Shown piece after piece: positions 1-64,000 of a stretch of DNA of 64,000 nt. The notes under the pieces were generated by a model. The model was not told the origin of the DNA. It saw only the letters and a list, made by a program, of their open reading frames with translations, and ran no database searches. Source of the DNA: Chthoniobacterales bacterium (GTDB lineage: Bacteria; Verrucomicrobiota; Verrucomicrobiia; Chthoniobacterales; JAATET01); contig JAATET010000031.1 in the NCBI GenBank assembly GCA_015655545.1, positions 18,099 to 82,098 of the forward strand, read 5' to 3'. How positions within the stretch are numbered: position 1 is the stretch's first letter; every line of letters starts with the position of its first letter. The position numbers and the translations under genes are program-made.

Positions 1-10
1 GTTTTTCGCC

Positions 11-394
11 GTGGTCGTGCGATTGACAGCGCGCCGAATCCGCAAAAGGCTTCTCCCCGTGATCGAATCCCCCATCGACCAAGCCCGCCGGATCAACCGC
101 ACCTGGATCGTCCATGGAAACTTGTCCGCGGATACCGAACGGTATCTTGCCCTTTTGGAAAGCCGGCGGCCCGAATTGCTCCGCGAAGTCTGCGAGCGCG
201 CGGTGGCTTCGACACGCATCGCATCGAAGGAGCAGCGCGACCCCAAGCCGGATTTTTACGCGGAGATCTTCCGCCATGCCACGCAAGAAGAGCGGGCCGA
301 ATATCTCAACAATCATCCCTGGACCCAGAAGCTCCTCGCCCGGCTCTGGACCAATGAACTTGCCGTCGCGCGGAACCCGCCGGACAAATCCTAG
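11..394 (+). CDS. hypothetical protein
   Basis: 127-aa ORF with host-like codon usage; start uncertain at the window edge; no family recognised. Confidence 0.55.
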   Translation: MVVRLTARRIRKRLLPVIESPIDQARRINRTWIVHGNLSADTERYLALLESRRPELLREVCERAVASTRIASKEQRDPKPDFYAEIFRHATQEERAEYLNNHPWTQKLLARLWTNELAVARNPPDKS

Positions 395-430
395 GCGGCC
401 CGATTTTCCACGAAACCTTTCGTAAAAAGT

Positions 431-462
431 AAAACCCGCCTCCGTTTCCGAAAGCGGGCTTT
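431..462 (-). terminator. putative intrinsic terminator (minus strand)
   Basis: On the minus strand AAAGCCCGCTTTCG-GAAA-CGGAGGCGGGTTTT forms a hairpin, followed by ACTTTTT; lies downstream of the 516-653 ORF. Confidence 0.55.
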
Positions 463-515
463 AAGGTTTTGGCACCTGCCGCCACGCTACCTCGCGGAGC
501 CATGAAAGCAAGCCG

Positions 516-653
516 CTACTTTTCGAAGCACCACACGTAGAGGCCGAAGGCCACATGCAGCACCACCGCCAGCGTGCAGAGAATAATGGTCAGAAAAATT
601 CTCGGGTAACGAAGGTAATGATACCATCGATCGGGCGGGCGTGGTGGAGGCAT
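516..653 (-). CDS. small (45 aa) single-pass membrane protein
   Basis: MPPPRPPDRWYHYLRYPRIFLTIILCTLAVVLHVAFGLYVWCFEK; ATG at 653, hydrophobic helix, followed by a terminator. Confidence 0.55.
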   Translation of the reverse strand: MPPPRPPDRWYHYLRYPRIFLTIILCTLAVVLHVAFGLYVWCFEK

Positions 654-718
654 CGGAGTTGCGAACACATTAGCAGCATGCCGGCCGGCGACAAGCGAAG
701 GGGCCCGCGGACGCTGCG

Positions 719-1276
719 TCATGGGGCTTCCGCGACATCGAGGTATTGCTCGCGGAAAAGCACCCACGTGTCGTTCGCATCCTCGAGGCTGTTGCGGCGC
801 GCGATATTCAGCGTGATCTGCAGCTCCTGCAGCGCGCGGTCGAAAGCACTCCGCTCGGGCCGCCGGCTCATTCCCAGCTCCTCGCGCAAGACAGCCGTCG
901 GATACGGATCGTGGCGGAGAACGGCGTAAATTTTCTGCGCGAGGGCGCTGCATTCCTTCAGCGGACGATGGTGCTTCGGATAATGACTGGCGCGCAGATG
1001 ATCCATGCTCATCAGCACCGCGAGCCCGCCGGAAATTTTGCCGTAAAAAATCTCGTCGGGATAAATGGCGGGCAGCTCGTTCTTCCAGCCCCAGATCGCG
1101 GTCACGCGCCGGCCCCAGCCTTTTTCACCGGGGCGTCGCGTCGGCAGATCGGTCGCATCCCACAAGCTCGGCATGCGTCCTTTCGCGTCCGAGAAGATCC
1201 CGCAGAGCCCGACCTCGAGCACGAAGGCCCGGGCCTGCTTCAACGTTCGGATGGAATGGGTTTTGCGACGCGTCAT
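719..1276 (-). CDS. AlkZ-related winged-helix hypothetical protein
   Basis: Motifs PSLWDA, W.WKNELP, FYGK and ALQELQITLNI resemble AlkZ-like/wHTH hypothetical families. Confidence 0.6.
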   Translation of the reverse strand: MTRRKTHSIRTLKQARAFVLEVGLCGIFSDAKGRMPSLWDATDLPTRRPGEKGWGRRVTAIWGWKNELPAIYPDEIFYGKISGGLAVLMSMDHLRASHYPKHHRPLKECSALAQKIYAVLRHDPYPTAVLREELGMSRRPERSAFDRALQELQITLNIARRNSLEDANDTWVLFREQYLDVAEAP

Positions 1277-1309
1277 TCAAATAACTTTCCGTGAAAGGCC
1301 GGGGCCGTC

Positions 1310-1633
1310 ATGGTGAATCGGACCATGCCGGATGCCGAACCGAATCTGCGCGAGCTCAAAAGCCGCGCCCAACAGCTCAAGCCCGCCATCCGCCTCGGCA
1401 AGGCCGGATTGACGCCCGAATTTCTCGCCGCCTTCGACGAGACGCTGCAGCGCCTGGCCCTCGTGAAGCTCCGCTTCGAGGACTTCAAGGACGAGCGTAA
1501 AACTCTTTCCAAACAACTCGCCGAGCAAAGCGGCAGCCGCCTCGTGCAGCAGGTCGGCCACACTGCGGTCTTCTACCGCGCGAAGGCCGCTCCGGCTCCA
1601 AAGACGGAAAGCGCCGCCGCCGACGAAGTCTAG
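1310..1633 (+). CDS. yhbY: YhbY/CRM-domain RNA-binding protein
   Basis: LKSRAQQLKPAIRLGKAGLT...LVKLRF...VQQVGHTAVFYR signature. Confidence 0.9.
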   Translation: MVNRTMPDAEPNLRELKSRAQQLKPAIRLGKAGLTPEFLAAFDETLQRLALVKLRFEDFKDERKTLSKQLAEQSGSRLVQQVGHTAVFYRAKAAPAPKTESAAADEV

Positions 1634-2112
1634 TGGTGGTGTCCGCCCGGGCCGTGGACATGGCCGTGGGCGACCTCTTCCTCGGTGGCGTCGCGGACGT
1701 CGCGAATCGTCACGTCGAAGTGCAGCGTCGCGCCCGCAAGCGGGTGATTCGCGTCGAGTGTAACCTCATCGCCCTCGATTTTTGTAATCGTGACGACTTG
1801 CCGGCCGTGGCCGCCACTCGCGTGGAGCTGCATGCCGATTTTGAGCTCGCCCACGCCCTGGATGCTCTTTTTCGGCACGACCATGAGGCTGGAATCGTCG
1901 CGCACGCCATAGCCATCCTCCGGCTTGATCGTCACCTGGAGGGAATCCCCCGCGCTTTTGCCGTCGAGTTCCTTCTCGAGGCCGGAAATCAACTGCCCCA
2001 CCCCATGGAGATAGGTGAGCGGATCGCCGCCGTCGGAACTGTCGAGGACCTGCTTTTTGTCGTCGGTGAGCGTGTAGTCGATGCTGACCACTTTGCCGGT
2101 GGAGATTTGCAT
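1630..2112 (-). CDS. slyD: FKBP-type peptidyl-prolyl isomerase SlyD
   Basis: YLHG..QLISGLE, DANHPLAG, His-rich tail GHVHGPGGHHH. Confidence 0.95.
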   Translation of the reverse strand: MQISTGKVVSIDYTLTDDKKQVLDSSDGGDPLTYLHGVGQLISGLEKELDGKSAGDSLQVTIKPEDGYGVRDDSSLMVVPKKSIQGVGELKIGMQLHASGGHGRQVVTITKIEGDEVTLDANHPLAGATLHFDVTIRDVRDATEEEVAHGHVHGPGGHHH

Positions 2113-2216
2113 GCGGGAATCCTCTCCGCAGAAATATGCGTTCGGAAGAAAATTTTCGTCCGCAGCTCGAAAACGCTCGCCGGAGTCAGTCGCCGATCTC
2201 CACTAATGGTGTGTTC

Positions 2217-3473
2217 ATGCGCATCGTTTTCGCCTCCCTCGGCTCGCTGGGCGACCTCCATCCGATCCTGGCGCTCGCCGCCGCGAGTCGCGACCGGGGG
2301 CACGTGCCTGTCATCGCCGCCTCCGAGACGTATCGCGGATACGTGGCCTCGCTGGGCTTCGAGTTTCATCGCATCCGGCCCGACTTCGAGCCGGATCCCG
2401 TCGTGCTCGAGCAATTGTTCCATCCGCGCCGCGGGCCGAAGCATCTCATGTGCGAGGAGGTTTTTCCACGGGTGCGCGAGACCTACGCGGATCTGCTCGA
2501 GGCTGGCCGGGCGGCGGATTTTCTCGTGGTCGGCGAGCTGCTTTACGTCGCTCCGCTGGTCGCCGCCAAACTCGGGATTCCATGGACGAATGTCATTCTG
2601 GCGCCGACGTCGTTCCTGTCCGCCTGCGATCCGTGCGTGCTCGCGCCGGTTCCCGCCCTGCATGGCCTTCGCCATTTTGGCACCTGGCCGCATCGGTTGA
2701 TTTTTGCGCTGGGCCGCGTCGTGACCTCGCGCTGGAGCGCGCCGCTGCGGGCCTTCCGCCGCGAGCTCGGTTTTCCCGCCGGACCCAGCCCGGTCTTCGA
2801 CGGCAAGCATTCGCCGCATCTGGTGCTGGCGATGTTCCCGGATTTTCTGGCCGCGCCGCAGCCGGATTGGCCTGCCAAAGTCGTCCAAACCGGCTTTCCC
2901 TTCTTTGCGCAACCCAGCCGCCCCGGAAATGTGGAAAAATTGGAGGCGTTTCTGGCCGCGGGCGAGCCTCCCCTGGTTTTTACGCTCGGCTCGTCGGTCG
3001 TTCACATCGCGGAGAATTTCTACCAATCCGCCGCCGAAGCCGCCCGCGTGCTGGGACGGCGCGCCATTCTGCTGTCCGGAAAAAATCCATTGCCCGCCAC
3101 GCTGCCCGAGGGCGTGATCGCCATCGACTACGCGCCGCTGGAATCGGTGCTGCCGCGCGCCGCCGCGGTCATTCACCAAGGCGGCATCGGCACCTGCGGA
3201 GAGGCCCTGCGCGCGGGCATTCCCTCGCTCGTGATTCCCTTCGGCTTCGATCAACCGGACAATGGCGAGCGCTTGCGCCGCCTTGGCGTCGGGAAAGTTC
3301 TTCGGCGCAACCGATTCTCCCGCGCATCGCTCATCTCCAGTCTGCGCGGGCTTTTGGGCGATCCAGCCATGGCGTCGCGGGCGCGGGAATTTTCCCGCCG
3401 CGTTCGTCCCGACATCGATCTCGCCGAATCCCTCGCGGCGATCGAACGCATCGGCTCGCGAAGCGGGACTTGA
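2217..3473 (+). CDS. GT1-family (GT-B) glycosyltransferase
   Basis: N-terminal GSLGDLHP; C-terminal HQGGIGT...PFGFDQPDN. Confidence 0.9.
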   Translation: MRIVFASLGSLGDLHPILALAAASRDRGHVPVIAASETYRGYVASLGFEFHRIRPDFEPDPVVLEQLFHPRRGPKHLMCEEVFPRVRETYADLLEAGRAADFLVVGELLYVAPLVAAKLGIPWTNVILAPTSFLSACDPCVLAPVPALHGLRHFGTWPHRLIFALGRVVTSRWSAPLRAFRRELGFPAGPSPVFDGKHSPHLVLAMFPDFLAAPQPDWPAKVVQTGFPFFAQPSRPGNVEKLEAFLAAGEPPLVFTLGSSVVHIAENFYQSAAEAARVLGRRAILLSGKNPLPATLPEGVIAIDYAPLESVLPRAAAVIHQGGIGTCGEALRAGIPSLVIPFGFDQPDNGERLRRLGVGKVLRRNRFSRASLISSLRGLLGDPAMASRAREFSRRVRPDIDLAESLAAIERIGSRSGT

Positions 3474-3502
3474 TTTGCACGGCCGCCTGTTAAAGTCGGC
3501 CG

Positions 3503-5359
<1,857 letters not shown>

Positions 5360-5362
5360 GCG

Positions 5363-6238
5363 TTATTTCGCGACGAGGGCGACGAGCGCCTTCGGCATGG
5401 GCGACGTGAAGCTCATCTCCTCGCCGGTTTTCGGATGCGGGAAGTGCAGCGCGGTCGCGTGGAGGGCGAGGCGTTTGGCGGCATTGGTTTTCGCGTCGTA
5501 TTTCTCATCGCCGACGATCGGGCATCCGGCCTCCGCGAGTTGCACGCGGATTTGATGACGGCGCCCCGTCTGCAGCTTCAGCTCGACCAGCGAGCGCGTG
5601 CGATTCTCGGACAGCACCTGGTAATGCGTCACCGCGTGGCGGGTGTGCTCGCTTTTTTTAGCGGCGAAAACCTTGTGGCGGTTCCGCTCGTCGAGGTCGC
5701 ATTCGAACGTGCCCTTTTTTTCCGGAAGATGCCCCTCGATCACGGCTTCGTAGGTTTTTTCCACGTCCTCCCAGCCGGATTGGAGCGTTTGCTTCGCTTC
5801 GGGAGTCTTCGCGAAAACCATCAGGCCCGAAGTCTCCTTGTCGAGCCGGTGCACGATCCACACCCGCTCGCGGCTGCGGCCGTTCCCCTGGCGCAAATAA
5901 TCGGTGAGTTGAAAATAGGCGGTCTTCTCTCCCTCGTCCTTGCTGGCGATGCTCAGCAGATCGGCGGGCTTGTCGATGACGATCAAATGCGCGTCCTCGA
6001 ACCACGCCTTCATGCCGCCGCCGAGCAGGGTCTTCGGCACCGCGTGGCGGTCGGAGCGAATCGCCACGATATCGCCAGGGACGAGCGGATGGTTGAATTG
6101 CGTGACGGGGCGGCCATTCACCGTCACCGCTTGGAATTTCAACCACGTGCGGATCTTGATTTTCTTTACCTCGGGCATCGTGGCGAAGAGATACGCCAGT
6201 AATTCGGCGGGAGCGGCGACCGTGCTCGGTTTGGACAT
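5363..6238 (-). CDS. RluA-family pseudouridine synthase
   Basis: S4-like N-terminus, IDKPADL, HRLDKETSG, TGRRHQIR, GDEKY, LHA. Confidence 0.93.
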   Translation of the reverse strand: MSKPSTVAAPAELLAYLFATMPEVKKIKIRTWLKFQAVTVNGRPVTQFNHPLVPGDIVAIRSDRHAVPKTLLGGGMKAWFEDAHLIVIDKPADLLSIASKDEGEKTAYFQLTDYLRQGNGRSRERVWIVHRLDKETSGLMVFAKTPEAKQTLQSGWEDVEKTYEAVIEGHLPEKKGTFECDLDERNRHKVFAAKKSEHTRHAVTHYQVLSENRTRSLVELKLQTGRRHQIRVQLAEAGCPIVGDEKYDAKTNAAKRLALHATALHFPHPKTGEEMSFTSPMPKALVALVAK

Positions 6239-6285
6239 TGGGACGATGCTAGCAGATTTTTTCGAACGCGCTGCAGATCGTATTT

Positions 6286-7314
6286 TCAGCGTCTTGCCCA
6301 GCGGAGTTTTGCCGAAGTGGCGCGCGGATTCGCACGGCATTCTTCGGCGGAGGGACGAATGACATCCTCCGCGATGGAGGAATATTGCCGCGCGCGCAAC
6401 GCGGCCTGGAACGATTTTTTCACGCGACGATCCTCGCCGGAGTGAAAGGTGAGAATTGCCACCCGTCCGCCCGGGTTCAGGCATTCCGGCAGATGGCGCA
6501 GGAGCGTGTCGAGCGCGGTGAATTCTTCGTTCACGGCAATGCGCAGCGCTTGGAAAACACGACGCGCGACTTTATCGCGCTCGTCGTCGGAGACGTTCGG
6601 CAATGCGGAGCGAATCGCGGCGGCGAGATCGGTCGTGAGCGCGAAGGTTTTGCCCGCGAGCTTTGACGAAAGCACCGCGGCGCGCGGTTCGTCGGCGTTT
6701 TCCGTCAAGAGTTCCGCGAGGGTTTCCGGCCGCACCCGCGCAAGCAACGCGGCCGCGGATTCGCCCTTTTTCGGATTCATGCGCATGTCGAGCGGACCGG
6801 GATTTTTTAGGGAAAATCCCCGCGCCGGCGTGTCGATCTGCATCGAAGAAACGCCGAGGTCGGCGAGGATGCAGTCCGCGCCGGACAAACCCTCGGCAGC
6901 CAGCACGCGCTTCAGCCCCGCGAAGTTTGACCGCCGCGCGAGAAATGCCTGGGGGCCGAAACCCAGTGCCCGCAAACGCTCTTCGGTGCGCGGTTGCTCG
7001 AGCGGGTCGACGTCGATTCCGATCAGTCGTCCGCCCGGCGCGATTCGCGGGAGAATTTCCCGCGCGTGGCCGCCGTAGCCGAGCGTGCAATCGACCGCGA
7101 CATCGCCGGGTTGCGGAGCCAGCGCATCGAGAATCTCCCGCAGCAAAATCGGCACGTGCATTCCGGCGGGTGTCTTGCCCGATGCGATGACGTGCGCGAC
7201 GATTTCCGGATATTTGAGCGGATCGAGCTCCTTGTATTTTTCCTCGAAGCGGCGGGGATTTTTTCCGGCGTAGCGCGGTCGCCGACGGTGCGGGGCCGGA
7301 GCATCGTCGCTCAC
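6286..7314 (-). CDS. rsmH: 16S rRNA m4C1402 methyltransferase RsmH (N-terminally extended form)
   Basis: HVPIL, DCTLGYGGH, DLGVSSMQID, LDMRM, FQALRIAVNEE, FHSGEDR, NPRATSAKLR. Confidence 0.93.
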   Translation of the reverse strand: MSDDAPAPHRRRPRYAGKNPRRFEEKYKELDPLKYPEIVAHVIASGKTPAGMHVPILLREILDALAPQPGDVAVDCTLGYGGHAREILPRIAPGGRLIGIDVDPLEQPRTEERLRALGFGPQAFLARRSNFAGLKRVLAAEGLSGADCILADLGVSSMQIDTPARGFSLKNPGPLDMRMNPKKGESAAALLARVRPETLAELLTENADEPRAAVLSSKLAGKTFALTTDLAAAIRSALPNVSDDERDKVARRVFQALRIAVNEEFTALDTLLRHLPECLNPGGRVAILTFHSGEDRRVKKSFQAALRARQYSSIAEDVIRPSAEECRANPRATSAKLRWARR

Positions 7315-7661
7315 AGTTCGTTGTATTTCCTGTTCGAGCCTTTTGACCTAGCGACCGGATAGCGCTCGTTGTTGCGGGCGAGTTTCGTGCGGATGGCGGC
7401 GGCAAGGTCGATGCGACAATTATCCGCAAGCTCGAGGAGCAGGATCGCCACATTGGCGATTTCGGATTCGATCTCCGCACGGCGCTCGGTCACGCGTCGT
7501 TCGGATTGTTCGGCGCTCTGCCAGACGAAATGCTGGAGCAATTCACCCGCCTCCGCGGTGATGGCGACGGCGAGCTCCTTGGGGTTGTGAAATTGCAGCC
7601 AGTCGCGCGCGTCCCGAAAATCGCGGATCTCGGAGGTCAAAGTCTCGATGGTCGTCGCCAT
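7311..7661 (-). CDS. MazG-like nucleotide pyrophosphohydrolase
   Basis: RDWLQFHNPKELA...EAGELL...EIANV (Asp expected at the Asn)...NNERYP. Confidence 0.9.
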   Translation of the reverse strand: MATTIETLTSEIRDFRDARDWLQFHNPKELAVAITAEAGELLQHFVWQSAEQSERRVTERRAEIESEIANVAILLLELADNCRIDLAAAIRTKLARNNERYPVARSKGSNRKYNEL

Positions 7662-7847
7662 GGTCGGAGACTAGAGATTTTCCAGGCAAAAGGAATCCCG
7701 GGATGGCCTTTCGACACGATGTTTTGGAGGTGGATAAAGATGCACATCAGCCCGAGGCTGTCAGGCGGAAAGAGCACAGAGCGGTGCCGGCCGCCATTTC
7801 TGGCTGGTCACGGCCTTTAGTTACGGACTAATGCTCACGGATTGCCG

Positions 7848-8768
7848 ATGGACCGCTTTTCCATTTACCTGCTCGGAGCGCTTGCCGCAGTGCTCATCGC
7901 ATTCGGGGTGGTGGCCTATTCACGGCATCATGAAGTCGCGGAAACCCCTGCTGATCGTGCGATTTCGGTCACTTCGGCCGCGGTCACTCCGACGCCGACT
8001 CCGCAACCGCTTTTCGCAGCAGCCCCCGGCGGGACGCCTCCCGTCTCTGCGCTGGAAAATGCTTCGTTGGTTCCCCTGGTCTCGGCCAGCGCCACGACAT
8101 CGGCGCTCGATATGCCTCTCCTGGCGTCCGTGCCGACGCCGATCCCGTGGAGCCCGCCGAATTACGGAAAAGTGACGACGGTCATTTATCCCGGATTTAC
8201 GGTGGTGTATTCCTCGGCGCTGGGAAATCCCGCTGCCGTTCAATACGCGATGGTGCAGGGCGCCAAGCCGAAGCGCTACCCGCAGCCGGTGAAAGTGAAA
8301 ACGCCGGATCCGCGTCTCTTTCACAATGCGGGCTACTCCGCCGGCACGATGGCTTTTCCGGGATCGATCAGCCTTTATTTTGGCAAGCAAGCGGGCGCGA
8401 ATACGAGCCTCATGCCGAATCTCTGCGCGTTCGACCCGGCGACGTTGGCGGGACCGTGGTCCAAGCTGGCGGAGCTCGAGGTGAAATACGCTTCGACCTA
8501 CAAGTGGATCGAGATCGTGACGGGCCCGGTCTTCACGACCCCTCCGACGCAGGCAGGCAGCCTCATCGTGCCGTCCGCGTTCTACCGTGTCTATCGCCGG
8601 TCCTATGGCGATTGTCTGGCTTTCATCGTCCCGCAAGGGGCTGCCTCCACCAAAATGGAGACATATTTGACGAGCGTCTCCACCGTCGAGGCGGCGACGG
8701 GATTGCCCATTTTTGCAAATACCCTGGTGCCGGAGGCGCGAGATCAAGTCCCGGAGGCGGTATGGTAG
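7848..8768 (+). CDS. membrane-anchored DNA/RNA non-specific endonuclease-like protein, catalytic motif degenerate
   Basis: N-terminal TM helix, Pro/Thr linker, then GFTVVYS, IVTGPVF, VPSAFYRV, AFIVP, VEAATGL; GYSAGTMA replaces GYDRGHLA. Confidence 0.75.
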   Translation: MDRFSIYLLGALAAVLIAFGVVAYSRHHEVAETPADRAISVTSAAVTPTPTPQPLFAAAPGGTPPVSALENASLVPLVSASATTSALDMPLLASVPTPIPWSPPNYGKVTTVIYPGFTVVYSSALGNPAAVQYAMVQGAKPKRYPQPVKVKTPDPRLFHNAGYSAGTMAFPGSISLYFGKQAGANTSLMPNLCAFDPATLAGPWSKLAELEVKYASTYKWIEIVTGPVFTTPPTQAGSLIVPSAFYRVYRRSYGDCLAFIVPQGAASTKMETYLTSVSTVEAATGLPIFANTLVPEARDQVPEAVW

Positions 8769-8887
8769 CGGACCGGGAGTTCGAGAGAGTGCTCGTTGGC
8801 TTCTGAAAATTTGGCAGGGAGAATTTCTGATTTGCAAGTCGCGCGGAATGAGTTAACTTTTCAGCAGATTTCCCCCCCTGAAAACAA

Positions 8888-8921
8888 GGACCGGCCCGAG
8901 GTGCAAACCTCGGGCCGGTCC
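8888..8921. terminator. perfect 15-bp hairpin with GCAA loop (terminator or protein-binding palindrome)
   Basis: GGACCGGCCCGAGGT-GCAA-ACCTCGGGCCGGTCC with short A/T tracts on both sides. Confidence 0.65.
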
Positions 8922-8955
8922 GGTTTTGAGATTCTTTATAAAAATCCTGTTGCAC

Positions 8956-8971
8956 TGGCACGGGAGGTGCA
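8956..8971 (+). promoter_or_regulatory. putative sigma-54 (-24/-12) promoter
   Basis: TGGCACGGGAGGTGCA: GG and GC separated by exactly 10 nt; close to consensus TGGCAC-N5-TTGC. Confidence 0.6.
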
Positions 8972-8981
8972 TACCTTAAGC

Positions 8982-9041
8982 CTTGTTCTGGGGGGAACAA
9001 CAGGCCGTCGTGGCATTCGTCGCGGCGGCCTGTATTTTTTT
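8982..9041 (+). ncRNA. candidate ~60-nt small RNA
   Basis: Hairpin TTGTTC-TGGGGG-GAACAA, then a 15-bp stem with 3 G-U pairs and a U7 tract, starting at the predicted +1 of the sigma-54 motif. Confidence 0.5.
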
Positions 9042-9149
9042 CGGTGCGGGCCGAAAGGGAGGAATCGAGCTCTACTTCGGCAATCCAGGCCTTCCCGCGA
9101 ATCCGGCTTGTCAGGCGCGGCTTCCGCTTCTCTATTCGATTTTCGCCCG

Positions 9150-10970
9150 ATGCCTGTCTTCACGAACATTGCAGCCTACAAATTCGCTCCGCTCACGGGC
9201 TTGAAGCCGTTGCGCGAGCGGCTGATCGCGCGATGCAAGGAGGGGGGGCTCCGAGGCACCATCCTGCTCAGCACCGAGGGGATCAATCTCTTCGCTGCCG
9301 GCCCGGCTGCGGAGATCGATCGGCTCCTCGCGGAATTGCGCGAGACTCCGGGACTGGGCGATCTTTCCCCGAAGATCAGCGAGAGCGATCACCAGCCGTT
9401 CACGCGCATGCTGGTGCGCATCAAAAAAGAAATCATCGCTTTCGGCGTGGAGGGCATCGATCCCGCGGCCCGCCCTTCGCCGAAGCTCGCGGCGCGCACG
9501 CTCAAGCAATGGCTCGACGAAGGCCGCCCGCTCACGCTGCTCGACACGCGCAACGATTACGAAGTGAAGCTTGGCACGTTCCAGGGCGCGCACACGCTCG
9601 GCATCGATCATTTCCGCCAGTTTCCCGCCGCGGTCGATGCGCTGCCGGCCGCGATGAAGCAGCGGCCGATCGTGATGTTTTGCACGGGCGGGATTCGCTG
9701 CGAGAAGGCGGGGCCGTTCATGGAGCGGCGGGGGTTTCAAAATATTTTCCAGCTCGATGGCGGCATCCTGAAATATTTCGAGGAGGTCGGCGGCGCGCAT
9801 TACGACGGCGAGTGCTTTGTCTTCGACCAGCGCGTCGGCGTGGATCCGGCGCTGCGCGAGACGGATTCGTAGCAATGCTTCGTCTGCCAGACTCCGCTCG
9901 ATGCCGCCGACCAGCGCGATCCCCGCTATGTGCCGGGAAAGTCCTGCCCGTATTGCGAAAAAATCCTCGCCGACCGCATGGCGGGGAATCTCGCGCGGCG
10001 AAACGAATCCCTTCGCCGTGCCGCCACTCCGTTGCCGGGCGCGGAGCCTTATGACAACCGCCGTCCGTTGAATGTGCCGGCCGCGTTCGATGGCGCGACG
10101 TTGATCGATCTGCTTTGCGGGATCTTTCCGCAGGCGTCGCGCGAAGACTGGCTCAAGCTCTGCGAAGGCGGACAATTCGCCAAGGAAGACGGGCGCTTGC
10201 TGGAGGCGAACGAGATTGTGCGCGCGGGCGAGCGCTGCTTTCGGCTGATGCCGGCGACCGTGGAGCCGGCCGTGAATGCCGCCGTCCGCGTTCTTTACGA
10301 AGACGAGGCCGTCGTCGTGATCGACAAGCCGGCGCCGCTGCCGATGCATCCTTGCGGACGTTTCAATCGCAATACGCTCCAATTCATCTTGAATGCGGCC
10401 TACGCCCCGCAAAAGCCCCGCCCCGCGCACCGCCTCGATGCGAATACGACCGGCCTCGTCGTCTGCGGGCGCACGCGCCATTTCGCGGCGTTGTTGCAGC
10501 CGCAGTTCGAGCGTGGCGAAGTGAAGAAGACCTATCTCGTCGCGGTGCGGGGGCATCCCGCGCGGGATTCATTCACCTGCGACGCGCGGATTGGCACCGA
10601 GCCGACCGGCCCGGGCGCGCGGCGGATCGACGAGGAAAACGGCCAGCCGGCGCGCACGGAATTTCAAGTGCTGCATCGATATGAAAATGGCACCGCCTTG
10701 CTGGAGGCGCGTCCGCTCACCGGCCGCACGAATCAAATCCGCGTGCATCTCTGGCAGCTCGACCTGCCGGTCTGCGGAGATCCCGCCTACCTGCCCGCGC
10801 GAAAGATCGGCCAGGCCATGACGCTTCCACTGGAGGCGCCTCCGCTGTGCCTGCACGCCTGGCGGCTGGAGATTTGCCATCCACTCACGGGCGCGAGTTT
10901 ATCCTTCGAGGCCGCCGCGCCCGATTGGGTTCGACACTTTTCGGAAAGCGAGTGCAGTGGCATCCCATGA
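9150..10970 (+). pseudogene. trhO: TrhO (rhodanese-domain tRNA U34 hydroxylase)-RluA pseudouridine synthase fusion, interrupted by an in-frame TAG at 9870-9872
   Basis: [38 protein letters not shown]; the frame continues past TAG as QCFVCQTPL...YVPGKSCPYC, then DKPAPLP, HRLDANTTG, TGRTNQIR. Confidence 0.8.
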
Positions 10971-11707
10971 CCATTATTGAAACCTTCGCCGACCTTCCGA
11001 CTTCGCGCGGGCCGATGCGCGCGCATCTTTTCGTTCCCGCCGGCGCGGGCCGCCATCCCGGAGTCATTTTCTATTCCGAGATTTTTCAAGTCACCGGGCC
11101 GATCCGCCGCATGGCGGCGGCGTTGAGCGGACAGGGATATCTCGTCGCGGTGCCGGAGGTGTATCACGAGTTCGAGCCGCCGGGCTCCGTGCTGGCCTAC
11201 GATCAGGCAGGCTCCGATCGCGGGAATTCGCTCAAGACCACGAAGGAACTCGCGTCCTATGACGAAGATGCCGCCGTCCTCGTGAAATTTCTTTCCACGC
11301 ACGAACGCGGCACGGGAAAAATCGGCGCGTATGGCGTTTGTCTTGGCGGCCACCTGGCGGTGCGCGCCGGCCTGCATTCGGGCGTTCATGCCGTCGCGGC
11401 TTTCTATCCCACGGATCTTCACACCGGTTCGCTCGGCGCCGGAAAAAAAGACAATACCCTGGAACGGCTCGCCGGTGTGGCGACGCCCTTTTTCTTCGTG
11501 TGGGGTCGGCAGGATCCGCATGTCCCGCTCGAGGGTCGGATGAAAATCGCCGCGCGGCTGAACGAAGTCGGCACGGATTTCGAATGGCACGAATTCGATG
11601 CCGCGCACGCGTTCCTCCGCGACGAAGGCCCGCGTTACAATCCCGCCCTCGCGCACGTATGCACGAGCTTGCTGCTGCGTTTCTTCAGCGAGAAACTGCA
11701 CGAGTGA
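10967..11707 (+). CDS. dienelactone hydrolase family protein
   Basis: SEIFQVT, GVCLGG nucleophile elbow, QDPHVP, AAHAFLRD. Confidence 0.92.
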   Translation: MTIIETFADLPTSRGPMRAHLFVPAGAGRHPGVIFYSEIFQVTGPIRRMAAALSGQGYLVAVPEVYHEFEPPGSVLAYDQAGSDRGNSLKTTKELASYDEDAAVLVKFLSTHERGTGKIGAYGVCLGGHLAVRAGLHSGVHAVAAFYPTDLHTGSLGAGKKDNTLERLAGVATPFFFVWGRQDPHVPLEGRMKIAARLNEVGTDFEWHEFDAAHAFLRDEGPRYNPALAHVCTSLLLRFFSEKLHE

Positions 11708-12143
11708 CTTTTTTCACCACGCGAGTTTTTGGCGCGGCCTTCGCCTTGGGCGCTTTCGCGGCGACCGCGGCTTTCGGCGCTGGTGCGGTTGCGATCGCTT
11801 TCTCCGGAGCCCCATACGGGGGCCGGGGCGTGAAAACCGGACCATTTTCGCGCAAAGATTTCAGGCTCTCGGCCAGCAGAAGGATCGGTTTCCGCACGCC
11901 TTTGTATTGCTTGCCGGTCTTCTTGACCTGGCCATGCTGCACGAGAGTCTGCAATTTTTCGTAAGAGCGCAGCCGCAGCATTTCCTCGCCGCCGCCGGCG
12001 ACGTTACGAGCTTTTAAGGCCGCATGCACTTCCAGAAAAAGCGCCTTGAATTCATACGACTTCGGACCGGACAAAACCTCCACCAGCTCCTCCGTTACGT
12101 TATCCGGACCACGACGTGAGAAGGAACTGAATTTTGAACTCAT
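11685..12143 (-). CDS. hypothetical protein, wHTH-like core with K/A/P-rich tail
   Basis: Helical core (GGGEEMLRLRSYEKLQTLV...VKK) plus PKAAVAAKAPKAKAAPKT tail. Confidence 0.7.
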   Translation of the reverse strand: MSSKFSSFSRRGPDNVTEELVEVLSGPKSYEFKALFLEVHAALKARNVAGGGEEMLRLRSYEKLQTLVQHGQVKKTGKQYKGVRKPILLLAESLKSLRENGPVFTPRPPYGAPEKAIATAPAPKAAVAAKAPKAKAAPKTRVVKKVTRAVSR

Positions 12144-12523
12144 GCCTACCTATATCACGGATTCGCCAATAACCGCACAACTAAGAGCGATTTCTACAAA
12201 ATCACCGACGGGAGCCCGCAAACTGTCTTGAAATTAGAGAGAGGGAGTTGGCGCCGTTCGTCCCTAGCCCTCTCGGGACTTGCAACGCCGGAGGTTCTCT
12301 GGATCGGAGCTTCGCTATCCCTTCAGGAATTTCATAAAAGTAATGATCTGGATCAAAAAAAGCATGCATTTAGTAAAAAGGTCTTGCCTCCTGACAAATC
12401 AACTCGTTCTAATCCGGAGGCTTTGGCTTCCCTCTAAAAAACAGCCCACGAGCGCCATGGCGAATACCCCCCAGATTCCCGTTTTTTTACATCTGCTATG
12501 TGCGGTTATCCCCTCAAAATAAA

Positions 12524-13144
12524 ATGAAGGCGCATAATAAGAATTTCTTCAGGAAGGGGATACACCTCTCTACGATTGGGGCATTGGCGACGCTCGCCTT
12601 CACCACCCCGCATCACCTCTTCGGACTTGAGCCTCTGACCTCAGCCGGAAATTTCCAGACTGGTTCCGCGGAGACTTTTCCGACGCCGGAGGGATTGAAT
12701 TCGCTCGTTCCTGCCGAACGATTGGCTTCCCTGGAAAAAATGATTTCCGCGGATTACGACCGTAAAGCCTCGATAAGGCTTGCGATGGAAGCGGAGTTAA
12801 GCACATCCGAGCCTTCCAGTCATGTTTCCGGGCAGCCGGCAAGGGCCACGGGTCCAAGTGACCAGGAATTGAATGCCGAGTGGAGCGAATGGCATATCAA
12901 CCATGCGCTCATGGTGGCGGCCGAAGCCACTCGCCAAAGCCCCGAGTCTTCACCCCAGCGTCCCATTCCGGAACTGGTCGCAATTCACGAAGAAAAGCAG
13001 CGTCTTTTCACGGAGCTCGCAAAAGCCATGGCGACAGGAGGCGGGACATCCGCCACCGCGATGGAAAAATCCACCGCCCTCCTGCTCGAAAATCTCTCTA
13101 ATCCCCCGTCCAGCTCACCAAATCCCAATTCGAGTAACCGATGA
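12524..13144 (+). CDS. putative exported hypothetical protein (first gene of the Rhs operon)
   Basis: Basic N-terminus plus hydrophobic stretch; ATGA overlap with the next gene. Confidence 0.55.
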   Translation: MKAHNKNFFRKGIHLSTIGALATLAFTTPHHLFGLEPLTSAGNFQTGSAETFPTPEGLNSLVPAERLASLEKMISADYDRKASIRLAMEAELSTSEPSSHVSGQPARATGPSDQELNAEWSEWHINHALMVAAEATRQSPESSPQRPIPELVAIHEEKQRLFTELAKAMATGGGTSATAMEKSTALLLENLSNPPSSSPNPNSSNR

Positions 13145-13911
13145 ACCCGATCAAAACCACCTTCCTATTATCCATGGGCATGCTTTGCGGCGTGCTTCAG
13201 GCGCAGCAAGTTTTTACCACCGATGTGCAGATCACCAGCACGAACGCCGCGGCGCCAAACCTGAAGACTACCGGCCCTGGCGGCGTGCTTTTTGGCGGCA
13301 CCTTCGGCAGCGGGAGTCTTCCGACCACCGGAGATGGCGCGCGATTCATGTGGTATCCGAAAAAGGCAGCCCTCCGAGTCGGCTGGGTGGATTCTGGACG
13401 GTGGGACGACGCCAATATCGGCGATTACTCCATGGGAATCGGAGCCAACTCCATCGCATCAGGCTACAGCACGATAGCGCTCGGGTCCGCTATGGCCTCA
13501 GGGCACCAAGCCTTTGCGGCCGGCTGGGGCTCACAGGCTACGGGCAGCTTTGCCGCGGCGGTTTCCGTTGGCACCGCGACCAATTATTGCACATTTGCCG
13601 CCGCTTTGGGCACCGCCAATGGTTACCAGAGTGTGGCCCTCGGGGGGCTGGCCCTGGGCAGTTATTCCACGGCGATTGGCATAAACGCCCAATCGGTCAC
13701 GGTTGGTTCGACGGTGGTGGGGCAATACAATGAGCTGGGCGGGAATCCCACGGTCCCGGCCAATACTGATGCCATCTTCATCGTGGGCACCGGGACGGGA
13801 ACCGGCGATCGAAAGAATGGCTTCGAAGTGCGGCGCGACGGCACCGTGCGCATCGCCAAACGCCAGGGCGACATCGTGATGGGTGTTTTTGGTAACGGCG
13901 GCGGCGATTAG
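13141..13911 (+). CDS. secreted protein with YadA/Hep_Hag-like head repeats
   Basis: Signal peptide (LQA-QQ), GARFMWYPKKAALRVG...WDDANIGDYS motif, repeated SxAxG units, C-terminal RQGDIVMG. Confidence 0.75.
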   Translation: MNPIKTTFLLSMGMLCGVLQAQQVFTTDVQITSTNAAAPNLKTTGPGGVLFGGTFGSGSLPTTGDGARFMWYPKKAALRVGWVDSGRWDDANIGDYSMGIGANSIASGYSTIALGSAMASGHQAFAAGWGSQATGSFAAAVSVGTATNYCTFAAALGTANGYQSVALGGLALGSYSTAIGINAQSVTVGSTVVGQYNELGGNPTVPANTDAIFIVGTGTGTGDRKNGFEVRRDGTVRIAKRQGDIVMGVFGNGGGD

Positions 13912-13924
13912 AAGGAACCAACCC

Positions 13925-14692
13925 ATGCGACGTATCAATTTATTGACCGGACTGGCGTGCCTATTGGCATGCGGTCATTTGGACGCAGCGGAGCCTGCTT
14001 GGTGGAGATCCGGTGTGACGCAGTGCATGGATACGACTCCGAGCACCACCGAGAACTATCAGCCCGTAAATCAAGGCCAGCTCAAGAACGTTGCCACCAA
14101 GGCCGCGCTTTATCTAAATGCCACACTGGCGAGCGTGGGTGGCGCGGGCACGGCGGTTAACAACATGGTCGCCAGTTTTCAACATACGTCGGAAGACTAT
14201 GCCCCGATCAATATTGGTCAGCTTAAAGCGATAGCTAAGCCATTTTACGACCGCCTCATGGCCGTTGGTTACAACACGAAACTTAGCTTGGCATACCAAG
14301 GCGCTACAGAATGGAGCTATGATTATCCTTGGAATTCGGCGACACCAGCTTCGGAAAATTACGCAATTGCGAATATTGGTCAGTTGAAACTAGTGTTTAG
14401 TTTTGATGTGACCGATTCCGACGCAGACGGGTTGCCTGACTGGTGGGAACTGCAATATGGCGGGTCACTGACCACGTTGAACGGCGATGGCATTCACGAC
14501 ACGGACGGGGATGGCATTAGCGACCTGGCGGCGTATCAACTCGGATTGAATCCCGTCTCCAATCATCTGAACAACGCGACCGAGACCGAAAACATTAGCT
14601 ACGACGCGGCGCACCGCATCACGGCTGTGAGCGGCCGAAGTGCGCTCGGCTATACGCAAGATGCGGGTGGCAACTTGGTGCACAGCAATTAG
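13925..14692 (+). CDS. secreted protein with 3x NxGQLK repeats, DxDxDG Ca-binding motifs and terminal YD-like strands
   Basis: Signal peptide; NYQPVNQGQLK / DYAPINIGQLK / NYAIANIGQLK; DSDADGLPDWWE, DTDGDGISD; YDAAHRIT...YTQDAGGNL. Confidence 0.75.
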   Translation: MRRINLLTGLACLLACGHLDAAEPAWWRSGVTQCMDTTPSTTENYQPVNQGQLKNVATKAALYLNATLASVGGAGTAVNNMVASFQHTSEDYAPINIGQLKAIAKPFYDRLMAVGYNTKLSLAYQGATEWSYDYPWNSATPASENYAIANIGQLKLVFSFDVTDSDADGLPDWWELQYGGSLTTLNGDGIHDTDGDGISDLAAYQLGLNPVSNHLNNATETENISYDAAHRITAVSGRSALGYTQDAGGNLVHSN

Positions 14693-14704
14693 GGGAACAT
14701 CTGT

Positions 14705-17700
14705 ATGAAAGACCGGCAGACCGTTGATAGGAAAAGTTGTTTGGTCGCCTTGCTCATCCTGGCATCGTGTGTCTTAATGGGCAATCGCACCAATGCGATG
14801 TCCTCGACAGCCTCCAGCGACGCCGATTACCGCACTCCAGAATTAATCGCCCTAGCCGCGGGATTGAAGAATGATCGGGAATCAATTTTCAAATGGGTGC
14901 GTGAAAACATCCGTTACGTGCAGTATTACGGCTGCAAAAAGGGGGCCTATCTCACATATCTGGAGCGTAGTGGAAATGATGCGGACCAGAGCGCATTACT
15001 TGTCGCTCTTTGGCGGGCTGCGGGTATTTCGTGTCAATATGTCTGGGGCTGGGGAGAATTGCCGATATCTGCCGCGAATAATGTCGATTGGTATCATTAC
15101 TTGGGTGCCGATGGTGTGCAGGACGTCGGCAACGGGAATACCTCTCTGGATCAACTGGTTTGGCTGCGTGGCGAACCGACTTATGGATGGTGGGATGGCT
15201 CTTTCTTGGCAAATAGCAAAGGGATGGCGCGAGTGTGGGTGCAAACGAACGTGAATGGCACCTTAAAAAGCTACGATCCTTCCTTTAAGTTAATTCAACC
15301 TGTCGCTGGACTCGCTGTTGCGTCACTGATGAATTACAATAGAGCAAGCTTGTTGAGCAGTTTGGGCGCTGGAACAACGGGAACCAATTCCATCACGGGG
15401 CTGAGTTATTCCGGGTTAAGTGCTTATCTTTCTGGTTGCGCCGCTCAGTTCATAACGACGTATCAAAATTCTCATTTTAATAAAACCGTCGATGAAATCG
15501 TGGGTGGCTGGAAACCTCTTTCAAGCGAGAGTCTTACATTTCCAATCACGTCGGTGATGACCACGAATGACCTATTGGATAACTTGTCCACGACCACCAC
15601 CGGTGGGCAAACGGTTTACGTGGGATACGCCTCAATTAAGATCCAGGTGTTTCTTTCGTCCGACACCGGCCACACCAGTCCCATTGTCACTTGGGGGGCG
15701 GTTAATATGGCAAGTTTAAGGGGACGGCGTCTCGGATTGGTCTCCGAGAGCAATAAAGTTACGTTAAAACTGGATGATACCCAGATCGTTCAAGCAGCGT
15801 CGACCACGACAGTCGGAACGCCCCTGGATATCGTAGTCGATATCACTCATGCGGGTTCTCCATATATAAATCCAGCTTTCAACTTGATCGGCAAGGTTAT
15901 GAAGGCAAAGGCGGGTGCAAGTTATGCGCTCGTTTATGGTTTCGATGTATCCTCGGATTATCTCAATACGCGCCAGCAGCAATTGGCAAGCTATAAGGAG
16001 CAGGGATTGGGCGATCAAGATCCCAAAATGATTTTGGAGACGCTGAATATCATAGGCCTGCAATGGATGCTCGAGACCGATTCGGCCCACGGATTAATAG
16101 GAAATCTAAAAAATCTATCGTCCACATTTCTTTATCGCTTTGGTCGGGCGGCGCAGGAACCGACGACATCAGGAAATGCTGTATATGTTGATTTGCCTTT
16201 CAATTACACCGGATATGTTTCGCGCGTGCCCGACACCGGCGCAGCGAATACCCTGACAGCGGAATCGGCCTACAGCTTTATCATGAGCGCCATGGAGCAT
16301 GGCGTGCTGGACCAGATGCAGGCGGTGACGGCTGTTTCGACGGTAAAAGTGCTTAAAATGGCCAATGAACAATCGATTCCCATTTTTCTGGCGAATCCCG
16401 GTAACTGGTCTTCAGTGCGGTCGCAATTGATACCGCTAATTAATATCTTTTCTCCCTATGGAGCCGGGGACCTCGCGCAACTCGACGGCGCTATTAGTGA
16501 AGGTGCCAGTATTTTGCTTCCCAAGAATGGTCACATAACCCAGTCCGGGTGGGCTTGGAATGGGTCTGCTTATGCCGCGATTCTTTGGAATGCGGTCGGG
16601 TCGTCGTATTGGAAAATGATCATTGGTCAGACTTACAATGGGGGTTTTTCAACCCTTCCCAATGTTCAGACCAACCCCAGTTCCGTTCTGACTCAAAGTC
16701 ATGCTCAGGCAAATCTGTTTCAAAAAAACCCGGTGACATTGAAGGTGAGTTACGGTCTCGATCCCGTGAATCTCGCGACCGGTAACTTTACGCACCAGAG
16801 GGAATTGCTCACGGCTGGGGATGGCCTTGTTCGCGGACTCAATTTCTCGGTTAGTTACGATGGGGGGGACAGGCTCAAGAACGACGCCAAGATCGGCTAC
16901 GGCTGGACCCACAGCTACTATGTGCGTGCGGTGGAAATGGCGGATGTCGATGGGGCCTTTGGGAAAAAAACACCCATCGAGATGGCGGCAACGCTTGCGG
17001 GCGTCGTGGCGGCGCTGGATGTCTTCGCCAACCGAACAACCGTGAAGGACTGGCTGGGAACGGCCTTGATTGCGAACTGGATGGTGGATCAGTTGACGGG
17101 CAGTGCCGTTTCCATCGTTTCCGGAAACCAGATTTGGCAGTTCCACAAGCAGGCGGACGGCAGCTACTCAGCGCCTCCGGGGGCGACCCAGGTGCTGACC
17201 AAACCGGCAAACTATCAACTCGTGGAGCGCAACGGTCCCACTTGGAAATTCGATGCGAATAAGCGGCTCTCAGAGATTGAAGACCTTTGGGGGAAGAAGC
17301 TGACGCTTAACTACAACACGAATGGCGATCTTGGAACCGTAGCGGACGCTTATGGGCGGACTTTGACTTTTAATTACATTGGTTCGGGTGCGGCGGCAGT
17401 TTTGAACACGGTTGCGGACAATAGCTCTCGAAGCGTGACTTTCACGATCGACAGTTCAAAAAATCTGACCGCTTTCACCGATCCGGAAGGCAAATCCGAT
17501 AATTTCGAATATGTCTCCGGACATTTGATCGCAAATTACAAAAACCACGACGGCAATGTCGTGGTCTCGAATGTCTACGATGCCCAGGGACGGGTCGCGA
17601 CCCAGGATACCATGGGCGACCCGGCCCAACGCTGGCACCTTTATTATTCTCCCGGGCAGACCATCGAGCAGGAGCCGGGCGGAGCGTCGACACTTCACTT

Positions 17701-20692
17701 TTTCGATGGCCGCAATCGTGAGGTCGAGGTGGACAATGCGTTCGGCCACCGCCTGCTGACCACCTATGACGCACAGGACCGCATCCGGAAAAAGGAACGG
17801 ATCGTCGAGACCACGGTCGACGAGACGATGCTCTACGATTATGACAATAATCATAACCTCACCGTGGAGACCGATCCCAAGGGGAAGACGACGGTCTATG
17901 CTTACGATGGCAGCAATCAGCTCACGAGTGTGAAGGACAAGCGCGGTAATTACACCTATTACCAAAACTACAATGCGCAGCATCAGCCGCAGCAGATTAC
18001 CGATCGGGAAAACCGGGTCGTCACCTGCACCTACAAACCACCCGCCGATCCGGGGGCTGGCTATCTCGCCTCGGTTACGGAGGGCGGGTTTACGACCAGC
18101 TATGGCTACGACGCCAAGGGCGCGTTGAATTCGATCACCTATCCCGGCGGCGCCGGCGAGAGCATGGTGAATAACGCCTTTGGGGATCCCGCCACCAGAA
18201 CCGATGAACTCACCCGGCAGACGCTCATCGAGTATAACCTGCGCCGCGAAGTCACCAGCACGACCACCCCCGGCTCGAGTAGCGGCTCGCGGACAAGCTA
18301 CATGAGCTATGACAATAAGCGCGACCTGCTCGGGATATGGAATCCGCGAGGATATGCGACTTTTACGTTTCAGACCGTGACGCACAAGCCGGGGCAGACG
18401 ACCCTGCCCGACGGCAGCGTGGCGTGGAGCCTCTACGACATCAACGACCGTGTGCAGTGGACCGCCACGTTATTGACGCTCTGGACTCACCACACCCGGG
18501 ACACGCTGGGGCGGGAGACGGCCCTCACCGATCCCATCGGTCGGACGACGACCACGATCTTTCAGGACGACCTCCGCAAGACGATCGTGCAGAGCCCGTC
18601 GCCGCTCAATATCCAGACCAAGGCGACCGTCGACGAGCGCGGGCAGGTGGTGCGGGACGAGGACGGCCTGGGCAACTATGCGACTCCCGGCTACGACGAC
18701 AACGGCAACAAGACGACGTGGATCGACCGCCGGGGGAAAACGTGGTCATTCGTCTACGACAAGGAGGATCGGCTGATCACGACGACGAGCCCGCTCTCCC
18801 GGGCGACGCAGAGCCCATATAACGCGCGAGGGCTGCTCGATCACATCACCGAGCCCTCCACGCAAGTGACGACGTTCGGCTACGATGGGAGGCGACGCCT
18901 CACGAGTCGTGCCGACGCCGTGGGAACGATCAATTACGGGCTCGATAACGCGAGCCAACTGCTCACCGTCACGCAAGGCGCGGCGGTGCTCGCGCGCACC
19001 TATTATGGCAGCGGGGAGGTCGCGACCTATAAGAACGCGAACAACGAGACGACCGGCTACGATTACGACAAGGATGGCAACCTGACCTCGCTGACGTATC
19101 CGGCGGTCGGAAGCGTGCCATCGGCGACGGTGACCTACACGTATGACAATCGCGACCGGCTGACGAGCATGACGGATTGGGCGGGGCGGATCACCACCTA
19201 TTCATGGGACGCGGAAGGGAAGCTGACGGGAGTGACCCGGCCTAACGGGACGAAGAGGCGATTGAGCTGGGATTGGGCGGGGGAGATGCTGGCCGTCGAG
19301 GAGAGGCCGGCGAGCGGAGCGCCGCTGGCGGTGCGATCCTTCCATTACGACGCGGCGGGACGAATCGACAAACGCCTGATCTATCCGCAGGCGACGGCGT
19401 GGGCGGAGCCGGCGTGGACGGCGGTTCCCGACAACGACAATCGACTCACGTCGGTGGCCGGAGCGACGTTGAGCTACGACGCGGATGGCAACCTGCAGGG
19501 AAGCCGTTTGCCGGACGGCCCATGGGGATCGAGCGGCACGTCCTCGGGGGTGAGCGGGACATTTACCTGGAATGCGCGCAATCAACTCACGGGCGTAGTC
19601 CGGACCGGAGGGCAGACGGCCGGCTACACCTACGACGCGGAAGGGAATCTCATTCAGACGGTCGATAGTGTGGCGGGAACGACACGGTGGATCATTGACC
19701 CAAACGGAGGCGAGAGCCCGCGCATTCTGGCGAAGGTGGCGCCCAATGGAAACGTGACGCGCTACGTATATGGAGTTGGCCTTGTCTATGAAGTGAGGCA
19801 GGATGGGAGCGTGCGCTACTATCACTACGATCAGGTGGGGAGCACGGTGGCGTTGACCGACGGCACCGGCGCGGTGACAGGGAGGGCGGACTACAGCCCG
19901 TATGGCACCCTGCAAAGCACGAGTGGAGAATTGGCCAATGCGAATGCCACGCCATTTCTCTTCGTAGGGGCCTATGGAGTGATGACGGATTCGGTGACGG
20001 GGCTACATCAGATGCGGGCTCGGTGGTATTCAAGCTACTTGCGTCGGTTCCTCAATGAAGACCCCAGCAGATTTGCGGGCGGGGAGAACTTTTATGCTTA
20101 TGCTTCAGGCAATCCTATCAGCCTTGTTGATCCGAGTGGATTGTGGGGCGTCCAATTTGGGGAAGATGGAATGAATATTGGGAAAGGAGATCCAACGCTC
20201 GTTTTTACGGCGAGAGGAACGTCGAACGCTTATGGAAGTGTATTAAGCTCTATTGCAGATACGCTCACGCTTTCAGGTGGGCGTCTTTCAGCAGCCAATG
20301 AAAATTTCCGTTCGGGAGGTCGAGAGCCAATCAACGTAAATCCTAATACTCTAGACTTTAGTCAATTGAAACCCGGACAAAAGTTTTATACCTTTCCGAT
20401 TACTTCGCCGGGGGATTTTGTTGTCCATGGAACGGTATTAGTCAATCCTTCCACAATGAGCGTTCGCGACGATTATGATTTTGATCTTAAGCCGTGGACC
20501 TTAAAAACTGCGGTGAGAAATACAGAAACGATAGCAGCCCATTTTATTGCCGATCCGCTTGATGCGTTTACTGATTTCTCTGGTAGAAGAACTGGATCTG
20601 CAAATAAATCTGGGAATGGGGCATTTCCATTTAATTTCACGAGTTCTATTTCGAGTGTCGGCTCAAAATCTTCTGGCTCTATTTGGAAATGA
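14705..20692 (+). CDS. Rhs/YD-repeat polymorphic toxin with signal peptide and transglutaminase-like N-terminal domain
   Basis: DPVNLATGNF, many YD repeats, core YYHYDQVGST...RARWYS...RFLNEDP, NPISLVDPSGL/W cleavage motif, AT-richer C-terminal domain. Confidence 0.93.
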   Translation: MKDRQTVDRKSCLVALLILASCVLMGNRTNAMSSTASSDADYRTPELIALAAGLKNDRESIFKWVRENIRYVQYYGCKKGAYLTYLERSGNDADQSALLVALWRAAGISCQYVWGWGELPISAANNVDWYHYLGADGVQDVGNGNTSLDQLVWLRGEPTYGWWDGSFLANSKGMARVWVQTNVNGTLKSYDPSFKLIQPVAGLAVASLMNYNRASLLSSLGAGTTGTNSITGLSYSGLSAYLSGCAAQFITTYQNSHFNKTVDEIVGGWKPLSSESLTFPITSVMTTNDLLDNLSTTTTGGQTVYVGYASIKIQVFLSSDTGHTSPIVTWGAVNMASLRGRRLGLVSESNKVTLKLDDTQIVQAASTTTVGTPLDIVVDITHAGSPYINPAFNLIGKVMKAKAGASYALVYGFDVSSDYLNTRQQQLASYKEQGLGDQDPKMILETLNIIGLQWMLETDSAHGLIGNLKNLSSTFLYRFGRAAQEPTTSGNAVYVDLPFNYTGYVSRVPDTGAANTLTAESAYSFIMSAMEHGVLDQMQAVTAVSTVKVLKMANEQSIPIFLANPGNWSSVRSQLIPLINIFSPYGAGDLAQLDGAISEGASILLPKNGHITQSGWAWNGSAYAAILWNAVGSSYWKMIIGQTYNGGFSTLPNVQTNPSSVLTQSHAQANLFQKNPVTLKVSYGLDPVNLATGNFTHQRELLTAGDGLVRGLNFSVSYDGGDRLKNDAKIGYGWTHSYYVRAVEMADVDGAFGKKTPIEMAATLAGVVAALDVFANRTTVKDWLGTALIANWMVDQLTGSAVSIVSGNQIWQFHKQADGSYSAPPGATQVLTKPANYQLVERNGPTWKFDANKRLSEIEDLWGKKLTLNYNTNGDLGTVADAYGRTLTFNYIGSGAAAVLNTVADNSSRSVTFTIDSSKNLTAFTDPEGKSDNFEYVSGHLIANYKNHDGNVVVSNVYDAQGRVATQDTMGDPAQRWHLYYSPGQTIEQEPGGASTLHFFDGRNREVEVDNAFGHRLLTTYDAQDRIRKKERIVETTVDETMLYDYDNNHNLTVETDPKGKTTVYAYDGSNQLTSVKDKRGNYTYYQNYNAQHQPQQITDRENRVVTCTYKPPADPGAGYLASVTEGGFTTSYGYDAKGALNSITYPGGAGESMVNNAFGDPATRTDELTRQTLIEYNLRREVTSTTTPGSSSGSRTSYMSYDNKRDLLGIWNPRGYATFTFQTVTHKPGQTTLPDGSVAWSLYDINDRVQWTATLLTLWTHHTRDTLGRETALTDPIGRTTTTIFQDDLRKTIVQSPSPLNIQTKATVDERGQVVRDEDGLGNYATPGYDDNGNKTTWIDRRGKTWSFVYDKEDRLITTTSPLSRATQSPYNARGLLDHITEPSTQVTTFGYDGRRRLTSRADAVGTINYGLDNASQLLTVTQGAAVLARTYYGSGEVATYKNANNETTGYDYDKDGNLTSLTYPAVGSVPSATVTYTYDNRDRLTSMTDWAGRITTYSWDAEGKLTGVTRPNGTKRRLSWDWAGEMLAVEERPASGAPLAVRSFHYDAAGRIDKRLIYPQATAWAEPAWTAVPDNDNRLTSVAGATLSYDADGNLQGSRLPDGPWGSSGTSSGVSGTFTWNARNQLTGVVRTGGQTAGYTYDAEGNLIQTVDSVAGTTRWIIDPNGGESPRILAKVAPNGNVTRYVYGVGLVYEVRQDGSVRYYHYDQVGSTVALTDGTGAVTGRADYSPYGTLQSTSGELANANATPFLFVGAYGVMTDSVTGLHQMRARWYSSYLRRFLNEDPSRFAGGENFYAYASGNPISLVDPSGLWGVQFGEDGMNIGKGDPTLVFTARGTSNAYGSVLSSIADTLTLSGGRLSAANENFRSGGREPINVNPNTLDFSQLKPGQKFYTFPITSPGDFVVHGTVLVNPSTMSVRDDYDFDLKPWTLKTAVRNTETIAAHFIADPLDAFTDFSGRRTGSANKSGNGAFPFNFTSSISSVGSKSSGSIWK

Positions 20693-21012
20693 ATTTCTTT
20701 AAATGGCGGTTTCTATTTGAGATAGCAATGGGAGTGGTTTACCTAACGGGGTGCCACGAACTTAAGATTGATGAAAAGGAAGCTCGAAAGTATGCACAAC
20801 AGCGCTTTGAAAAAGATTGCGAAATGATCAATCAACGAGCGGATAAGTTCGTTGGGCCGCAATTCACAGGAACAAGTAAAGGTAATACAGGGGAAATATG
20901 GTATCAATACGTGTGGGAAAATAAACTTTCCAATACGGAAATTATCGTTGGAGTGTCTGAATCTGGAGAAATCGCAGGAGGGACAGGCCCGATTGAGCGA
21001 CGGCAACCATAG
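20689..21012 (+). CDS. putative cognate immunity lipoprotein
   Basis: ATGA overlap with the Rhs stop, AT-rich, lipobox LTGC. Confidence 0.75.
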   Translation: MNFFKWRFLFEIAMGVVYLTGCHELKIDEKEARKYAQQRFEKDCEMINQRADKFVGPQFTGTSKGNTGEIWYQYVWENKLSNTEIIVGVSESGEIAGGTGPIERRQP

Positions 21013-21079
21013 CAACAGAGGTGCCAAAGATTTGAAGAGAATCACGACAAGCTTCTTAAACTCTGAAGAAAAAGAAAAA

Positions 21080-21101
21080 GGGTCAGTCCTCATTATTGAC
21101 A
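21080..21101 (+). repeat. transposase-end motif copy A (contains TTGACA)
   Basis: GGGTCAGTCCTCATTATTGACA, about 30 nt upstream of the transposase ATG. Confidence 0.85.
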
Positions 21102-21130
21102 AAAGAGGGATGAGAAGTTAAAGGGCGAGG

Positions 21131-22048
21131 ATGCCGAGGCAGGCGCGGATTGAATACGAAGGGGCGATTTACCATGTGATGAACCGCGGGGACCGGCGGG
21201 AGAACATCGTGCATGGGGACGAAGACAGAAAATCTTTCGTGAAGACGTTGGGGGAGGCTTGCGGGAAATGCGGATGGGAGGTTCACGCATGGTGCCTGAT
21301 GTCGAACCATTTTCATTTGGTGGTGGAAACTCCACTCGGCAATCTAGTGGCGGGAATGAAATGGCTCCTGGGCACCTATACGATCCGGTTCAATGCACGG
21401 CATCGACTGCGCGGGCACCTGTTTGCGGGGCGCTACAAATCTGTAGTTGTCGACGACGCGGATCACCATTACTTGCGTCGGGTGAGCGACTACGTGCATC
21501 TCAATCCCGCCCGTGCAGGATTGATCAGCCAGAGCGAGCCTTTGGAAGCCTACCCGTGGAGCAGCTATCGGGCCTATCTGCAAAAGAAGCGTCCACCTTG
21601 GCTCAGGGTGGATCGTGTCCTCGGCGAGCATGGCGTGCAAATCGATAACCATGCGGGACGGCTTGAATTCGCGCGATGCGTGGAAGCCATTCGGAATGAT
21701 CCAGAGGCTGAGGCGAGTGATCGAAGCCTGTTGCGGGGATGGCGCGCCGGGAGCGAAGAATTTGTCGCCCGGTTGCTGGACAGGCTCGAGGGAAAAATCA
21801 CGCCGCACCACTCTGCCGATATGCGGAGCGAGGTGATGTCACTGCGGGCCGACAGATTGATTGCGGAAGGTCTTGCCAAGGCAAACTGGACAGCAGATCG
21901 GCTTGCGCACGAGAAAAAGAGCCACCCGGTAAAAGTCGCCATTGCCAAGCAACTGCGATCCCAAACCACTATGAGCCTAGCTTGGATTGCGGACCGACTC
22001 CACATGGGACGTTGGACGTATGTTTCCAGTCTTTTAAGACAACAATGA
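21131..22048 (+). mobile_element. RAYT / Y1_Tnp HUH tyrosine transposase with C-terminal HTH
   Basis: YHVMNRG, CLMSNHFHLVV (HUH), GHLFAGRYKS, YVHLNP (catalytic Tyr), YPWSSY, C-terminal SLAWIADRLHMG. Confidence 0.92.
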
Positions 22049-22058
22049 GGACTGACCC
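22038..22058 (-). repeat. transposase-end motif copy B (inverted; overlaps the transposase stop codon)
   Basis: Reverse complement GGGTCAGTCCTCATTGTTGTC is 19/21 identical to copy A (first 15 nt perfect). Confidence 0.85.
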
Positions 22059-22137
22059 CATAGCCGGCCGAAAATCGGAACAACTATGTTTACGAGGTTA
22101 TTTACAACGAATTTGAGGGCCACGCATCATACCAAGA

Positions 22138-22986
22138 ATGAAACTTTTTTTCTTAAGTCTATTCATGCTCGTCAGCCCTGCTTTGATAGTAAAGGGCAAC
22201 GGATCAATCACCGATCCTGTAAAGGACTATTTATCTAAGTTTACATTTTACGATGGTCGTAAAAATTTCTATTCTGATGACAGGTTGCTTCGATTAGACA
22301 TAGATTTAAATAATGACGGTCAACAGGAAATGTTGCTCTCATTAGCAAGGGATAAAAACGGTAAACAGGGGAACACTTGGGCTGTATATCGGAAAACAAA
22401 AATCGGCTATGAAGACATAGGCGGAATGACTTTTAGCTCAAGTGGTTTTTACCTTGGACATATCAACGATACTGATGACTATGGGATTGTAAGCTTCTGG
22501 CCGGGAGGTGCTGGAGAAGGGATGTTGTTGGCACACATCTTCGATGGTTCGGAGATCAAAGAGATACAAATTGGAGAGATAAGACGGGATCCAATCACTG
22601 GAAAACTCGAAGGCAAAGAACTTCTTGATAAATATTCGGGCTCTCATGCGATAAATGGTGACAACGTGATTACTACCATAAGTGCCGTCCAACTAGCCAA
22701 AGATTACGGAATTACTATTGAACCCCAAACTTATCTCCAAGCCCTGCAGGAGGGCTTGCCAGCATCGACTCCGATAAGAACTCCTCTAGCTTCGGCTGTG
22801 GCAACACCGCCACTGGAAATGCCTAAGCCGTCCCCGTCAGCCGTAGCATCGACACCGCGACCGAGTGCGACCGCGACGACCGCCACGGAAAAGCCAGCTT
22901 CCAGCTTCTCTATCGTTTCCGCAGTGATTCTGACGGGGATAATCACGGGTGTGTCGGTGTTCATGTGGTGGCGGAAATCTCGCTAA
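22138..22986 (+). CDS. AT-rich exported protein with C-terminal membrane anchor (orphan immunity-like)
   Basis: Signal peptide, DLNNDGQQE motif, S/T/P-rich linker, TM helix plus WWRKSR. Confidence 0.75.
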   Translation: MKLFFLSLFMLVSPALIVKGNGSITDPVKDYLSKFTFYDGRKNFYSDDRLLRLDIDLNNDGQQEMLLSLARDKNGKQGNTWAVYRKTKIGYEDIGGMTFSSSGFYLGHINDTDDYGIVSFWPGGAGEGMLLAHIFDGSEIKEIQIGEIRRDPITGKLEGKELLDKYSGSHAINGDNVITTISAVQLAKDYGITIEPQTYLQALQEGLPASTPIRTPLASAVATPPLEMPKPSPSAVASTPRPSATATTATEKPASSFSIVSAVILTGIITGVSVFMWWRKSR

Positions 22987-23548
22987 TCGTCTGGTTCTGC
23001 TCGTCCCCATTGATTTAAAGGAGGTCGATGAAAAGGATCAACGATGGAATCGAGCCCCTTCGCCTAAGCGTCCTCCTTATGCCAACGATATCGGTCTTCC
23101 CGCGGACCAGATTAACAACACCGTCTATGTAGCGGTCGAGCCAACTAGCTCAAAAGTTGAACTCATCGTTAAAACATCCACTCCGAGTTTGGGGGACATG
23201 CACGCCCTGTGCGGGGTGCGTGATTTGCAGACGAACACCATCTTGGACGACGTGGCCGTTACCAATCCTTCAGGGGAAACGGAGCTTTCTTTCACCCCTT
23301 CGGGAAGCGTCCACCAGAAGCTATTTAGAGTGGTTATCGGGCTGGATCGAAACAAAGATGGAAAGCTAGGAAATGACGAGGTGGACAGCGATAACCTGCC
23401 TCAAAATCAGCGACTCTATGTGCGCGCTGTTTCAGCTCAAGATTACCAGGATTCGCTTTCCTACCTGCAAAATCGCTCTTGGTTGCTGCTTCCTTTATCA
23501 GTTTCAGCAGACTTCTTCGATTATTTCTCGGGGAATGGTTCTGGAACG
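22987..23548 (+). pseudogene. start-less fragment of a large secreted protein, truncated at motif copy C
   Basis: Open frame LVLLVPIDLKEV...GLDRNKDGKLGNDE...DFFDYFSGNGSGT; protein-like composition stops at the motif. Confidence 0.55.
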
Positions 23549-23570
23549 GGGTCAGTCCTCACTATCGACA
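23549..23570 (+). repeat. transposase-end motif copy C (direct repeat of A)
   Basis: GGGTCAGTCCTCACTATCGACA, 20/22 identical to copy A. Confidence 0.85.
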
Positions 23571-23645
23571 CATCGCCAGTAAGATTCGGTCGCCACTTAT
23601 ATAATTCCATCGATTCCTTGTTACGAAATCCTAAAGTGAAATTCG

Positions 23646-23852
23646 GTGAAACTGCAGCAGGATCAAATCTGGAAACAAGGGGACGTTTATTTGCGAATCG
23701 TCCGTCTCGAGCGCCTGAAGGTGGAATACAAAGCGCAAAAGAACATCCACTTGCGCGACGGAAAACATCATCACGTCACCAAAAAAGAATTCTGCCGCCT
23801 CATCAAAGGCGCGACGCTGCTTCCGATGACGGTGTCCGAAGAACCTGCCTAG
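23646..23852 (+). CDS. small hypothetical protein
   Basis: 68 aa MKLQQDQIWKQGDVYLRIVRLERLKVEYK...VTKKEFCRLIKGA; compact and globular-looking; GTG start. Confidence 0.65.
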   Translation: MKLQQDQIWKQGDVYLRIVRLERLKVEYKAQKNIHLRDGKHHHVTKKEFCRLIKGATLLPMTVSEEPA

Positions 23853-23880
23853 AGGCAGTCGAGAATTTCTGGAAATATGA

Positions 23881-24029
23881 ACAGGAGGAAACGGAGAGAA
23901 CGGAGACCAGTATTAACAGAAGGATGCGAAGGATGCGAAGGATGCGAAGGGGATGATTCCTCGGGCCTTTCTTTGCATCCTTCTGTTAAAAATTCCCTTC
24001 CTTCCTCACTTCCCTCCGTTGCCTCCTGT
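23881..24029. repeat. nested REP-like palindromic element
   Basis: Outer arms 23881-23896 / 24014-24029 (15/16); inner arms 23913-23931 / 23971-23989 (18/19); internal (GAAGGATGC)x3. Confidence 0.8.
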
Positions 24030-24057
24030 AGAAGTTCAGGACATCCTCTAGGCGAGC

Positions 24058-24576
24058 CTATAAAAGCATCGACTGCGGCCCGCTGGCGCTCGCTTCCACA
24101 AATTCCCGCAGGCGCAACTTCAATTCCTCCTGGGAAAACTCCGCCTGGATTTTATCGATCGCCACATTGGCGAGCACGTCGCACCGCTCGTTTCCCTCGT
24201 GTCCCGCGTGCCCCTTCAGCCACTCTCACTGCACCTGGTGTTTCGATGCCGCCGCGTCGAGGACGCGCCAAAGGTCGGCATTTTTGACCGGCTGTTTGGC
24301 TTTGGTGCGCCAGCCGTTGCGCTTCCAGCCCGCGAGCCATTGCGAAATGCCATTCTGCACGTATTTCGAATCGGTATAAAACTTCACGCGGCACGGTTGG
24401 GTCAGCGAGGCGAGCGCTTCGATGGCGGCCTGGAGTTCCATGCGATTGTTCGTCGTCGCCGGCACCCCGCCGCTCAGTTCCTTGAGAATTTCGCCATACG
24501 TCAGCACGGCGGCCCACCCGCCAGGACCCGGGTTCCCGCGACAGGCTCCGTCCGAATGCACCACCACTTCCTTCAT
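24058..24576 (-). pseudogene. rnhA: ribonuclease HI with an in-frame TGA at 24226-24228 (conserved Trp position)
   Basis: [57 protein letters not shown]. Confidence 0.88.
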
Positions 24577-24655
24577 GGGTTCTTCCTAGCGCAGAGCGGC
24601 ATTTAAAACACCGATAAACCCCGCCGGATTCGGGCCGGCATGCGAACTGTTTTTG

Positions 24656-25108
24656 ATGAAAGACCAAACTGTAATCACCCGCGAGCGCATGGTCGAACTG
24701 CTTAACGAAGACCTGGCCCGCGAATTTCAGGCAATCCTGGCCTACGTCATTTACAGCCAGACGATGAAGGGCGCGGAATACACGGCCATCGCCGCCGAGC
24801 TCGAGAAGCACGCCGCCGAAGAGCTCAATCATGCCCTGCTCATCACCAAGCAGATCGATTACTTCAGCGGCACGCCGATCAACGCACCGAAGGAAGTGAA
24901 AATTTCCAGCGACCCGAAGAAGATGCTCGGGTTCGACCTCGAGAACGAAAAGGAAACCATCCTCAACTACCGCGATCGCATCCGGCAGGCCGACGCCATG
25001 GGCGAATTCGCGCTCGGGGAAACTCTCCGCAAAATTATCGCCGAGGAACAGGATCACCTTCAGGATCTCGCCGACGCGCTGGGCATCGACACGCCGCGGA
25101 TCGCGTAG
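24656..25108 (+). CDS. bacterioferritin / ferritin-like protein
   Basis: Di-iron ligand pattern REFQA...EELNHA...ENE...EEQDH. Confidence 0.85.
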   Translation: MKDQTVITRERMVELLNEDLAREFQAILAYVIYSQTMKGAEYTAIAAELEKHAAEELNHALLITKQIDYFSGTPINAPKEVKISSDPKKMLGFDLENEKETILNYRDRIRQADAMGEFALGETLRKIIAEEQDHLQDLADALGIDTPRIA

Positions 25109-25114
25109 CGACCG

Positions 25115-26889
25115 CTATTGCCCGGGCTGCCGGGCAAGCTTTGCCAGGGGCTCTTCTCCGGCCGCGGCGGCCTCGATCGGTGCAGATTCGGCCGGAGCAA
25201 TTTCGGCGGGAGCGTGCGGCGCGGAAGTCGCTGCCGGAGCTTTTTCGTTGCGCGGTCGTGGCGCTTTGGACACTGGCGGTTTTGGGCGCCGGCCGCCTCG
25301 AGCCCGCGTTTGGCAAAATCGATCACGTGACCCTCGCGCAGCAGCCAGAAAAGGTCGGCCGCCACCGCGGTTTCACGCAGCGTCTCGGAGCTACCGGCCG
25401 GCAAGGGGCGCAATTCCACCAGGGCTTTCCATTGCTCCGCGCGCGGTGCGGAACGATGGCCTTCGATATACTCGAGCATGTTGCGCAACGCATCCGAGAC
25501 GGGCGTGGCGGCGACGTCGAGATAATGGGGGCGGGCCACGCCGACGTGGGTGATGTTGTCCTGCGTCTTGAAAATTTGCACGCCCTTCGCGGCGAGTTGC
25601 TGGCCGAGAATGTGCGCCAGCGGCAGCGGAAATTTTTCGAGCTCCTCCCACATGCCGCGAGTGAGCCGCAGGACCGCGGAGGCGGATTCGTTCAGCGCGG
25701 CCGGGCCGGGCACCATCACGCGATCGCGGATGCGAACGACGGCTTTCGCCGCATGGTTTTCGCGAAAGTGCCGCTCCACCTCGGCGACCGAGCTGAGCTT
25801 TTGCGCGTCGGTCGCCGGCTCCCCCGCACGTTCCGATGCGGGTTCCTCCGGTTCCGCGCTCGCTTCAACGGCTTCCGCGACGGGCTCCGTGGGTGCTTCC
25901 GATGCGGGTTCGGTTTGCTCCGTCGGCGGCTCGGCATTTTCCGCGACCAGCTCCGATTCCGCGACGGGCGCTTCGATCGGTTCGCTTTCCGCGGTTTCCA
26001 CCGAAGCCGCCGCTTCTTCAGCCGCGGAAGGCTCGGGGACTGGTTGCGGCTTCGTCGCCTCGGAAAGATCGATCGGATAAAAGACGTCCCGCGCGCTTTG
26101 CTCTTCCTTCCATTTTTCGATCAAGGCCTCGTCGCGCTCCATGCGGATGCGGCTCTTGAAGGCTTCGAAGGGCATGTTCGCAAACTTCTCGGCGTGCAGC
26201 TGGCGAATCTTTGTCTGGTAGTCGTGGTAGTTGGGCGGCCCGAGCAGCACGCCGCTCATTCCGCACACGGCCACGAATGGATAGACGCCCTTCGGCGGAT
26301 CGACGGCCACCCGCTCGCGGCGATAAAATTTATCGAGTTGTGTGGCCAGCGCATGCGTCACCGCCTCGGCCTCGCTCAACCACAGGCTGCCGTCGGATTT
26401 AAGCTGGAACAACGGCGTCGCGGTCTCGGCCGCGCGCTTGAAGCCGACGAGATAACGCTCGGATTTTTCGAGAACCAAACGCGCGAGATCGAAAAGAGGA
26501 TAAGCCTTCGCGGAGGTTTTGATTTGTTTGGCCAGTCCGTCCACGCCATGGCGGTCGGGCATGAATTGAATTTCCCAACCGTTCAGCGCGGGTTCGGGCG
26601 CGCGCTCCGGGCGGCGTTCTTCGCGCCGGCCATCGTGGCGCTCGGGCCGCCCGCCGCCGGGTCGTTTGCCCGTGCCGCCGCCGTCACGCCGGGGAGGCCT
26701 GCGATCGGATCTCGGTCCCCGATCCTGCCATTTGCCGCCGCCGCGCTCGGGGCGATCTCCGCCGCCGTGTTTCGCGGCCAATTTCGCGAGCCGCTCGCCG
26801 GAATCCGCTTCCTTCGCCCAGGCCGGGGCAAAGCTCAGGGACAGATCGATCGCGGCAAGATCGGGGGGCGAAGACGGCTCATCATTCAT
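25115..26889 (-). CDS. conserved hypothetical protein, apparent 1-nt frameshift near 25290
   Basis: KAYPLFDLARL, CGMSGVLLGPPNYHDYQ, DLFWLLREGHVIDF; the alternate frame gives a P/A/E-rich tail ending at TAG 25115 without overlapping the ferritin gene. Confidence 0.75.
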
Positions 26890-27004
26890 GGGGTGAAAAC
26901 GCTAACCTGCATTGTCCACAAACTCCAACTCCGACTTGGAGGCATCGCTGTCACGATTTCGTTTTTGTGTTCGCCGGGCCGCGCCTTTGTGATCGCCTGA
27001 TCCG

Positions 27005-29812
27005 ATGGTTGTCTTTCAAAAAGGCCAGCGCTGGATTAGCGAGTCCGAGCCGGAGCTCGGCGTCGGCGTGGTCGTCGATGCCGCGCCCGGCCGCGTCTTC
27101 CTGCTTTATCGCGCCAGCAACACGCTGCGCCAATACGCCACCGACTCCGCGCCGATCAAGCGCGTGGAATTTCGACCCGGCGACACGATCAAGACGCACG
27201 CGGACGAAGCGCTGCTCGTGGAGTCCGTCGAGCTGCGCGCCGACGGCGTGCTGGTATATCGTGGCGGCGGCCGAGAATTGCCCGAGACGGATCTCTCCGA
27301 CACGCTCAGCTTCGGCAAACCCGAGGAGCGGCTCTACGCCGGACAGGTCGATGGGAACGAGGTCTTCGATCTTCGCTACGAATCCCACCGCCGCCGGCAT
27401 CAAATCCGCAACTCTCCGGTGCGCGGCCTGGTCGGCGCCCGCATCGACCTTATTCCGCACCAGCTTTACATCGCGCAGGAGGTCGCCGCGCGCGCCCTCC
27501 CGCGCGTGCTTCTCGCGGACGAGGTCGGGCTGGGAAAAACGATCGAGGCCTGCCTCGTGCTCCACCGGCTCCATCGCAGCGGGCGCGCGGGGCGCATCTT
27601 GATCCTCGTCCCCGAGCCGCTCGTCCATCAATGGTTCGTCGAGTTGTTGAGACGGTTCAATCTGCTCGTGAGCATTTTCGACGAAGAGCGCTGCCAGTCC
27701 ATCGAGGCCGGAGAGGCCGGAGCGAATCCTTTTCTCGACGACCAGGTGATTCTTTGCCCGCTGCCACTGGCCGCGCAAAATCAAAAACGCGCGCGGCAGG
27801 TCGTCGAGGCGGGCTGGGATCTCGTCGTCGTGGACGAGGCGCATCATCTCGAGTGGACGCCGAAAATCGCGAGCCCGGAATACCAGGTCGTCGAGGCCAT
27901 CGCCGCCGTCGTGCCCGGGGTGATCCTGCTCACCGCGACGCCCGAGCAGCTCGGCACGGAAGGTCATTTCGCCCGCCTGCGCCTGCTCGATCCCGATCGC
28001 TATGGCGATTTCTCGAAGTTCGAAAACGAACGCGCGGAATATCGGAAAACCGCGAAGGTTGCGGCCAGGCTGCTTGACGGAAAATCGCTTGCCGCCACGG
28101 ACCTCAACGCCATCCGAAGCCTTTGCCAGGCCGATCCCGAGCGGCTCGGACAGCATCTCGCGGCCTTGAAGAAAAAGGAGCCGTCCGCAAAAGACGCGCT
28201 GATTCGCGAGCTGCTCGACCAGCATGGCACCGGTCGCGTGATGTTCCGAAACACCCGCGCGACGATGAAGGGCTTTCCGAAGCGGCGCGTTCATCTCGAG
28301 CCTCTCGCCGAGGCGGCTTTGAGGGAGGAATTGGAAGCCGACAACTCCGCGGAAGGCCGTTCCTACAAGCTCGCGAAAGACGCCCGCATGGAGTGGCTCG
28401 TGGAATTTCTGCAGAAAAAACGCCAGGCCAAAGTGCTGCTCATCTGCCGCACGCGCGAAAAAGTGCTCGCGCTCGACAAGGCTTTGAAAGCACGGCTGAG
28501 CCTCAAGATCGGACTCTTTCACGAAGACCTCACGCTTCTCCAGCGCGACCGAAACGCCGCCTGGTTTTCGGAAGAAGACGGCGCGCGGATTCTGCTTTGC
28601 TCCGAGATCGGCAGCGAAGGGCGGAATTTCCAGTTCGCGCATCATCTGGTGCTTTTCGATCTGCCGACGAATCCCGAACTCCTCGAACAGCGCATCGGCC
28701 GTCTCGACCGCATCGGGCAGACCGAGACGATCTCGATTCACGTGCCGTTTCCGCGCGGAAGCCATCTCGAAGTTTTGGCGCGCTGGTATCACGAGGGGCT
28801 CGATGCGTTTGAAAAATCCCTCGAAGGCGGCCGCGAGCTCGTCGCAAAATTCGGCCAACGGCTCGAGGGCTTCATCGCGGGCGGGAAGCCGGCTTCAGAG
28901 TTCGCAAAATTCCTCGCCGAGACACGCGAATACCACGCCAAAATCACGAAGGAACTCGCGCAAGGACAGGATCGTCTTTTGCAGATGAACTCGTGCCGGC
29001 CGGAAGTCGCGAGGCAGATTGTCGGGCAGATTGCCGCGCTCGATCGCGACCTTTCGCTCGACGCTTACCTCCTGCGCATGTTCGACCATTTCGGCGTGCA
29101 CGTGGAGGAGTTGTCGGCGCGCACCTATCTGGCGATTCCGGCGAATCTCACGACGGATGCGTTCCCGGAGCTGCCCGAGGAAGGGCTCGCGCTCACCTGC
29201 GATCGCGCGAAGGCGCTGAGCCGCGAGGAAATCGGCTTTCTCACCTGGGATCATCCGATCGTCACCGGCGCGATCGACCTGCTGCTCGGCTCCGAGCAAG
29301 GAAACAGCGTCTTCGCCATGTGGTCGGGCGGCTCCGAGCAGGGCATGTATCTCGAAACGATCTACGTGCTCGAGCCCGTCGCGCCGCCGTCGCTCCACGC
29401 GGATCGATTCCTGCCGCCGACACCGCTGCGGATCGTCGTCGATGCCAGGGGCGAGGACGTTTCCGCCGACGTGAATCCGGAATCCGGCGATCTTCAGGCC
29501 GGCTCGGTGCTGCATCTGCTCGACAACCGCCGCATCAAACAAAAAGTCCTGCCCGACATGCTCGAGAAAAGTCGGGACTACGCGGGGGAGCGTGCGATCG
29601 CGGTCGTGCGGACGGCGACCGAAAAAATGCAGACGCTGCTTCGCGGTGAGGCCGAGCGGCTGCGGGATTTGCAAAAGATGAACGACCACATTCGCGACGA
29701 GGAAATCGCGCTGGTCGAATCGCAGATCGAGGATCTGGCGACGCGTCTCAAGGATGCGCCGTTGCGACTGGATGCGGTGCGATTGATTTGGCGCACGCCG
29801 GGCGGAGCTTGA
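27005..29812 (+). CDS. rapA: RNA polymerase recycling Swi2/Snf2 ATPase RapA
   Basis: GQRWISESEPELG, LLADEVGLGKT, DEAHH, LTATPEQLG, SEIGSEGRNFQFA, QRIGRLDRIGQ. Confidence 0.95.
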   Translation: MVVFQKGQRWISESEPELGVGVVVDAAPGRVFLLYRASNTLRQYATDSAPIKRVEFRPGDTIKTHADEALLVESVELRADGVLVYRGGGRELPETDLSDTLSFGKPEERLYAGQVDGNEVFDLRYESHRRRHQIRNSPVRGLVGARIDLIPHQLYIAQEVAARALPRVLLADEVGLGKTIEACLVLHRLHRSGRAGRILILVPEPLVHQWFVELLRRFNLLVSIFDEERCQSIEAGEAGANPFLDDQVILCPLPLAAQNQKRARQVVEAGWDLVVVDEAHHLEWTPKIASPEYQVVEAIAAVVPGVILLTATPEQLGTEGHFARLRLLDPDRYGDFSKFENERAEYRKTAKVAARLLDGKSLAATDLNAIRSLCQADPERLGQHLAALKKKEPSAKDALIRELLDQHGTGRVMFRNTRATMKGFPKRRVHLEPLAEAALREELEADNSAEGRSYKLAKDARMEWLVEFLQKKRQAKVLLICRTREKVLALDKALKARLSLKIGLFHEDLTLLQRDRNAAWFSEEDGARILLCSEIGSEGRNFQFAHHLVLFDLPTNPELLEQRIGRLDRIGQTETISIHVPFPRGSHLEVLARWYHEGLDAFEKSLEGGRELVAKFGQRLEGFIAGGKPASEFAKFLAETREYHAKITKELAQGQDRLLQMNSCRPEVARQIVGQIAALDRDLSLDAYLLRMFDHFGVHVEELSARTYLAIPANLTTDAFPELPEEGLALTCDRAKALSREEIGFLTWDHPIVTGAIDLLLGSEQGNSVFAMWSGGSEQGMYLETIYVLEPVAPPSLHADRFLPPTPLRIVVDARGEDVSADVNPESGDLQAGSVLHLLDNRRIKQKVLPDMLEKSRDYAGERAIAVVRTATEKMQTLLRGEAERLRDLQKMNDHIRDEEIALVESQIEDLATRLKDAPLRLDAVRLIWRTPGGA

Positions 29813-29873
29813 AGAATTTCGAGTTGGCCGGTGTTGACCGACTCGTTACTCTGGTGGAAAACCAAGGAGCATT

Positions 29874-29963
29874 ATGGGCAAAGGCAATCACAGTCATCGC
29901 AAGGAAGTCATAAAGCCCAAGCAGGAAAAGCCGAAGCCGCTGCCCGTCAGCAAGCGGCCGTAA
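29874..29963 (+). CDS. small basic protein (29 aa)
   Basis: AAGGAG RBS, then MGKGNHSHRKEVIKPKQEKPKPLPVSKRP; below the ORF-track cutoff. Confidence 0.55.
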   Translation: MGKGNHSHRKEVIKPKQEKPKPLPVSKRP

Positions 29964-30011
29964 GCGATAAATCCGCGGGCGGGTTTCCGGGCTCTGTCCC
30001 CTAAAAGGGAA

Positions 30012-30035
30012 ACGCCCGGTTTTGCAACCGGGCGT
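30012..30035 (-). terminator. intrinsic terminator after the RRM gene
   Basis: ACGCCCGGTT-TTGC-AACCGGGCGT perfect stem (GCAA loop on the minus strand), followed by TTCCCTTTT. Confidence 0.7.
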
Positions 30036-30059
30036 CTGCTTGAAATTTACCAACCGAGA

Positions 30060-30395
30060 TTAGTAACGACCGCGGCTGCCGCCATCGCGACCGCCACCGC
30101 CACGGTTTCCGCCGCCGCCGCCGAACTTGCGTCCGCCGCCGCCTTCTTCACGCGGGCGGGCTTCGTTGACCGTAAGATTACGGCCGTCGAGGTCCTTGCC
30201 GCTGAACTGCGAGATCGCCGCCTGGGCTTCCGAGTCGGAAGACATGGTGACGAACGCGAATCCACGCGAGTTGCCGGTTTCGCGATCGGTCACGAGAGCG
30301 GCTTCGCTCACGGTGCCAGCCTGCGAGAAGAGGCTCTTGAGTTCGGATTCGGTGGTGTTGAAGGAAAGATTTCCAACGTAGAGTTTGCTACCCAT
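30060..30395 (-). CDS. RRM-domain RNA-binding protein with Gly-rich tail
   Basis: LYVGNL (RNP2), RGFAFVTM (RNP1), VNEARPREE, GGG/R tail. Confidence 0.95.
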   Translation of the reverse strand: MGSKLYVGNLSFNTTESELKSLFSQAGTVSEAALVTDRETGNSRGFAFVTMSSDSEAQAAISQFSGKDLDGRNLTVNEARPREEGGGGRKFGGGGGNRGGGGRDGGSRGRY

Positions 30396-30674
30396 AACTA
30401 GTGTTTTCTATTTAAATTGCTGAGTCTTCGCCGCGGATTCCGGTCATCGGATTCGAATCGCCACAGGAAGGGTCATGGCCGAAGCCACTCTGCAAACACT
30501 ACTAGCTAATCTACCTACGCCCAAAGGGGCTCTGCAAGGTGAAGCAAACCACGGATCGGCGAATCCACAAGGGAAATCGTGGAAAGCTTTTCCGGACCCG
30601 CTCCGCAAACTCCGCGCTTGCGCCGGCGAAGTTACGCTTTAGGGATTTCAGGAACGCTTTCGTTTTGATCCATC

Positions 30675-32264
30675 ATGCTTTCTCCTTTCGCTAGAATTCT
30701 TGTCGTTCTCGCGCTGGCAGATGCGGGGGCATTTCGCGCCGGCGCGCAGACAACCCCTCCGCCCGCTCCGCGCGTGGAACCGGGCCTCGAGACGGCGGTA
30801 AAATGGATCTGGAAAGTCGAGCCTTCGCCGCCGGGAAACTGGGGACTTCCCTTGCCGGCGATCCCGGTTCCTCCGACCATGGCGCGGGCGGAATCGCTGC
30901 CCGGAACTTCGACCATTCCCCGGGGGACTGCGGTCGCGCCGGCGGGGTTTTCGGGATCGGCGGGCGCTTATACCGTGAAAAAAGGCGACGCGCTGATTTT
31001 GATCGGCCGGCGATTCCGGGTGCCGGTGGATTTGCTCAAGGAGGTCAACGGTCTCACGACCAGCAATATTCGCGTTGGCCAGGTCTTGCGCATTCCATCG
31101 CCGGAAGAAGTGCGGGCTCGTGCCCCCGCTCCGGCTGTCCTGCCAACCGCCGTCGCCCGCAACCCGGCCGCGCCCGTAAAAAAGACGCCGGCGCCGGCGG
31201 AGAATGACAACCTCGCGCTGCAGGTTTTCCTCGATCGGCAGGGCTTTTCGAGCGGCCCGATCGACGGACAGGACAGCCCGGCGCTTCAAAAAACCGCGCA
31301 GCTTTATCGAGACAGCCACGAAAATGCAAAAGATCCCGCCGTACTTCTCCAGATGGCGCAGGCCGCCGGCGATCCCGTCACCATTTACACGCTCAAGGTG
31401 GAAGACTTTCGATTTATTGCGCCACCTCGCGCGGCAAGGGCGGAAGCCGGAAGCACTCCCGAACCCGCGGGCAAAAAATCCCGGAAAGGTTCGTCCATCG
31501 TGCAGCCGCAGGCGAAGCCGTCTTATCACGACCTGACTTCCGCGATCATGCTGGCTTACCGCACGCCTTGGGAGTTCATCGCCGAGCGCTTCCATTGCGA
31601 CGAGGCCTATCTGCATCATCTCAACGCGCAGCTTCGCGATGTGCCGACCATCGGCACCGAGCTGCGCGTGCCGAACGTGATTCCTTTTGCGATCGAGCGC
31701 GCGCTGGCCGAGCCGCTGCAGCCGCCGGCCGATGCGCAACCATCCGTCACCGCGGCCGTGGTCGATCTCTCGCGGCTGGAAATTTCCCGCGGCGGCGCAT
31801 TGGTCGCGGTGATGCCGCTCTCGATGGCCCGGCCCGGTTTGAAAGGACGCGATCCCTGGGTGATTCGGGATGCCATTCCGCGCCCCTGTCTCGTCACGGA
31901 GCAGGAATTGCGCGTGAAGCCGCAGCCCGCCACCCGCATCTTCGGCCGCGACGACCCCTCCGCCACGCCCCCGCCCACGAAAGTGCACGCCCGCGTGGAG
32001 CAAACCCTCGCCGCCGGCCCGAATAATCCGGTCGGCATCCTTTGGGTCAATCTCGCCAAGGCGGACGGCGCCGAGCCCCTGCCCTATGGATTGCACGGCA
32101 CGAGCATTCCCGACCACATGCGCGCGCAGGAAAGCCTCGGCGGACTGCGCCTGACGAATTGGGATATCGCCCGCGCGGTGCATCTGCTGCCTCCGGGAAC
32201 GAAGCTCGAGTGGAAGCAAAGCGGCCCGATGATGCCCGTTCCCGTCGCGCGCCCCGCCATGTAG
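30675..32264 (+). CDS. L,D-transpeptidase family protein with LysM and PG-binding domains
   Basis: YTVKKGD Lys[32 protein letters not shown]...[12 protein letters not shown] (catalytic His/Cys of SHGC appear replaced by SLGG). Confidence 0.82.
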
Positions 32265-32318
32265 CGGCGAGAGCAAAGGTTGCTATCTCGGGAAACTGGC
32301 GCATGGTAGCGCCCCCGC

Positions 32319-32579
32319 ATGCAGCATTATCAATCCCTGGGCCTTAAATTCGACGCGACCCGGGACGAAATAAAATCCGCTTACCGCCGTCTCGCGGGCG
32401 TGCATCACCCCGACCGTGGCGGCTCGCCGGAAGTTTTCCACCGCATCCAGGCCGCCTACGAAGTGATCGGCGATGCAAAGAGCCGCCGGGAATACGATGT
32501 GACGTGGAGCAGGAAACCGGTGACCTCGGTGCGCGAGACCGCCCGCGAACTCGCGGCAGACTATTTCGACAAGTGTTGA
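32319..32579 (+). CDS. small J-domain co-chaperone (AtcJ-like)
   Basis: HYQSLGL...AYRRLA..HHPDRGG...AYEVI...RREYD plus a ~25-aa C-terminal helix. Confidence 0.85.
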   Translation: MQHYQSLGLKFDATRDEIKSAYRRLAGVHHPDRGGSPEVFHRIQAAYEVIGDAKSRREYDVTWSRKPVTSVRETARELAADYFDKC

Positions 32580-32590
32580 GGAAAAATTTG

Positions 32591-33070
32591 ATGACCAATA
32601 TAACCGCCGGCGTTCAGGAAGAGTTCAACGAGCAGGTCCAATCCGTCTACCGGCGGACCAAGGGCCGGCTGGAGGGGGAGCGGGAATTGATCAGCCAAGG
32701 CGACGCGCTGCTCGGCCAAATCGAGTCGCTCGCGGAAAGCCCCCAGGAATTCCAAGTCTACATCGGCCTCGCGTTTCACCGCCGGCTGCTCTTCGAGAAA
32801 AAAGCGATGCTCGAGCGGCTCATCGTCTCCGCCCCCTGCCCGACGACCGTGCTGGAAAGTCTCAAGACCCACAAAATGGTGCGCGTCGCCGCGTCCGCGA
32901 AAACCGCGTGGGACGGACTCTGGGACAAGCAGCCGCAGGCCATGTGGGATGCCGTGATTCTCAACGCCCGCGAACAAATCAAGGCGGCCCGGGCAGCGGA
33001 AGCCGCGACTGAGGAAACCGAGTCCGACGAGGACGAAGCAGACGAGGACATCGATAATGACAACGACTGA
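32591..33070 (+). CDS. hypothetical protein (AtcA-like)
   Basis: Helical 159-aa protein with acidic tail; second gene of the J-domain operon. Confidence 0.65.
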   Translation: MTNITAGVQEEFNEQVQSVYRRTKGRLEGERELISQGDALLGQIESLAESPQEFQVYIGLAFHRRLLFEKKAMLERLIVSAPCPTTVLESLKTHKMVRVAASAKTAWDGLWDKQPQAMWDAVILNAREQIKAARAAEAATEETESDEDEADEDIDNDND

Positions 33071-33752
33071 AAATCCCCAAACCGCACTCGTGCGCGCAGC
33101 TTTGGCAAGCGGCGCCTCCGCCGGCGAACACAGCCTGCTGGCCCTCGCCAGGGACACCGACGACACGCAGCTCGCGGTGATCGTGGGCGAACTTCCCGCC
33201 GCCGACATTCTGGCTCTCGCGCTGGAAGCGGACATCACGAAGGTCTCGATGGTGCACCTCTTCGCCACGCCCGAGCAGATGCTTGCGGCCTTCGAGCGCA
33301 TCGGCTCGCACTGGAGCCAGCTCGCGAAAGTCCCGAGCGCCGAGGACTATTTGATCCGCCGGCAGGACATCGAGGACTTTCTCTGCCCGATGATGTTCGG
33401 CACCAACGACGCGGTTCGTGCGAAAGAAATGATGAAAGCCTTCCTCACGAAGGAATACGCCGTGGACGCGCTCTATTTTCTCGGCATCGGCCAGAACGGC
33501 CGCGAACAACTCCTCACCCAGGCCGCCACCGCCCCCTTTGCCCGCGACAGCTGGCAGCAGCTTTGGGAAATCGCCTTCGAGCTCCAGCCGCGCGCCCGCA
33601 AGACGATGCGTTCGCATTACGACGGCACGCTCGAAAGCACCAGGGACGTCGATGGCATGTTCGCCCGCGACATTTTGAACGAGCTCCAGCGCGTCGCCGC
33701 CTCGCACCAGCCCGAGCAGATCGAGGCCGAAGACGAGTTCGTGGATATCTAG
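33057..33752 (+). CDS. hypothetical protein (AtcB-like)
   Basis: ELPAADILAL...DITKVSMVHLFATPEQ; acidic end; overlaps the previous gene. Confidence 0.65.
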   Translation: MTTTENPQTALVRAALASGASAGEHSLLALARDTDDTQLAVIVGELPAADILALALEADITKVSMVHLFATPEQMLAAFERIGSHWSQLAKVPSAEDYLIRRQDIEDFLCPMMFGTNDAVRAKEMMKAFLTKEYAVDALYFLGIGQNGREQLLTQAATAPFARDSWQQLWEIAFELQPRARKTMRSHYDGTLESTRDVDGMFARDILNELQRVAASHQPEQIEAEDEFVDI

Positions 33753-33755
33753 CCG

Positions 33756-34556
33756 ATGCTTCTCGCGACCACGGATGACCGCGATCCTTTGACCGCGGCG
33801 ATCGCTGCGGCGAAACGGGCCGGCCACGCGGATTGCGCGAAATGGCAGGAAGACCTCACGGTCATGACCGCCGAGCTGTCGTCGAAATTCTTCGGCACGC
33901 GCAGCGTCGAGATGATCCGCTCCGGCCTCGCAATGTCCGTGAAGCTTCTCGGCATGGGCCTGCTCGAGCACAGCAAAGGCGCGCCGGATGTCGATCTCTG
34001 GCTGCAGTCGCTCGAACGACTCGGCATCAAAGGCGTGACCTCCACCGCCATCGAGCGAATCAAAATCGTCGCCACGCTGCCGGAGTCTCCCGTGCTCAAG
34101 GGCCTCGAAGAAACCGAGCCGCGCACGCTGCTCCTGCTCTGCACGTCCTGCACCGACGCCAGGGAGGCCTGGCTCTGGCTCGAGGACCACGCGCAGTGCC
34201 GCCGGGAATATTTAAGCTCCATCCGCCTCGCCAAATGGCTGCTCGCGCAGACGCCCAGCGGCCGGGTGAAGGATCGCAATCTCCGCCACTCCGACGACGG
34301 CACCGACATGCTGCTCAGCGACGAAGTCATCGACGAAGTCATGGCCAATATCTGCGGCCTGCCGCGCAGCCTCGACGACATCGGCGTCGTCGAGCCGTGC
34401 AAGCTCGCACCTGTAAAATATCGCGAAGCCCGCGAAGCCTACGACGCTCTCGTGGCACGCCTCGACGCCGGCCTCCGGAAAGCTTTGCTCTTCGATGGCA
34501 AGCCCTGGTTCGACCGCTACGTTTTGCAAAGCAAGGCGGCCAAAGCCGTCCGGTGA
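33756..34556 (+). CDS. hypothetical protein (AtcC-like)
   Basis: DDRDPLTAA...KFFGT; 3-nt gap from the previous gene. Confidence 0.6.
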   Translation: MLLATTDDRDPLTAAIAAAKRAGHADCAKWQEDLTVMTAELSSKFFGTRSVEMIRSGLAMSVKLLGMGLLEHSKGAPDVDLWLQSLERLGIKGVTSTAIERIKIVATLPESPVLKGLEETEPRTLLLLCTSCTDAREAWLWLEDHAQCRREYLSSIRLAKWLLAQTPSGRVKDRNLRHSDDGTDMLLSDEVIDEVMANICGLPRSLDDIGVVEPCKLAPVKYREAREAYDALVARLDAGLRKALLFDGKPWFDRYVLQSKAAKAVR

Positions 34557-34591
34557 ACGCCGGACGAAAGCCAGCCATCACAGAACCGCTG

Positions 34592-35014
34592 CTATTTCTC
34601 GGGGACAAACGGGTTTACGACCCGCACGCCGCCGTAGTCCTGACCGTGGCTGAGATCTTCGGAGTAGATGACCTGCGCGGACAGCTCATGGGCGGCAGCG
34701 ATGATCGCGGCGTCCCAGTAAGAAATCTGGAATCGTGAATGAAGCTGAAAAGCCGCTTGCACGAGCTCGCCGGAAATCGGAACGACGGGATATTCCATCA
34801 AGATAGATAGCGTTTCTCCCGCTTCTTTCGCCGTGATGCCGAGGCGTTTTTTGGCAAACGCGACCGCGATGAATTCCTGCAGAACCTGGGCGGAAATTCC
34901 GATGTCTTCGGCCTCGATAATCTTGCGCGCGACTTCCCGTTTCGTGGCGTCTTCGGGAGCTTTCGAGCCGGCGTAAAGAAACAGATTAGTGTCTGCGAAG
35001 CACCGGGCGGTCAT
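34592..35014 (-). CDS. vapC: PIN-domain toxin VapC
   Basis: FADTNLFLY, SAQVLQEF, SYWDAAIIAAA, YSEDL, VVNPF. Confidence 0.92.
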   Translation of the reverse strand: MTARCFADTNLFLYAGSKAPEDATKREVARKIIEAEDIGISAQVLQEFIAVAFAKKRLGITAKEAGETLSILMEYPVVPISGELVQAAFQLHSRFQISYWDAAIIAAAHELSAQVIYSEDLSHGQDYGGVRVVNPFVPEK

Positions 35015-35234
35015 AGATTTCTTCGCGCTGCAACGGGCCGACGGATACGGTATTGCGTCCGTTATCCAGGGTGGCCAGCAAACGCTCGGCGCGATTATTC
35101 GCCTTGGCTGTTTCCGTATCCGTCACGATCTGCAGGCCCGCGATGACCAGCTCTTTCAACGTCGTGCGTCGTTGTGCGGCCACCACCTTGGCGCGGTAAA
35201 GCACTTCTTCAGGCAGATCAATGGTGGTTTTCAT
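34986..35234 (-). CDS. vapB: VapB-type antitoxin (ribbon-helix-helix)
   Basis: MKTTIDLPEE..RAKV.AA....TLKELV; REEIYDR end; overlaps vapC. Confidence 0.85.
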   Translation of the reverse strand: MKTTIDLPEEVLYRAKVVAAQRRTTLKELVIAGLQIVTDTETAKANNRAERLLATLDNGRNTVSVGPLQREEIYDRPVLRRH

Positions 35235-35294
35235 ATGGCCATATATACAGCTATAAGGCTGCGGCGTCAATTTTACAGAAGAACTTGATGAAAA

Positions 35295-37136
35295 TTACTT
35301 TGCCACCAGCTGCTCGAGCAGCGAGTTGATGCGCTTGAGCATCGCGTTCGGGTCCTCGAGCAGGCCGGCGCTGATGAGGGCGTTGTCGAAGACCTGCTCG
35401 GCGACTTGCTTGGCGAGTTCGGGATTCGTCTGCCGCGCCGCTTCGAGACCCGCCATCATCGGATGCGCGGGATTGATCTCGAGGTTTTGCTTGAACGGAT
35501 TCGCTTCGCCGCGATTCAGATTTTTGAGGATGCGCCGCATGCTCGAGGTCATGTGCTTGTCGCTTTCGACCACGACGGCAGGGCTGTCCACGAGGCGTGA
35601 GGAAATCCCGACTTCGTCCACCTTGTCGCCGAGGCTTTCCTTGATGAAGTTGCAGAGCAGCCGCGCCGCGTCGTCGTCGAGTTTGCTCTCGGCTTTATCG
35701 AGCGCGATTTCGGCTTTTTCGGCGGCGATGAGCTTCTTGCCGTCGAATTCCTGCAGGTGATCCATGACGAATTCATCCCAAGGGTCGAAAAGGAACAGCA
35801 CTTCGTAGTTCTTGGCCTGGAGGCCTTCGTAATACGGGCTGGCCAGGCAGGCCTCGCGGCTCGACCCCGAGATGAAATAAATATCCTTCTGCTCCTCGGG
35901 CATGCGCGAGACATAATCGGCGATCGCGGCGGGAGTCTCGGAAGCCGAGGTCTCGTAGCGCAGCAATTTGGCGAGCGCCTCGCGGTGCGTGTAATCGCTG
36001 ACGATGCCTTCCTTGAGGAAGTGGCCGAACTCCTTGAAGAACTCCGCGTATTTCTCCGCGTCGCCCTTCGCTTCCTCGTCGAGGAATTTGAGGAATTTCG
36101 TGCTCAGCACCTTGTTGAGTTTCTGCATCAACGCGGAATCCTGCATCGTCTCGCGCGAGATGTTCAACGGCAGGTCTTCGCTGTCGACGACCCCTTTGAG
36201 GAAGCGCAGCCATTCCGGGAAAAGTCCCTTGGATTTCGACTGGATGAGGATCTTGCGGCAGTAGAGATGCACCTCGGATTCGGTCTTCGGCATGCCGAGC
36301 TTTTCGCGGCTGTGCTTCGGGACGAAGAGCAAGGCCTTGATGTCGATCGGCGCGTCGGCGCTGAAATGCAGGCGGTAGAGCGGCGCGTCGATGTCGTGAC
36401 CGATGAACTTGTAGAATTCCTCGTATTCCGTGTCGGTGACCTCGGATTTGCCGCGCGTCCAGATGGCGTTGATCGTATTGACGGCGGTGCCGTTGAGCTC
36501 GATGGGCGCGCCGACGAAATTCGAGTAGCGCTTGATGACGGATTCGACGCGGTGGGCGTTGGCGTATTCCTGGTCCGCCTCGGTGAGCTGGATGACGATT
36601 TTCGTGCCGCGCGGCAGATCGGCGGCGGGCTCGATCTCGTAGCTGCTGACGCCGTCGGACGTCCAGCTCCAGCCGCTCTCCGCGGGTTGATAGCTGCGCG
36701 TGTGGACCGAGACCTTCGAGGCGACCATGAACGCGGAATAAAAACCGACGCCGAACTGGCCGATGATCTCGGCGGCGCCAGTGCCGCCCTTTGCCGCGGC
36801 GGTCTGCTTGATCTGCTCGAGGAAGGCCTTCGACCCGGAGTGCGCGATCGTGCCGAGATTTTCGATGAGCTCGGCATGCGTCATGCCGATGCCGGAGTCG
36901 GCGATGGTGATGGTTTTGGCTTCCTCGTCGGTATGGACGGTGATCGCGAGGGGGCGCTCGGGCTCGAAGATTTCCGTGCCCGAGGTTTGGAGAAATTTCA
37001 GCTTCTCGCTGGCGTCGGCGGCATTCGAGATGAGCTCGCGAATGAAGATTTCCTTATCCGTGTAGAGGGAGTGGATGACGATGTTGAGGAGCTGGGCGAT
37101 CTCGGCCTGGAACTCGTGTTTTTCGGGTGTGCTCAT
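35295..37136 (-). CDS. htpG: molecular chaperone HtpG (Hsp90)
   Basis: FIRELISNAADA, DSGIGMT, NLGTIAHSG, IGQFGVGFYSAF, DLPLNISRE. Confidence 0.97.
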   Translation of the reverse strand: MSTPEKHEFQAEIAQLLNIVIHSLYTDKEIFIRELISNAADASEKLKFLQTSGTEIFEPERPLAITVHTDEEAKTITIADSGIGMTHAELIENLGTIAHSGSKAFLEQIKQTAAAKGGTGAAEIIGQFGVGFYSAFMVASKVSVHTRSYQPAESGWSWTSDGVSSYEIEPAADLPRGTKIVIQLTEADQEYANAHRVESVIKRYSNFVGAPIELNGTAVNTINAIWTRGKSEVTDTEYEEFYKFIGHDIDAPLYRLHFSADAPIDIKALLFVPKHSREKLGMPKTESEVHLYCRKILIQSKSKGLFPEWLRFLKGVVDSEDLPLNISRETMQDSALMQKLNKVLSTKFLKFLDEEAKGDAEKYAEFFKEFGHFLKEGIVSDYTHREALAKLLRYETSASETPAAIADYVSRMPEEQKDIYFISGSSREACLASPYYEGLQAKNYEVLFLFDPWDEFVMDHLQEFDGKKLIAAEKAEIALDKAESKLDDDAARLLCNFIKESLGDKVDEVGISSRLVDSPAVVVESDKHMTSSMRRILKNLNRGEANPFKQNLEINPAHPMMAGLEAARQTNPELAKQVAEQVFDNALISAGLLEDPNAMLKRINSLLEQLVAK

Positions 37137-37234
37137 AGGAAAATCGATGGGGCGGAAACCATAGCGGGCACGCGGTCGTGTCGAAAGATTTAATCGATTG
37201 ACGGAGCGGCGGCGGCCGCGCGGTATGGCGGGCG

Positions 37235-38263
37235 ATGGAGATCAAAATCACGGCGGCGGATTGGCGGCGGCTGCGCGCGCTGCGCGACCGATTCCTGGGC
37301 GACGCGAGTGAGGAATATTGGACGGAACGCGATCTCGAGCTTTACGACGCCACTTTTGCCCGGCGGATCGGCTGGAAATGGGAAGGGGTGCTGGAGAGCC
37401 TGACCCGCGCGCATTGGAAGCCGGCGTCGACGCGGATTCTCGACTGGGGCTGCGGGACCGGCATCGCCGCCCGCGCGGTGGCGGCGTGGAGCGGGATTGG
37501 GGACGCGGAGGTGTTCGATCAATCCGCGCTGGCCGCCGCCTTCGCGAGGGAAAGCCTGCAACAACGAGGCGTGCGCGCGCAGCGGAAAAACGGGGAAGGG
37601 CCGGTCGAGCCGGGCACGCTGCTGCTGCTCAGCCACGTCGCCGGCGAACTGAAGGACGAGGAGTTGACCCGCCTCGCCCAAATGGCCGCGACGGCGGAGG
37701 AGGTGATCTGGGTGGAGCCGGGCTCCCGCGAGATCAGCAGGCGGCTCGGGGCGGCGAGAGAGATTTTACGCGCGGCGGGGCATCGATTCGCCGCGCCCTG
37801 CACGCACGATCGAGCTTGCCCCATGCTCGCGCCGGAGAACGAGCGGCACTGGTGCCATTTCTTCGCGCGTCCGCCGACGGAAGTTTTCCAATCGCCGTTC
37901 TGGCGCGAGTTTTCCACGCGGCTCGAGATCGACCTGCGCAGCCTGCCCTACAGTTTTCTCGCCGCTTCGCGCCGGGAAATTCCCGCATGGCCGGCGGACG
38001 CGGAGCGGTTGATCGGGCGGCCGCGAGAGTTGAAGGCGCACGCCGAGTTATTCTGCTGCGGAGCGGATGGCTTGCACGAACGCATGCTCCAAAAACGCGA
38101 CGAGCCCCGGCTCCATCGCCGCGTTACCAAAAAAGGGTTGGACGGGGTGTTTGCGTGGAATTTGGATTCCGGGAAACCCGATCGCGTCCTCCGGGGGCGG
38201 CTCGTGGACGGCGATGATCCCGCGGGGCGGGATTACTTGAACGGCACGGGCGAGATCTCGTAG
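37235..38263 (+). CDS. Rsm22/METTL17-like SAM-dependent methyltransferase
   Basis: LDWGCGTG, VEPGS, APCTHDRACPM, WCHF, YSFL. Confidence 0.8.
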   Translation: MEIKITAADWRRLRALRDRFLGDASEEYWTERDLELYDATFARRIGWKWEGVLESLTRAHWKPASTRILDWGCGTGIAARAVAAWSGIGDAEVFDQSALAAAFARESLQQRGVRAQRKNGEGPVEPGTLLLLSHVAGELKDEELTRLAQMAATAEEVIWVEPGSREISRRLGAAREILRAAGHRFAAPCTHDRACPMLAPENERHWCHFFARPPTEVFQSPFWREFSTRLEIDLRSLPYSFLAASRREIPAWPADAERLIGRPRELKAHAELFCCGADGLHERMLQKRDEPRLHRRVTKKGLDGVFAWNLDSGKPDRVLRGRLVDGDDPAGRDYLNGTGEIS

Positions 38264-39864
38264 TCGGGATTCTTGGTTTCGAAATAGCCGAGCGACCACG
38301 CGTTCGTGAGCAGGGCGAGATCGAGGCCGTTTGCGTCCTTCGCCTGTTTCGCTCCGGTGGGCAAGGTCAGCTCGGGGGTGCCGGTGGAGCCGTCCTTCGC
38401 GCGCACCCAGCGGACCACGCTCCAGGGGGCGGTCTCGATGCGGCAGAGCGCGCCGTATTCGGACTCGAGGCGGTATTGGAGCACTTCAAACTGCAAGGGG
38501 CCGACCGCGCCGAGCAGGGGCGTGCGCGTGAGGGAATCGTTCAATTCGAAGGCCTGCGCGACGCCTTCGCGGAGCAGCTGGTCGAGGCCTTCGCGGAAGC
38601 GTTTTCCGGTCGCGGTGCTGGAGCTGTGGATCTGGGCGAAGCACTCGGGCACGAAGCGCGGGAGCTCGTCGAAGCGGACCGAGGGATTCTCCGCGAGCGT
38701 GTCGCCGATCTGGAAATCCTGGTTGCCGACGATGCCGACGACATCGCCCGCCCACGCGGTGTCCACGGTCTCGCGATCCTGCGCGAAGAGCCGCTGGGAG
38801 TTCGACAGGCGCACGGGTTTTCCGGCCCGCGGATGCTGCACGACCATGTCGCGCTGAAATGCGCCGGAGACGATGCGGATGAAGGCCACGCGGTCGCGGT
38901 GTTTCGGATTCATGTTGGCCTGAATCTTGAAGACAAATCCGGAAAATCCCGGGTCGAGCGGAGAGACCACGCCCGTCCGGCTTTCCCGCGGCGTCGGGGC
39001 CGGAGCGAGGGAAAGAAACCGGTCGAGCAGCAGCTGCACGCCGAAGTTGTTCATGGCGCTGCCGAAGAAAACGGGCGTGAGCCGGCCGGCGCGGATTTCG
39101 TCCAGATCGAAGGCCGCGCCCGCGCCGTCGAGGAGATCGAGCTCGTCGCGGAATTGCGCGTAGACGTCCGGCGCCATCGCTGCCTTCACGAGCGGATCGT
39201 CCACGCCGCCGACCTGCTCGGGCGCGCGGTAGGCGCCGCGGGGCGTTCGCTCGAAGAGATGCACCTCGCTGGACTGGCGGTCGTAAATGCCGCGAAAATC
39301 CGTGCCGCTGCCGAGCGGCCAATTGATCGGCATCGCGTGAATGCCGAGGACGTTTTCGAGCTCGTCGAGCAGGTCGAGAGGCGGCTTCGCGGGCCGGTCG
39401 AGCTTGTTCATGAAGGTGAAAATCGGCACGCCGCGCTGGCGGCAGACTTCGAAGAGCTTGCGCGTCTGCGCCTCGATGCCCTTCGCGGCATCCACGACCA
39501 TCACGGCCGCATCCACGGCGGTGAGCACGCGATAGGTGTCCTCGGAGAAATCCTTGTGGCCGGGCGTGTCGAGGAGGTTGACGACGCAGCCGCCGTATTC
39601 GAATTGCAGCACGGTCGAGGAAATCGAAATGCCGCGCTGGCGCTCGAGCTCCATCCAGTCGCTCGTCGTCGCGCGCTGGTCCTTGCGCGCGGTCACGCTG
39701 CCGGCGAGCTGGAGCGCGCCGCCGTAGAGCAGGAATTTTTCGGTGAGCGTGGTCTTGCCGGCGTCGGGGTGCGAGATGATGGCAAACGTGCGACGGCGGG
39801 CGATCTCGCGGGCGGCCTGCTCCGAAGGCGCGATGGTGGCGGATGGATTTTCCAAAACGGGCAT
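38233..39864 (-). CDS. prfC: peptide chain release factor 3
   Basis: RRRTFAIISHPDAGKTTLTEK, SDWMELERQRGIS, DTPGHKDFSEDTYR, FKIQANMNPKHRDR. Confidence 0.97.
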   Translation of the reverse strand: MPVLENPSATIAPSEQAAREIARRRTFAIISHPDAGKTTLTEKFLLYGGALQLAGSVTARKDQRATTSDWMELERQRGISISSTVLQFEYGGCVVNLLDTPGHKDFSEDTYRVLTAVDAAVMVVDAAKGIEAQTRKLFEVCRQRGVPIFTFMNKLDRPAKPPLDLLDELENVLGIHAMPINWPLGSGTDFRGIYDRQSSEVHLFERTPRGAYRAPEQVGGVDDPLVKAAMAPDVYAQFRDELDLLDGAGAAFDLDEIRAGRLTPVFFGSAMNNFGVQLLLDRFLSLAPAPTPRESRTGVVSPLDPGFSGFVFKIQANMNPKHRDRVAFIRIVSGAFQRDMVVQHPRAGKPVRLSNSQRLFAQDRETVDTAWAGDVVGIVGNQDFQIGDTLAENPSVRFDELPRFVPECFAQIHSSSTATGKRFREGLDQLLREGVAQAFELNDSLTRTPLLGAVGPLQFEVLQYRLESEYGALCRIETAPWSVVRWVRAKDGSTGTPELTLPTGAKQAKDANGLDLALLTNAWSLGYFETKNPDYEISPVPFK

Positions 39865-39877
39865 GAGAATGATCGAA

Positions 39878-40609
39878 CTATTCCGTTTGCGCCAGCCGCG
39901 CGACATAGACGGTGCTCGCGGACTCGCGGTCCTGCAGCGGATTGTCGAACGTCACGATGCGGCTTGCGGAAGCGGCGAAAACGGCGGCGAGTTTTTCCAG
40001 GAACGTCGCGTCGGGCGGATCGTCGGACCACAGGGCAAAGACGCCGCCGGGTTTGAGCTGCGCGGCGAGGCGGCGCAGGCCTTCGAGCTCGTAGAACGAA
40101 CCATGCCGCGCGTGCAGGAGGTGGTCTGGGGAGTGATCGATGTCCAGCAGCACGGCGTCGAATCTGCGGCCGGGTTGCGCGGAATCGAATCCTTCCTCGG
40201 GGTTGTCCGCGAGCGCGAAGAAGTCGCCGTTCACGAAGCGGCAGCGGGGATCGGAGGTCAGCTTCGGGCCGAGTGGGAGCAGGCCGCGGCGATGCCAGTC
40301 GATGACGGCGTCGAGGGCATCGACGACGAGCAGCGAGCGGACGGCGGGATTTTGCAATGCGGCGTGGGCGGTGCAGCCGAGCCCGAGGCCGCCGACCACG
40401 ACATCCAGCTCGTGGGATTCGAGCCCGGCGAGGCCGATTTCCGCGAGCGCTTCTTCGACGCGCGTGAAGAGGCTCGACATGAGGAACGCCTCGCCGAGCT
40501 TGATCTCGAAAACATCGAGGTCGCCGAGCGAGGGCACGCGCCGGCGGCGCAGGCTGAGGTCGCCGAGCGGCGTGGGGCGAAAGTCCAGCTCCTCGAATTG
40601 CATGCTCAT
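39878..40609 (-). CDS. spermidine-synthase-like SAM-binding protein
   Basis: FLMSS, VVVGGLGLG, DAVLLDIDHSP, LKPGGVFALWS. Confidence 0.85.
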   Translation of the reverse strand: MSMQFEELDFRPTPLGDLSLRRRRVPSLGDLDVFEIKLGEAFLMSSLFTRVEEALAEIGLAGLESHELDVVVGGLGLGCTAHAALQNPAVRSLLVVDALDAVIDWHRRGLLPLGPKLTSDPRCRFVNGDFFALADNPEEGFDSAQPGRRFDAVLLDIDHSPDHLLHARHGSFYELEGLRRLAAQLKPGGVFALWSDDPPDATFLEKLAAVFAASASRIVTFDNPLQDRESASTVYVARLAQTE

Positions 40610-41907
40610 CGGCTCACGGCCGGTGCGCCGGCATGGGTGGCCTGGAAGGCGGAAAGCTCCCGCGCGATGCGGTCGGAGATGGTGGCGCGGACGCGGACGA
40701 ATGCCTCCTCGTAGTCGACCTGCCGCACGGCGCCTTCGCGATGCAGGCGGGCGAGCAGATCGGCGCGCTCGATGGGCAATCGCAGCTCCACCGTGCCGGT
40801 GCCGGCGCTCACGAAATCCGAGATGCGGTGCACGAGCTCGTCGAGACCTTGTCCGTCGTGCACGGAAATGAAGACGGCTTCCGGGAAATGCCTGCGCAGG
40901 ATCGCGCGCGTCGCCGGGTCCTCGACTTTGTCCATCTTGTTGAAGGCGACGAGCGTCTGTTTCGTGTCCGCGCCGAGGTCGGCGAGCACCTTCATCGTCG
41001 TGTTGTAAAATTCCATCACGCGCGGGTGCGACGCATCGAGGACGTGGATCAGGAAATCCGACAGGGCGGCTTCTTCGAGGGTGGCGTTGAAGGACTCGAC
41101 GAGCTGGTGCGGGAGCTTGCGGACGAAGCCGACGGTGTCGGTGAGCAAAAGGGGCTGCTTGTTGGGCAGGGCGATTTTGCGCGTGGTGGTGTCGAGCGTG
41201 GCGAAGAGCTTGTTTTCCACGAGCACGTCGGCGCCGGTGAGCTTGCGCAGGAGCGAGGATTTTCCGGCGTTCGTGTAGCCGACGATGGCGGCGTTTGGCA
41301 CGGGGGCGCGTTTGCGATCCTTGCGCTGGATGGCGCGGGATTGGCGGACGTTGACGAGCTCTTTTTTAAGGCGGTCGATCTGGCCGCGGATCTTGCGGCG
41401 ATCCTGCTCGAGCTGGCTCTCGCCTTCGCCCTTCGCGCCGATGCCGCCGCCCTGTTTGCCGAGGTGGCCCCACGCGCGGGTGAGACGCGGCATCGAGTAG
41501 GCCATGCGCGCGAGATCGACCTGGATGCGCGCCTCGCGGGTCTGCGCGCGCATGCCGAAGATATCGAGAATGATCTCCGCGCGATCGATGACGGTGACTT
41601 TGGAAAGATCCTCCCAATTCCGCTGCTGCGCGGGGGTGAGCTCGTTGTCGAAAATAATGACGTCGCAGTTCCGCGCCTGGAGATGGTCGCAGATTTCCTG
41701 CGCCTTGCCGGAGCCGAGAAGAAATCGCGCCTGCGTCTCGCGCATGTGCACGAGCATGCGGTCGACGATCGGGATGCCGAGCGTGCGCACGAGCTCGCCG
41801 AGCTCGTCGAGCAGATCCTGGGCGTCGGCTTTGTCCGCCGGATCGACGTAGGCGCCGACCAGCAGCGCCCGCTCGACGATTTTATCGCGTGGCTTGATTT
41901 CGAACAT
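40606..41907 (-). CDS. hflX: GTPase HflX
   Basis: LGSGK, ILDIF, GEGESQLE, GYTNAGKSS, LFATLD, DTVGF, NKMD. Confidence 0.96.
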   Translation of the reverse strand: MFEIKPRDKIVERALLVGAYVDPADKADAQDLLDELGELVRTLGIPIVDRMLVHMRETQARFLLGSGKAQEICDHLQARNCDVIIFDNELTPAQQRNWEDLSKVTVIDRAEIILDIFGMRAQTREARIQVDLARMAYSMPRLTRAWGHLGKQGGGIGAKGEGESQLEQDRRKIRGQIDRLKKELVNVRQSRAIQRKDRKRAPVPNAAIVGYTNAGKSSLLRKLTGADVLVENKLFATLDTTTRKIALPNKQPLLLTDTVGFVRKLPHQLVESFNATLEEAALSDFLIHVLDASHPRVMEFYNTTMKVLADLGADTKQTLVAFNKMDKVEDPATRAILRRHFPEAVFISVHDGQGLDELVHRISDFVSAGTGTVELRLPIERADLLARLHREGAVRQVDYEEAFVRVRATISDRIARELSAFQATHAGAPAVSR

Positions 41908-42006
41908 GCTGCCTCACCATAGCAGGCGCGGGAGATCGCGCCAGATTCGACGGGCGATGCCTGGCGCGGCTTCATTCGCGATCGCCGGCTGCCCTTTGCG
42001 GAGTTT

Positions 42007-43113
42007 TCAAGGGGCGGCGATCTGGACGGCCTGGACGGACTTTGCAGACTCACGCGCGGCGTCGAGGATCTCGACGACGGTGACATTCATGGGGAGCGAT
42101 GAGGGGCCGCCGGCGGGGTCTGCTTTTCCGCGCACGACGGCGGCAAAGTAGCTGAACGGATTGTCGTAGGGCGCCTCCGGCAGAGGCAGCTCGCGGCTTT
42201 TTTCTTCGGAGCCGTGGCGGAGGCGGAGATGGGTGCGGTCGTCCGCGAAGGCAGCGCCTTTCGTGCCGTAAACTTCGAGATTTTTTCGACCGTATGGCCA
42301 GTTCCAGGAAGCCTGGATGATGCCTTGCGCGTGCGCGTAGAGCAGCAGGATCGTGGCCTCGTCCTCGACTTTCGCGTAGGCCGGATCGGTTTTGAATTTC
42401 TGCGTTGCGGCCACGATGGACTGGGGCCGTTCGCCGTTCATCAGCCACGTCATCAGATCCGCGCCGTAGCAGCCAAAATCGACCAGGGCGCCGCCGCCGT
42501 TCAATACGGGGTCGGTGAGCCAGGCGAGGAATTCCGGCGGGATGTTGATTTCCTTCGGCCCCTCGTGGCCGTCGCAGGCGATCATTTTTCGAATCTCGCC
42601 GAGTTCGCCTTTCGCCACGAGCCGTTGCGCTTCCTGCACGGTGGGATACCAGGTCGTTTCGTAGTTCGTGAGCACCTGGACGTCATGCTCGGCGGCGAGT
42701 TTTTCGATTTCCCGAGCGTCCTATCCGTTCGAGGCGAGCGGCTTCTCGACCATGATGTCGATTCCGTGTTTCGCGCACGCGCGGATGATTTCGAGATGGT
42801 CGTGGATCGAGGTGAATACCACGACAGCTTCGGGTTTCGCGGTATCGAGCATGCGGTCGATGTCGGGCTGGACGATGCCCGGGTCGAAGTGAAACCGCGC
42901 GGCCATCTGCTGCGCCAGCGCCGCGTCCGGTTCGGAGATGCCGACGATCCGGATATCCTTCCGGTCGAGGTGGCTGAGAATGTTGCCGACATGCCCGTGC
43001 ACGAGGCCGTCGACGCCGAGGCGAAGAGGTTTTTGGCCGGAAGCGGGAGTCTGCGCGGGAGAGGGGAGGATAGCCACGCTGGTCAGAGCGAGCAGGAGGA
43101 GTGGGCTTTTCAT
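42007..43113 (-). pseudogene. exported Gfo/Idh/MocA oxidoreductase with an in-frame TAG at 42721-42723
   Basis: Signal peptide, GLVHGH, MVEKPLASNG*DAREIEKLAAEHDVQVLTNYETTWYP, GGGALVDFGCYG; the two track ORFs share one frame. Confidence 0.85.
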
Positions 43114-43324
43114 GAGGGGGGCGGATGAGAGTTATATCGGCGGCGTGGAGGGGCTGCAATATTCCGAACGGCGAGTGGCTTGCGGTCTGGCGCCGGTGTT
43201 TGCTGCCCGGACGGGCGCCGTCCCACCCGCGAACTTCGGGTCGGCCCTGGGAAAAGTCGCTCTTGATGGGATCGCGGCGACGGCCCTTGAATCGGGCCGC
43301 GAAGTCGGGCTAGCGTATCGGGCG

Positions 43325-43660
43325 ATGAGCAAACCCGCCTGCCCGATGTGCGAAATGGACGATGTGCTGGACCACGCGGATCGCTGGGAATGCGTCACCT
43401 GCGGGCACGAGTGGCCGCGGGAGGCCGAGCCGGTCGAGGCCGCCGGAGCGCGCGTCGTCAAGGACGCCTACGGCACGGTGCTCGCGGATGGCGACTCGGT
43501 GACGCTGATCAAGGATTTGAAACTCAAGGGCTCGTCTCAGGTCATCAAAGGCGGAACGAAGGCGAAGGGCATTCGCCTCGGGGACGGCGATCACGAAATC
43601 TCCTGCAAGATCGATGGCAGCGCCATTGGATTGAAGGCGTGTTTCGTGAAAAAGGCCTGA
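43325..43660 (+). CDS. yjdM: zinc-ribbon protein YjdM/PhnA family
   Basis: CPMC...CVTCGHEW, VKDAYG.VLADGDSVTLIKDLK. Confidence 0.9.
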   Translation: MSKPACPMCEMDDVLDHADRWECVTCGHEWPREAEPVEAAGARVVKDAYGTVLADGDSVTLIKDLKLKGSSQVIKGGTKAKGIRLGDGDHEISCKIDGSAIGLKACFVKKA

Positions 43661-43680
43661 AAAATTCTCCGGTCGTCCGG

Positions 43681-44802
43681 TCAGGCGGCGAGTTCCGCTC
43701 CGGCGGCAGCGATGACGTCGGAGAGGCTGGTCGATTTCCTGGCCTGGAGTTTCTTCATCCCGGACTGAACGGCGGGCAGAATGTCGTCCAGCTCCCGGGC
43801 GACCACGAAATCGCCGACGACGCACATGCTGCCGAGCAGATCGATGAGCGGATCCCAAAAATGGAGCCCGGCGTGGTTTTGCCGATTGAAGATCACCACC
43901 GGCTTGCCTTCCATGAGCGGATGTTTCTGGTGTTTGAAGATCATCAACGCCAGGAGCTCCTGCACCGTGCCGGCGCCGCCGGGGAGAATGATGAAGGCGT
44001 CGGAATGCTGGATCATCACCTCCATGCGGGTGTAGATATCCGGCCGGGGCCAGAAGCAGGAAAGTCCATCGGGCAGGCCCTCGAGCTCGATGATGTGCGG
44101 GACGTTCGATCCGGCGGTCCATCCTCCCGCATTCACCGAGCCTTTTACGACCGCGCCCATGATGCCGGAGCGGCCCGCGCCGGAGATGCAGCCGATTTTG
44201 TTTTCGGCCAGGATGCGCCCCATGGCCTCGCCATCCGCCAGGTAGGAAGGTTCCTTGAGCGACGCGGAGCAGAAGACGCAGGCGCTGCCGATGTAATCCT
44301 CGGGAATCGGAGCATCGATGACGGTGCCGCTGGCTTCCGCGATCTTGTGGCGCCGCGCATCCGGAGTGCCTTGCGACTTCGCGAGCTCCAGGCTATCGAG
44401 CACGGCCTCGGCGGAATCGACCGCGAGCAGGAAGTCTTCGTGGTTCTGGAGAACAGCGCCGAGTTTCCGCAGATGCGCCAGCACCGCGAAGAACGGATTC
44501 CAGGACGCATCTTCGTTGAGGATGATGGTCGGCTTGCCGGCCAGATTGCGGTCGAGCGTCTGGAAGCCGACGAAGATGGAGATCGCCTTGAACATGTCCT
44601 CCAGCGTCGCTCCGGGCGTGAAAACGAAGGCGTCGGATTCGATGATTTTTTTCTCGATGTTCGAGAGCGTGATCCGCTGGTCGCCATTCGAGTTATAGAT
44701 GTCCCATCCTTTTGCGAAGAGGAGGTAGAGAAGCCTGGCGCGAGAGGCGCGACTGGGGTCATCGGCGCCGAGAACGGTTCCGGAAAGTCTGATTTTTGGC
44801 AT
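43681..44802 (-). CDS. LOG-family protein with a tandem LOG-like N-terminal domain
   Basis: C-terminal VFCSAS, SGAGRSGIMG, RMEVM, PGGAGTVQEL; N-terminal SDAFVFTPGATLED. Confidence 0.85.
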   Translation of the reverse strand: MPKIRLSGTVLGADDPSRASRARLLYLLFAKGWDIYNSNGDQRITLSNIEKKIIESDAFVFTPGATLEDMFKAISIFVGFQTLDRNLAGKPTIILNEDASWNPFFAVLAHLRKLGAVLQNHEDFLLAVDSAEAVLDSLELAKSQGTPDARRHKIAEASGTVIDAPIPEDYIGSACVFCSASLKEPSYLADGEAMGRILAENKIGCISGAGRSGIMGAVVKGSVNAGGWTAGSNVPHIIELEGLPDGLSCFWPRPDIYTRMEVMIQHSDAFIILPGGAGTVQELLALMIFKHQKHPLMEGKPVVIFNRQNHAGLHFWDPLIDLLGSMCVVGDFVVARELDDILPAVQSGMKKLQARKSTSLSDVIAAAGAELAA

Positions 44803-44900
44803 GCGTCGCTTAGGTCGTATCGAGAAGTATAGCAGTAAATGGGCCGATGGGAGCAATGTTCGTGCGCTGATTGCGTGGAGGCATTCAGGTTGAAATCGCG

Positions 44901-47306
44901 CTACGAGCCCGGTGCGACCGGACTCCATCGGGCAAGCATCCCGGAGAGATCGCGGGGATGGATCGGCTTGGAGAGATAGTCCGACATGCCCGCGGCGAGG
45001 CAGAGCTCGCGGTCGCCCTTCACGGCATTGGCCGTCATCGCGATGATCGGAATGCGGGCATTCGCCGTGCCGCCGGCGCGAATCCGCCGGGTCGCTTCGT
45101 AGCCGTCCATCACGGGCATTTGACAATCCATCAACACCACGTCGTAGGCGTGCGCCGCCAGTGCCTCGATGGCGGCTTGTCCGTTGGCCACGGCCCGCGT
45201 CTCGCAGCCAAGCTTGGACAACACGGCAAGAGCGACCTTTTGATTGGTCGCATTATCCTCCACGAGCAGGACGCGCAGGTTCTCGGGTTTGCGCCCCTCG
45301 GGTGCGGAAAGGTCCTGTTCCGGGGGGAGCGCCTTTCCTTCGCGACACGGCACGGTGAACCAGAAAGCCGACCCGACTCCGGGCGTGCTATCCAGCCCGA
45401 TCCGCCCGCCCATCAGCTCGACCAGGTTCTTGGAAATCGCGAGTCCCAGTCCGGAGCCGCCATGGATGCGGGTCGTCGAGGAATCCGCCTGCGAAAAGGG
45501 CCGGAAGAGGTGCGCGGCCTGCTCTGGAGAAATCCCCGCGCCCGTGTCGGACACCTCGAAGCGCAGGTCGTCGCCCTCGCGGGAGACGGAGATGCGGATG
45601 CTCCCCGCGTCGGTAAATTTCACGGCATTTCCGCCGAGATTCAGCAGCACCTGGCGCAGCCGCGTGGGGTCGCCGAGCAGATAACGCGGCACCTCCGGAG
45701 CGAAACGAGTTTCCAGCACCAGCAGCTTCGAGCGGCAGGTCACGGCGAGCATGTCGGCGGTGGAGGAAACCAGGTAGTGGCTGTCGAAATCCAGCTCTTC
45801 GAGCTCCACCTGGCGGGCCTCGATCTTCGAGAAATCGAGCACGTCGTTGATCGTGGCCAGCAGCGCATCCGCGCTGGTCTGGATGGTCTCGACATACCGC
45901 AGCTGCTCGAGGGAGAGCGCCGTCTCCATCAGCAGATCCGTCATGCCGATCACGCCGTTCATCGGCGTGCGAATCTCGTGGCTCATGTTCGCGAGAAATT
46001 CGCTTTTCGCTTTGCTGCCCTCATTGGCCTTGCGGGCGAGCTCCTCCATCCGCTCGAGCGCGGCCTCGAGTCCCTCGTTCGCCGCCTGCAGCTCGATTTC
46101 CGAGTTTTTGAGGCGCGTGATGTTCTCGCTCGCCATGATCAATCCGCAGACATTTCCGTCCGCATCGCGCCAGGGCGCCACTTCCCAGCGCAGCCAGTAG
46201 CGCGAGCCATCCCCGAGTTCGAAGAAATCCTCCTCGCAGCGTTCCATGACACCGCCCAGACAGCGCCGATGGATCGCTTTCCATCGCTCCGGGAGATCCG
46301 GAAAGACCTCGTAGTGGGAACGGCCGGTCACGGTCTGCTCCGTGAGCTGGTAGTCGTCGAGCCATCTTTGGCTGCAGATGAGATAACGCAGGTCGCGGTC
46401 GAACATCGCCACCGCCGAGGGCGCATGCCGGACGAAGGTCATGAGCTGGTCGCGCGAGGCGGCGATGGCCTGCTCCGTTTTCTTCCGCGCCGAAATATCG
46501 GAAAAAAGCCCAAGCGTGCCGGTCAGGACTCCGTCACCGTCGCGGATCGCGGTCACGGACAGCTGCGCGGCCATCGTCGAGCCATCCTTGCGGACGAATG
46601 TCCATTCGGAATCGTTCGGCAAACCGAGCAGCGCTTTGGCGATGAAAACCTCCCATCCCGGCGAAATCTCCCGGCCGAGTTCCGCGGAGAGCTCCTTCGC
46701 CCGTGCGACGACCTCCTCCGGGACGTGCAGAATCTGCGGCGTCTGAAGGCCGATCATCTCGCCGGCCGGATAGCCCGTGAGACGTTCCGCAGCGGGATTC
46801 AGAATCGTGATCACGCCCGCCGCGTCGGTCGCAATGATGGCGTAGCCTGCGTTTTCGAGGATCGCCACATGCATACGCGCGAGCGCTTCGAGGTTCGCTT
46901 CCGAGCGCTTCTTTTCGGTAACGTCCTCCTTGATCGCAACGTAGTGAGCGATGGCGCCATCCTCCGCCTTGATCGAGGAGATCGAAGCCGACTCCCAATA
47001 AAGGGATCCGTCCTTCCGGCGGTTGTGAAATTCTCCCTTCCAGATTTCTCCCGCGCGGAGCCTCGTCCACATTTGCCCGTAAAACTCCGGCGATTGCTCT
47101 CCCGATTTCAAGATTCGCGGATTGAGCCCCTGCACCTCATTTGCGCGATAGCCCGTGATCTCCTCGAAGCGCGGATTCACATACTCGATGCGGCCCGCGA
47201 CATCCGTGATCACGATCATCGCCGGGCTTTGCTCGGCGGCGATTCGAAACAACTGCAGTGAGTCGGTCTCGAGCGGGCCCGCAACATTGGAGCCGGGCTT
47301 GCTCAT
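44901..47306 (-). CDS. PAS-domain hybrid sensor histidine kinase / response regulator
   Basis: Three PAS domains, FLANMSHEIRTPMNG, HATPase GGSGLGLAIS, receiver VLMDCQMPVMDG. Confidence 0.95.
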   Translation of the reverse strand: MSKPGSNVAGPLETDSLQLFRIAAEQSPAMIVITDVAGRIEYVNPRFEEITGYRANEVQGLNPRILKSGEQSPEFYGQMWTRLRAGEIWKGEFHNRRKDGSLYWESASISSIKAEDGAIAHYVAIKEDVTEKKRSEANLEALARMHVAILENAGYAIIATDAAGVITILNPAAERLTGYPAGEMIGLQTPQILHVPEEVVARAKELSAELGREISPGWEVFIAKALLGLPNDSEWTFVRKDGSTMAAQLSVTAIRDGDGVLTGTLGLFSDISARKKTEQAIAASRDQLMTFVRHAPSAVAMFDRDLRYLICSQRWLDDYQLTEQTVTGRSHYEVFPDLPERWKAIHRRCLGGVMERCEEDFFELGDGSRYWLRWEVAPWRDADGNVCGLIMASENITRLKNSEIELQAANEGLEAALERMEELARKANEGSKAKSEFLANMSHEIRTPMNGVIGMTDLLMETALSLEQLRYVETIQTSADALLATINDVLDFSKIEARQVELEELDFDSHYLVSSTADMLAVTCRSKLLVLETRFAPEVPRYLLGDPTRLRQVLLNLGGNAVKFTDAGSIRISVSREGDDLRFEVSDTGAGISPEQAAHLFRPFSQADSSTTRIHGGSGLGLAISKNLVELMGGRIGLDSTPGVGSAFWFTVPCREGKALPPEQDLSAPEGRKPENLRVLLVEDNATNQKVALAVLSKLGCETRAVANGQAAIEALAAHAYDVVLMDCQMPVMDGYEATRRIRAGGTANARIPIIAMTANAVKGDRELCLAAGMSDYLSKPIHPRDLSGMLARWSPVAPGS

Positions 47307-47492
47307 GCGCCGCCTTCTTTCGGGACGGTCCACCCGGTCGCGGCAAAACCCCTCGCCGTCTGCACGCCATCTTTGTCCAGGAGGGACATGATTTATCGTT
47401 ATCACTATGGGCGGACAAAGTCACGGAGTAGTCCCGAACCGTGGGAATCTTGATGCCCGCCCAAAACTCCCGCCCGTTCGCTCCGACACGAC

Positions 47493-48590
47493 TCAGCCGC
47501 GGTAGATCCACGCCGGCATTTCGACCCCCGCCCCGGCCAGCAGCGCATCGACGGCGGGGCGATCGGGCGAAAATTCGCAAACCGGATCGGTGCGGGCCGC
47601 GTCGCCGGCCAGCAGCGCGGCCTGGCACCGGCAGCCGCCGAAATCGCGCTCCCGCTCCGGGCAGCTGTGGCAAGGTTCGGGCATCCATTCGGTGCCGCGG
47701 AAGCGGTTGAAGGCGGGGCTCTCGCGCCAGATCCACGCGAGGCTTTGCGACTTCGCGTTGTCGAACTTGAGGTCGGGAATGGAATTCGCGGCCTGGCACG
47801 GCAGCACGTCGCCGCGGGGGTTCACGGTCAGGCTGCGCGCGCCCCAGCCATGCAGGCAGGGCTTCGGCCGCCGTTCGTAATAATCGGGCAGCACATAGAC
47901 GATTTGCAGCCGCCCGGAGAGCCGCTCCGCTGCGGCGCGGGCGGTCTTTTCGGCCTGGAGCGCCTGCGCGTGGGTCGGGAGCAGCGCGGCGCGATTTCGG
48001 AACGCCCAGCCGTAGAATTGCGCATTCGCGAGCTCGAGCCGCATCGCGCCGAGGGACTCGACCATCGCAATGATCGCGGGCAGGCGATCGATATTGCGGC
48101 GATGCAGCACGACGTTCACCCCGAGCGGAAATCCGGCGGCGACCACGTCGCGAGCCGCGGCGAGCTTACGCTCGTGCGCGGATGCGCCGGCGATGCCGTC
48201 GCCGAGCAGGCCTTCATCCGCCTGAAAGCTGATTTGCACCGCGTCGAGCCCGGCATCGCGCAATTCCCGCGCCCGCTCCGGCCCGAGGCCCGCGCCGCTG
48301 GTGATGAGATTCGAATACAGCCCTTCGGCGCGCGCGGTTTCGATCAATCGAGGCAGCTCGCGATAGAGCAGCGGTTCGCCGCCGGAGAAGCCGACCTGCA
48401 CCACGCCGAGCTGCGCGGCTTCCCGCAGCACGCGCATCCAATCTTCGGCCGGCATTTCCTCGGCGCGCGCGGCGAGTTCGAGCGGGTTCGAGCAATACGG
48501 GCAGTGCAGCGGGCAGCGGTGTGTGAGCTCCGCGAGCAGGCCATACGGGCGCGGAGCGGCTGTTCCTGGGGCAAGCCGGGGCGCGGTCAT
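47493..48590 (-). CDS. pqqE: PqqA peptide cyclase, radical SAM/SPASM
   Basis: AELTHRCPLHCPYCSNP, PKPCLHGWG, CHSCPERERDFGGCRCQA. Confidence 0.95.
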   Translation of the reverse strand: MTAPRLAPGTAAPRPYGLLAELTHRCPLHCPYCSNPLELAARAEEMPAEDWMRVLREAAQLGVVQVGFSGGEPLLYRELPRLIETARAEGLYSNLITSGAGLGPERARELRDAGLDAVQISFQADEGLLGDGIAGASAHERKLAAARDVVAAGFPLGVNVVLHRRNIDRLPAIIAMVESLGAMRLELANAQFYGWAFRNRAALLPTHAQALQAEKTARAAAERLSGRLQIVYVLPDYYERRPKPCLHGWGARSLTVNPRGDVLPCQAANSIPDLKFDNAKSQSLAWIWRESPAFNRFRGTEWMPEPCHSCPERERDFGGCRCQAALLAGDAARTDPVCEFSPDRPAVDALLAGAGVEMPAWIYRG

Positions 48591-48859
48591 GTCCCGAGCA
48601 GGCCTCGCGCGGCCAGGGCGTCGAGGCAGGATTCCACATCCGCCCGCAGCACGGCGGGCTCGACTTCATATTGCGCGGCGAGTGCGGCGACGATTCCGTC
48701 GGCGGTTCGCATGCCGTCGCAAAGTTGCACGATCGCATCGGCGGTCTCGCTCAATTCCACCGCGCCCTCCGGATGCAAAAGCATCGCGCCGCCGGTCACG
48801 CGATCGAGCTGGCGCCGCACGTGCGGCGCGAGGCGGGGCTGGGAATCAGGCGTCGGCAT
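48587..48859 (-). CDS. pqqD: PqqA-binding chaperone PqqD
   Basis: LLHPEGAVELSETA..IVQLCDG; lies between pqqC and pqqE. Confidence 0.9.
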   Translation of the reverse strand: MPTPDSQPRLAPHVRRQLDRVTGGAMLLHPEGAVELSETADAIVQLCDGMRTADGIVAALAAQYEVEPAVLRADVESCLDALAARGLLGT

Positions 48860-49541
48860 CGATGGCGTCGAGAATGGACCACAAGACGTCGCATTTGAAA
48901 CGGAGCGCATCCACCGCGCGCTGCTGCAGCCCGGGTGTGTCGCACCAGCGCAGGGTGAGGTCGAGAGCCTCGTTCGAATCGACGCGCGCCTGCGTGACGC
49001 GGCTCTGGAAATAGTCGAAGGCCGAGTTGGGCACCCAGGTGTAATATTTGCGAAAAGCCTCGAGCCGCCTGGACATGATGTCCGGCGCGAAGAGCTCGGT
49101 GAGCGAGGAAGCGATCGCGATCGGCCACGGCTGGGTGCGGGCAAAATGCACATACGCGTCCACCGCGAAACGCACGCCGGGCCGCAGGCCTTCGCCGGCC
49201 AGCACCTGATCGCGTGCGAGCCCGCAACCCTCGGCGAGCCGCAGCCAGGCCTCAATGCCGCCGGCATTACCCTGGCCGCCGGCATTTCCCTCGGCGCGCC
49301 CGTCGTGATCCTCGATGCGGTGAATCCAGATGCGGCGCACTTCGCGCTCGGGGCAGTTGCTCAGGATCGCGGCGTCCTTGATCGGAATATTGCGCTGATA
49401 ATAGAAGCGGTTCGCCGCCCAGGTGCGGATTTGTTCCGGCTTCAGCTCGCCGGCGTTCATGCGCACGTGAAAAGGGTGCAGATGATGATAGCCGCTCTCG
49501 CCCACCGCTCGCAGCGCCGACAGAAAATCCTCGGAAGTCAT
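48846..49541 (-). CDS. pqqC: PQQ synthase PqqC
   Basis: YHHLHPFH, NRFYYQRNIPIKDAAI, RIEDHDG, SSLTELFAP. Confidence 0.95.
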   Translation of the reverse strand: MTSEDFLSALRAVGESGYHHLHPFHVRMNAGELKPEQIRTWAANRFYYQRNIPIKDAAILSNCPEREVRRIWIHRIEDHDGRAEGNAGGQGNAGGIEAWLRLAEGCGLARDQVLAGEGLRPGVRFAVDAYVHFARTQPWPIAIASSLTELFAPDIMSRRLEAFRKYYTWVPNSAFDYFQSRVTQARVDSNEALDLTLRWCDTPGLQQRAVDALRFKCDVLWSILDAIDADA

Positions 49542-49545
49542 GGCG

Positions 49546-50445
49546 TCAAAAGACCGCGTGCTCGCCGTCCTCGGCCACGCGGAGGCCGGCGGCTTCGAGT
49601 GCCCGGCGTTCCGCCGAGTCGGGCCGCAGGATGGGGTTGGTATTGTTGAGGTGGAGATAAGAAACGCGCCCCGGTCCCAGCGCGGACAAGGCGGCGAGGC
49701 TGCCGCTTTCGCCGGAGATCGGCACGTGGCCCATGTCTCGCGCGCGGCGGGTCGAAAAGGTCAGGCGTGCGAGCTCGTCCTCGTCCCAGAACGTGCCGTC
49801 GAACCAAATCCGCCCGCATCCGGTCAACTCGCTCATCAATGCCGCATCCAGGATCGCCACATCTGGAAAAACACCGGCCACGGCAGCGCCGTTTCGAAAT
49901 AAATATCCCACCGCATGCGAGCCTTCCGAAGCGGGGAATTGGTCATAGCGGGGCGGTTCGCCGCCTCGGAGCGGAACGCAGCGCACTTCCAGCCCGCTTT
50001 CATCGACTGGCAGCCATTCTTCGCGCGCCAGCCGCCATTCGAGGCCCGCGTAGGCGCCGACGACCCGGCTGAGCCCGGGCCCGTGCTCGAGGCTCCGGCG
50101 CACGGCTTCCGGCGCGGTGAGCCGCAGGGGCGAGCCTTCGCGGAGTTGGAAAAGCCCCAGCGTGTGGTCGAGGTCGGCGTTCGTTAAAAAAATGCCGGCG
50201 AGCGGTCGATCGCGGATGCCGGCTCCGGGCGCGAGCCGCGGGCGGATGCAGCGCTCGAGCTGTGTGGTGACGTCCGGCGAGGCGTTGACGAGGTGCCAAT
50301 CGCGGCCGTTGCCCGAGATGGCGAGGGAGCTTTGCAGCCGGGAAGGCAAAACCCCCGCGCGGGCGAGCTGGCAATTCGGACAGGCGCAGTTCCATTGCGG
50401 GAAGCCGCCGCCGGCCGCGGTTCCGAGGACCAGGACTTCGAGCAA
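49546..50445 (-). CDS. pqqB: PqqB (metallo-beta-lactamase fold)
   Basis: LGTAAGGGFPQWNC, NASPD, DLDHTLGL, FDGTFW, MGH, HLNNTNP. Confidence 0.95.
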   Translation of the reverse strand: MLEVLVLGTAAGGGFPQWNCACPNCQLARAGVLPSRLQSSLAISGNGRDWHLVNASPDVTTQLERCIRPRLAPGAGIRDRPLAGIFLTNADLDHTLGLFQLREGSPLRLTAPEAVRRSLEHGPGLSRVVGAYAGLEWRLAREEWLPVDESGLEVRCVPLRGGEPPRYDQFPASEGSHAVGYLFRNGAAVAGVFPDVAILDAALMSELTGCGRIWFDGTFWDEDELARLTFSTRRARDMGHVPISGESGSLAALSALGPGRVSYLHLNNTNPILRPDSAERRALEAAGLRVAEDGEHAVF

Positions 50446-50451
50446 GCCGGC

Positions 50452-50538
50452 TTAGCGGGTGCCCGAATACAACGAAACTTCGAAGAAGATCGGGATATCC
50501 TTCAGTTTGGGGGCCGTCCAGATGGGTTTGATTTTCAT
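50452..50538 (-). CDS. pqqA: PQQ precursor peptide PqqA (28 aa)
   Basis: MKIKPIWTAPKLKDIPIFFEVSLYSGTR: WxxP and ExxxY motifs, directly upstream of pqqB. Confidence 0.9.
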   Translation of the reverse strand: MKIKPIWTAPKLKDIPIFFEVSLYSGTR

Positions 50539-50667
50539 AGGGCTGGTGGAGACGTTTCGCTCGTTGCCCGAGGATTACAAGGGGATTTTTGCCATCGAGC
50601 CCCAGTGTTGGCCGATAAAAATGAAACATTTGTTTGAAACATTCGTATCGGCCTCTATTTTCCGCGG

Positions 50668-51330
50668 ATGAATTCCACGGAAGCCGACGGCCCCCAGGAT
50701 CGGTTGCTCGACGCCGCCGGTGAAGTTTTCGCCGAGCGCGGATTCGACGGCGCGACGATCCGCGAGATCACGCGGCAGGCCGGGATGAATGTGGCGGCGG
50801 TGAATTATTACTTTCGCGACAAGGACGAGCTCTACGCCGCGACGCTGCGCCACGCCCACTCGGCGGCCTGCGAGCTGCCCTACGCCGAGGAGGCCGCCTT
50901 GAGCGCCGAAGAGCGCGTGCATGTCTTCGTGCAAAATCTCTTGCGCCGTTTTCTCGATCCGTTGCGTCCGCGCTGGCACGGGCAGCTCATGGCGCGGGAA
51001 ATGGCCTCGCCGACCCGCATCTTTGGCCAGGTCATCGAGGAGGCTTTTCGTCCCAAATGCGCATGGCTCCAGCGCGCTCTCGTCGAGCTCTGCGGCGACC
51101 GCTTCTCCGGGGCGGATCTCGACTACCTGACGACGAGCATCATCGGGCAATGCACGTTCTACCGTCAGAATCGCCAGGTGATCCAGAGCCTCTTTCCCGG
51201 CCTGCTGTCCCCGGACAATCTCGTCGAGCGGCTCGCGCGCCACATCACCGATTTTTCATTGGCCGCCGTGCGGAACATGAAGCCCCACCACCCTTCGCTT
51301 TCAAATGAACCCATCCTCAAATCCCGCTGA
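50668..51330 (+). CDS. TetR-family regulator (CecR/CerR-like)
   Basis: LLDAAGEVFAERGFDGATIREI...VNYYFRDKDELY. Confidence 0.9.
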   Translation: MNSTEADGPQDRLLDAAGEVFAERGFDGATIREITRQAGMNVAAVNYYFRDKDELYAATLRHAHSAACELPYAEEAALSAEERVHVFVQNLLRRFLDPLRPRWHGQLMAREMASPTRIFGQVIEEAFRPKCAWLQRALVELCGDRFSGADLDYLTTSIIGQCTFYRQNRQVIQSLFPGLLSPDNLVERLARHITDFSLAAVRNMKPHHPSLSNEPILKSR

Positions 51331-52384
51331 CGTCCCGAACTCCGGCCGCGCTCTGCGCAGAAGCATCCTCATCGGCACCGTCGTGGCGCTCGTCCTCGTC
51401 GCCGTCGTTTTTTACCTCGGGCATCGCGGCAAGGAATCCACCGACGATTCCTTCATCGAATCGCACATCATCCAGGTCAGTCCGCAGATTGCCGAGCGCG
51501 TCGAAAAGGTGTTTGTGAACGACAACCAGATCGTCAAAAAAGGCGATCTCCTGGTCGAACTGGACGCGCAGAACGAGATCGTGCTCCTGGAAACCGCGCA
51601 GGCAAATCTCGCCTCTTCCGAAGCAAAGCTCGTGCAGGCACAGGCCCAGTTCGAGGCCACAAATTCCGATTTCGCGCAAGCCAGAGCCGACATCGAAGAA
51701 GCGAGGGCCAACGCCGACAACGCCGCCAAGGATTTGACCCGCAACAGCGAGCTGCGCAAGAGCGGCGCCATCGCCCAGCGCGAATACGACACCTCGCAAA
51801 TGCAGGCGCTTTCCACGAAGGCCGCCTTCGACAGCAAGCGGCAGAGCGCCCTCTCCGCGGAGTCCACCGTGAAGGTCCGCGCCGCCGAGGTGAAAGCCGC
51901 CGAGGCCCAGGTCGTGCAGGCAAAAGCCATGCTCGATGCCGCGCGGCTGCGGCTCTCCTACACGAAAATCAACGCGCCGGCATCGGGCCGCATCACGCGA
52001 AAAAATGTCGAGCCCGGCAGCTACGTGCAGACCGGAAACGCCCTGCTCGCCGTCGTGTCGCCGGAAGTCTGGGTCGTCGCGAATTTCAAGGAAACGCAGC
52101 TCGACCGCATGCGCCCCGGCCAGCCGGTGGATATTCGCATCGACGCCTATCCGTCGCTGAAGTTGCGCGGATGGGTGGACAGCATCCAATCCGGCACCGG
52201 CTCGCGCTTCAGCCTGCTACCGTCGGAAAACGCGACTGGAAATTACGTGAAAGTCGTCCAGCGCGTGCCGGTGAAGATCGTGCTCGATCTTCCGAAGGAC
52301 GCGCCCGAGCTCACGCCGGGCATGTCGGTGGTTCCGGTCGTGCACATCGATCAGCCCGGTCGGGCAAACCAGCCGACGCGATGA
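51305..52384 (+). CDS. EmrA/HlyD-family membrane fusion protein
   Basis: ESTDDS, VKKGDLL, ANFKETQL, FSLLPSENATGNYVKVVQRVPV. Confidence 0.93.
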   Translation: MNPSSNPADVPNSGRALRRSILIGTVVALVLVAVVFYLGHRGKESTDDSFIESHIIQVSPQIAERVEKVFVNDNQIVKKGDLLVELDAQNEIVLLETAQANLASSEAKLVQAQAQFEATNSDFAQARADIEEARANADNAAKDLTRNSELRKSGAIAQREYDTSQMQALSTKAAFDSKRQSALSAESTVKVRAAEVKAAEAQVVQAKAMLDAARLRLSYTKINAPASGRITRKNVEPGSYVQTGNALLAVVSPEVWVVANFKETQLDRMRPGQPVDIRIDAYPSLKLRGWVDSIQSGTGSRFSLLPSENATGNYVKVVQRVPVKIVLDLPKDAPELTPGMSVVPVVHIDQPGRANQPTR

Positions 52385-53967
52385 CGGAATCCGCGCGCCC
52401 GGCCGTCAATCCCTGGCTTGTCACCGTCGTCATTTCCATGGCGACATTCATGGAGGTGCTCGACACCAGCGTGGCGAATGTCTCGCTCAGCCACATCGCC
52501 GGCGGGCTCGCCTCGAGCGTGGACGAGGCGAACTGGGTGCTCACGACCTATCTCGTCGCGAACGCGATCATGATGCCGATCAGCGGATGGTTCGGCACGG
52601 TCATCGGGCTCAAGCGGTTTTTCATGATTTGCGTCGCGCTTTTCACGGCGAGCTCGCTGCTCTGCGGCCTCGCCACCAGTCTCGATCAGCTCATTTTCTT
52701 TCGCATTCTCCAAGGGGTCGGCGGAGCGGGCATGGCGCCCGTCGTGCAGGCGATGCTCGCGGATTTGTTCCCGCCGGAAAAACGCGGCTCCGCCTTCGCC
52801 GTTTACGGACTCGCAGTCGTTTTCGCACCGGCCATCGGCCCCACCCTGGGTGGCTGGATCACCGACAACTACAGCTGGCACTGGATCTTCCTCATCAATA
52901 TCCCGGTCGGCATCGTTTCGCTCGTTCTCACGGCGGCCTTGGTGACCGAGTCGCCCGTCGCGAAAGCCGAACGCGAGCGCGTGGTGAAAGACAAAAACTT
53001 CCGCGTGGATTGGCCCGGCTTCGCGCTCACCGTGCTCGGCATCGGCTGCCTCGAGATGTTCGTGGATCGCGGTCAGCACGAGGATTGGTTCTCGTCGAAT
53101 TTCATCACCACGATGGCGGTTGTTTCCTGCGTTTCGCTCGTCGCGCTGGTTTTGTGGGAGCTCCGCCAGCGCGATCCGATGGTCGATATCCGGCTGCTAA
53201 AAGTCCCGAGCTTCATGGCGGCATTCGTGTCGATGTTCGCGCTGGGATTCGTGCTTTTCGGCAGCACGGCGCTGCTGCCGCAGGTGCTCCAGGGCTTGCT
53301 CGGCTACACTTCGCAACAATCCGGTATGGCCCTCACCGCGGGCGGCATCGTGATGATCGTGATGATGCCGTTGGTCGGCGGATTTTTCGTGCACCGGATC
53401 CAGGCCCGCTATCTCGTGATCGCCGGCCTGCTCATGGAGGCGGCCTCGCTGTTCCACATGGGCCGCACGTTCAATCTCGATCTCACTTTCGACGACGCGG
53501 TGTGGGCGCGCGTTTTTCAGACCGTCGGGCTGGCCTTCCTCTTCATCCCGATCATGCAAAGCGCCTACTTGCGCCTGCCGCCGGGCAAGAACGGCAACGC
53601 GTCCGCGCTCATCAACCTCGCGCGCAACCTCGGCGGCAGCGTGGGCATCGCCTTGTCGAGCACCTTCGTTACGCAGCGGTCGCAGTTCCATCAATCGCGG
53701 CTCGTCGAGCACGTCTCCGCCTACGATCCGCAGACGCAAAGCGTGCTCCAGCAGCTCAGCGCCATGTTTTCGAGCCACGGCGGCAACGGGCACGATCAGG
53801 CGCTCGGAGCGATCTACGGCATGGTGCAGCGGCAGGCGGGCATGCTCTCCTACGTCGAGGTATTTTACTTCATGGCGTTCGGCATTTTACTGATCGTGCC
53901 GCTCACGCTTCTGCTGCCCAGGAACGATCCCCGTGCGAAGGCCGACCCCTCGGCCACCGCGCACTAG
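52381..53967 (+). CDS. DHA2-family MFS efflux permease (EmrB-like)
   Basis: TFMEVLDTSVANVSL, WVLTTYLVANAI, APAIGPTLGGWITDNYSWHWIF, RNLGGSVG. Confidence 0.93.
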   Translation: MTESARPAVNPWLVTVVISMATFMEVLDTSVANVSLSHIAGGLASSVDEANWVLTTYLVANAIMMPISGWFGTVIGLKRFFMICVALFTASSLLCGLATSLDQLIFFRILQGVGGAGMAPVVQAMLADLFPPEKRGSAFAVYGLAVVFAPAIGPTLGGWITDNYSWHWIFLINIPVGIVSLVLTAALVTESPVAKAERERVVKDKNFRVDWPGFALTVLGIGCLEMFVDRGQHEDWFSSNFITTMAVVSCVSLVALVLWELRQRDPMVDIRLLKVPSFMAAFVSMFALGFVLFGSTALLPQVLQGLLGYTSQQSGMALTAGGIVMIVMMPLVGGFFVHRIQARYLVIAGLLMEAASLFHMGRTFNLDLTFDDAVWARVFQTVGLAFLFIPIMQSAYLRLPPGKNGNASALINLARNLGGSVGIALSSTFVTQRSQFHQSRLVEHVSAYDPQTQSVLQQLSAMFSSHGGNGHDQALGAIYGMVQRQAGMLSYVEVFYFMAFGILLIVPLTLLLPRNDPRAKADPSATAH

Positions 53968-54019
53968 AAGCCGCTTGCGTTTCCCGGCCCGGCCCGATAC
54001 TTTTCCGCTCCACCTTTAC

Positions 54020-54095
54020 GGGGTCTTAGCTCAGTTGGTAGAGCGCCTCAATGGCATTGAGGAGGTCAGCGGTTCGATCCCGCTAGGCTCCACCA
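54020..54095 (+). tRNA. tRNA-Ala(GGC)
   Basis: Cloverleaf GGGGTCT...CCTCA-AT-GGC-AT-TGAGG...TTCGATC...AGGCTCC-ACCA; G3:U70 identity pair; encoded CCA. Confidence 0.97.
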
Positions 54096-54210
54096 CTTCA
54101 AGTGGTTGAACGAAAGAAGCTCTCAAGCGGAAGCTCTGTCTTGATCCGTCCCGGCACCGCCCAAGATGTTCGCCCGGCTCGCCGGCGATCGGAACCCCGC
54201 CCGCCGCCCA

Positions 54211-57200
54211 TCAAGGGATGGTGGCCTTGAGTCGGATGAAGCGGGAGTTGAAGGCCTTGAAAGGGGTGTTGTCCCGGACGCGCAGGGTGGAGGCAGTATC
54301 GATCTCGACCGTTGTGCCGTCACTGGTCCATGCGGCGGAGTCCTTGAGATTCCCCGTGACCTCCACGCGCAGGGCCACATCGGTGGCGTCCGGATTTTTC
54401 GAAGTGGTCAGACGGAGGTAGGTTTCCGCGCCGATCGTTTCGGCATCCACGACGATTCCGCTGGGCCCGTTGGCGCGGGGAGGAAGCCCGAGGGCATATT
54501 CCAGGAGATTATTGAGGCCGTCGCCATCCGGGTCCGCGAGATTCCCCGCGATGAGAGAGTTTCCGGCATCGGCGCCGAACTGATCGATACGCCAGAGATC
54601 GAGCTTCGATTGCACGGTGATCGCGACCGTCGTGGAGGCGGACTTCAGCGGATAGACGCCGGCGATGCCATCGTCCTGAACGCCGACGGTCAGGTTGACC
54701 ACCTGGCCGGAAGGCAGGGCGCCGGCATTCACCACGGTGATCGCGCCGGTGGCGGAATTCATGGCAAAAGCCCCCGCCGCATTGCCGCCAAGAATGGCGT
54801 AACAGCGCGGACCACCCTCCGGATCGTTGGCGGAAACCGTGCCGACGAGCGTGCCATTTGTCGCATGAACGGACGTGGTGAAGGCATAAGGCGCCCCGGA
54901 CCAAACCGGCGCGACATTGATGTCGAACGGCTTCAGCGCCGTCCCGGGGATAATCGTCGGGGTCGCAATGTCCGGCCCCGTCCACGCCACCTGCACGAAG
55001 TCCGCGCCGGCCCCTTCTTTATGGATCGTCTCGATGTAGTAGGACTGGCCGGCCGTCAAAGTGTAGGTGGGGGAGACTTGGGACGAGCCTGTCCACACGT
55101 TGCGCAAGGTCGATGTCGAAACGCCGGCGACCTGGGTCACCGCCGGCGTGGGACCGGCGGTATTGAAGCGCAGCTGCGACGCATCGTCGCTGGCAATGTA
55201 AAACTTGTAGCTGCCGGTCGTGGGCGGCACGACGCAGGCGCGAATCCGCGAGCCATAATTGTCTCCGTAATTCGCGCCGGTATCGAAAGACGACAGAACC
55301 CTCGAAGTGGTGGGCAGGTTGGGATAAACGGCGGATTTGCTGGTCAGGTCGGCAACCGTCGCCCCCGCGATGCCGGTCCAAATCTGCTGCACGATGCCGT
55401 CGGCCGTGATTACGCCGGCCCCCGCCACATTCACGGTGATCTTGCCCGTTCCGGACAATGCGGAGGCGCTGTTATCCGTGGCTTTGATCTGCAAGGCGTA
55501 GGAGGTCGCTGCCGATGCCGAGAGATTTGCGTTATTCGCGACAAAAAGCCGCCCGGTGGCCGCATCGATGCCAAAAATCCCGGCATTATTCCCCCCCGCG
55601 ATGGCGAAGCTGAGCGTATCCTCCGCATTCCCATCGGTCGCTGCAACCATGCCCACGGAGCTCCCGGTGTAGGCGTCTTTGCGGACGGTCAAGGTGGCGG
55701 CGGGGACGATCGGGGCGTAATTCGGGGAAAACGGGACCAGGAATCGTCCGGGAATGACCTGTTGCGCGATATTTGGTCCCTGCCACGCGACCGCGAGATG
55801 ATCGCCGCCGTTGCCCTGCGCCTGACGCGCCTCGATGTAATAAGGTTGCCCGGCGGTGAGAGCGATCACCGCCGTTTTTTGCGACGCGTATTTTGTGTAT
55901 TGATGCGGATCGGTCCAGCCGGTGGCCGTCGCCCGCACCGTGGCGGAGGCAGGGCTCGCATTCGGACTCAGGCGGAGTTCGCCCTGATCGTCGGAAGAAA
56001 TCCAGAATGTGTAATTGCCCGTGGCTGGCGGAATCAGATAACCCCGCACCGTGCTGCCGTAGTAGTTCATGCCGTGCGTATCGGCATCGAATTTCGTCAG
56101 GATTTCCACCGAGTCGGGCTGGTCGGGGAACTTCGGGCTGGCGGTCAAATTACCGAGCACGCCGGTGCCGCCAATATTCTCATAGAAACACCGCAGGACC
56201 GTGCCAGGCGTGTAGCCTGACGGCGTCGGGATGACGGTCACCGTGACCTGGACGTCCTTCGTCAAGGCAGGGGTGCCGTGATCGGTGGCCCTCAAGACCA
56301 GCGGATAAGTCGTCGGCGTGGAGACATCGACCGCCGCCGCCGCCGAGATCACCCCGGTGAAGGCATCAATGGCAAAAATGCCGCCCGCATTGCCGCTAAG
56401 GATCGAAAAAATTGGGAAGTCGAATCGATCCGGGTCGCTGCCAATCGCCGTAAACAAAGCCGTCCCGCTCTTGGTATGCGCCAACATGGTAAACGAACCG
56501 CCGGTGAGGGTTGGCGCTTCATTCACGTCCCCGACGGTGACAACCACGCGGATGGATTCGTTCAGGGAAGGGGCGGCTCCATCGGTAATGGTCACAAAAA
56601 GCTGAAAAGTCGCGGGGTCGTCCCATTGCTTCGAGAGAGCCTCGTAATTGAGAAGCGTCGAGTTCGCGACCGTGATCACGCCGTTCGCGGGATTTATCGA
56701 AAACGCGCCGCTTTCGTTCCCGGACGCAATCGCCCAAGTCAGCGGATTCGTCCCGTGACCCACCCTCGGTGCAATGGTCCCGACGGCCGTGCCATTGGCC
56801 GTGTTTTCCGCGACGGTGAGACGATCCGGCTTCACGCCGCCGGTGGTTGTTCCCGTGATCAGATAAGCGCCAATCGTTCCATAGTCCGTATACCCGGTGG
56901 TCAGCGGATCGCCTTTCCCGACGCCGTCCACGCGCAGGGTATATTCCCCCGCGGGAAGGGTGGCGGAAACGGTCGCCGCGAGTTGAGCTTCCGGGTTGCT
57001 GCCGGCCACGAGCACGCCCGCGCTATCATAGATTTCCGCCAGGATATCGAGATTCGGGCCGGCGTTTACCGGCGTCACGGTGAAGAAATTCGCGCCGCCG
57101 GTCGTTTTGAAGCGAAAAGCGTCCACGTCGTTCCTTGTCTCGATAATTCCTTCGTTCGAGACGCTGTTATTTGGCTGTATCTCGAGGTATCCGGCGGTGG

Positions 57201-58662
57201 CCAGCGTCGCTCCGTAGTCGTCCGCGCGATAGTCGACCGAGTTGTTGTTGTTCGTGATGATCGAAAGATCGTCTTCCTTGTTACTCGGGTTGGCGTATTC
57301 GCCCTTCGACCATTGACAGAGATTTTGATAATAACCAACGCCCATGATCGGCGCCCAACCGGTTTCCCCGGAGCCTTGTCCTTGATAATATTCCACATGC
57401 GGCATCCCTGGATTGTCCTGCCCATCATGCGAGAGCCCGAGGGTATGCCCGATCTCATGCGAGGAAGCATCGGCCGCGCTTTTTCCCGTGGAGTAGAACG
57501 ACCAGCAAACGGAGTCGCCACTCCAATTCCACGCGCCCACAAAAGCCACGCCACCGGCCGATGGTGCCGCGGTCGTCGTCGGGGTGAGGATCACATGGAT
57601 CCGACTGGTTTCCGGCGCCTTGTCGAAGACATTCCGATCCGTCGTTACATTGATATTAAATGCTTGATAGTCTTCCGCGATGCGCTGCCAGACATCCTTG
57701 ATCTGCGCGTTGGTCGCGTTGGAGGGCGCCGCATCGAAATTTCCCCAGCCCGCAAACGGCCCTTTTTCTCCGTCGAAGTCGAGGTAGATCACTCCGGCCG
57801 CCCCCGGCAGACTTTGCAAGGGCACAACGCCGTTTTGAGATCCCGCAATGGGTATATTGGTCGGATGCGTCTGCGGGACGGCCATCGTCGTCCCATCCGA
57901 AGGGCCGCTCGCCGGAACGCTCGCCACCAGCTGGGCCGGTTCATTCGTCGAAGTCGCGGGCGCGGTTGCCGTTGCGGGCGGCGTTGCGGAAACCGATGTC
58001 GTGCCCCCATCTTTTTTCAGCGTCGGGAATCCAAAGCAGACCACATCCCCGAGGCGGCGGGCGACGAGCATGGGGGTTCCCCCCGGGCCGATGGGCTCGG
58101 CGCGGTAGGCCACGAGGCCCTTGTCGAAGCGCACATTTCCCACGAACATACCCGCGGGCGTCGCCACGGTTTGTTTCTGGAAAAAATAAAAACCCGGCTC
58201 GGGCGCGGAAAGACGCCCCTGCACCAGCGACACGTTGCCTTTCGCGTCCCGCTTCAGCATTTCCACCGTTCCGACCGCCAACTGGCCTCCGGGCAGGGTG
58301 AAATTCGCGGCTTGCTCCGATCCATGGACGATCTTGTCGAGAAAGTCCGGCGCCAGGGCCAATGGCGGAGGCCCGCCCGGGAGAGGCTCCTCGGTTTTCG
58401 TGGGGACATGAACCGCGCCCGGCCGCGCCGGCGCCACCATCGGATCGACACCCGCAAAAAGATTCCCGGCGGCCGCCTGTAACGGTGCCGGCGGCGTTGA
58501 ACCCCGAGGCGCCGCCGCCATCGGCATCTGCCCTGCCGGCGAGGTCTGCGCCGCCACCGGCTTTTGAGCCTGCCCCGATGGGGAAGGCGGATTAGTGAGC
58601 AAAAAGATCACACCAAGCGCCAGGAGAACCAGGCACAGCAAAAAGGCGAGGGAACGCTTCAT
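54211..58662 (-). CDS. large secreted metzincin metalloprotease with PPC, cadherin-like and PA14 domains
   Basis: N-terminal signal/TM, HEIGHTLGLSHDG, PIMG Met-turn, GNxxGxFxI cadherin repeats, YTFWISSDD/YKFYIASDD PA14 motifs, C-terminal DPDGDGLNNLLEYALG...RFIRLK. Confidence 0.88.
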   Translation of the reverse strand: MKRSLAFLLCLVLLALGVIFLLTNPPSPSGQAQKPVAAQTSPAGQMPMAAAPRGSTPPAPLQAAAGNLFAGVDPMVAPARPGAVHVPTKTEEPLPGGPPPLALAPDFLDKIVHGSEQAANFTLPGGQLAVGTVEMLKRDAKGNVSLVQGRLSAPEPGFYFFQKQTVATPAGMFVGNVRFDKGLVAYRAEPIGPGGTPMLVARRLGDVVCFGFPTLKKDGGTTSVSATPPATATAPATSTNEPAQLVASVPASGPSDGTTMAVPQTHPTNIPIAGSQNGVVPLQSLPGAAGVIYLDFDGEKGPFAGWGNFDAAPSNATNAQIKDVWQRIAEDYQAFNINVTTDRNVFDKAPETSRIHVILTPTTTAAPSAGGVAFVGAWNWSGDSVCWSFYSTGKSAADASSHEIGHTLGLSHDGQDNPGMPHVEYYQGQGSGETGWAPIMGVGYYQNLCQWSKGEYANPSNKEDDLSIITNNNNSVDYRADDYGATLATAGYLEIQPNNSVSNEGIIETRNDVDAFRFKTTGGANFFTVTPVNAGPNLDILAEIYDSAGVLVAGSNPEAQLAATVSATLPAGEYTLRVDGVGKGDPLTTGYTDYGTIGAYLITGTTTGGVKPDRLTVAENTANGTAVGTIAPRVGHGTNPLTWAIASGNESGAFSINPANGVITVANSTLLNYEALSKQWDDPATFQLFVTITDGAAPSLNESIRVVVTVGDVNEAPTLTGGSFTMLAHTKSGTALFTAIGSDPDRFDFPIFSILSGNAGGIFAIDAFTGVISAAAAVDVSTPTTYPLVLRATDHGTPALTKDVQVTVTVIPTPSGYTPGTVLRCFYENIGGTGVLGNLTASPKFPDQPDSVEILTKFDADTHGMNYYGSTVRGYLIPPATGNYTFWISSDDQGELRLSPNASPASATVRATATGWTDPHQYTKYASQKTAVIALTAGQPYYIEARQAQGNGGDHLAVAWQGPNIAQQVIPGRFLVPFSPNYAPIVPAATLTVRKDAYTGSSVGMVAATDGNAEDTLSFAIAGGNNAGIFGIDAATGRLFVANNANLSASAATSYALQIKATDNSASALSGTGKITVNVAGAGVITADGIVQQIWTGIAGATVADLTSKSAVYPNLPTTSRVLSSFDTGANYGDNYGSRIRACVVPPTTGSYKFYIASDDASQLRFNTAGPTPAVTQVAGVSTSTLRNVWTGSSQVSPTYTLTAGQSYYIETIHKEGAGADFVQVAWTGPDIATPTIIPGTALKPFDINVAPVWSGAPYAFTTSVHATNGTLVGTVSANDPEGGPRCYAILGGNAAGAFAMNSATGAITVVNAGALPSGQVVNLTVGVQDDGIAGVYPLKSASTTVAITVQSKLDLWRIDQFGADAGNSLIAGNLADPDGDGLNNLLEYALGLPPRANGPSGIVVDAETIGAETYLRLTTSKNPDATDVALRVEVTGNLKDSAAWTSDGTTVEIDTASTLRVRDNTPFKAFNSRFIRLKATIP

Positions 58663-59000
58663 CTAACTGGGGAGTTAAGATTGGGGGAAAGAGACAAACC
58701 CTACGGCTGTCCGCTGAACGCTCCTAAAGGACACTTTCCCGCCACCAGGCTATCCTCGGAGTCTCCGCATGCAAGGAGTGAAATCCCCGCGTCGCGATTT
58801 CCCCAAAGAATTTATCGAATTCCTTGTCGAATGACAAATCCAGCGCCGCTCTCCCGTCCACTCATACGCCGCCACCGGCCGTTTCGTGAGTAACGAACGG
58901 GTCATTCATTTCCGGTCATGCCATTTTCCCACATCGGTGTGTTGCGAGGTCTCCCTCCGAGATTTTCACGATACATTTCCAGAAGCTGCGCTTCCGACGG

Positions 59001-60326
59001 CTATGGAGTTGGATTCGCGCGGATGAAATTTCGGAACCAGTCGCCGGCAGGCTCGAGCACGCGATCTTTCGTCTTGGGATCGACGTGGGTAAGTCCGAAA
59101 TTGGCGGCGTAGCCTTCGGCCCATTCGTAGTTGTCGCTGAGCGTCCAGGCGAAGTAACCGCGGATGTCCACGCCGTCGGCCAGGGCGCGCCGCATCTGGT
59201 TCACGTGCTCGCGGAAGTAGCGGATTTTCTTCTGCTCGCTCTGCGTGCCGATGCCGTTCTCGGTGACGAGGATCGGCTTGCCGTAGCGATTCTGGACGGC
59301 CTTGAGGACGGTATAGAAGCCCTCCGGCGCGATCTCCCAGCCGTTTTGCGTGGAGTTGGAATTCTGCTCGCCGTAGGGGCGGAAAATGAACCGGGTGACG
59401 GAGGCGTCCTGCGAGTAATAATAATTCACGCCGACCATGTCCATCGTGTCGGCCACCTGGTCGAGATGGTCGAAGTTCTGCCGCATCATCATATTGTAGA
59501 CGAAGCCGGTGGGGTCCTGGAGGAAGTTGCGGCGCCAGTTCGGGATCGAGTAGATGCCGATGACGATGGCGTCGCGGCGGGCGCGGTGAATGATGCCGGC
59601 CGCATCGCGGAACATGGCCGCGCACGTTTTTGTCGCCTTTTTGAGCGCGAACGGAGTCATCAGCAGCCCGGGGGGCCAGTGACCGCCGAAGTAGCCGATG
59701 TAGAGGTCGCCGTTCGGCTCGTTTTGCGGCACGTAGACGCGAACGAACGGCGAAAGCGCCGCGACCATTTTTTCGACATACACACGCCACGCGGCTTCGA
59801 CATCGGGATGGAGAAAATCGGAACGGTTCTTGTGCTTGCTGTCGTAGAGCCAGTCGGGAAACGTGAAGTGCCAGAGCGTGACGACCGGCTCGATGCCGGC
59901 GGCCTTCAGCTTGCGGGCCATGGCCGCGTATTGCCGGATGGCGGCTTCGTTGAAGACGCCCGGTTTCGGCTCGACGCGACCCCACTCGATGCCGAAACGG
60001 TAGTGGTTCACGCCGATTTTTTTCAAGACCTCGACGTCCTTGTCGAAATACGTCCAGGAAAACGTCGCGTCGTCGCCGCGCGGCGGAATGCGGCCTTCCT
60101 CGGCGAAGACGTCCCAGTCGGTCTTGAAATAATACGGCGAATCCTTCGCGATGCCGCGATCCTCGTTCTGGAAGCTCGCGGTCGAGGCGCCCCACCAGAA
60201 CGGGCCGGTGCGGACGTCCTTCGCGGGCCCGTCCGGCCTTTGGTAAGGCTTCGGCGCCGTCACGCAGCCCGCCATTCCGATCAGAAAAAAAAGAGCGCCG
60301 AGAGCCGGGCGGGTTGGGATATTCAT
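59001..60326 (-). CDS. GH1 glycoside hydrolase, lipoprotein
   Basis: Lipobox MAGC, FWWGASTASFQNE, YRFGIEWGRVEP, QNEP, VTENG, DNYEW. Confidence 0.92.
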   Translation of the reverse strand: MNIPTRPALGALFFLIGMAGCVTAPKPYQRPDGPAKDVRTGPFWWGASTASFQNEDRGIAKDSPYYFKTDWDVFAEEGRIPPRGDDATFSWTYFDKDVEVLKKIGVNHYRFGIEWGRVEPKPGVFNEAAIRQYAAMARKLKAAGIEPVVTLWHFTFPDWLYDSKHKNRSDFLHPDVEAAWRVYVEKMVAALSPFVRVYVPQNEPNGDLYIGYFGGHWPPGLLMTPFALKKATKTCAAMFRDAAGIIHRARRDAIVIGIYSIPNWRRNFLQDPTGFVYNMMMRQNFDHLDQVADTMDMVGVNYYYSQDASVTRFIFRPYGEQNSNSTQNGWEIAPEGFYTVLKAVQNRYGKPILVTENGIGTQSEQKKIRYFREHVNQMRRALADGVDIRGYFAWTLSDNYEWAEGYAANFGLTHVDPKTKDRVLEPAGDWFRNFIRANPTP

Positions 60327-60384
60327 GCGCTGCCCATGCTTGGGAGAGGCTTGCTTTTATCGGGTGGCGCAGCATTCTTCAACG

Positions 60385-61308
60385 ATGAATCCTTCGCGAC
60401 GGCTCCTCCCGGCCCTGATTCTATGCCTCTGCGCGATGCACGGCGCGCTGGCGAACGACGATTCCTTCTCGGCGCCCGACAGCCTCGTCTTGAAAGACGG
60501 CCGCATGGTCCGCGGGCTCATCATCAAGAACTCGCGCGACGCCGTCCTGCTCCAGGAAAAAACCGGAGAAATCTCCTATCCGAAAAGCGGGATCGTGCGC
60601 ATCCGCGACGAGGCGGACGACAAGGCGATGTTTACCGGCGTGAATCGCAAGGGCGACCTGCCCGCCTGGCGCGTGATCGCGAACGACCTGCGCACGCACG
60701 ACGAGATCAAGTCGCTCGTCGAGATTCCGCCCACCGCCGTCGATAACGGCGTGTTCAAAAACGTGCCTTACATGTCCTTCCGGGCGAACCGCGACATCGA
60801 GCTCGACATCTACGGCGATCCGGAAGACCCCGCCGGATTCGAGATCGGCATTTTCGGGGCCCGCTCGGGCGACGACAAACTGCGCAAGGTCATCCGCGCC
60901 TTCCTGGCCGGCTTTCTCTCGACTCGCGACGAGTTGGCGACGCTCTATTCGCTGAGTTTCAACGGCGGCCTCCAGACGGCGGGAAATGTCACCATCGAGA
61001 TCACGCCGAAGACCGCTCCCGATGCCTACGGCGCGTGGTGGATTTCGTTCTACAATCAAAAATCCCTCGCCAAAGTCCGGCTCAGCGACGCCGCTTACGC
61101 CAGGGTCACCCGGCCGGTGAACGAAGTCGTGGACAAGCACGGCCTCGTTCTGGCCAGCGTCCTGATGAGCAAGGAACTGAGCCTTTCCGAGAAGATGCAG
61201 TTCGTCGGAGACAATGCCCGGGCGCTGCTCCGGGGATTTTATCGCGATAAAAACGGAGACTTAAGATTGTTCACGGAGGCGACTCCGCCGCCTCTGCACG
61301 GGGGTTGA
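60385..61308 (+). CDS. exported hypothetical protein
   Basis: Signal peptide (ALA-ND), DSLVLKDGRMVRG module, IPPTAVDNGVFKNVPYMSFR. Confidence 0.75.
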   Translation: MNPSRRLLPALILCLCAMHGALANDDSFSAPDSLVLKDGRMVRGLIIKNSRDAVLLQEKTGEISYPKSGIVRIRDEADDKAMFTGVNRKGDLPAWRVIANDLRTHDEIKSLVEIPPTAVDNGVFKNVPYMSFRANRDIELDIYGDPEDPAGFEIGIFGARSGDDKLRKVIRAFLAGFLSTRDELATLYSLSFNGGLQTAGNVTIEITPKTAPDAYGAWWISFYNQKSLAKVRLSDAAYARVTRPVNEVVDKHGLVLASVLMSKELSLSEKMQFVGDNARALLRGFYRDKNGDLRLFTEATPPPLHGG

Positions 61309-61499
61309 GCGAGTGAAGTCTGCCGTTTGATTTGCGGCCTGTCCCTGACGGTGGGTGAGACGAAAATAATGCGTCCTTCTGACTAGGCGAGGATGGAAAC
61401 TTGGAGCATTCTACGCCTTCGAGTTCGCTTGCCGGCCCGATTTTGTCCCCCGTCACCAAGCGCCGAATTCAAATTCCCATGGCTTATTCCGCAATTCTC

Positions 61500-64000
61500 A
61501 TGAAGACGTCCCGACTTCTCATCCTCGCTGCCCTGGCGGCTTGCACTTTGCTGGCCGCCTCCGCGGAGAACCTCACCGTAGACACGCTGCGCTGCGAATA
61601 CCTCAAAGAGCCGATCGGCATCAACGAAACGCATCCGCGCCTAAGCTGGATCGTGAAGTCTCCGCTGCGCGGTGAAATCCAGACGGCCTATCAAATCCTG
61701 GCGGCCTCGACTCCGGGCGCGTCTGGGGCCGGGACGGAGCTCCCTCGGCGTGGAGCGCGCCGGTCAAATGGGAAATGGGTCTGCTCGATCCGAAGGATTG
61801 GAAGGCGAGCTGGATCGAGAGTCCGAAAAATCCCGAAGGAAGTGTTTCTTCACTGAACGCCGAGGAAGCGTTCGCGAGCTTTTCGGGATGTTCGTGGATT
61901 TGGAATGACGAGCCGGGCCTGGAGGCCGGAGGCCGGCTAGCGGCGAACGCCATTTCCAAAGGCGATTCGATCTCCCGAGCGGCGCAAAGTTGAAAATGGC
62001 GAAGCTTTTGATCACTGCGGACGATGGATTCACCGCCTCGGTCAACGGCAAAAAAGTCGGCGGCCTGGACGTCGCCGACGGATGGCAACAGCCGCAAACT
62101 TTCGACCTGCTGCCGTTCCTCGAGACGGGAGAAAATATCATTACCGTCACCGCCCCGAATCGCGGCTCCTTCGCCGGCCTTCTCGCGAAGATCGGCCTGG
62201 GCTTTGACGGCCGGAAGCCGGAAATCATCGTCACGGATGCCACCTGGCAGGCCACGCGGCAGGCGTCTCCCTCGTTGAACGATTGGAAAGCGGCCGCCGT
62301 GATCGTGCCTTTTGGAAAAGGCCCGCGGGGCTTAATCGGCGAATTTATTCCGACGCCGGTGCCGATTTTGCGGGACACGTTCGACGTCGCCGACAAGCCC
62401 GTCGCGCACGCGCGCCTCTATTCCACGGCGTTGGGAATTTACGAGCTGCATCTCAATGGCCGGCGCGTGGGCGACGAGCAGTTTGCGCCCGGATGGACGG
62501 ACTACGACAAGCGGTCGTCACCGACGCTTTCTGGAAAGCGCACGCGAGCCCGATGCTCGGCTCGGATTTGTTGAACGGTGAGGTTTACGATGCCCGGCTT
62601 GAGCTGCCGGATTGGGCAGATCCGGCGCTCGACGACAAGAATTGGACGCCGGTCGGCGTGCGGTCCGAAAAGCCGCGCATCATGGATGGGCGCGCTTCCG
62701 AACCGATCCGGACGCTCGGGGAAATTCCCGCGAAAAAGCTCACGCAGCCGCAGCCCGGAAAATGGACCTTCGATCTCGGGCAAAACATGGTCGGCTGGGT
62801 CCGCATCGCGGTCAAAGCCCCGGCCGGCACGGCGATCACCATCCGCCATGGCGAAATGCTCAATCCCGATGGCACGCTCTACACGGCGAATCTGCGGACG
62901 GCCCTCGCCACCGATACCTACATCTGCAAAGGCGACGGACTCGAGGTCTGGCAGCCGCGGTTTACGGCGCACGGGTTCCGTTATGTCGAGCTTACGGGCC
63001 TCGCCGGCAAGCCCGACTTGAGCACCGCCACGGGAATCGTCGTGGGTTCCGACACGCCGCGCGCCGGCACGTTCGCCTGCTCGAATCCGCTCATCAATCA
63101 ACTCCAGTCCAATATCGCCTGGGGCCAGCGCGGGAATTTTTTCAGCGTGCCGACCGATTGCCCGCAGCGCAACGAACGCCTGGGATGGATGGGTGACGCC
63201 CAGGTCTTCATCCGCACCGCGACTCAGAACGCCGACGTCGCCGGCTTCTTCACGAAGTGGCTCGTCGACGTGCGGGACGCGCAGTTCGACGACGGCCGTT
63301 TCCCGGATGTCGTGCCGCGTATCCTGCCCCAGACCGGCGCGCCCGGTTGGGGCGACGCCGGCGTGATCTGCCCGTGGACCGTCTACCAAATCTACGGCGA
63401 TACCCGCGTCCTCGAGCGCTCCTACGATGGGATGGTCCGCTGGGTGGAATGGTGCAAGGCCAGCTCCACGGACCTGATCCGCAGCCAAGACCTCGGCGAC
63501 AATTACGGCGATTGGCTCTCCATCAATGCCGACACGCCCAAGGATCTCATCGGCACGGCATTCTTCGCGTATTCCACCGAGCTGCTTTCCGGCATCGCCA
63601 CCGTGCTCGGAAAAACCGACGACGCAGCGAAATACCGGAAGCTTTTCGAGGACATCAAGGCCGCCTTCAACGCCCGCTACGTCAAGCCCGACGGCCGTAT
63701 CGAGGGCGACACCCAATGCGGCTACGCGATGGCGCTCAAGTTCAACCTCCTGCCCGAAAAACTCCGGTCCGTCGCGGGAGAAAAGCTCGCCGCCGACATC
63801 AAGGCCAAGGGCGACCACCTCTCCACCGGCTTCCTCGGCGTGGGCTATCTTCTTCCGATGCTCACGCAGACCGGCCACACGGATGTCGCCTACAAGCTCC
63901 TGCTCCAGGAAACCTTCCCTTCCTGGCTCTTTTCCGTGAGACAGGGCGCCACCACGATCTGGGAGCGCTGGGACGGCTGGACGCCGAAAAAGGGTTTCCA
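61500..64000 (+). pseudogene. GH78 alpha-L-rhamnosidase, broken by frameshifts/deletions; runs off the window
   Basis: LRCEYLKEPIGI..PRLSW; WEMGLL..DW; TALGIYE..NGRRVGD..FAPGWTDY; DLGQNMVGW; PTDCPQRNERLGWMGD; GATTIWERWD, spread over four frame segments. Confidence 0.85.

Follow-up and report, generated by a model that had tools for sequence, protein, structure and literature searches.

A predicted 3:1 tail-adaptor module upstream of a putatively Sec-exported transglutaminase-Rhs protein in Verrucomicrobiota

How Rhs and other polymorphic toxins that carry a signal peptide reach their targets in diderm bacteria lacking a type VI secretion system (T6SS) is a question for the field. It is raised by an operon of five tightly coupled plus-strand genes in a Chthoniobacterales bacterium (assembly GCA_015655545.1, contig JAATET010000031.1). 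The operon lies in a window of 64,000 nucleotides, by which we mean the whole stretch of DNA that was analyzed, and its GC content is below that of its flanks. The stop codon of gene 1 overlaps the start of gene 2, and gene 5 overlaps the stop codon of the Rhs gene. A preliminary description made from the letters and open reading frames had listed five coupled genes, a YadA-head-like protein, NxGQLK and DxDxDG repeats, an Rhs protein and a lipoprotein; all of these were found. The features, in window coordinates, are as follows.

12524..13144, plus strand: gene 1, 206 aa, an orphan whose start only weakly resembles a signal peptide.
13141..13911, plus strand: gene 2 (T), 256 aa, an apparently exported YadA-head/fibre-like protein, predicted to form a trimer and devoid of a beta-barrel anchor.
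13843..13896, plus strand: T tail (gene 2 residues 235-252, QGD-x-x-MG-x-F), the predicted docking strand, common to T genes.
13925..14692, plus strand: gene 3, 255 aa from its ATG, an apparently exported adaptor/linker with an N domain, DxDxDG repeats and, at the C-terminus, a YD hairpin.
13988..14413, plus strand: N domain of gene 3, 142 aa, a single helical domain of pseudo-threefold symmetry with three NxGQLK repeats.
14591..14689, plus strand: C-terminal two-strand YD hairpin of gene 3, a putative docking element for transglutaminase-Rhs.
14705..20692, plus strand: gene 4, a 1995-aa Rhs polymorphic toxin-like protein (RHS_repeat, Transglut_core, DUF6531, Rhs_assc_core).
14882..15070, plus strand: transglutaminase-like domain of gene 4 (Transglut_core, residues 60-122, E = 1.5e-8).
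20141..20692, plus strand: variable C-terminal tip of gene 4, 183 aa; putative toxin.
20689..21012, plus strand: gene 5, 107 aa, small and lipoprotein-like with lipobox LTGC; judged by its position, a likely immunity protein.

All five proteins had been said to bear N-terminal export signals, and a hydropathy heuristic bears this out: each N-terminus has a basic n-region followed by a hydrophobic stretch, with best 12-residue hydropathy means of 1.79, 2.24, 2.17, 3.10 and 2.05 for genes 1 to 5, gene 1 being the weakest. For gene 3, a start at GTG 13883 was rejected in favor of ATG 13925, which has a purine-rich stretch upstream and opens a clean signal peptide. Gene 1 has no Pfam family, and neither the 8,251 ORFs and proteins that were fetched nor the metagenome loci contain a homologue; we regard it as an apparent orphan rather than a demonstrated conserved part of the system. 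Just past the operon (21131-22048) lies a REP-associated tyrosine transposase-like gene, homologues of which occur in nine other fetched N-domain loci. Next come (22138-23956) the gene of an exported protein of low GC content, which has a Pro/Thr-rich linker and a membrane helix at its C-terminus, and a familyless ORF; neither has a homologue in the fetched sets, and the two may be an orphan immunity gene and the remnant of a cargo.

Gene 4 runs from a signal peptide through a transglutaminase-like domain, which the preliminary description did not have, to a familyless stretch of about 560 residues (no Pfam family at residues ~130-690), DUF6531 (residues 686-743), the RHS shell, a DPSG motif (1809-1812) and the tip. 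The position that we take to be that of the catalytic cysteine, assigned from the GxCxD motif, is Asp in 40 of the 44 aligned homologues and Cys in none; judged by this alignment, the transglutaminase domain is inactive. The N-terminal 655 residues gave a confident model (pLDDT 83, pTM 0.88), with which Foldseek returned weak transglutaminase-like rows only (best E 0.01), a result that does not amount to a new fold. A hydrophobic helical insert after DUF6531 (16934-17104 of the window) is kept in 22 aligned transglutaminase-Rhs homologues and could have a role in membrane insertion. Anchoring of the Rhs protein as a lipoprotein through LASC at residues 19-22 was considered and rejected; the closest homologue has no LASC.

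Among Rhs homologues with a common N-terminus, the tips that follow DPxG are unrelated to one another. The tip of gene 4 has no Pfam family and no homologue in the fetched sets, and is unlike the single homologue tip with which it was compared. Its GC content is 0.44 and its GC3 0.34, as against 0.64 and 0.80 in the shell just before it. Gene 5, likewise without a family or a homologue in the fetched sets, has a GC content of 0.43, close to that of the tip. Position and composition point to a putative toxin in the tip and, likely, to gene 5 as its immunity protein.

This architecture has a precedent. Toxins with a signal peptide, an inactive transglutaminase domain and RHS repeats were placed by Zhang et al. 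(2012) in a Sec/type II secretion class, and the authors proposed, in the main-text passages compared here, that transglutaminase-Rhs proteins are anchored at the surface by peptide binding (PMC3482391). Gene 4 has a signal-peptide-like start (by hydropathy), the transglutaminase domain, the RHS array, the core motif and the variable tip, and it shares with the toxins in those passages the non-catalytic state of the transglutaminase and an immunity-like downstream gene. By its sequence, gene 4 is a member of this already described class. In the same main-text passages, to which the comparison extended, neither a tail gene or three-repeat adaptor upstream nor a linker with a YD hairpin is mentioned. 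The genome also encodes a second, different Rhs protein of 1339 aa (locus L003:11304-15633, contig C102), which has a signal-peptide-like start and no transglutaminase match; a small low-complexity membrane-type gene lies behind it, and no N or T gene lies nearby.

An RHS shell and core motif are common to gene 4, T6SS Rhs effectors and the B/C components of Tc toxins, but matches to the latter two cover the shell of gene 4 and not its N-terminal 690 residues. Since DUF6531 and the Rhs core also occur in T6SS Rhs proteins, and since this genome is only 84% complete, the Rhs protein might be read as T6SS cargo whose secretion genes were lost to assembly gaps. T6SS Rhs effectors need PAAR/VgrG and a T6SS, however, and PAAR, VgrG and TssC were not found in this 84%-complete genome. 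TssC was present in just 2 of 50 carrier genomes, which had been picked for the adaptor domain or the transglutaminase-Rhs type and of which 48 are at least 90% complete; it was not found in the other 48. Neither Pfam nor Foldseek found a known T6SS-targeting domain in the Rhs N-terminus, and the protein begins with a signal-peptide-like segment. We therefore regard T6SS delivery as extremely improbable, and the earlier statement that the locus lacks T6SS adaptors is borne out for PAAR and VgrG in this genome.

We then considered the genes upstream of the Rhs gene. The N domain of gene 3 (residues 36-177 in the gene 3 frame) has no Pfam family, and the DxDxDG repeats of the same protein are TSP3_bac-like and of Ca-binding type, with a Pfam score below the cut-off. 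The N domain matched 2,299 protein clusters (50% identity, E<=0.001), mainly from Verrucomicrobiota where named; among the 150 clusters listed of these 2,299, the domain is nearly always N-terminal, in proteins of 134 to 5,532 residues. It is present in 39 of 401 genomes in a sample of the phylum, about a tenth. A conserved-peptide scan of 185,579 species genomes yielded 78 N-domain loci, the titles of which name Verrucomicrobiota in 70 cases and other phyla in five (four on contigs <7 kb), with three unclassified; because the scan peptide came from close homologues, this range may be underestimated. Haloferula luteola and Cerasicoccus maritimus are cultured carriers among these loci. Exactly three repeats are found in 111 of 119 homologues, and AlphaFold2 modelled the domain at pLDDT 95 and pTM 0.89.

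Gene 2 matches Pfam YadA_head (E 1.7e-8), and its profile matches solved heads of trimeric autotransporters, which are built of beta-roll head repeats. T genes encode 83-1315 aa, and the fibre-like domain of gene 2 occurs in only 37 of 98, so that the element common to T genes is the QGD-x-x-MG-x-F tail, in which the residues G, D, M and G are conserved in 97%, 85%, 93% and 97% of the 98 genes, respectively. The first locus set supplied 26 tails for a weight matrix, to which a short-tail pattern from the same set was added. For the test, the 78 scan loci were reduced to 70 independent ones by removing four repeats of earlier contigs, one locus without the domain and three with poor upstream sequence. 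A tail gene was found just upstream of the N domain, or fused before it, in 54 of these 70 loci, and none was detected in the other 16. Among 454 other ORFs, three had a tail, and all three were extra tail genes in tandem. The tail is fused directly before the N domain in six loci.

Similarly, just 3 of the 9,679 ORFs in the genome studied here score 10 or more, two of them beside N domains and the third a weak match. At the DNA level, a strict tail pattern was present in 15 of 39 genomes with an N domain and in 3 of 362 without, and its reversed control in none; because related genomes cannot be taken as independent, these are given as plain counts. Two of the three matches in N-less genomes were discarded as chance matches within genes. 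The third is a true tail gene with no N domain nearby, and a further such orphan was seen in a carrier genome. The expectation that the accessory genes recur with Rhs in other genomes is borne out in part: tail and adaptor recur with this Rhs type in other genomes, whereas gene 1 does not in the fetched sets.

To model the pair, we set a layout of three tails and one adaptor as the hypothesis in advance. With gene 2 (residues 90-256) in three copies and the N domain in one, the complex scored 0.83, as against 0.01 for the best of three controls. Of 157 solved complexes, 116 come up to the mark for this score, as do 2 of 215 mismatched pairs; these counts are only a rough guide here because the alignments were custom-made and the 3+1 layout is unlike the calibration set. 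At least 96% of contacts are the same between runs, the partner pLDDT is at least 87, and the three gene 2 copies fold at pLDDT 87-89. Each T copy touches the N domain solely through residues 235-252, and the closest pairs are one to one, T copies 1, 3 and 2 facing N repeats 1, 2 and 3. The model supports binding of T tails to the N-domain repeats in a 3:1 ratio. The complex may pass by virtue of its resemblance to solved homotrimeric necks.

Sequence motifs were compared as well. In trimeric adhesins the neck consensus is DAVNxxQL, where the coiled coil begins, according to the part of PMC7247746 used here. YadA_stalk is weakly matched by 37 of 98 N-domain members (E<=5; best E 6.6e-4), the N domain of the window itself has no match at E<=5, and a SadA chain matched at E 0.77, which is weak. 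The type Vc adhesins (YadA, SadA and BpaC) have beta-roll head repeats, as gene 2 does, and an NxxQL neck motif followed by a helix, which may have a neck-like counterpart in gene 3. They also have a beta-barrel anchor, whereas genes 2 and 3 have none; YadA_anchor was not found in these two genes or elsewhere in the genome, and it exceeded the cut-off in 2 of 50 carriers. Type Vc adhesins are homotrimers; here, by contrast, head and neck are in two genes, three neck-like motifs are in one chain and the predicted complex is a 3:1 heterocomplex. As modelled, genes 2 and 3 together resemble the neck of a trimeric adhesin that has been divided over two proteins.

How the adaptor could hold the Rhs protein is suggested by the end of gene 3. 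A YD hairpin ends the gene just upstream of transglutaminase-Rhs in 6 of 27 loci by a strict pattern, and in about 11 by eye. It recurs in several transglutaminase-Rhs loci without an N domain, and in four loci it lies in frame at the Rhs N-terminus. NCBIfam scans of two in-frame-hairpin loci in full found exosortase H-like genes together with midcut-by-XrtH or IPTL-CTERM segments. Where the Rhs variant has a longer N-terminus (three loci), the linker before it ends in a different strand motif. We infer from these arrangements that the linker end, being matched to its cargo, docks by strand addition, and that whatever stands before the hairpin (N domain plus T, exosortase signal or other domains) would be an exchangeable tether.

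Other candidate tethers were noted. In L091, L094, L096, L097 and L099, transglutaminase-Rhs proteins carry an in-frame N-terminal segment ending in a sorting-signal-like helix and adjoin exosortase H-like genes, an identification that NCBIfam bore out for L094 and L099; these five are apparently anchored by exosortase. In L095, L100, L101 and L107, where the N domain is absent, a conserved small gene ending in an 'FPIRSS'-type motif precedes the linker and is possibly a third type of tether.

The fold of the N domain bears on a different account of the adaptor. Its best fold matches are surface-layer homology (SLH) domains rather than a neck, at Z 6.5 (rmsd 4.2, 101 aligned residues, 7% identity) and Z 5.8 (rmsd 4.0, 100 aligned residues), the next match being at Z 4.5; the trust level is Z 8, or about 13 for helical proteins, and the SLH matches are below it. 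Like the N domain, SLH domains put three helical repeats into one pseudo-trimeric domain. The N domain might accordingly be a divergent SLH-like anchor on the envelope glycan of the producer, displaying Rhs and other cargoes, with the tail protein as a co-displayed adhesin or cap. SLH comes first in every fold search, weak Foldseek rows agree, an Atlas feature match of one homologue falls in an SLH cluster (0.78), and the same Rhs type stands beside exosortase H with IPTL-CTERM or midcut-by-XrtH, an anchor on the producer's own surface. Yet the Z scores stay under 8, the Foldseek E values exceed 0.4 and the Atlas score is at lead level only; another homologue gave no usable Atlas feature match. 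Moreover, SLH (PF00395) is absent among the 25 Pfam families listed, of 41, for 98 N-domain members, and in the model the N repeats are filled by T tails, so that the predicted ligand is a protein tail and not a glycan. We consider an SLH-type anchor unlikely, though such an anchor can be compatible with the 3:1 complex.

We prefer, with a probability of roughly 0.6, to read the operon as the locus of a Sec-exported polymorphic toxin, with three gene 2 tails seated on one gene 3 adaptor that would carry the Rhs protein. All chains would be exported by Sec and assembled outside the cytoplasm. Three C-terminal tails of gene 2 are predicted to dock on the three repeats of one adaptor, a two-protein rebuild of the head-neck junction of a trimeric adhesin, and the Rhs protein would dock on the terminal YD hairpin of this adaptor by strand addition. 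The outer membrane would presumably be crossed by way of a secretin-type (type II) system, and the genome does encode secretins. The adhesin-like trimer would hold the complex at a cell surface. We lean slightly toward the surface of the target cell, on account of the variability of the heads and the polarity of adhesins; the producer's own surface is a possibility to which we give about one chance in three, because exosortase segments substitute for the module and the fold is SLH-like. Self-cleavage at DPSG would free the tip, which probably acts outside the cytoplasm, because its likely immunity protein is a lipoprotein. The preliminary description had proposed a distinct delivery route, and this needs qualification: assembly of a trimeric adhesin-like subunit with a linker is indeed predicted, but Sec-exported transglutaminase-Rhs toxins were already described in the main text of PMC3482391.

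To see what the module carries, we sorted 73 scan loci automatically: transglutaminase-Rhs lies next to the module in 2, other Rhs in 10, Rhs is fused to the N domain in 4, and 25 have no Rhs; the remaining 32 were too incomplete. The Rhs counts are lower bounds. Among 35 long N-fused proteins (from the 150 clusters listed of 2,299), LamG, RCC1, beta-helix, Ig, FG-GAP and RHS domains were found. The C-terminal ends of 40 complete non-Rhs cargoes comprised 7 alpha/beta hydrolases, 2 DUF1800 domains, 9 adhesion or linker domains, one each of amidase, reprolysin-like, deiminase and DUF6973 ends, and 18 without a family. Not all cargoes look toxic, given the 18 familyless and 9 adhesion or linker ends. 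Behind most of the non-Rhs cargoes lies a gene that is tightly coupled to the cargo gene and has an export-like start, an arrangement that resembles toxin-immunity pairs. A CarboxypepD_reg-like domain is present in 5 of 24 scanned genes downstream of such cargoes. In L113, L130, L136, L147 and L158, a conserved exported protein of 320-350 aa with this domain lies behind an N-fused cargo, four of the cargoes ending in an alpha/beta hydrolase, and it is a candidate new immunity family. Judged by gene content, the cargoes are exchangeable, being either fused behind the adaptor or encoded beside it.

A second N+T locus in this genome (L001:13675-17672, contig C119, minus strand) carries a beta-helix-like cargo, and the region read around it contains no Rhs. 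Its order is reversed, and its N-fused beta-helix-like protein is split by an in-frame TAG into frames of 511 and 336 aa, followed by a 397-aa tail gene; it lies in a lower-GC region with a kinase and other mobile-looking genes.

This range of cargoes could be taken to mean that the module is a general, non-toxic scaffold for adhesion and exoproteins, with Rhs as an adhesin or former toxin. The many proteins in which the N domain is fused to LamG, RCC1, beta-helix, Ig or FG-GAP domains, the beta-helix-like cargo in the same genome and the absence of a known toxin family in the tip would fit such a scaffold. The variable tips after DPxG in homologues, the low-GC tip with its matching low-GC downstream gene, and the coupled exported genes behind cargoes with a hydrolase or amidase end do not, and we find a purely non-toxic role improbable.

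The opposite view, of a delivery route that is reserved for Rhs and takes in every accessory gene, gene 1 among them, was that of the preliminary description, and it fares worse. The closest Rhs relatives with enough flanking DNA mostly keep the tail gene, adaptor and hairpin (L090, L114 and L192), and small exported helical genes lie upstream of the tail gene in several other loci. However, L193, also among the closest relatives, has no module, gene 1 has no homologue in the fetched sets, and the module occurs without Rhs as Rhs does without the module. In a sample of 301 genomes of the order, 13 other genomes have transglutaminase-Rhs and one of these has T and N upstream; of 77 metagenome loci with transglutaminase-Rhs, 57 are non-redundant, 27 have enough upstream DNA and 3 of these carry T and N. 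Transglutaminase-Rhs thus does not need the module. A metagenome scan with a single protein gave no match. The accessory proteins cannot be called dedicated; the non-Rhs cargoes appear to have largely refuted this reading already, and we hold it to be very improbable.

We found no description of the tail-adaptor module in our searches of the open-access literature. The toxin class is known; what appears to be new is the module, a component open to direct test. As a whole system, MafA/MafB/MafI of Neisseria (PMC5349182) comes closest; it likewise is lineage-restricted and combines a signal-peptide-dependent polymorphic toxin and a conserved N-terminal marker domain with an upstream adhesin gene. 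Pfam found no DUF1020 or MafA family match in the five window proteins. MafB is described without an Rhs shell (PMC5349182), whereas gene 4 has one, and unlike in the Maf system the adhesin here has a defined predicted docking tail.

More broadly, and tentatively, since we rate the following at somewhat less than even odds, Verrucomicrobiota may have a modular platform of their own for toxin delivery and for display, in which a swappable trimeric head and a single-chain pseudo-trimeric adaptor convert threefold symmetry into one cargo without a T6SS or an autotransporter barrel. Cargoes, such as Rhs shells, lipase-like and amidase toxins or lectins, would be loaded by fusion or through donated beta-strands. 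The locus offers a small testable device, namely an 18-residue tail, a 142-residue adaptor and a predicted 3:1 interface, and a trimer-to-monomer junction made from a neck-like motif is of structural interest. With 2,299 unnamed clusters and about a tenth of the sampled genomes of the phylum carrying it, the adaptor could mark toxin and immunity genes; Verrucomicrobiota are abundant in soils and waters, where such a marker could serve. Elsewhere in the window (54211-58662, minus strand), we noted a protein of 1483 aa that combines a reprolysin-like metallopeptidase domain with cadherin and PA14 domains.

Follow-up and report, generated by a model that had tools for sequence, protein, structure and literature searches.

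The question raised by this locus, which lies in a 64,000-nt stretch of Chthoniobacterales DNA (the window), is what a single HUH transposase gene and three copies of a short oriented motif are doing directly behind an Rhs toxin gene: whether the enzyme captures and shuffles toxin and immunity cassettes, as the earlier note had proposed, or whether an ordinary mobile element has come to rest there. Our analysis makes it likely that a TIRtron, an element of known type, inserted in the junk-rich DNA behind the Rhs toxin gene, so that ordinary insertion and decay are preferred over a new form of cassette capture. The features on which the argument draws are listed in Table 1.

Table 1. Features of the Rhs locus and the adjoining element, in window coordinates.
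Feature	Position	Strand	Basis
Rhs repeat protein P0004, 1995 aa; N-terminal transglutaminase-like domain, C-terminal tip of no assigned family	14705..20692	+	Pfam, TIGR03696
ORF of 109 aa that begins inside the end of the Rhs gene; its place alone makes it a candidate immunity gene	20683..21012	+	ORF list
TIR A, left end of the TIRtron	21080..21101	+	Position and orientation as in homologous loci
TIRYT gene (P0001, 305 aa); Y1/HUH tyrosine transposase, RAYT branch, helical C-terminal domain	21131..22048	+	Pfam, NCBIfam, fold
TIR B, right end of the TIRtron, overlapping the stop codon	22038..22059	-	Sequence; homologous loci
X', final 25 codons of a toxin-like gene whose upstream part is missing, the cut being a few nt outside TIR B	22064..22141	+	tblastn
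P0002, 282 aa, complete; signal peptide and C-terminal membrane anchor	22138..22986	+	11 homologues
Y', about 225 codons left over from a conserved ~420-aa module, C-terminal in large secreted proteins	22991..23668	+	HMMER, tblastn, blastp
TIR C, solo end in Y', orientation as A	23549..23570	+	Sequence; alignments
Small conserved ORF, 68 aa, GTG start; first chromosomal gene right of the island	23646..23852	+	DNA identity

The assignment of P0001 to the RAYT branch of the Y1/HUH transposases, already made from the letters, was confirmed: Pfam Y1_Tnp matches at E = 1.3e-12, and H60, H62 and Y121 are invariant in 26 sequences, in the contexts N59-H60-F-H62 and DYVHLNP. The scores of the NCBIfam models lie below their cut-offs (NF047646, 50.7 bits, cut-off 80; the IS200 model NF033573, 17.5 bits, cut-off 55). 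The AF2 model (pLDDT 85.7) has TnpA_REP, 4ER8, as its top PDB match (E 8.6e-7, TM 0.71) and also matches the IS608/ISDra2 TnpA structures. Pfam gave no domain at E<=0.01 in the C-terminal tail of any of the 26 family members, nor a match to residues 201-305 of P0001 even at E<=1, and a profile of the tail compared with PDB sequences returned spurious ABC matches only. The predicted structure of the P0001 tail (pLDDT 91.4) most resembles DnaA domain IV, the nearest entries being the DnaA DNA-binding domains 3PVP, 8BTG and 1J1V, with an rmsd of 2.2-2.7 A over about 70 columns at a non-significant E of 0.9-3.3. The gene is single-copy in its genome (G000); its GC content is 0.55-0.61, and that of the element is genome-like.

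A count of the motif GGGTCAGTCCTCA over the window gives three, the number that had been reported, at 21080(+), 22046(-) and 23549(+), with 19/21 positions identical between copies A and B and 20/22 between A and C. Matches with up to two mismatches number 4 in the window against 0.90 expected (3 of 100 shuffles reached 4), and in the 3.0-Mb assembly, which is 84% complete, A, B and C are the sole matches with at most one mismatch. A and C share an exact 13-mer found nowhere else in the 3.0 Mb; it is present, again exactly, in 5 of 61 relatives, G000 counted among them. A reading of the motif as a dispersed REP, for which many genomic copies are expected, was dropped because the genome holds three copies only.

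The remaining details of the two outer copies also held: the TTGACA of A (21096-21101) is followed after 29 nt by the ATG of the transposase, and B contains the stop codon of the gene (TGA, 22046-22048). The repeats of A and B are headed (G)GGGTCAG, A itself having three G only, and C resembles A as far as the inner edge of the repeat and no further. For this element the motif is indeed non-palindromic, its single-stranded folding being no better than that of shuffles (z of 0.31, 0.04 and -0.19 for A, B and C); some ends in relatives fold into hairpins (L035, z -3.4). A and B are the oriented inverted ends of one single-copy Y1/HUH transposase gene, and together with it they form a TIRtron of ~0.98 kb, that is, one TIRYT gene between terminal inverted repeats (TIRs) of ~22 bp headed GGGGTCAG.

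TIRYTs and TIRtrons, with the end consensus GGGGWSAS, have been described by Di Nocera, De Gregorio & Rocco (2013, BMC Genomics 14:522, PMC3733652), and Quentin et al. (2018, BMC Genomics 19:475, PMC6006769) place TIRYTs, with their HTH tail, in subclass 2.1 of TnpA_REP, whose C-terminal extension is Bac_DnaA_C-, HTH_23- or HTH_28-like. Our end motif fits the published consensus, and A and B bracket the gene as TIRs of the GGGGWSAS type in place of GTAG hairpins. HUH/RAYT enzymes with TIRs, which on the premise of the earlier note would be unprecedented, were thus already in print in 2013 and 2018 (PMC3733652, PMC6006769).

The same architecture is found at homologous loci, where an inverted end pair is present at 27 of 29, its variable middle co-varying within each locus, and TTGACA stands ~30 nt 5' of the transposase ATG in most. 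To our knowledge, the TIRtron type has two printed descriptions and has never been put to a bench test. The window copy is a single one; in three relatives the near identity of element copies at different sites, all with sharp ends, demonstrates at the level of sequence that the unit is mobile (G013, 98.98% over 1177 bp; G015, 96.8%; G019, 99.7% over 1135 bp). The mobile unit of G019 reaches 7 nt beyond the G-run, at odds with the proposal that the enzyme cuts there. Many relatives carry multiple diverged or duplicated transposase gene copies, in the manner of an IS. The ends may also be numerous: in G029 a single transposase gene goes with 42 end copies, and G018 has 49 end-pattern matches against 4 with a control pattern. 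Decay can be followed as a series in which the left end is joined to 19, 22, 43 or 108 transposase codons, and end doublets of 117 bp fold as long hairpins (z -12).

The Rhs protein upstream (Pfam RHS_repeat, 1.5e-49, Transglut_core and DUF6531) has its TIGR03696 core at residues 1730-1813, window positions 19892-20143, and the GC content drops to 0.40-0.48 in the tip. The 109-aa ORF has no Pfam or NCBIfam family and no paralogue in G000, a genome with one other Rhs core only, on contig C102. At the corresponding place in G003, G006 and G004 the Rhs island (about 12.1-23.65 kb) is lacking, and in none of 7 genus members do the tip, the 109-aa ORF and the B-C segment find a match at the DNA level. 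The 68-aa ORF that follows is identical in DNA at 85% to the unpublished G004 and at 72% to G003, from its start codon on.

The DNA between B and C is AT-rich, as had been noted (GC 0.38-0.56, against about 0.6-0.7 downstream), and it does begin in a gene fragment, X', whose codons resemble the C-terminal end of large proteins and whose stop overlaps the start of P0002 (ATGA). In 6 of 11 metagenome loci the tblastn matches to X' lie directly 5' of the P0002 homologues; in L065 and L072 the two genes overlap, and what the X proteins of these loci share is confined to about 365 aa at the C-terminus. This module, which has no match among PDB sequences at E<=1, may by our impression resemble a lytic transglycosylase; the remainder of X was not found in G000. 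P0002 belongs to no Pfam or NCBIfam family; its 11 homologues among 5.8 billion proteins align full-length, and a search across 401 genomes of the phylum gave three weak matches apart from its own. It is probably an immunity or partner protein of X. As had been suggested, B adjoins, downstream of an Rhs toxin, a toxin-like gene that is truncated and has an immunity-like orphan beside it. Only a few nt separate the breakpoint of X' from B's outer end, which site-specific joining would also yield and which runs counter to an origin by decay.

Y' belongs to a family with 24 homologues by HMMER, 2 of 10 of which carry TSP3_bac, and it is truncated 3' at the onset of conserved chromosomal DNA. An early assignment of 23051-23548 as an ABC-ATPase (NCBIfam E 5e-6, far under cut-offs) was dropped once HMMER gave the real family; a word-index search with this fragment found only the window's own protein. 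The X and Y homologues are large non-Rhs proteins with Big_7, TSP3 or fn3 domains, and neither X' nor Y' contains a fragment of an Rhs core, with which an Rhs orphan module would begin and through which it could recombine with the main gene.

The earlier note took C to be a cut point at which a protein-like frame breaks off, but ORF 22949-23956 is open straight across it, and C sits within the continuing gene remnant Y'. In 5 of 9 pairwise alignments the similarity to the Y family reaches about 30-40 residues beyond C, with a gap of 9 residues at C itself, while 3 of 9 end before C and 1 of 9 just after it; searched alone, the piece behind C had no significant match (best E 0.54). Similarity to the family stops near 23650-23680, where genus-conserved DNA, recognised partly from the unpublished G004, begins. 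C is a solo end. It consists of exactly the repeat with none of the transposase gene, which would be rare for random deletion and is a second observation that runs counter to decay.

For these surroundings we infer the following order of events and mechanism of deletion. The TIRtron would have landed in AT-rich, strain-specific DNA behind the Rhs gene, made up of leftovers of other polymorphic-toxin modules, X' with P0002 on the one hand and Y' on the other. C may be all that remains of a second copy, or an end that dispersed separately, as the excess of ends over genes in relatives would allow. The truncation of X at B would be explained most simply by an element-adjacent deletion, or else by the element having inserted where an older orphan junction already lay. 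That such elements gather in Rhs and toxin islands would follow from the tolerance of insertions there, and a common orientation of the ends may stem from the strand bias of ssDNA transposons.

Cassette capture, in which TIRYT would nick oriented ends and ssDNA intermediates would insert, excise and reorder toxin and immunity modules between attC-like ends, has to be weighed against the distribution of the element in relatives, and we hold it to be improbable. TIRYT genes lie near Rhs core ends at 10 of 107 loci where 0.42 are expected, a roughly 24-fold excess for which the 3-kb threshold was set post hoc, the expectation uses rounded genome sizes and the genomes are related; the loci are enriched 0.8-2 kb downstream of the core, 8 of 10 on the same strand. 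Solo or paired ends stand between successive cassettes in G048, G029, G028, G037 and G059, and regularly so, as ends or end doublets between cassette-like ORFs, in G029 and G048, and the 15 solo ends downstream of Rhs cores, from 6 genomes, share one orientation, three others scored as opposite not being end repeats. The folding of the 117-bp doublets and the cut of X' beside B would also suit capture. However, the rve elements of an unrelated transposase family, used as a control, are in like excess (3 of 77 near Rhs cores where 0.2 would be expected, a proportion that by Fisher's test does not differ significantly from that of TIRYT, p = 0.24), and 199 of the 216 end-pattern matches, or about 92%, are elsewhere and 17 near Rhs, in a count over 23 fully listed genomes in which 138 of the 199 were called not near by eye. 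The proposed link of the element to Rhs loci stands as a statistical excess in relatives and is unsupported as to its specificity.

Several breakpoints also speak against capture. In the window, C lies within the Y' remnant and not at a module boundary, the left boundary of the island is free of the motif, the right one is 76 nt off C, and the genome has but three sites. In G029 the joint of a duplicated orphan module is 290 bp inside a repeat-bounded element and not at the repeat; the "solo" ends of G028 bear stumps of the transposase gene and are therefore deletion products; and the arrays of G006 and G012 are without ends. Neither a circle nor a junction or strain-to-strain breakpoint at a motif turned up. 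The one sequencing run that contains the stretch, probably that of the source sample, yields a Logan contig over 20000-24039 with no differences and no joint at the repeats; contigs being blind to rare excision products, this weighs neither for nor against capture.

A broader reading, in which oriented TIRYT ends, solo or as hairpin doublets, would serve in this verrucomicrobial order as joining or expression signals that help to build and reorder polymorphic-toxin/immunity arrays behind Rhs genes, as an HUH counterpart of attC, appears equally doubtful; it draws on the ~24-fold excess, on the end counts of G028 and G034 (9 of 13 and 2 of 2 matches no more than 3 kb from an Rhs core), on the single direction in which solo ends point and on the toxin gene cut beside B.

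Donation of a promoter is likewise unlikely. Here the inward, -35-like TTGACA would drive downstream orphan toxin or immunity genes, left-end relics being kept for that purpose, and its position about 30 nt 5' of the ATG at most loci agrees with this, as do the solo ends co-directional with downstream ORFs and the small rhs genes of G048, each with an end repeat about 110 nt upstream in a conserved 263-bp leader. But a consensus scan, whose consensus may not be that of this phylum, gave no sigma-70-type promoter at A or C, and C has TCGACA, with the nearest TATAAT 29 nt away. That C resembles A by chance or coding constraint and is no transposon end can be set aside as extremely improbable: it is part of a coding remnant, whose frame it keeps, and reads GSVLTID where relatives have a hydrophobic strand, but relatives show the 9-residue gap at its place, and its 20/22 identity to A includes an exact 13-mer with no further occurrence in 3.0 Mb.

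Insertion and decay of a TIRtron thus being preferred, the finding is one more TIRtron, and it corrects the notion that HUH transposases with TIRs are unknown. It adds a bias seen in one bacterial order: directly downstream of the toxin-immunity modules of Rhs loci, TIRtrons, stumps of them and their ends, whether solo or paired, are clearly in excess, and the solo ends point one way. Our literature searches gave no published connection between TIRtrons and Rhs loci: the accessible text of Di Nocera 2013 (PMC3733652) and Quentin 2018 (PMC6006769) makes no mention of Rhs or toxin loci, and a full-text search for the bare motif gave irrelevant primer matches only. If the excess were specific and catalytic, it would offer a mechanism for the assembly of orphan toxin/immunity arrays; if not, Rhs loci would be places where mobile DNA collects as in a sink, and deletions would often stop at TIRtron ends, a point to bear in mind when truncated toxin genes are annotated.

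Among known systems, the integron with its attC sites and IntI is alike by analogy only, through the folded ssDNA sites between promoterless ORFs that the end doublets of G029 recall; its chemistry is that of a tyrosine recombinase and not HUH, the window has no attI-like site, and C is off the cassette boundary. A site at each cassette boundary, with turnover breakpoints there, is not what the window presents, and relatives are mixed in this respect. H-rpt/ISAs1 of the E. coli Rhs loci is an IS that habitually follows the Rhs tip and immunity genes at short distance and belongs to the unrelated DDE transposase family; we know of no catalytic role for it in cassette exchange. The IS200/IS605 elements (IS608, ISDra2) share the Y1 HUH fold and work by ssDNA chemistry with strand and orientation bias, a likeness that probably extends to the window element; their hairpins are subterminal and confined to one strand, and they lack TIRs, whereas the window element has TIRs and falls outside the IS200 definition.

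Closer are the RAYT/REP(IN) systems (Nunvar 2010; Bertels & Rainey 2011; Bertels 2017). Their E. coli TnpA_REP is the best structural match (4ER8), and relatives such as G029 have dozens of near-identical repeats, often as inverted doublets; a single-copy gene between inverted copies of its cognate repeat is a further likeness. The window repeats differ in lacking the GTAG-tagged hairpin, in not folding and in numbering three in the genome, where a strict RAYT/REP system has a high-copy GTAG hairpin. The nearest system is the TIRYT/TIRtron itself (PMC3733652, PMC6006769): its Y1/HUH protein is RAYT-like but exceeds the RAYTs in length and ends in an HTH-type tail, its TIRs fit GGGGWSAS and in some cases overlap the gene ends, and some genomes hold end copies singly, in pairs and in groups. 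From what these papers describe, our element differs in nothing essential, being here a single copy with one extra solo end, behind an Rhs gene.

The repeats and the transposase gene noted in the window are best explained as an ordinary TIRtron, that is, a transposase gene between two inverted repeats (A and B), accompanied by one solo end (C), in strain-specific, AT-rich polymorphic-toxin leftovers behind an Rhs gene. The element and C would have lodged in a dump of such leftovers, with one element-adjacent breakpoint at X', the tail of a toxin-like gene.

Repeat copies and gene remnants around the TIRtron (positions in the window)
Feature	Position	Strand or orientation	Description
A	21080-21101	+	reference copy for identities
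B	22038-22059	inverted	19/21 identity to A
C	23549-23570	direct	20/22 identity to A
X'	22064-22141	+	25 codons directly past B; stop overlaps start of P0002 (282-aa gene)
Y'	22991-23668	+	first half (~225 codons) of a conserved ~420-residue module, after P0002

The window holds exactly three copies of the 13-mer GGGTCAGTCCTCA, at 21080(+), 22046(-) and 23549(+), and at one mismatch or fewer A, B and C are its sole copies in the whole assembly (3.0 Mb, 84% complete). The copy count, this genome-wide scan and the identities among the copies therefore show that the three repeats described in the earlier note are real and not chance. Two of its further observations were also confirmed: the TTGACA of A lies 29 nt upstream of the transposase ATG at 21131, and the TGA stop falls within B. 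As single strands, A, B and C fold no better than shuffled versions of themselves (z 0.31, 0.04 and -0.19), and thus "non-palindromic" is a fair term for the site in this element; the ends of some relatives form hairpins (locus L035: 8-bp stem, z -3.4).

Of 61 related genomes, 37 have transposase homologues, often as several diverged copies. An inverted pair brackets the gene in 27 of the 29 fetched homologous loci (two of the loci fetched over a wider stretch), the remaining two being one ended by a contig end and one without a right copy. The pair has the head GGGGTC(A/G/T)G and mostly (A/C)TTGACA at the other end; the left end lies ~30 nt upstream of the start and the right end at the stop or just past it, while the variable middle co-varies between both ends of each locus. 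These units are mobile in relatives, where near-identical copies occur: G013 has two that share 98.98% identity over 1177 bp, G015 has one at 96.8% identity, and a pair in G019 agrees at 99.7% over 1135 bp; the ends of this pair are sharp, and its 23-bp inverted repeats, which are perfect, start 7 nt outside the G-run. No target duplication was seen at these copies. At some G013 and G015 ends (L050, L051, L052, L077, L078), one to three tandem partial units of ~13-15 bp (...AAAATGGGGTCAG) lie outside the full repeat; their number varies between otherwise 99%-identical copies, and they may reflect the way in which ends are processed.

This family-wide architecture has already been named in print. 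TIRYT transposases and their "TIRtrons" were described with the TIR consensus GGGGWSAS, with some ends overlapping the gene and with end copies that are solo, dimeric or grouped in some genomes (Di Nocera et al. 2013, PMC3733652); TIRYT was assigned to TnpA_REP subclass 2.1, with Bac_DnaA_C/HTH-like tails (Quentin et al. 2018, PMC6006769). The A-gene-B unit is a TIRYT/TIRtron, and the premise that HUH/RAYT enzymes lack such repeats at their termini is out of date, because elements with such ends were published in 2013 and 2018.

The 305-aa product is an HUH transposase, as had been proposed: it matches Pfam Y1_Tnp (1.3e-12), its alignment to 25 homologues shows no variation at H60 and H62 (HUH) or at Tyr121 (DYVHLNP), and the structure nearest to its AlphaFold model (pLDDT 85.7) is 4ER8, the E. 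coli REP-associated transposase with bound REP hairpin (E 8.6e-7, TM 0.71 on target), the IS608 and ISDra2 transposases coming next. The top NCBIfam model was "REP-associated tyrosine transposase" at 50.7 bits, short of its cut-off of 80, and the IS200 model gave 17.5 bits only. The C-terminal tail (~70 residues) is modelled as a confident helical domain (pLDDT 91.4) nearest to the DnaA DNA-binding domains 3PVP, 8BTG and 1J1V (rmsd 2.2-2.7 Å) at non-significant E-values, and none of the 26 family members has a Pfam HTH; the predicted C-terminal HTH is therefore plausible, though weakly shown.

C had been taken for a cassette cut point at which a reading frame breaks off. Instead, ORF 22949-23956 is uninterrupted through C, and when three full-length Y homologues were compared to the genome by tblastn, the furthest alignment (source contig C119:41086-41766, window 22988-23668) extended ~100 nt past it. 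In pairwise blastp, five of nine Y homologues show a 9-residue gap precisely at C and align for 30-40 residues beyond it; the alignment stops just past C in one and before it in three. The post-C piece by itself is not significant (best E 0.54); conserved-residue spacing after the gap is kept, by eye, as P-x7-YN-x8-P[KR]xK. Given the open frame and the family similarity beyond C, this repeat is a solo end within what is left of a decaying gene and not a cut point. C resembles A only as far as the repeat's inner edge. The similarity of Y' to its family stops where a small conserved ORF has its start codon (23646) and DNA common to other genus members starts, a boundary resting in part on unpublished genome G004. 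The Y module forms the end of large proteins with variable N-termini (24 homologues), has no Pfam family, and may be another polymorphic-toxin payload; its carriers (P0018-P0041) are 450-1080 aa long, some with TSP3_bac.

The B-C segment does begin in a gene fragment. X' shows homology to the extreme C-terminus of large proteins whose genes, in 6 of 11 metagenome loci, immediately precede those of P0002 homologues and overlap them by 4 nt, as X' does P0002. Two of these X proteins, one of 810 aa and one of 1494 aa (domains Big_7, TSP3 and fn3), have only a C-terminal stretch of ~365 residues in common (47% identity); such sharing is the polymorphic-toxin pattern, and X' is thus the stump of a toxin-like gene, the rest of which was not found in the source assembly. 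P0002, a gene that is complete, encodes a signal peptide and a membrane anchor, has 11 homologues only among 5.8 billion proteins and, by position alone, is probably the immunity or partner gene of X. This rare pair (window 22064-22986; L064-L072), in which the X module sits on otherwise unrelated large proteins and neither partner has a Pfam family or PDB sequence match, looks like an undescribed toxin-immunity pair.

Upstream of the TIRtron lies the gene of an Rhs protein (1995 aa) that has RHS repeats and, in residues 1730-1813, an Rhs core; neither its AT-rich tip nor a 109-aa ORF overlapping the gene end belongs to a known family. The TIRtron has a genome-like GC content (0.55-0.61) and its flanks are AT-rich on both sides (~20.1 to 23.65 kb), including the B-C DNA, as the earlier note had seen; the latter has no match within the genus and no paralogue in the genome. 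G003, G006 and G004 lack the Rhs island (~12.1 to 23.65 kb) at the corresponding place, the neighbourhood being rearranged; the island's left boundary lacks the motif and its right boundary is 76 nt from C. Contigs of the probable source run showed no joint other than those of the window, an uninformative result.

Just upstream of the Rhs gene, ORF 13883-14692 (+) shares its N-terminal domain with the N-terminus of the Y-family protein P0022 (33% identity over 162 aa), possibly an export or trafficking domain common to these toxin-like proteins; G000:C119:129129-129668 belongs to the same observation. On the other side, rnhA (RNase H, 24143-24576, -) has an in-frame TGA at ~24226-24228, a codon for Trp in G003 and G006 (W in ...VQWEWLKGHAGH...); the source-run contig shows 0 differences there, and a nonsense mutation or pseudogene is likelier than read-through. 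A short dispersed repeat at ~23871-24051, with a 3x tandem 9-mer (translated RRMRRMRRM), has copies on C1, C37, C74, C92, C96, C106 and C119 of the source genome and in G004; Logan contigs break at it.

The earlier note had proposed that TIRYT moves toxin/immunity cassettes behind Rhs genes via oriented ends, which we consider unlikely; in the window, with C inside Y', it is not supported. What keeps it alive is the pattern in several relatives, real and unexplained enough, of excess and uniformly oriented ends behind Rhs modules. When TIRYT matches and those of the Rhs core model TIGR03696 were located across these 61 genomes, TIRYT loci, clustered to 107, lay in 10 cases within 3 kb of a core versus 0.42 expected (9/106 without the window's own locus), the threshold being set after the data were seen, the expectations coming from rounded genome sizes and the genomes being relatives. 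Eight of these ten genes are on the same strand, 0.8-2.0 kb downstream, which places them right after the tip and immunity genes. Where cassette-like ORFs follow one another behind Rhs genes, solo ends, end doublets or TIRtron stumps lie between them in G048, G037, G059, G029 (two loci), G028 (four contigs) and G034 (two loci); the arrays of G006 and G012 carry none. All 15 solo ends located up to 4 kb downstream of a core, from six genomes only, share one orientation; three scored as opposite turned out not to be end repeats. End-pattern matches fell within 3 kb of a core in 17 of 78 cases versus 0.65 expected in seven genomes chosen for co-location, and in 0 of 138, by eye, in the other 16 genomes with fully listed matches, this second count drawing on a listing of 150 of 370 matches.

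However, the unrelated rve transposases (PF00665) show a similar near-core excess (3/77 versus 0.2 expected; Fisher p = 0.24 against TIRYT), which weakens the proposal: the claimed enrichment at Rhs loci exists, but is not specific. A recently duplicated orphan module in G029 joins 290 bp inside a repeat-bounded element and not at the repeat, and 34 of 42 near-identical ends of that genome lie elsewhere. Moreover, a "solo" end of G028 retains the first 19 transposase codons and others retain 22, 43 or 108, which looks like a deletion series.

L088 (G048:C1, reverse strand, 8396-13470) holds a pair of small rhs genes of 591 aa, each with its own signal-peptide-like N-terminus and each preceded by a TIRtron end inside a conserved 263-bp leader, and the array ends in a truncated end copy. 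At L097 (G029:C6, 7432-9530), an Rhs gene and a 170-aa ORF are followed by two ORFs of 165-170 aa, and inverted doublets (117 bp) of the TIRtron end, which form long hairpins (z -12), separate these ORFs; this arrangement of ORFs and folded doublets resembles an integron. The window's element itself, as far as the published description goes (Di Nocera et al. 2013), has in common with the known TIRtron its GGGGWSAS-type TIRs, a gene-overlapping end and a solo end.
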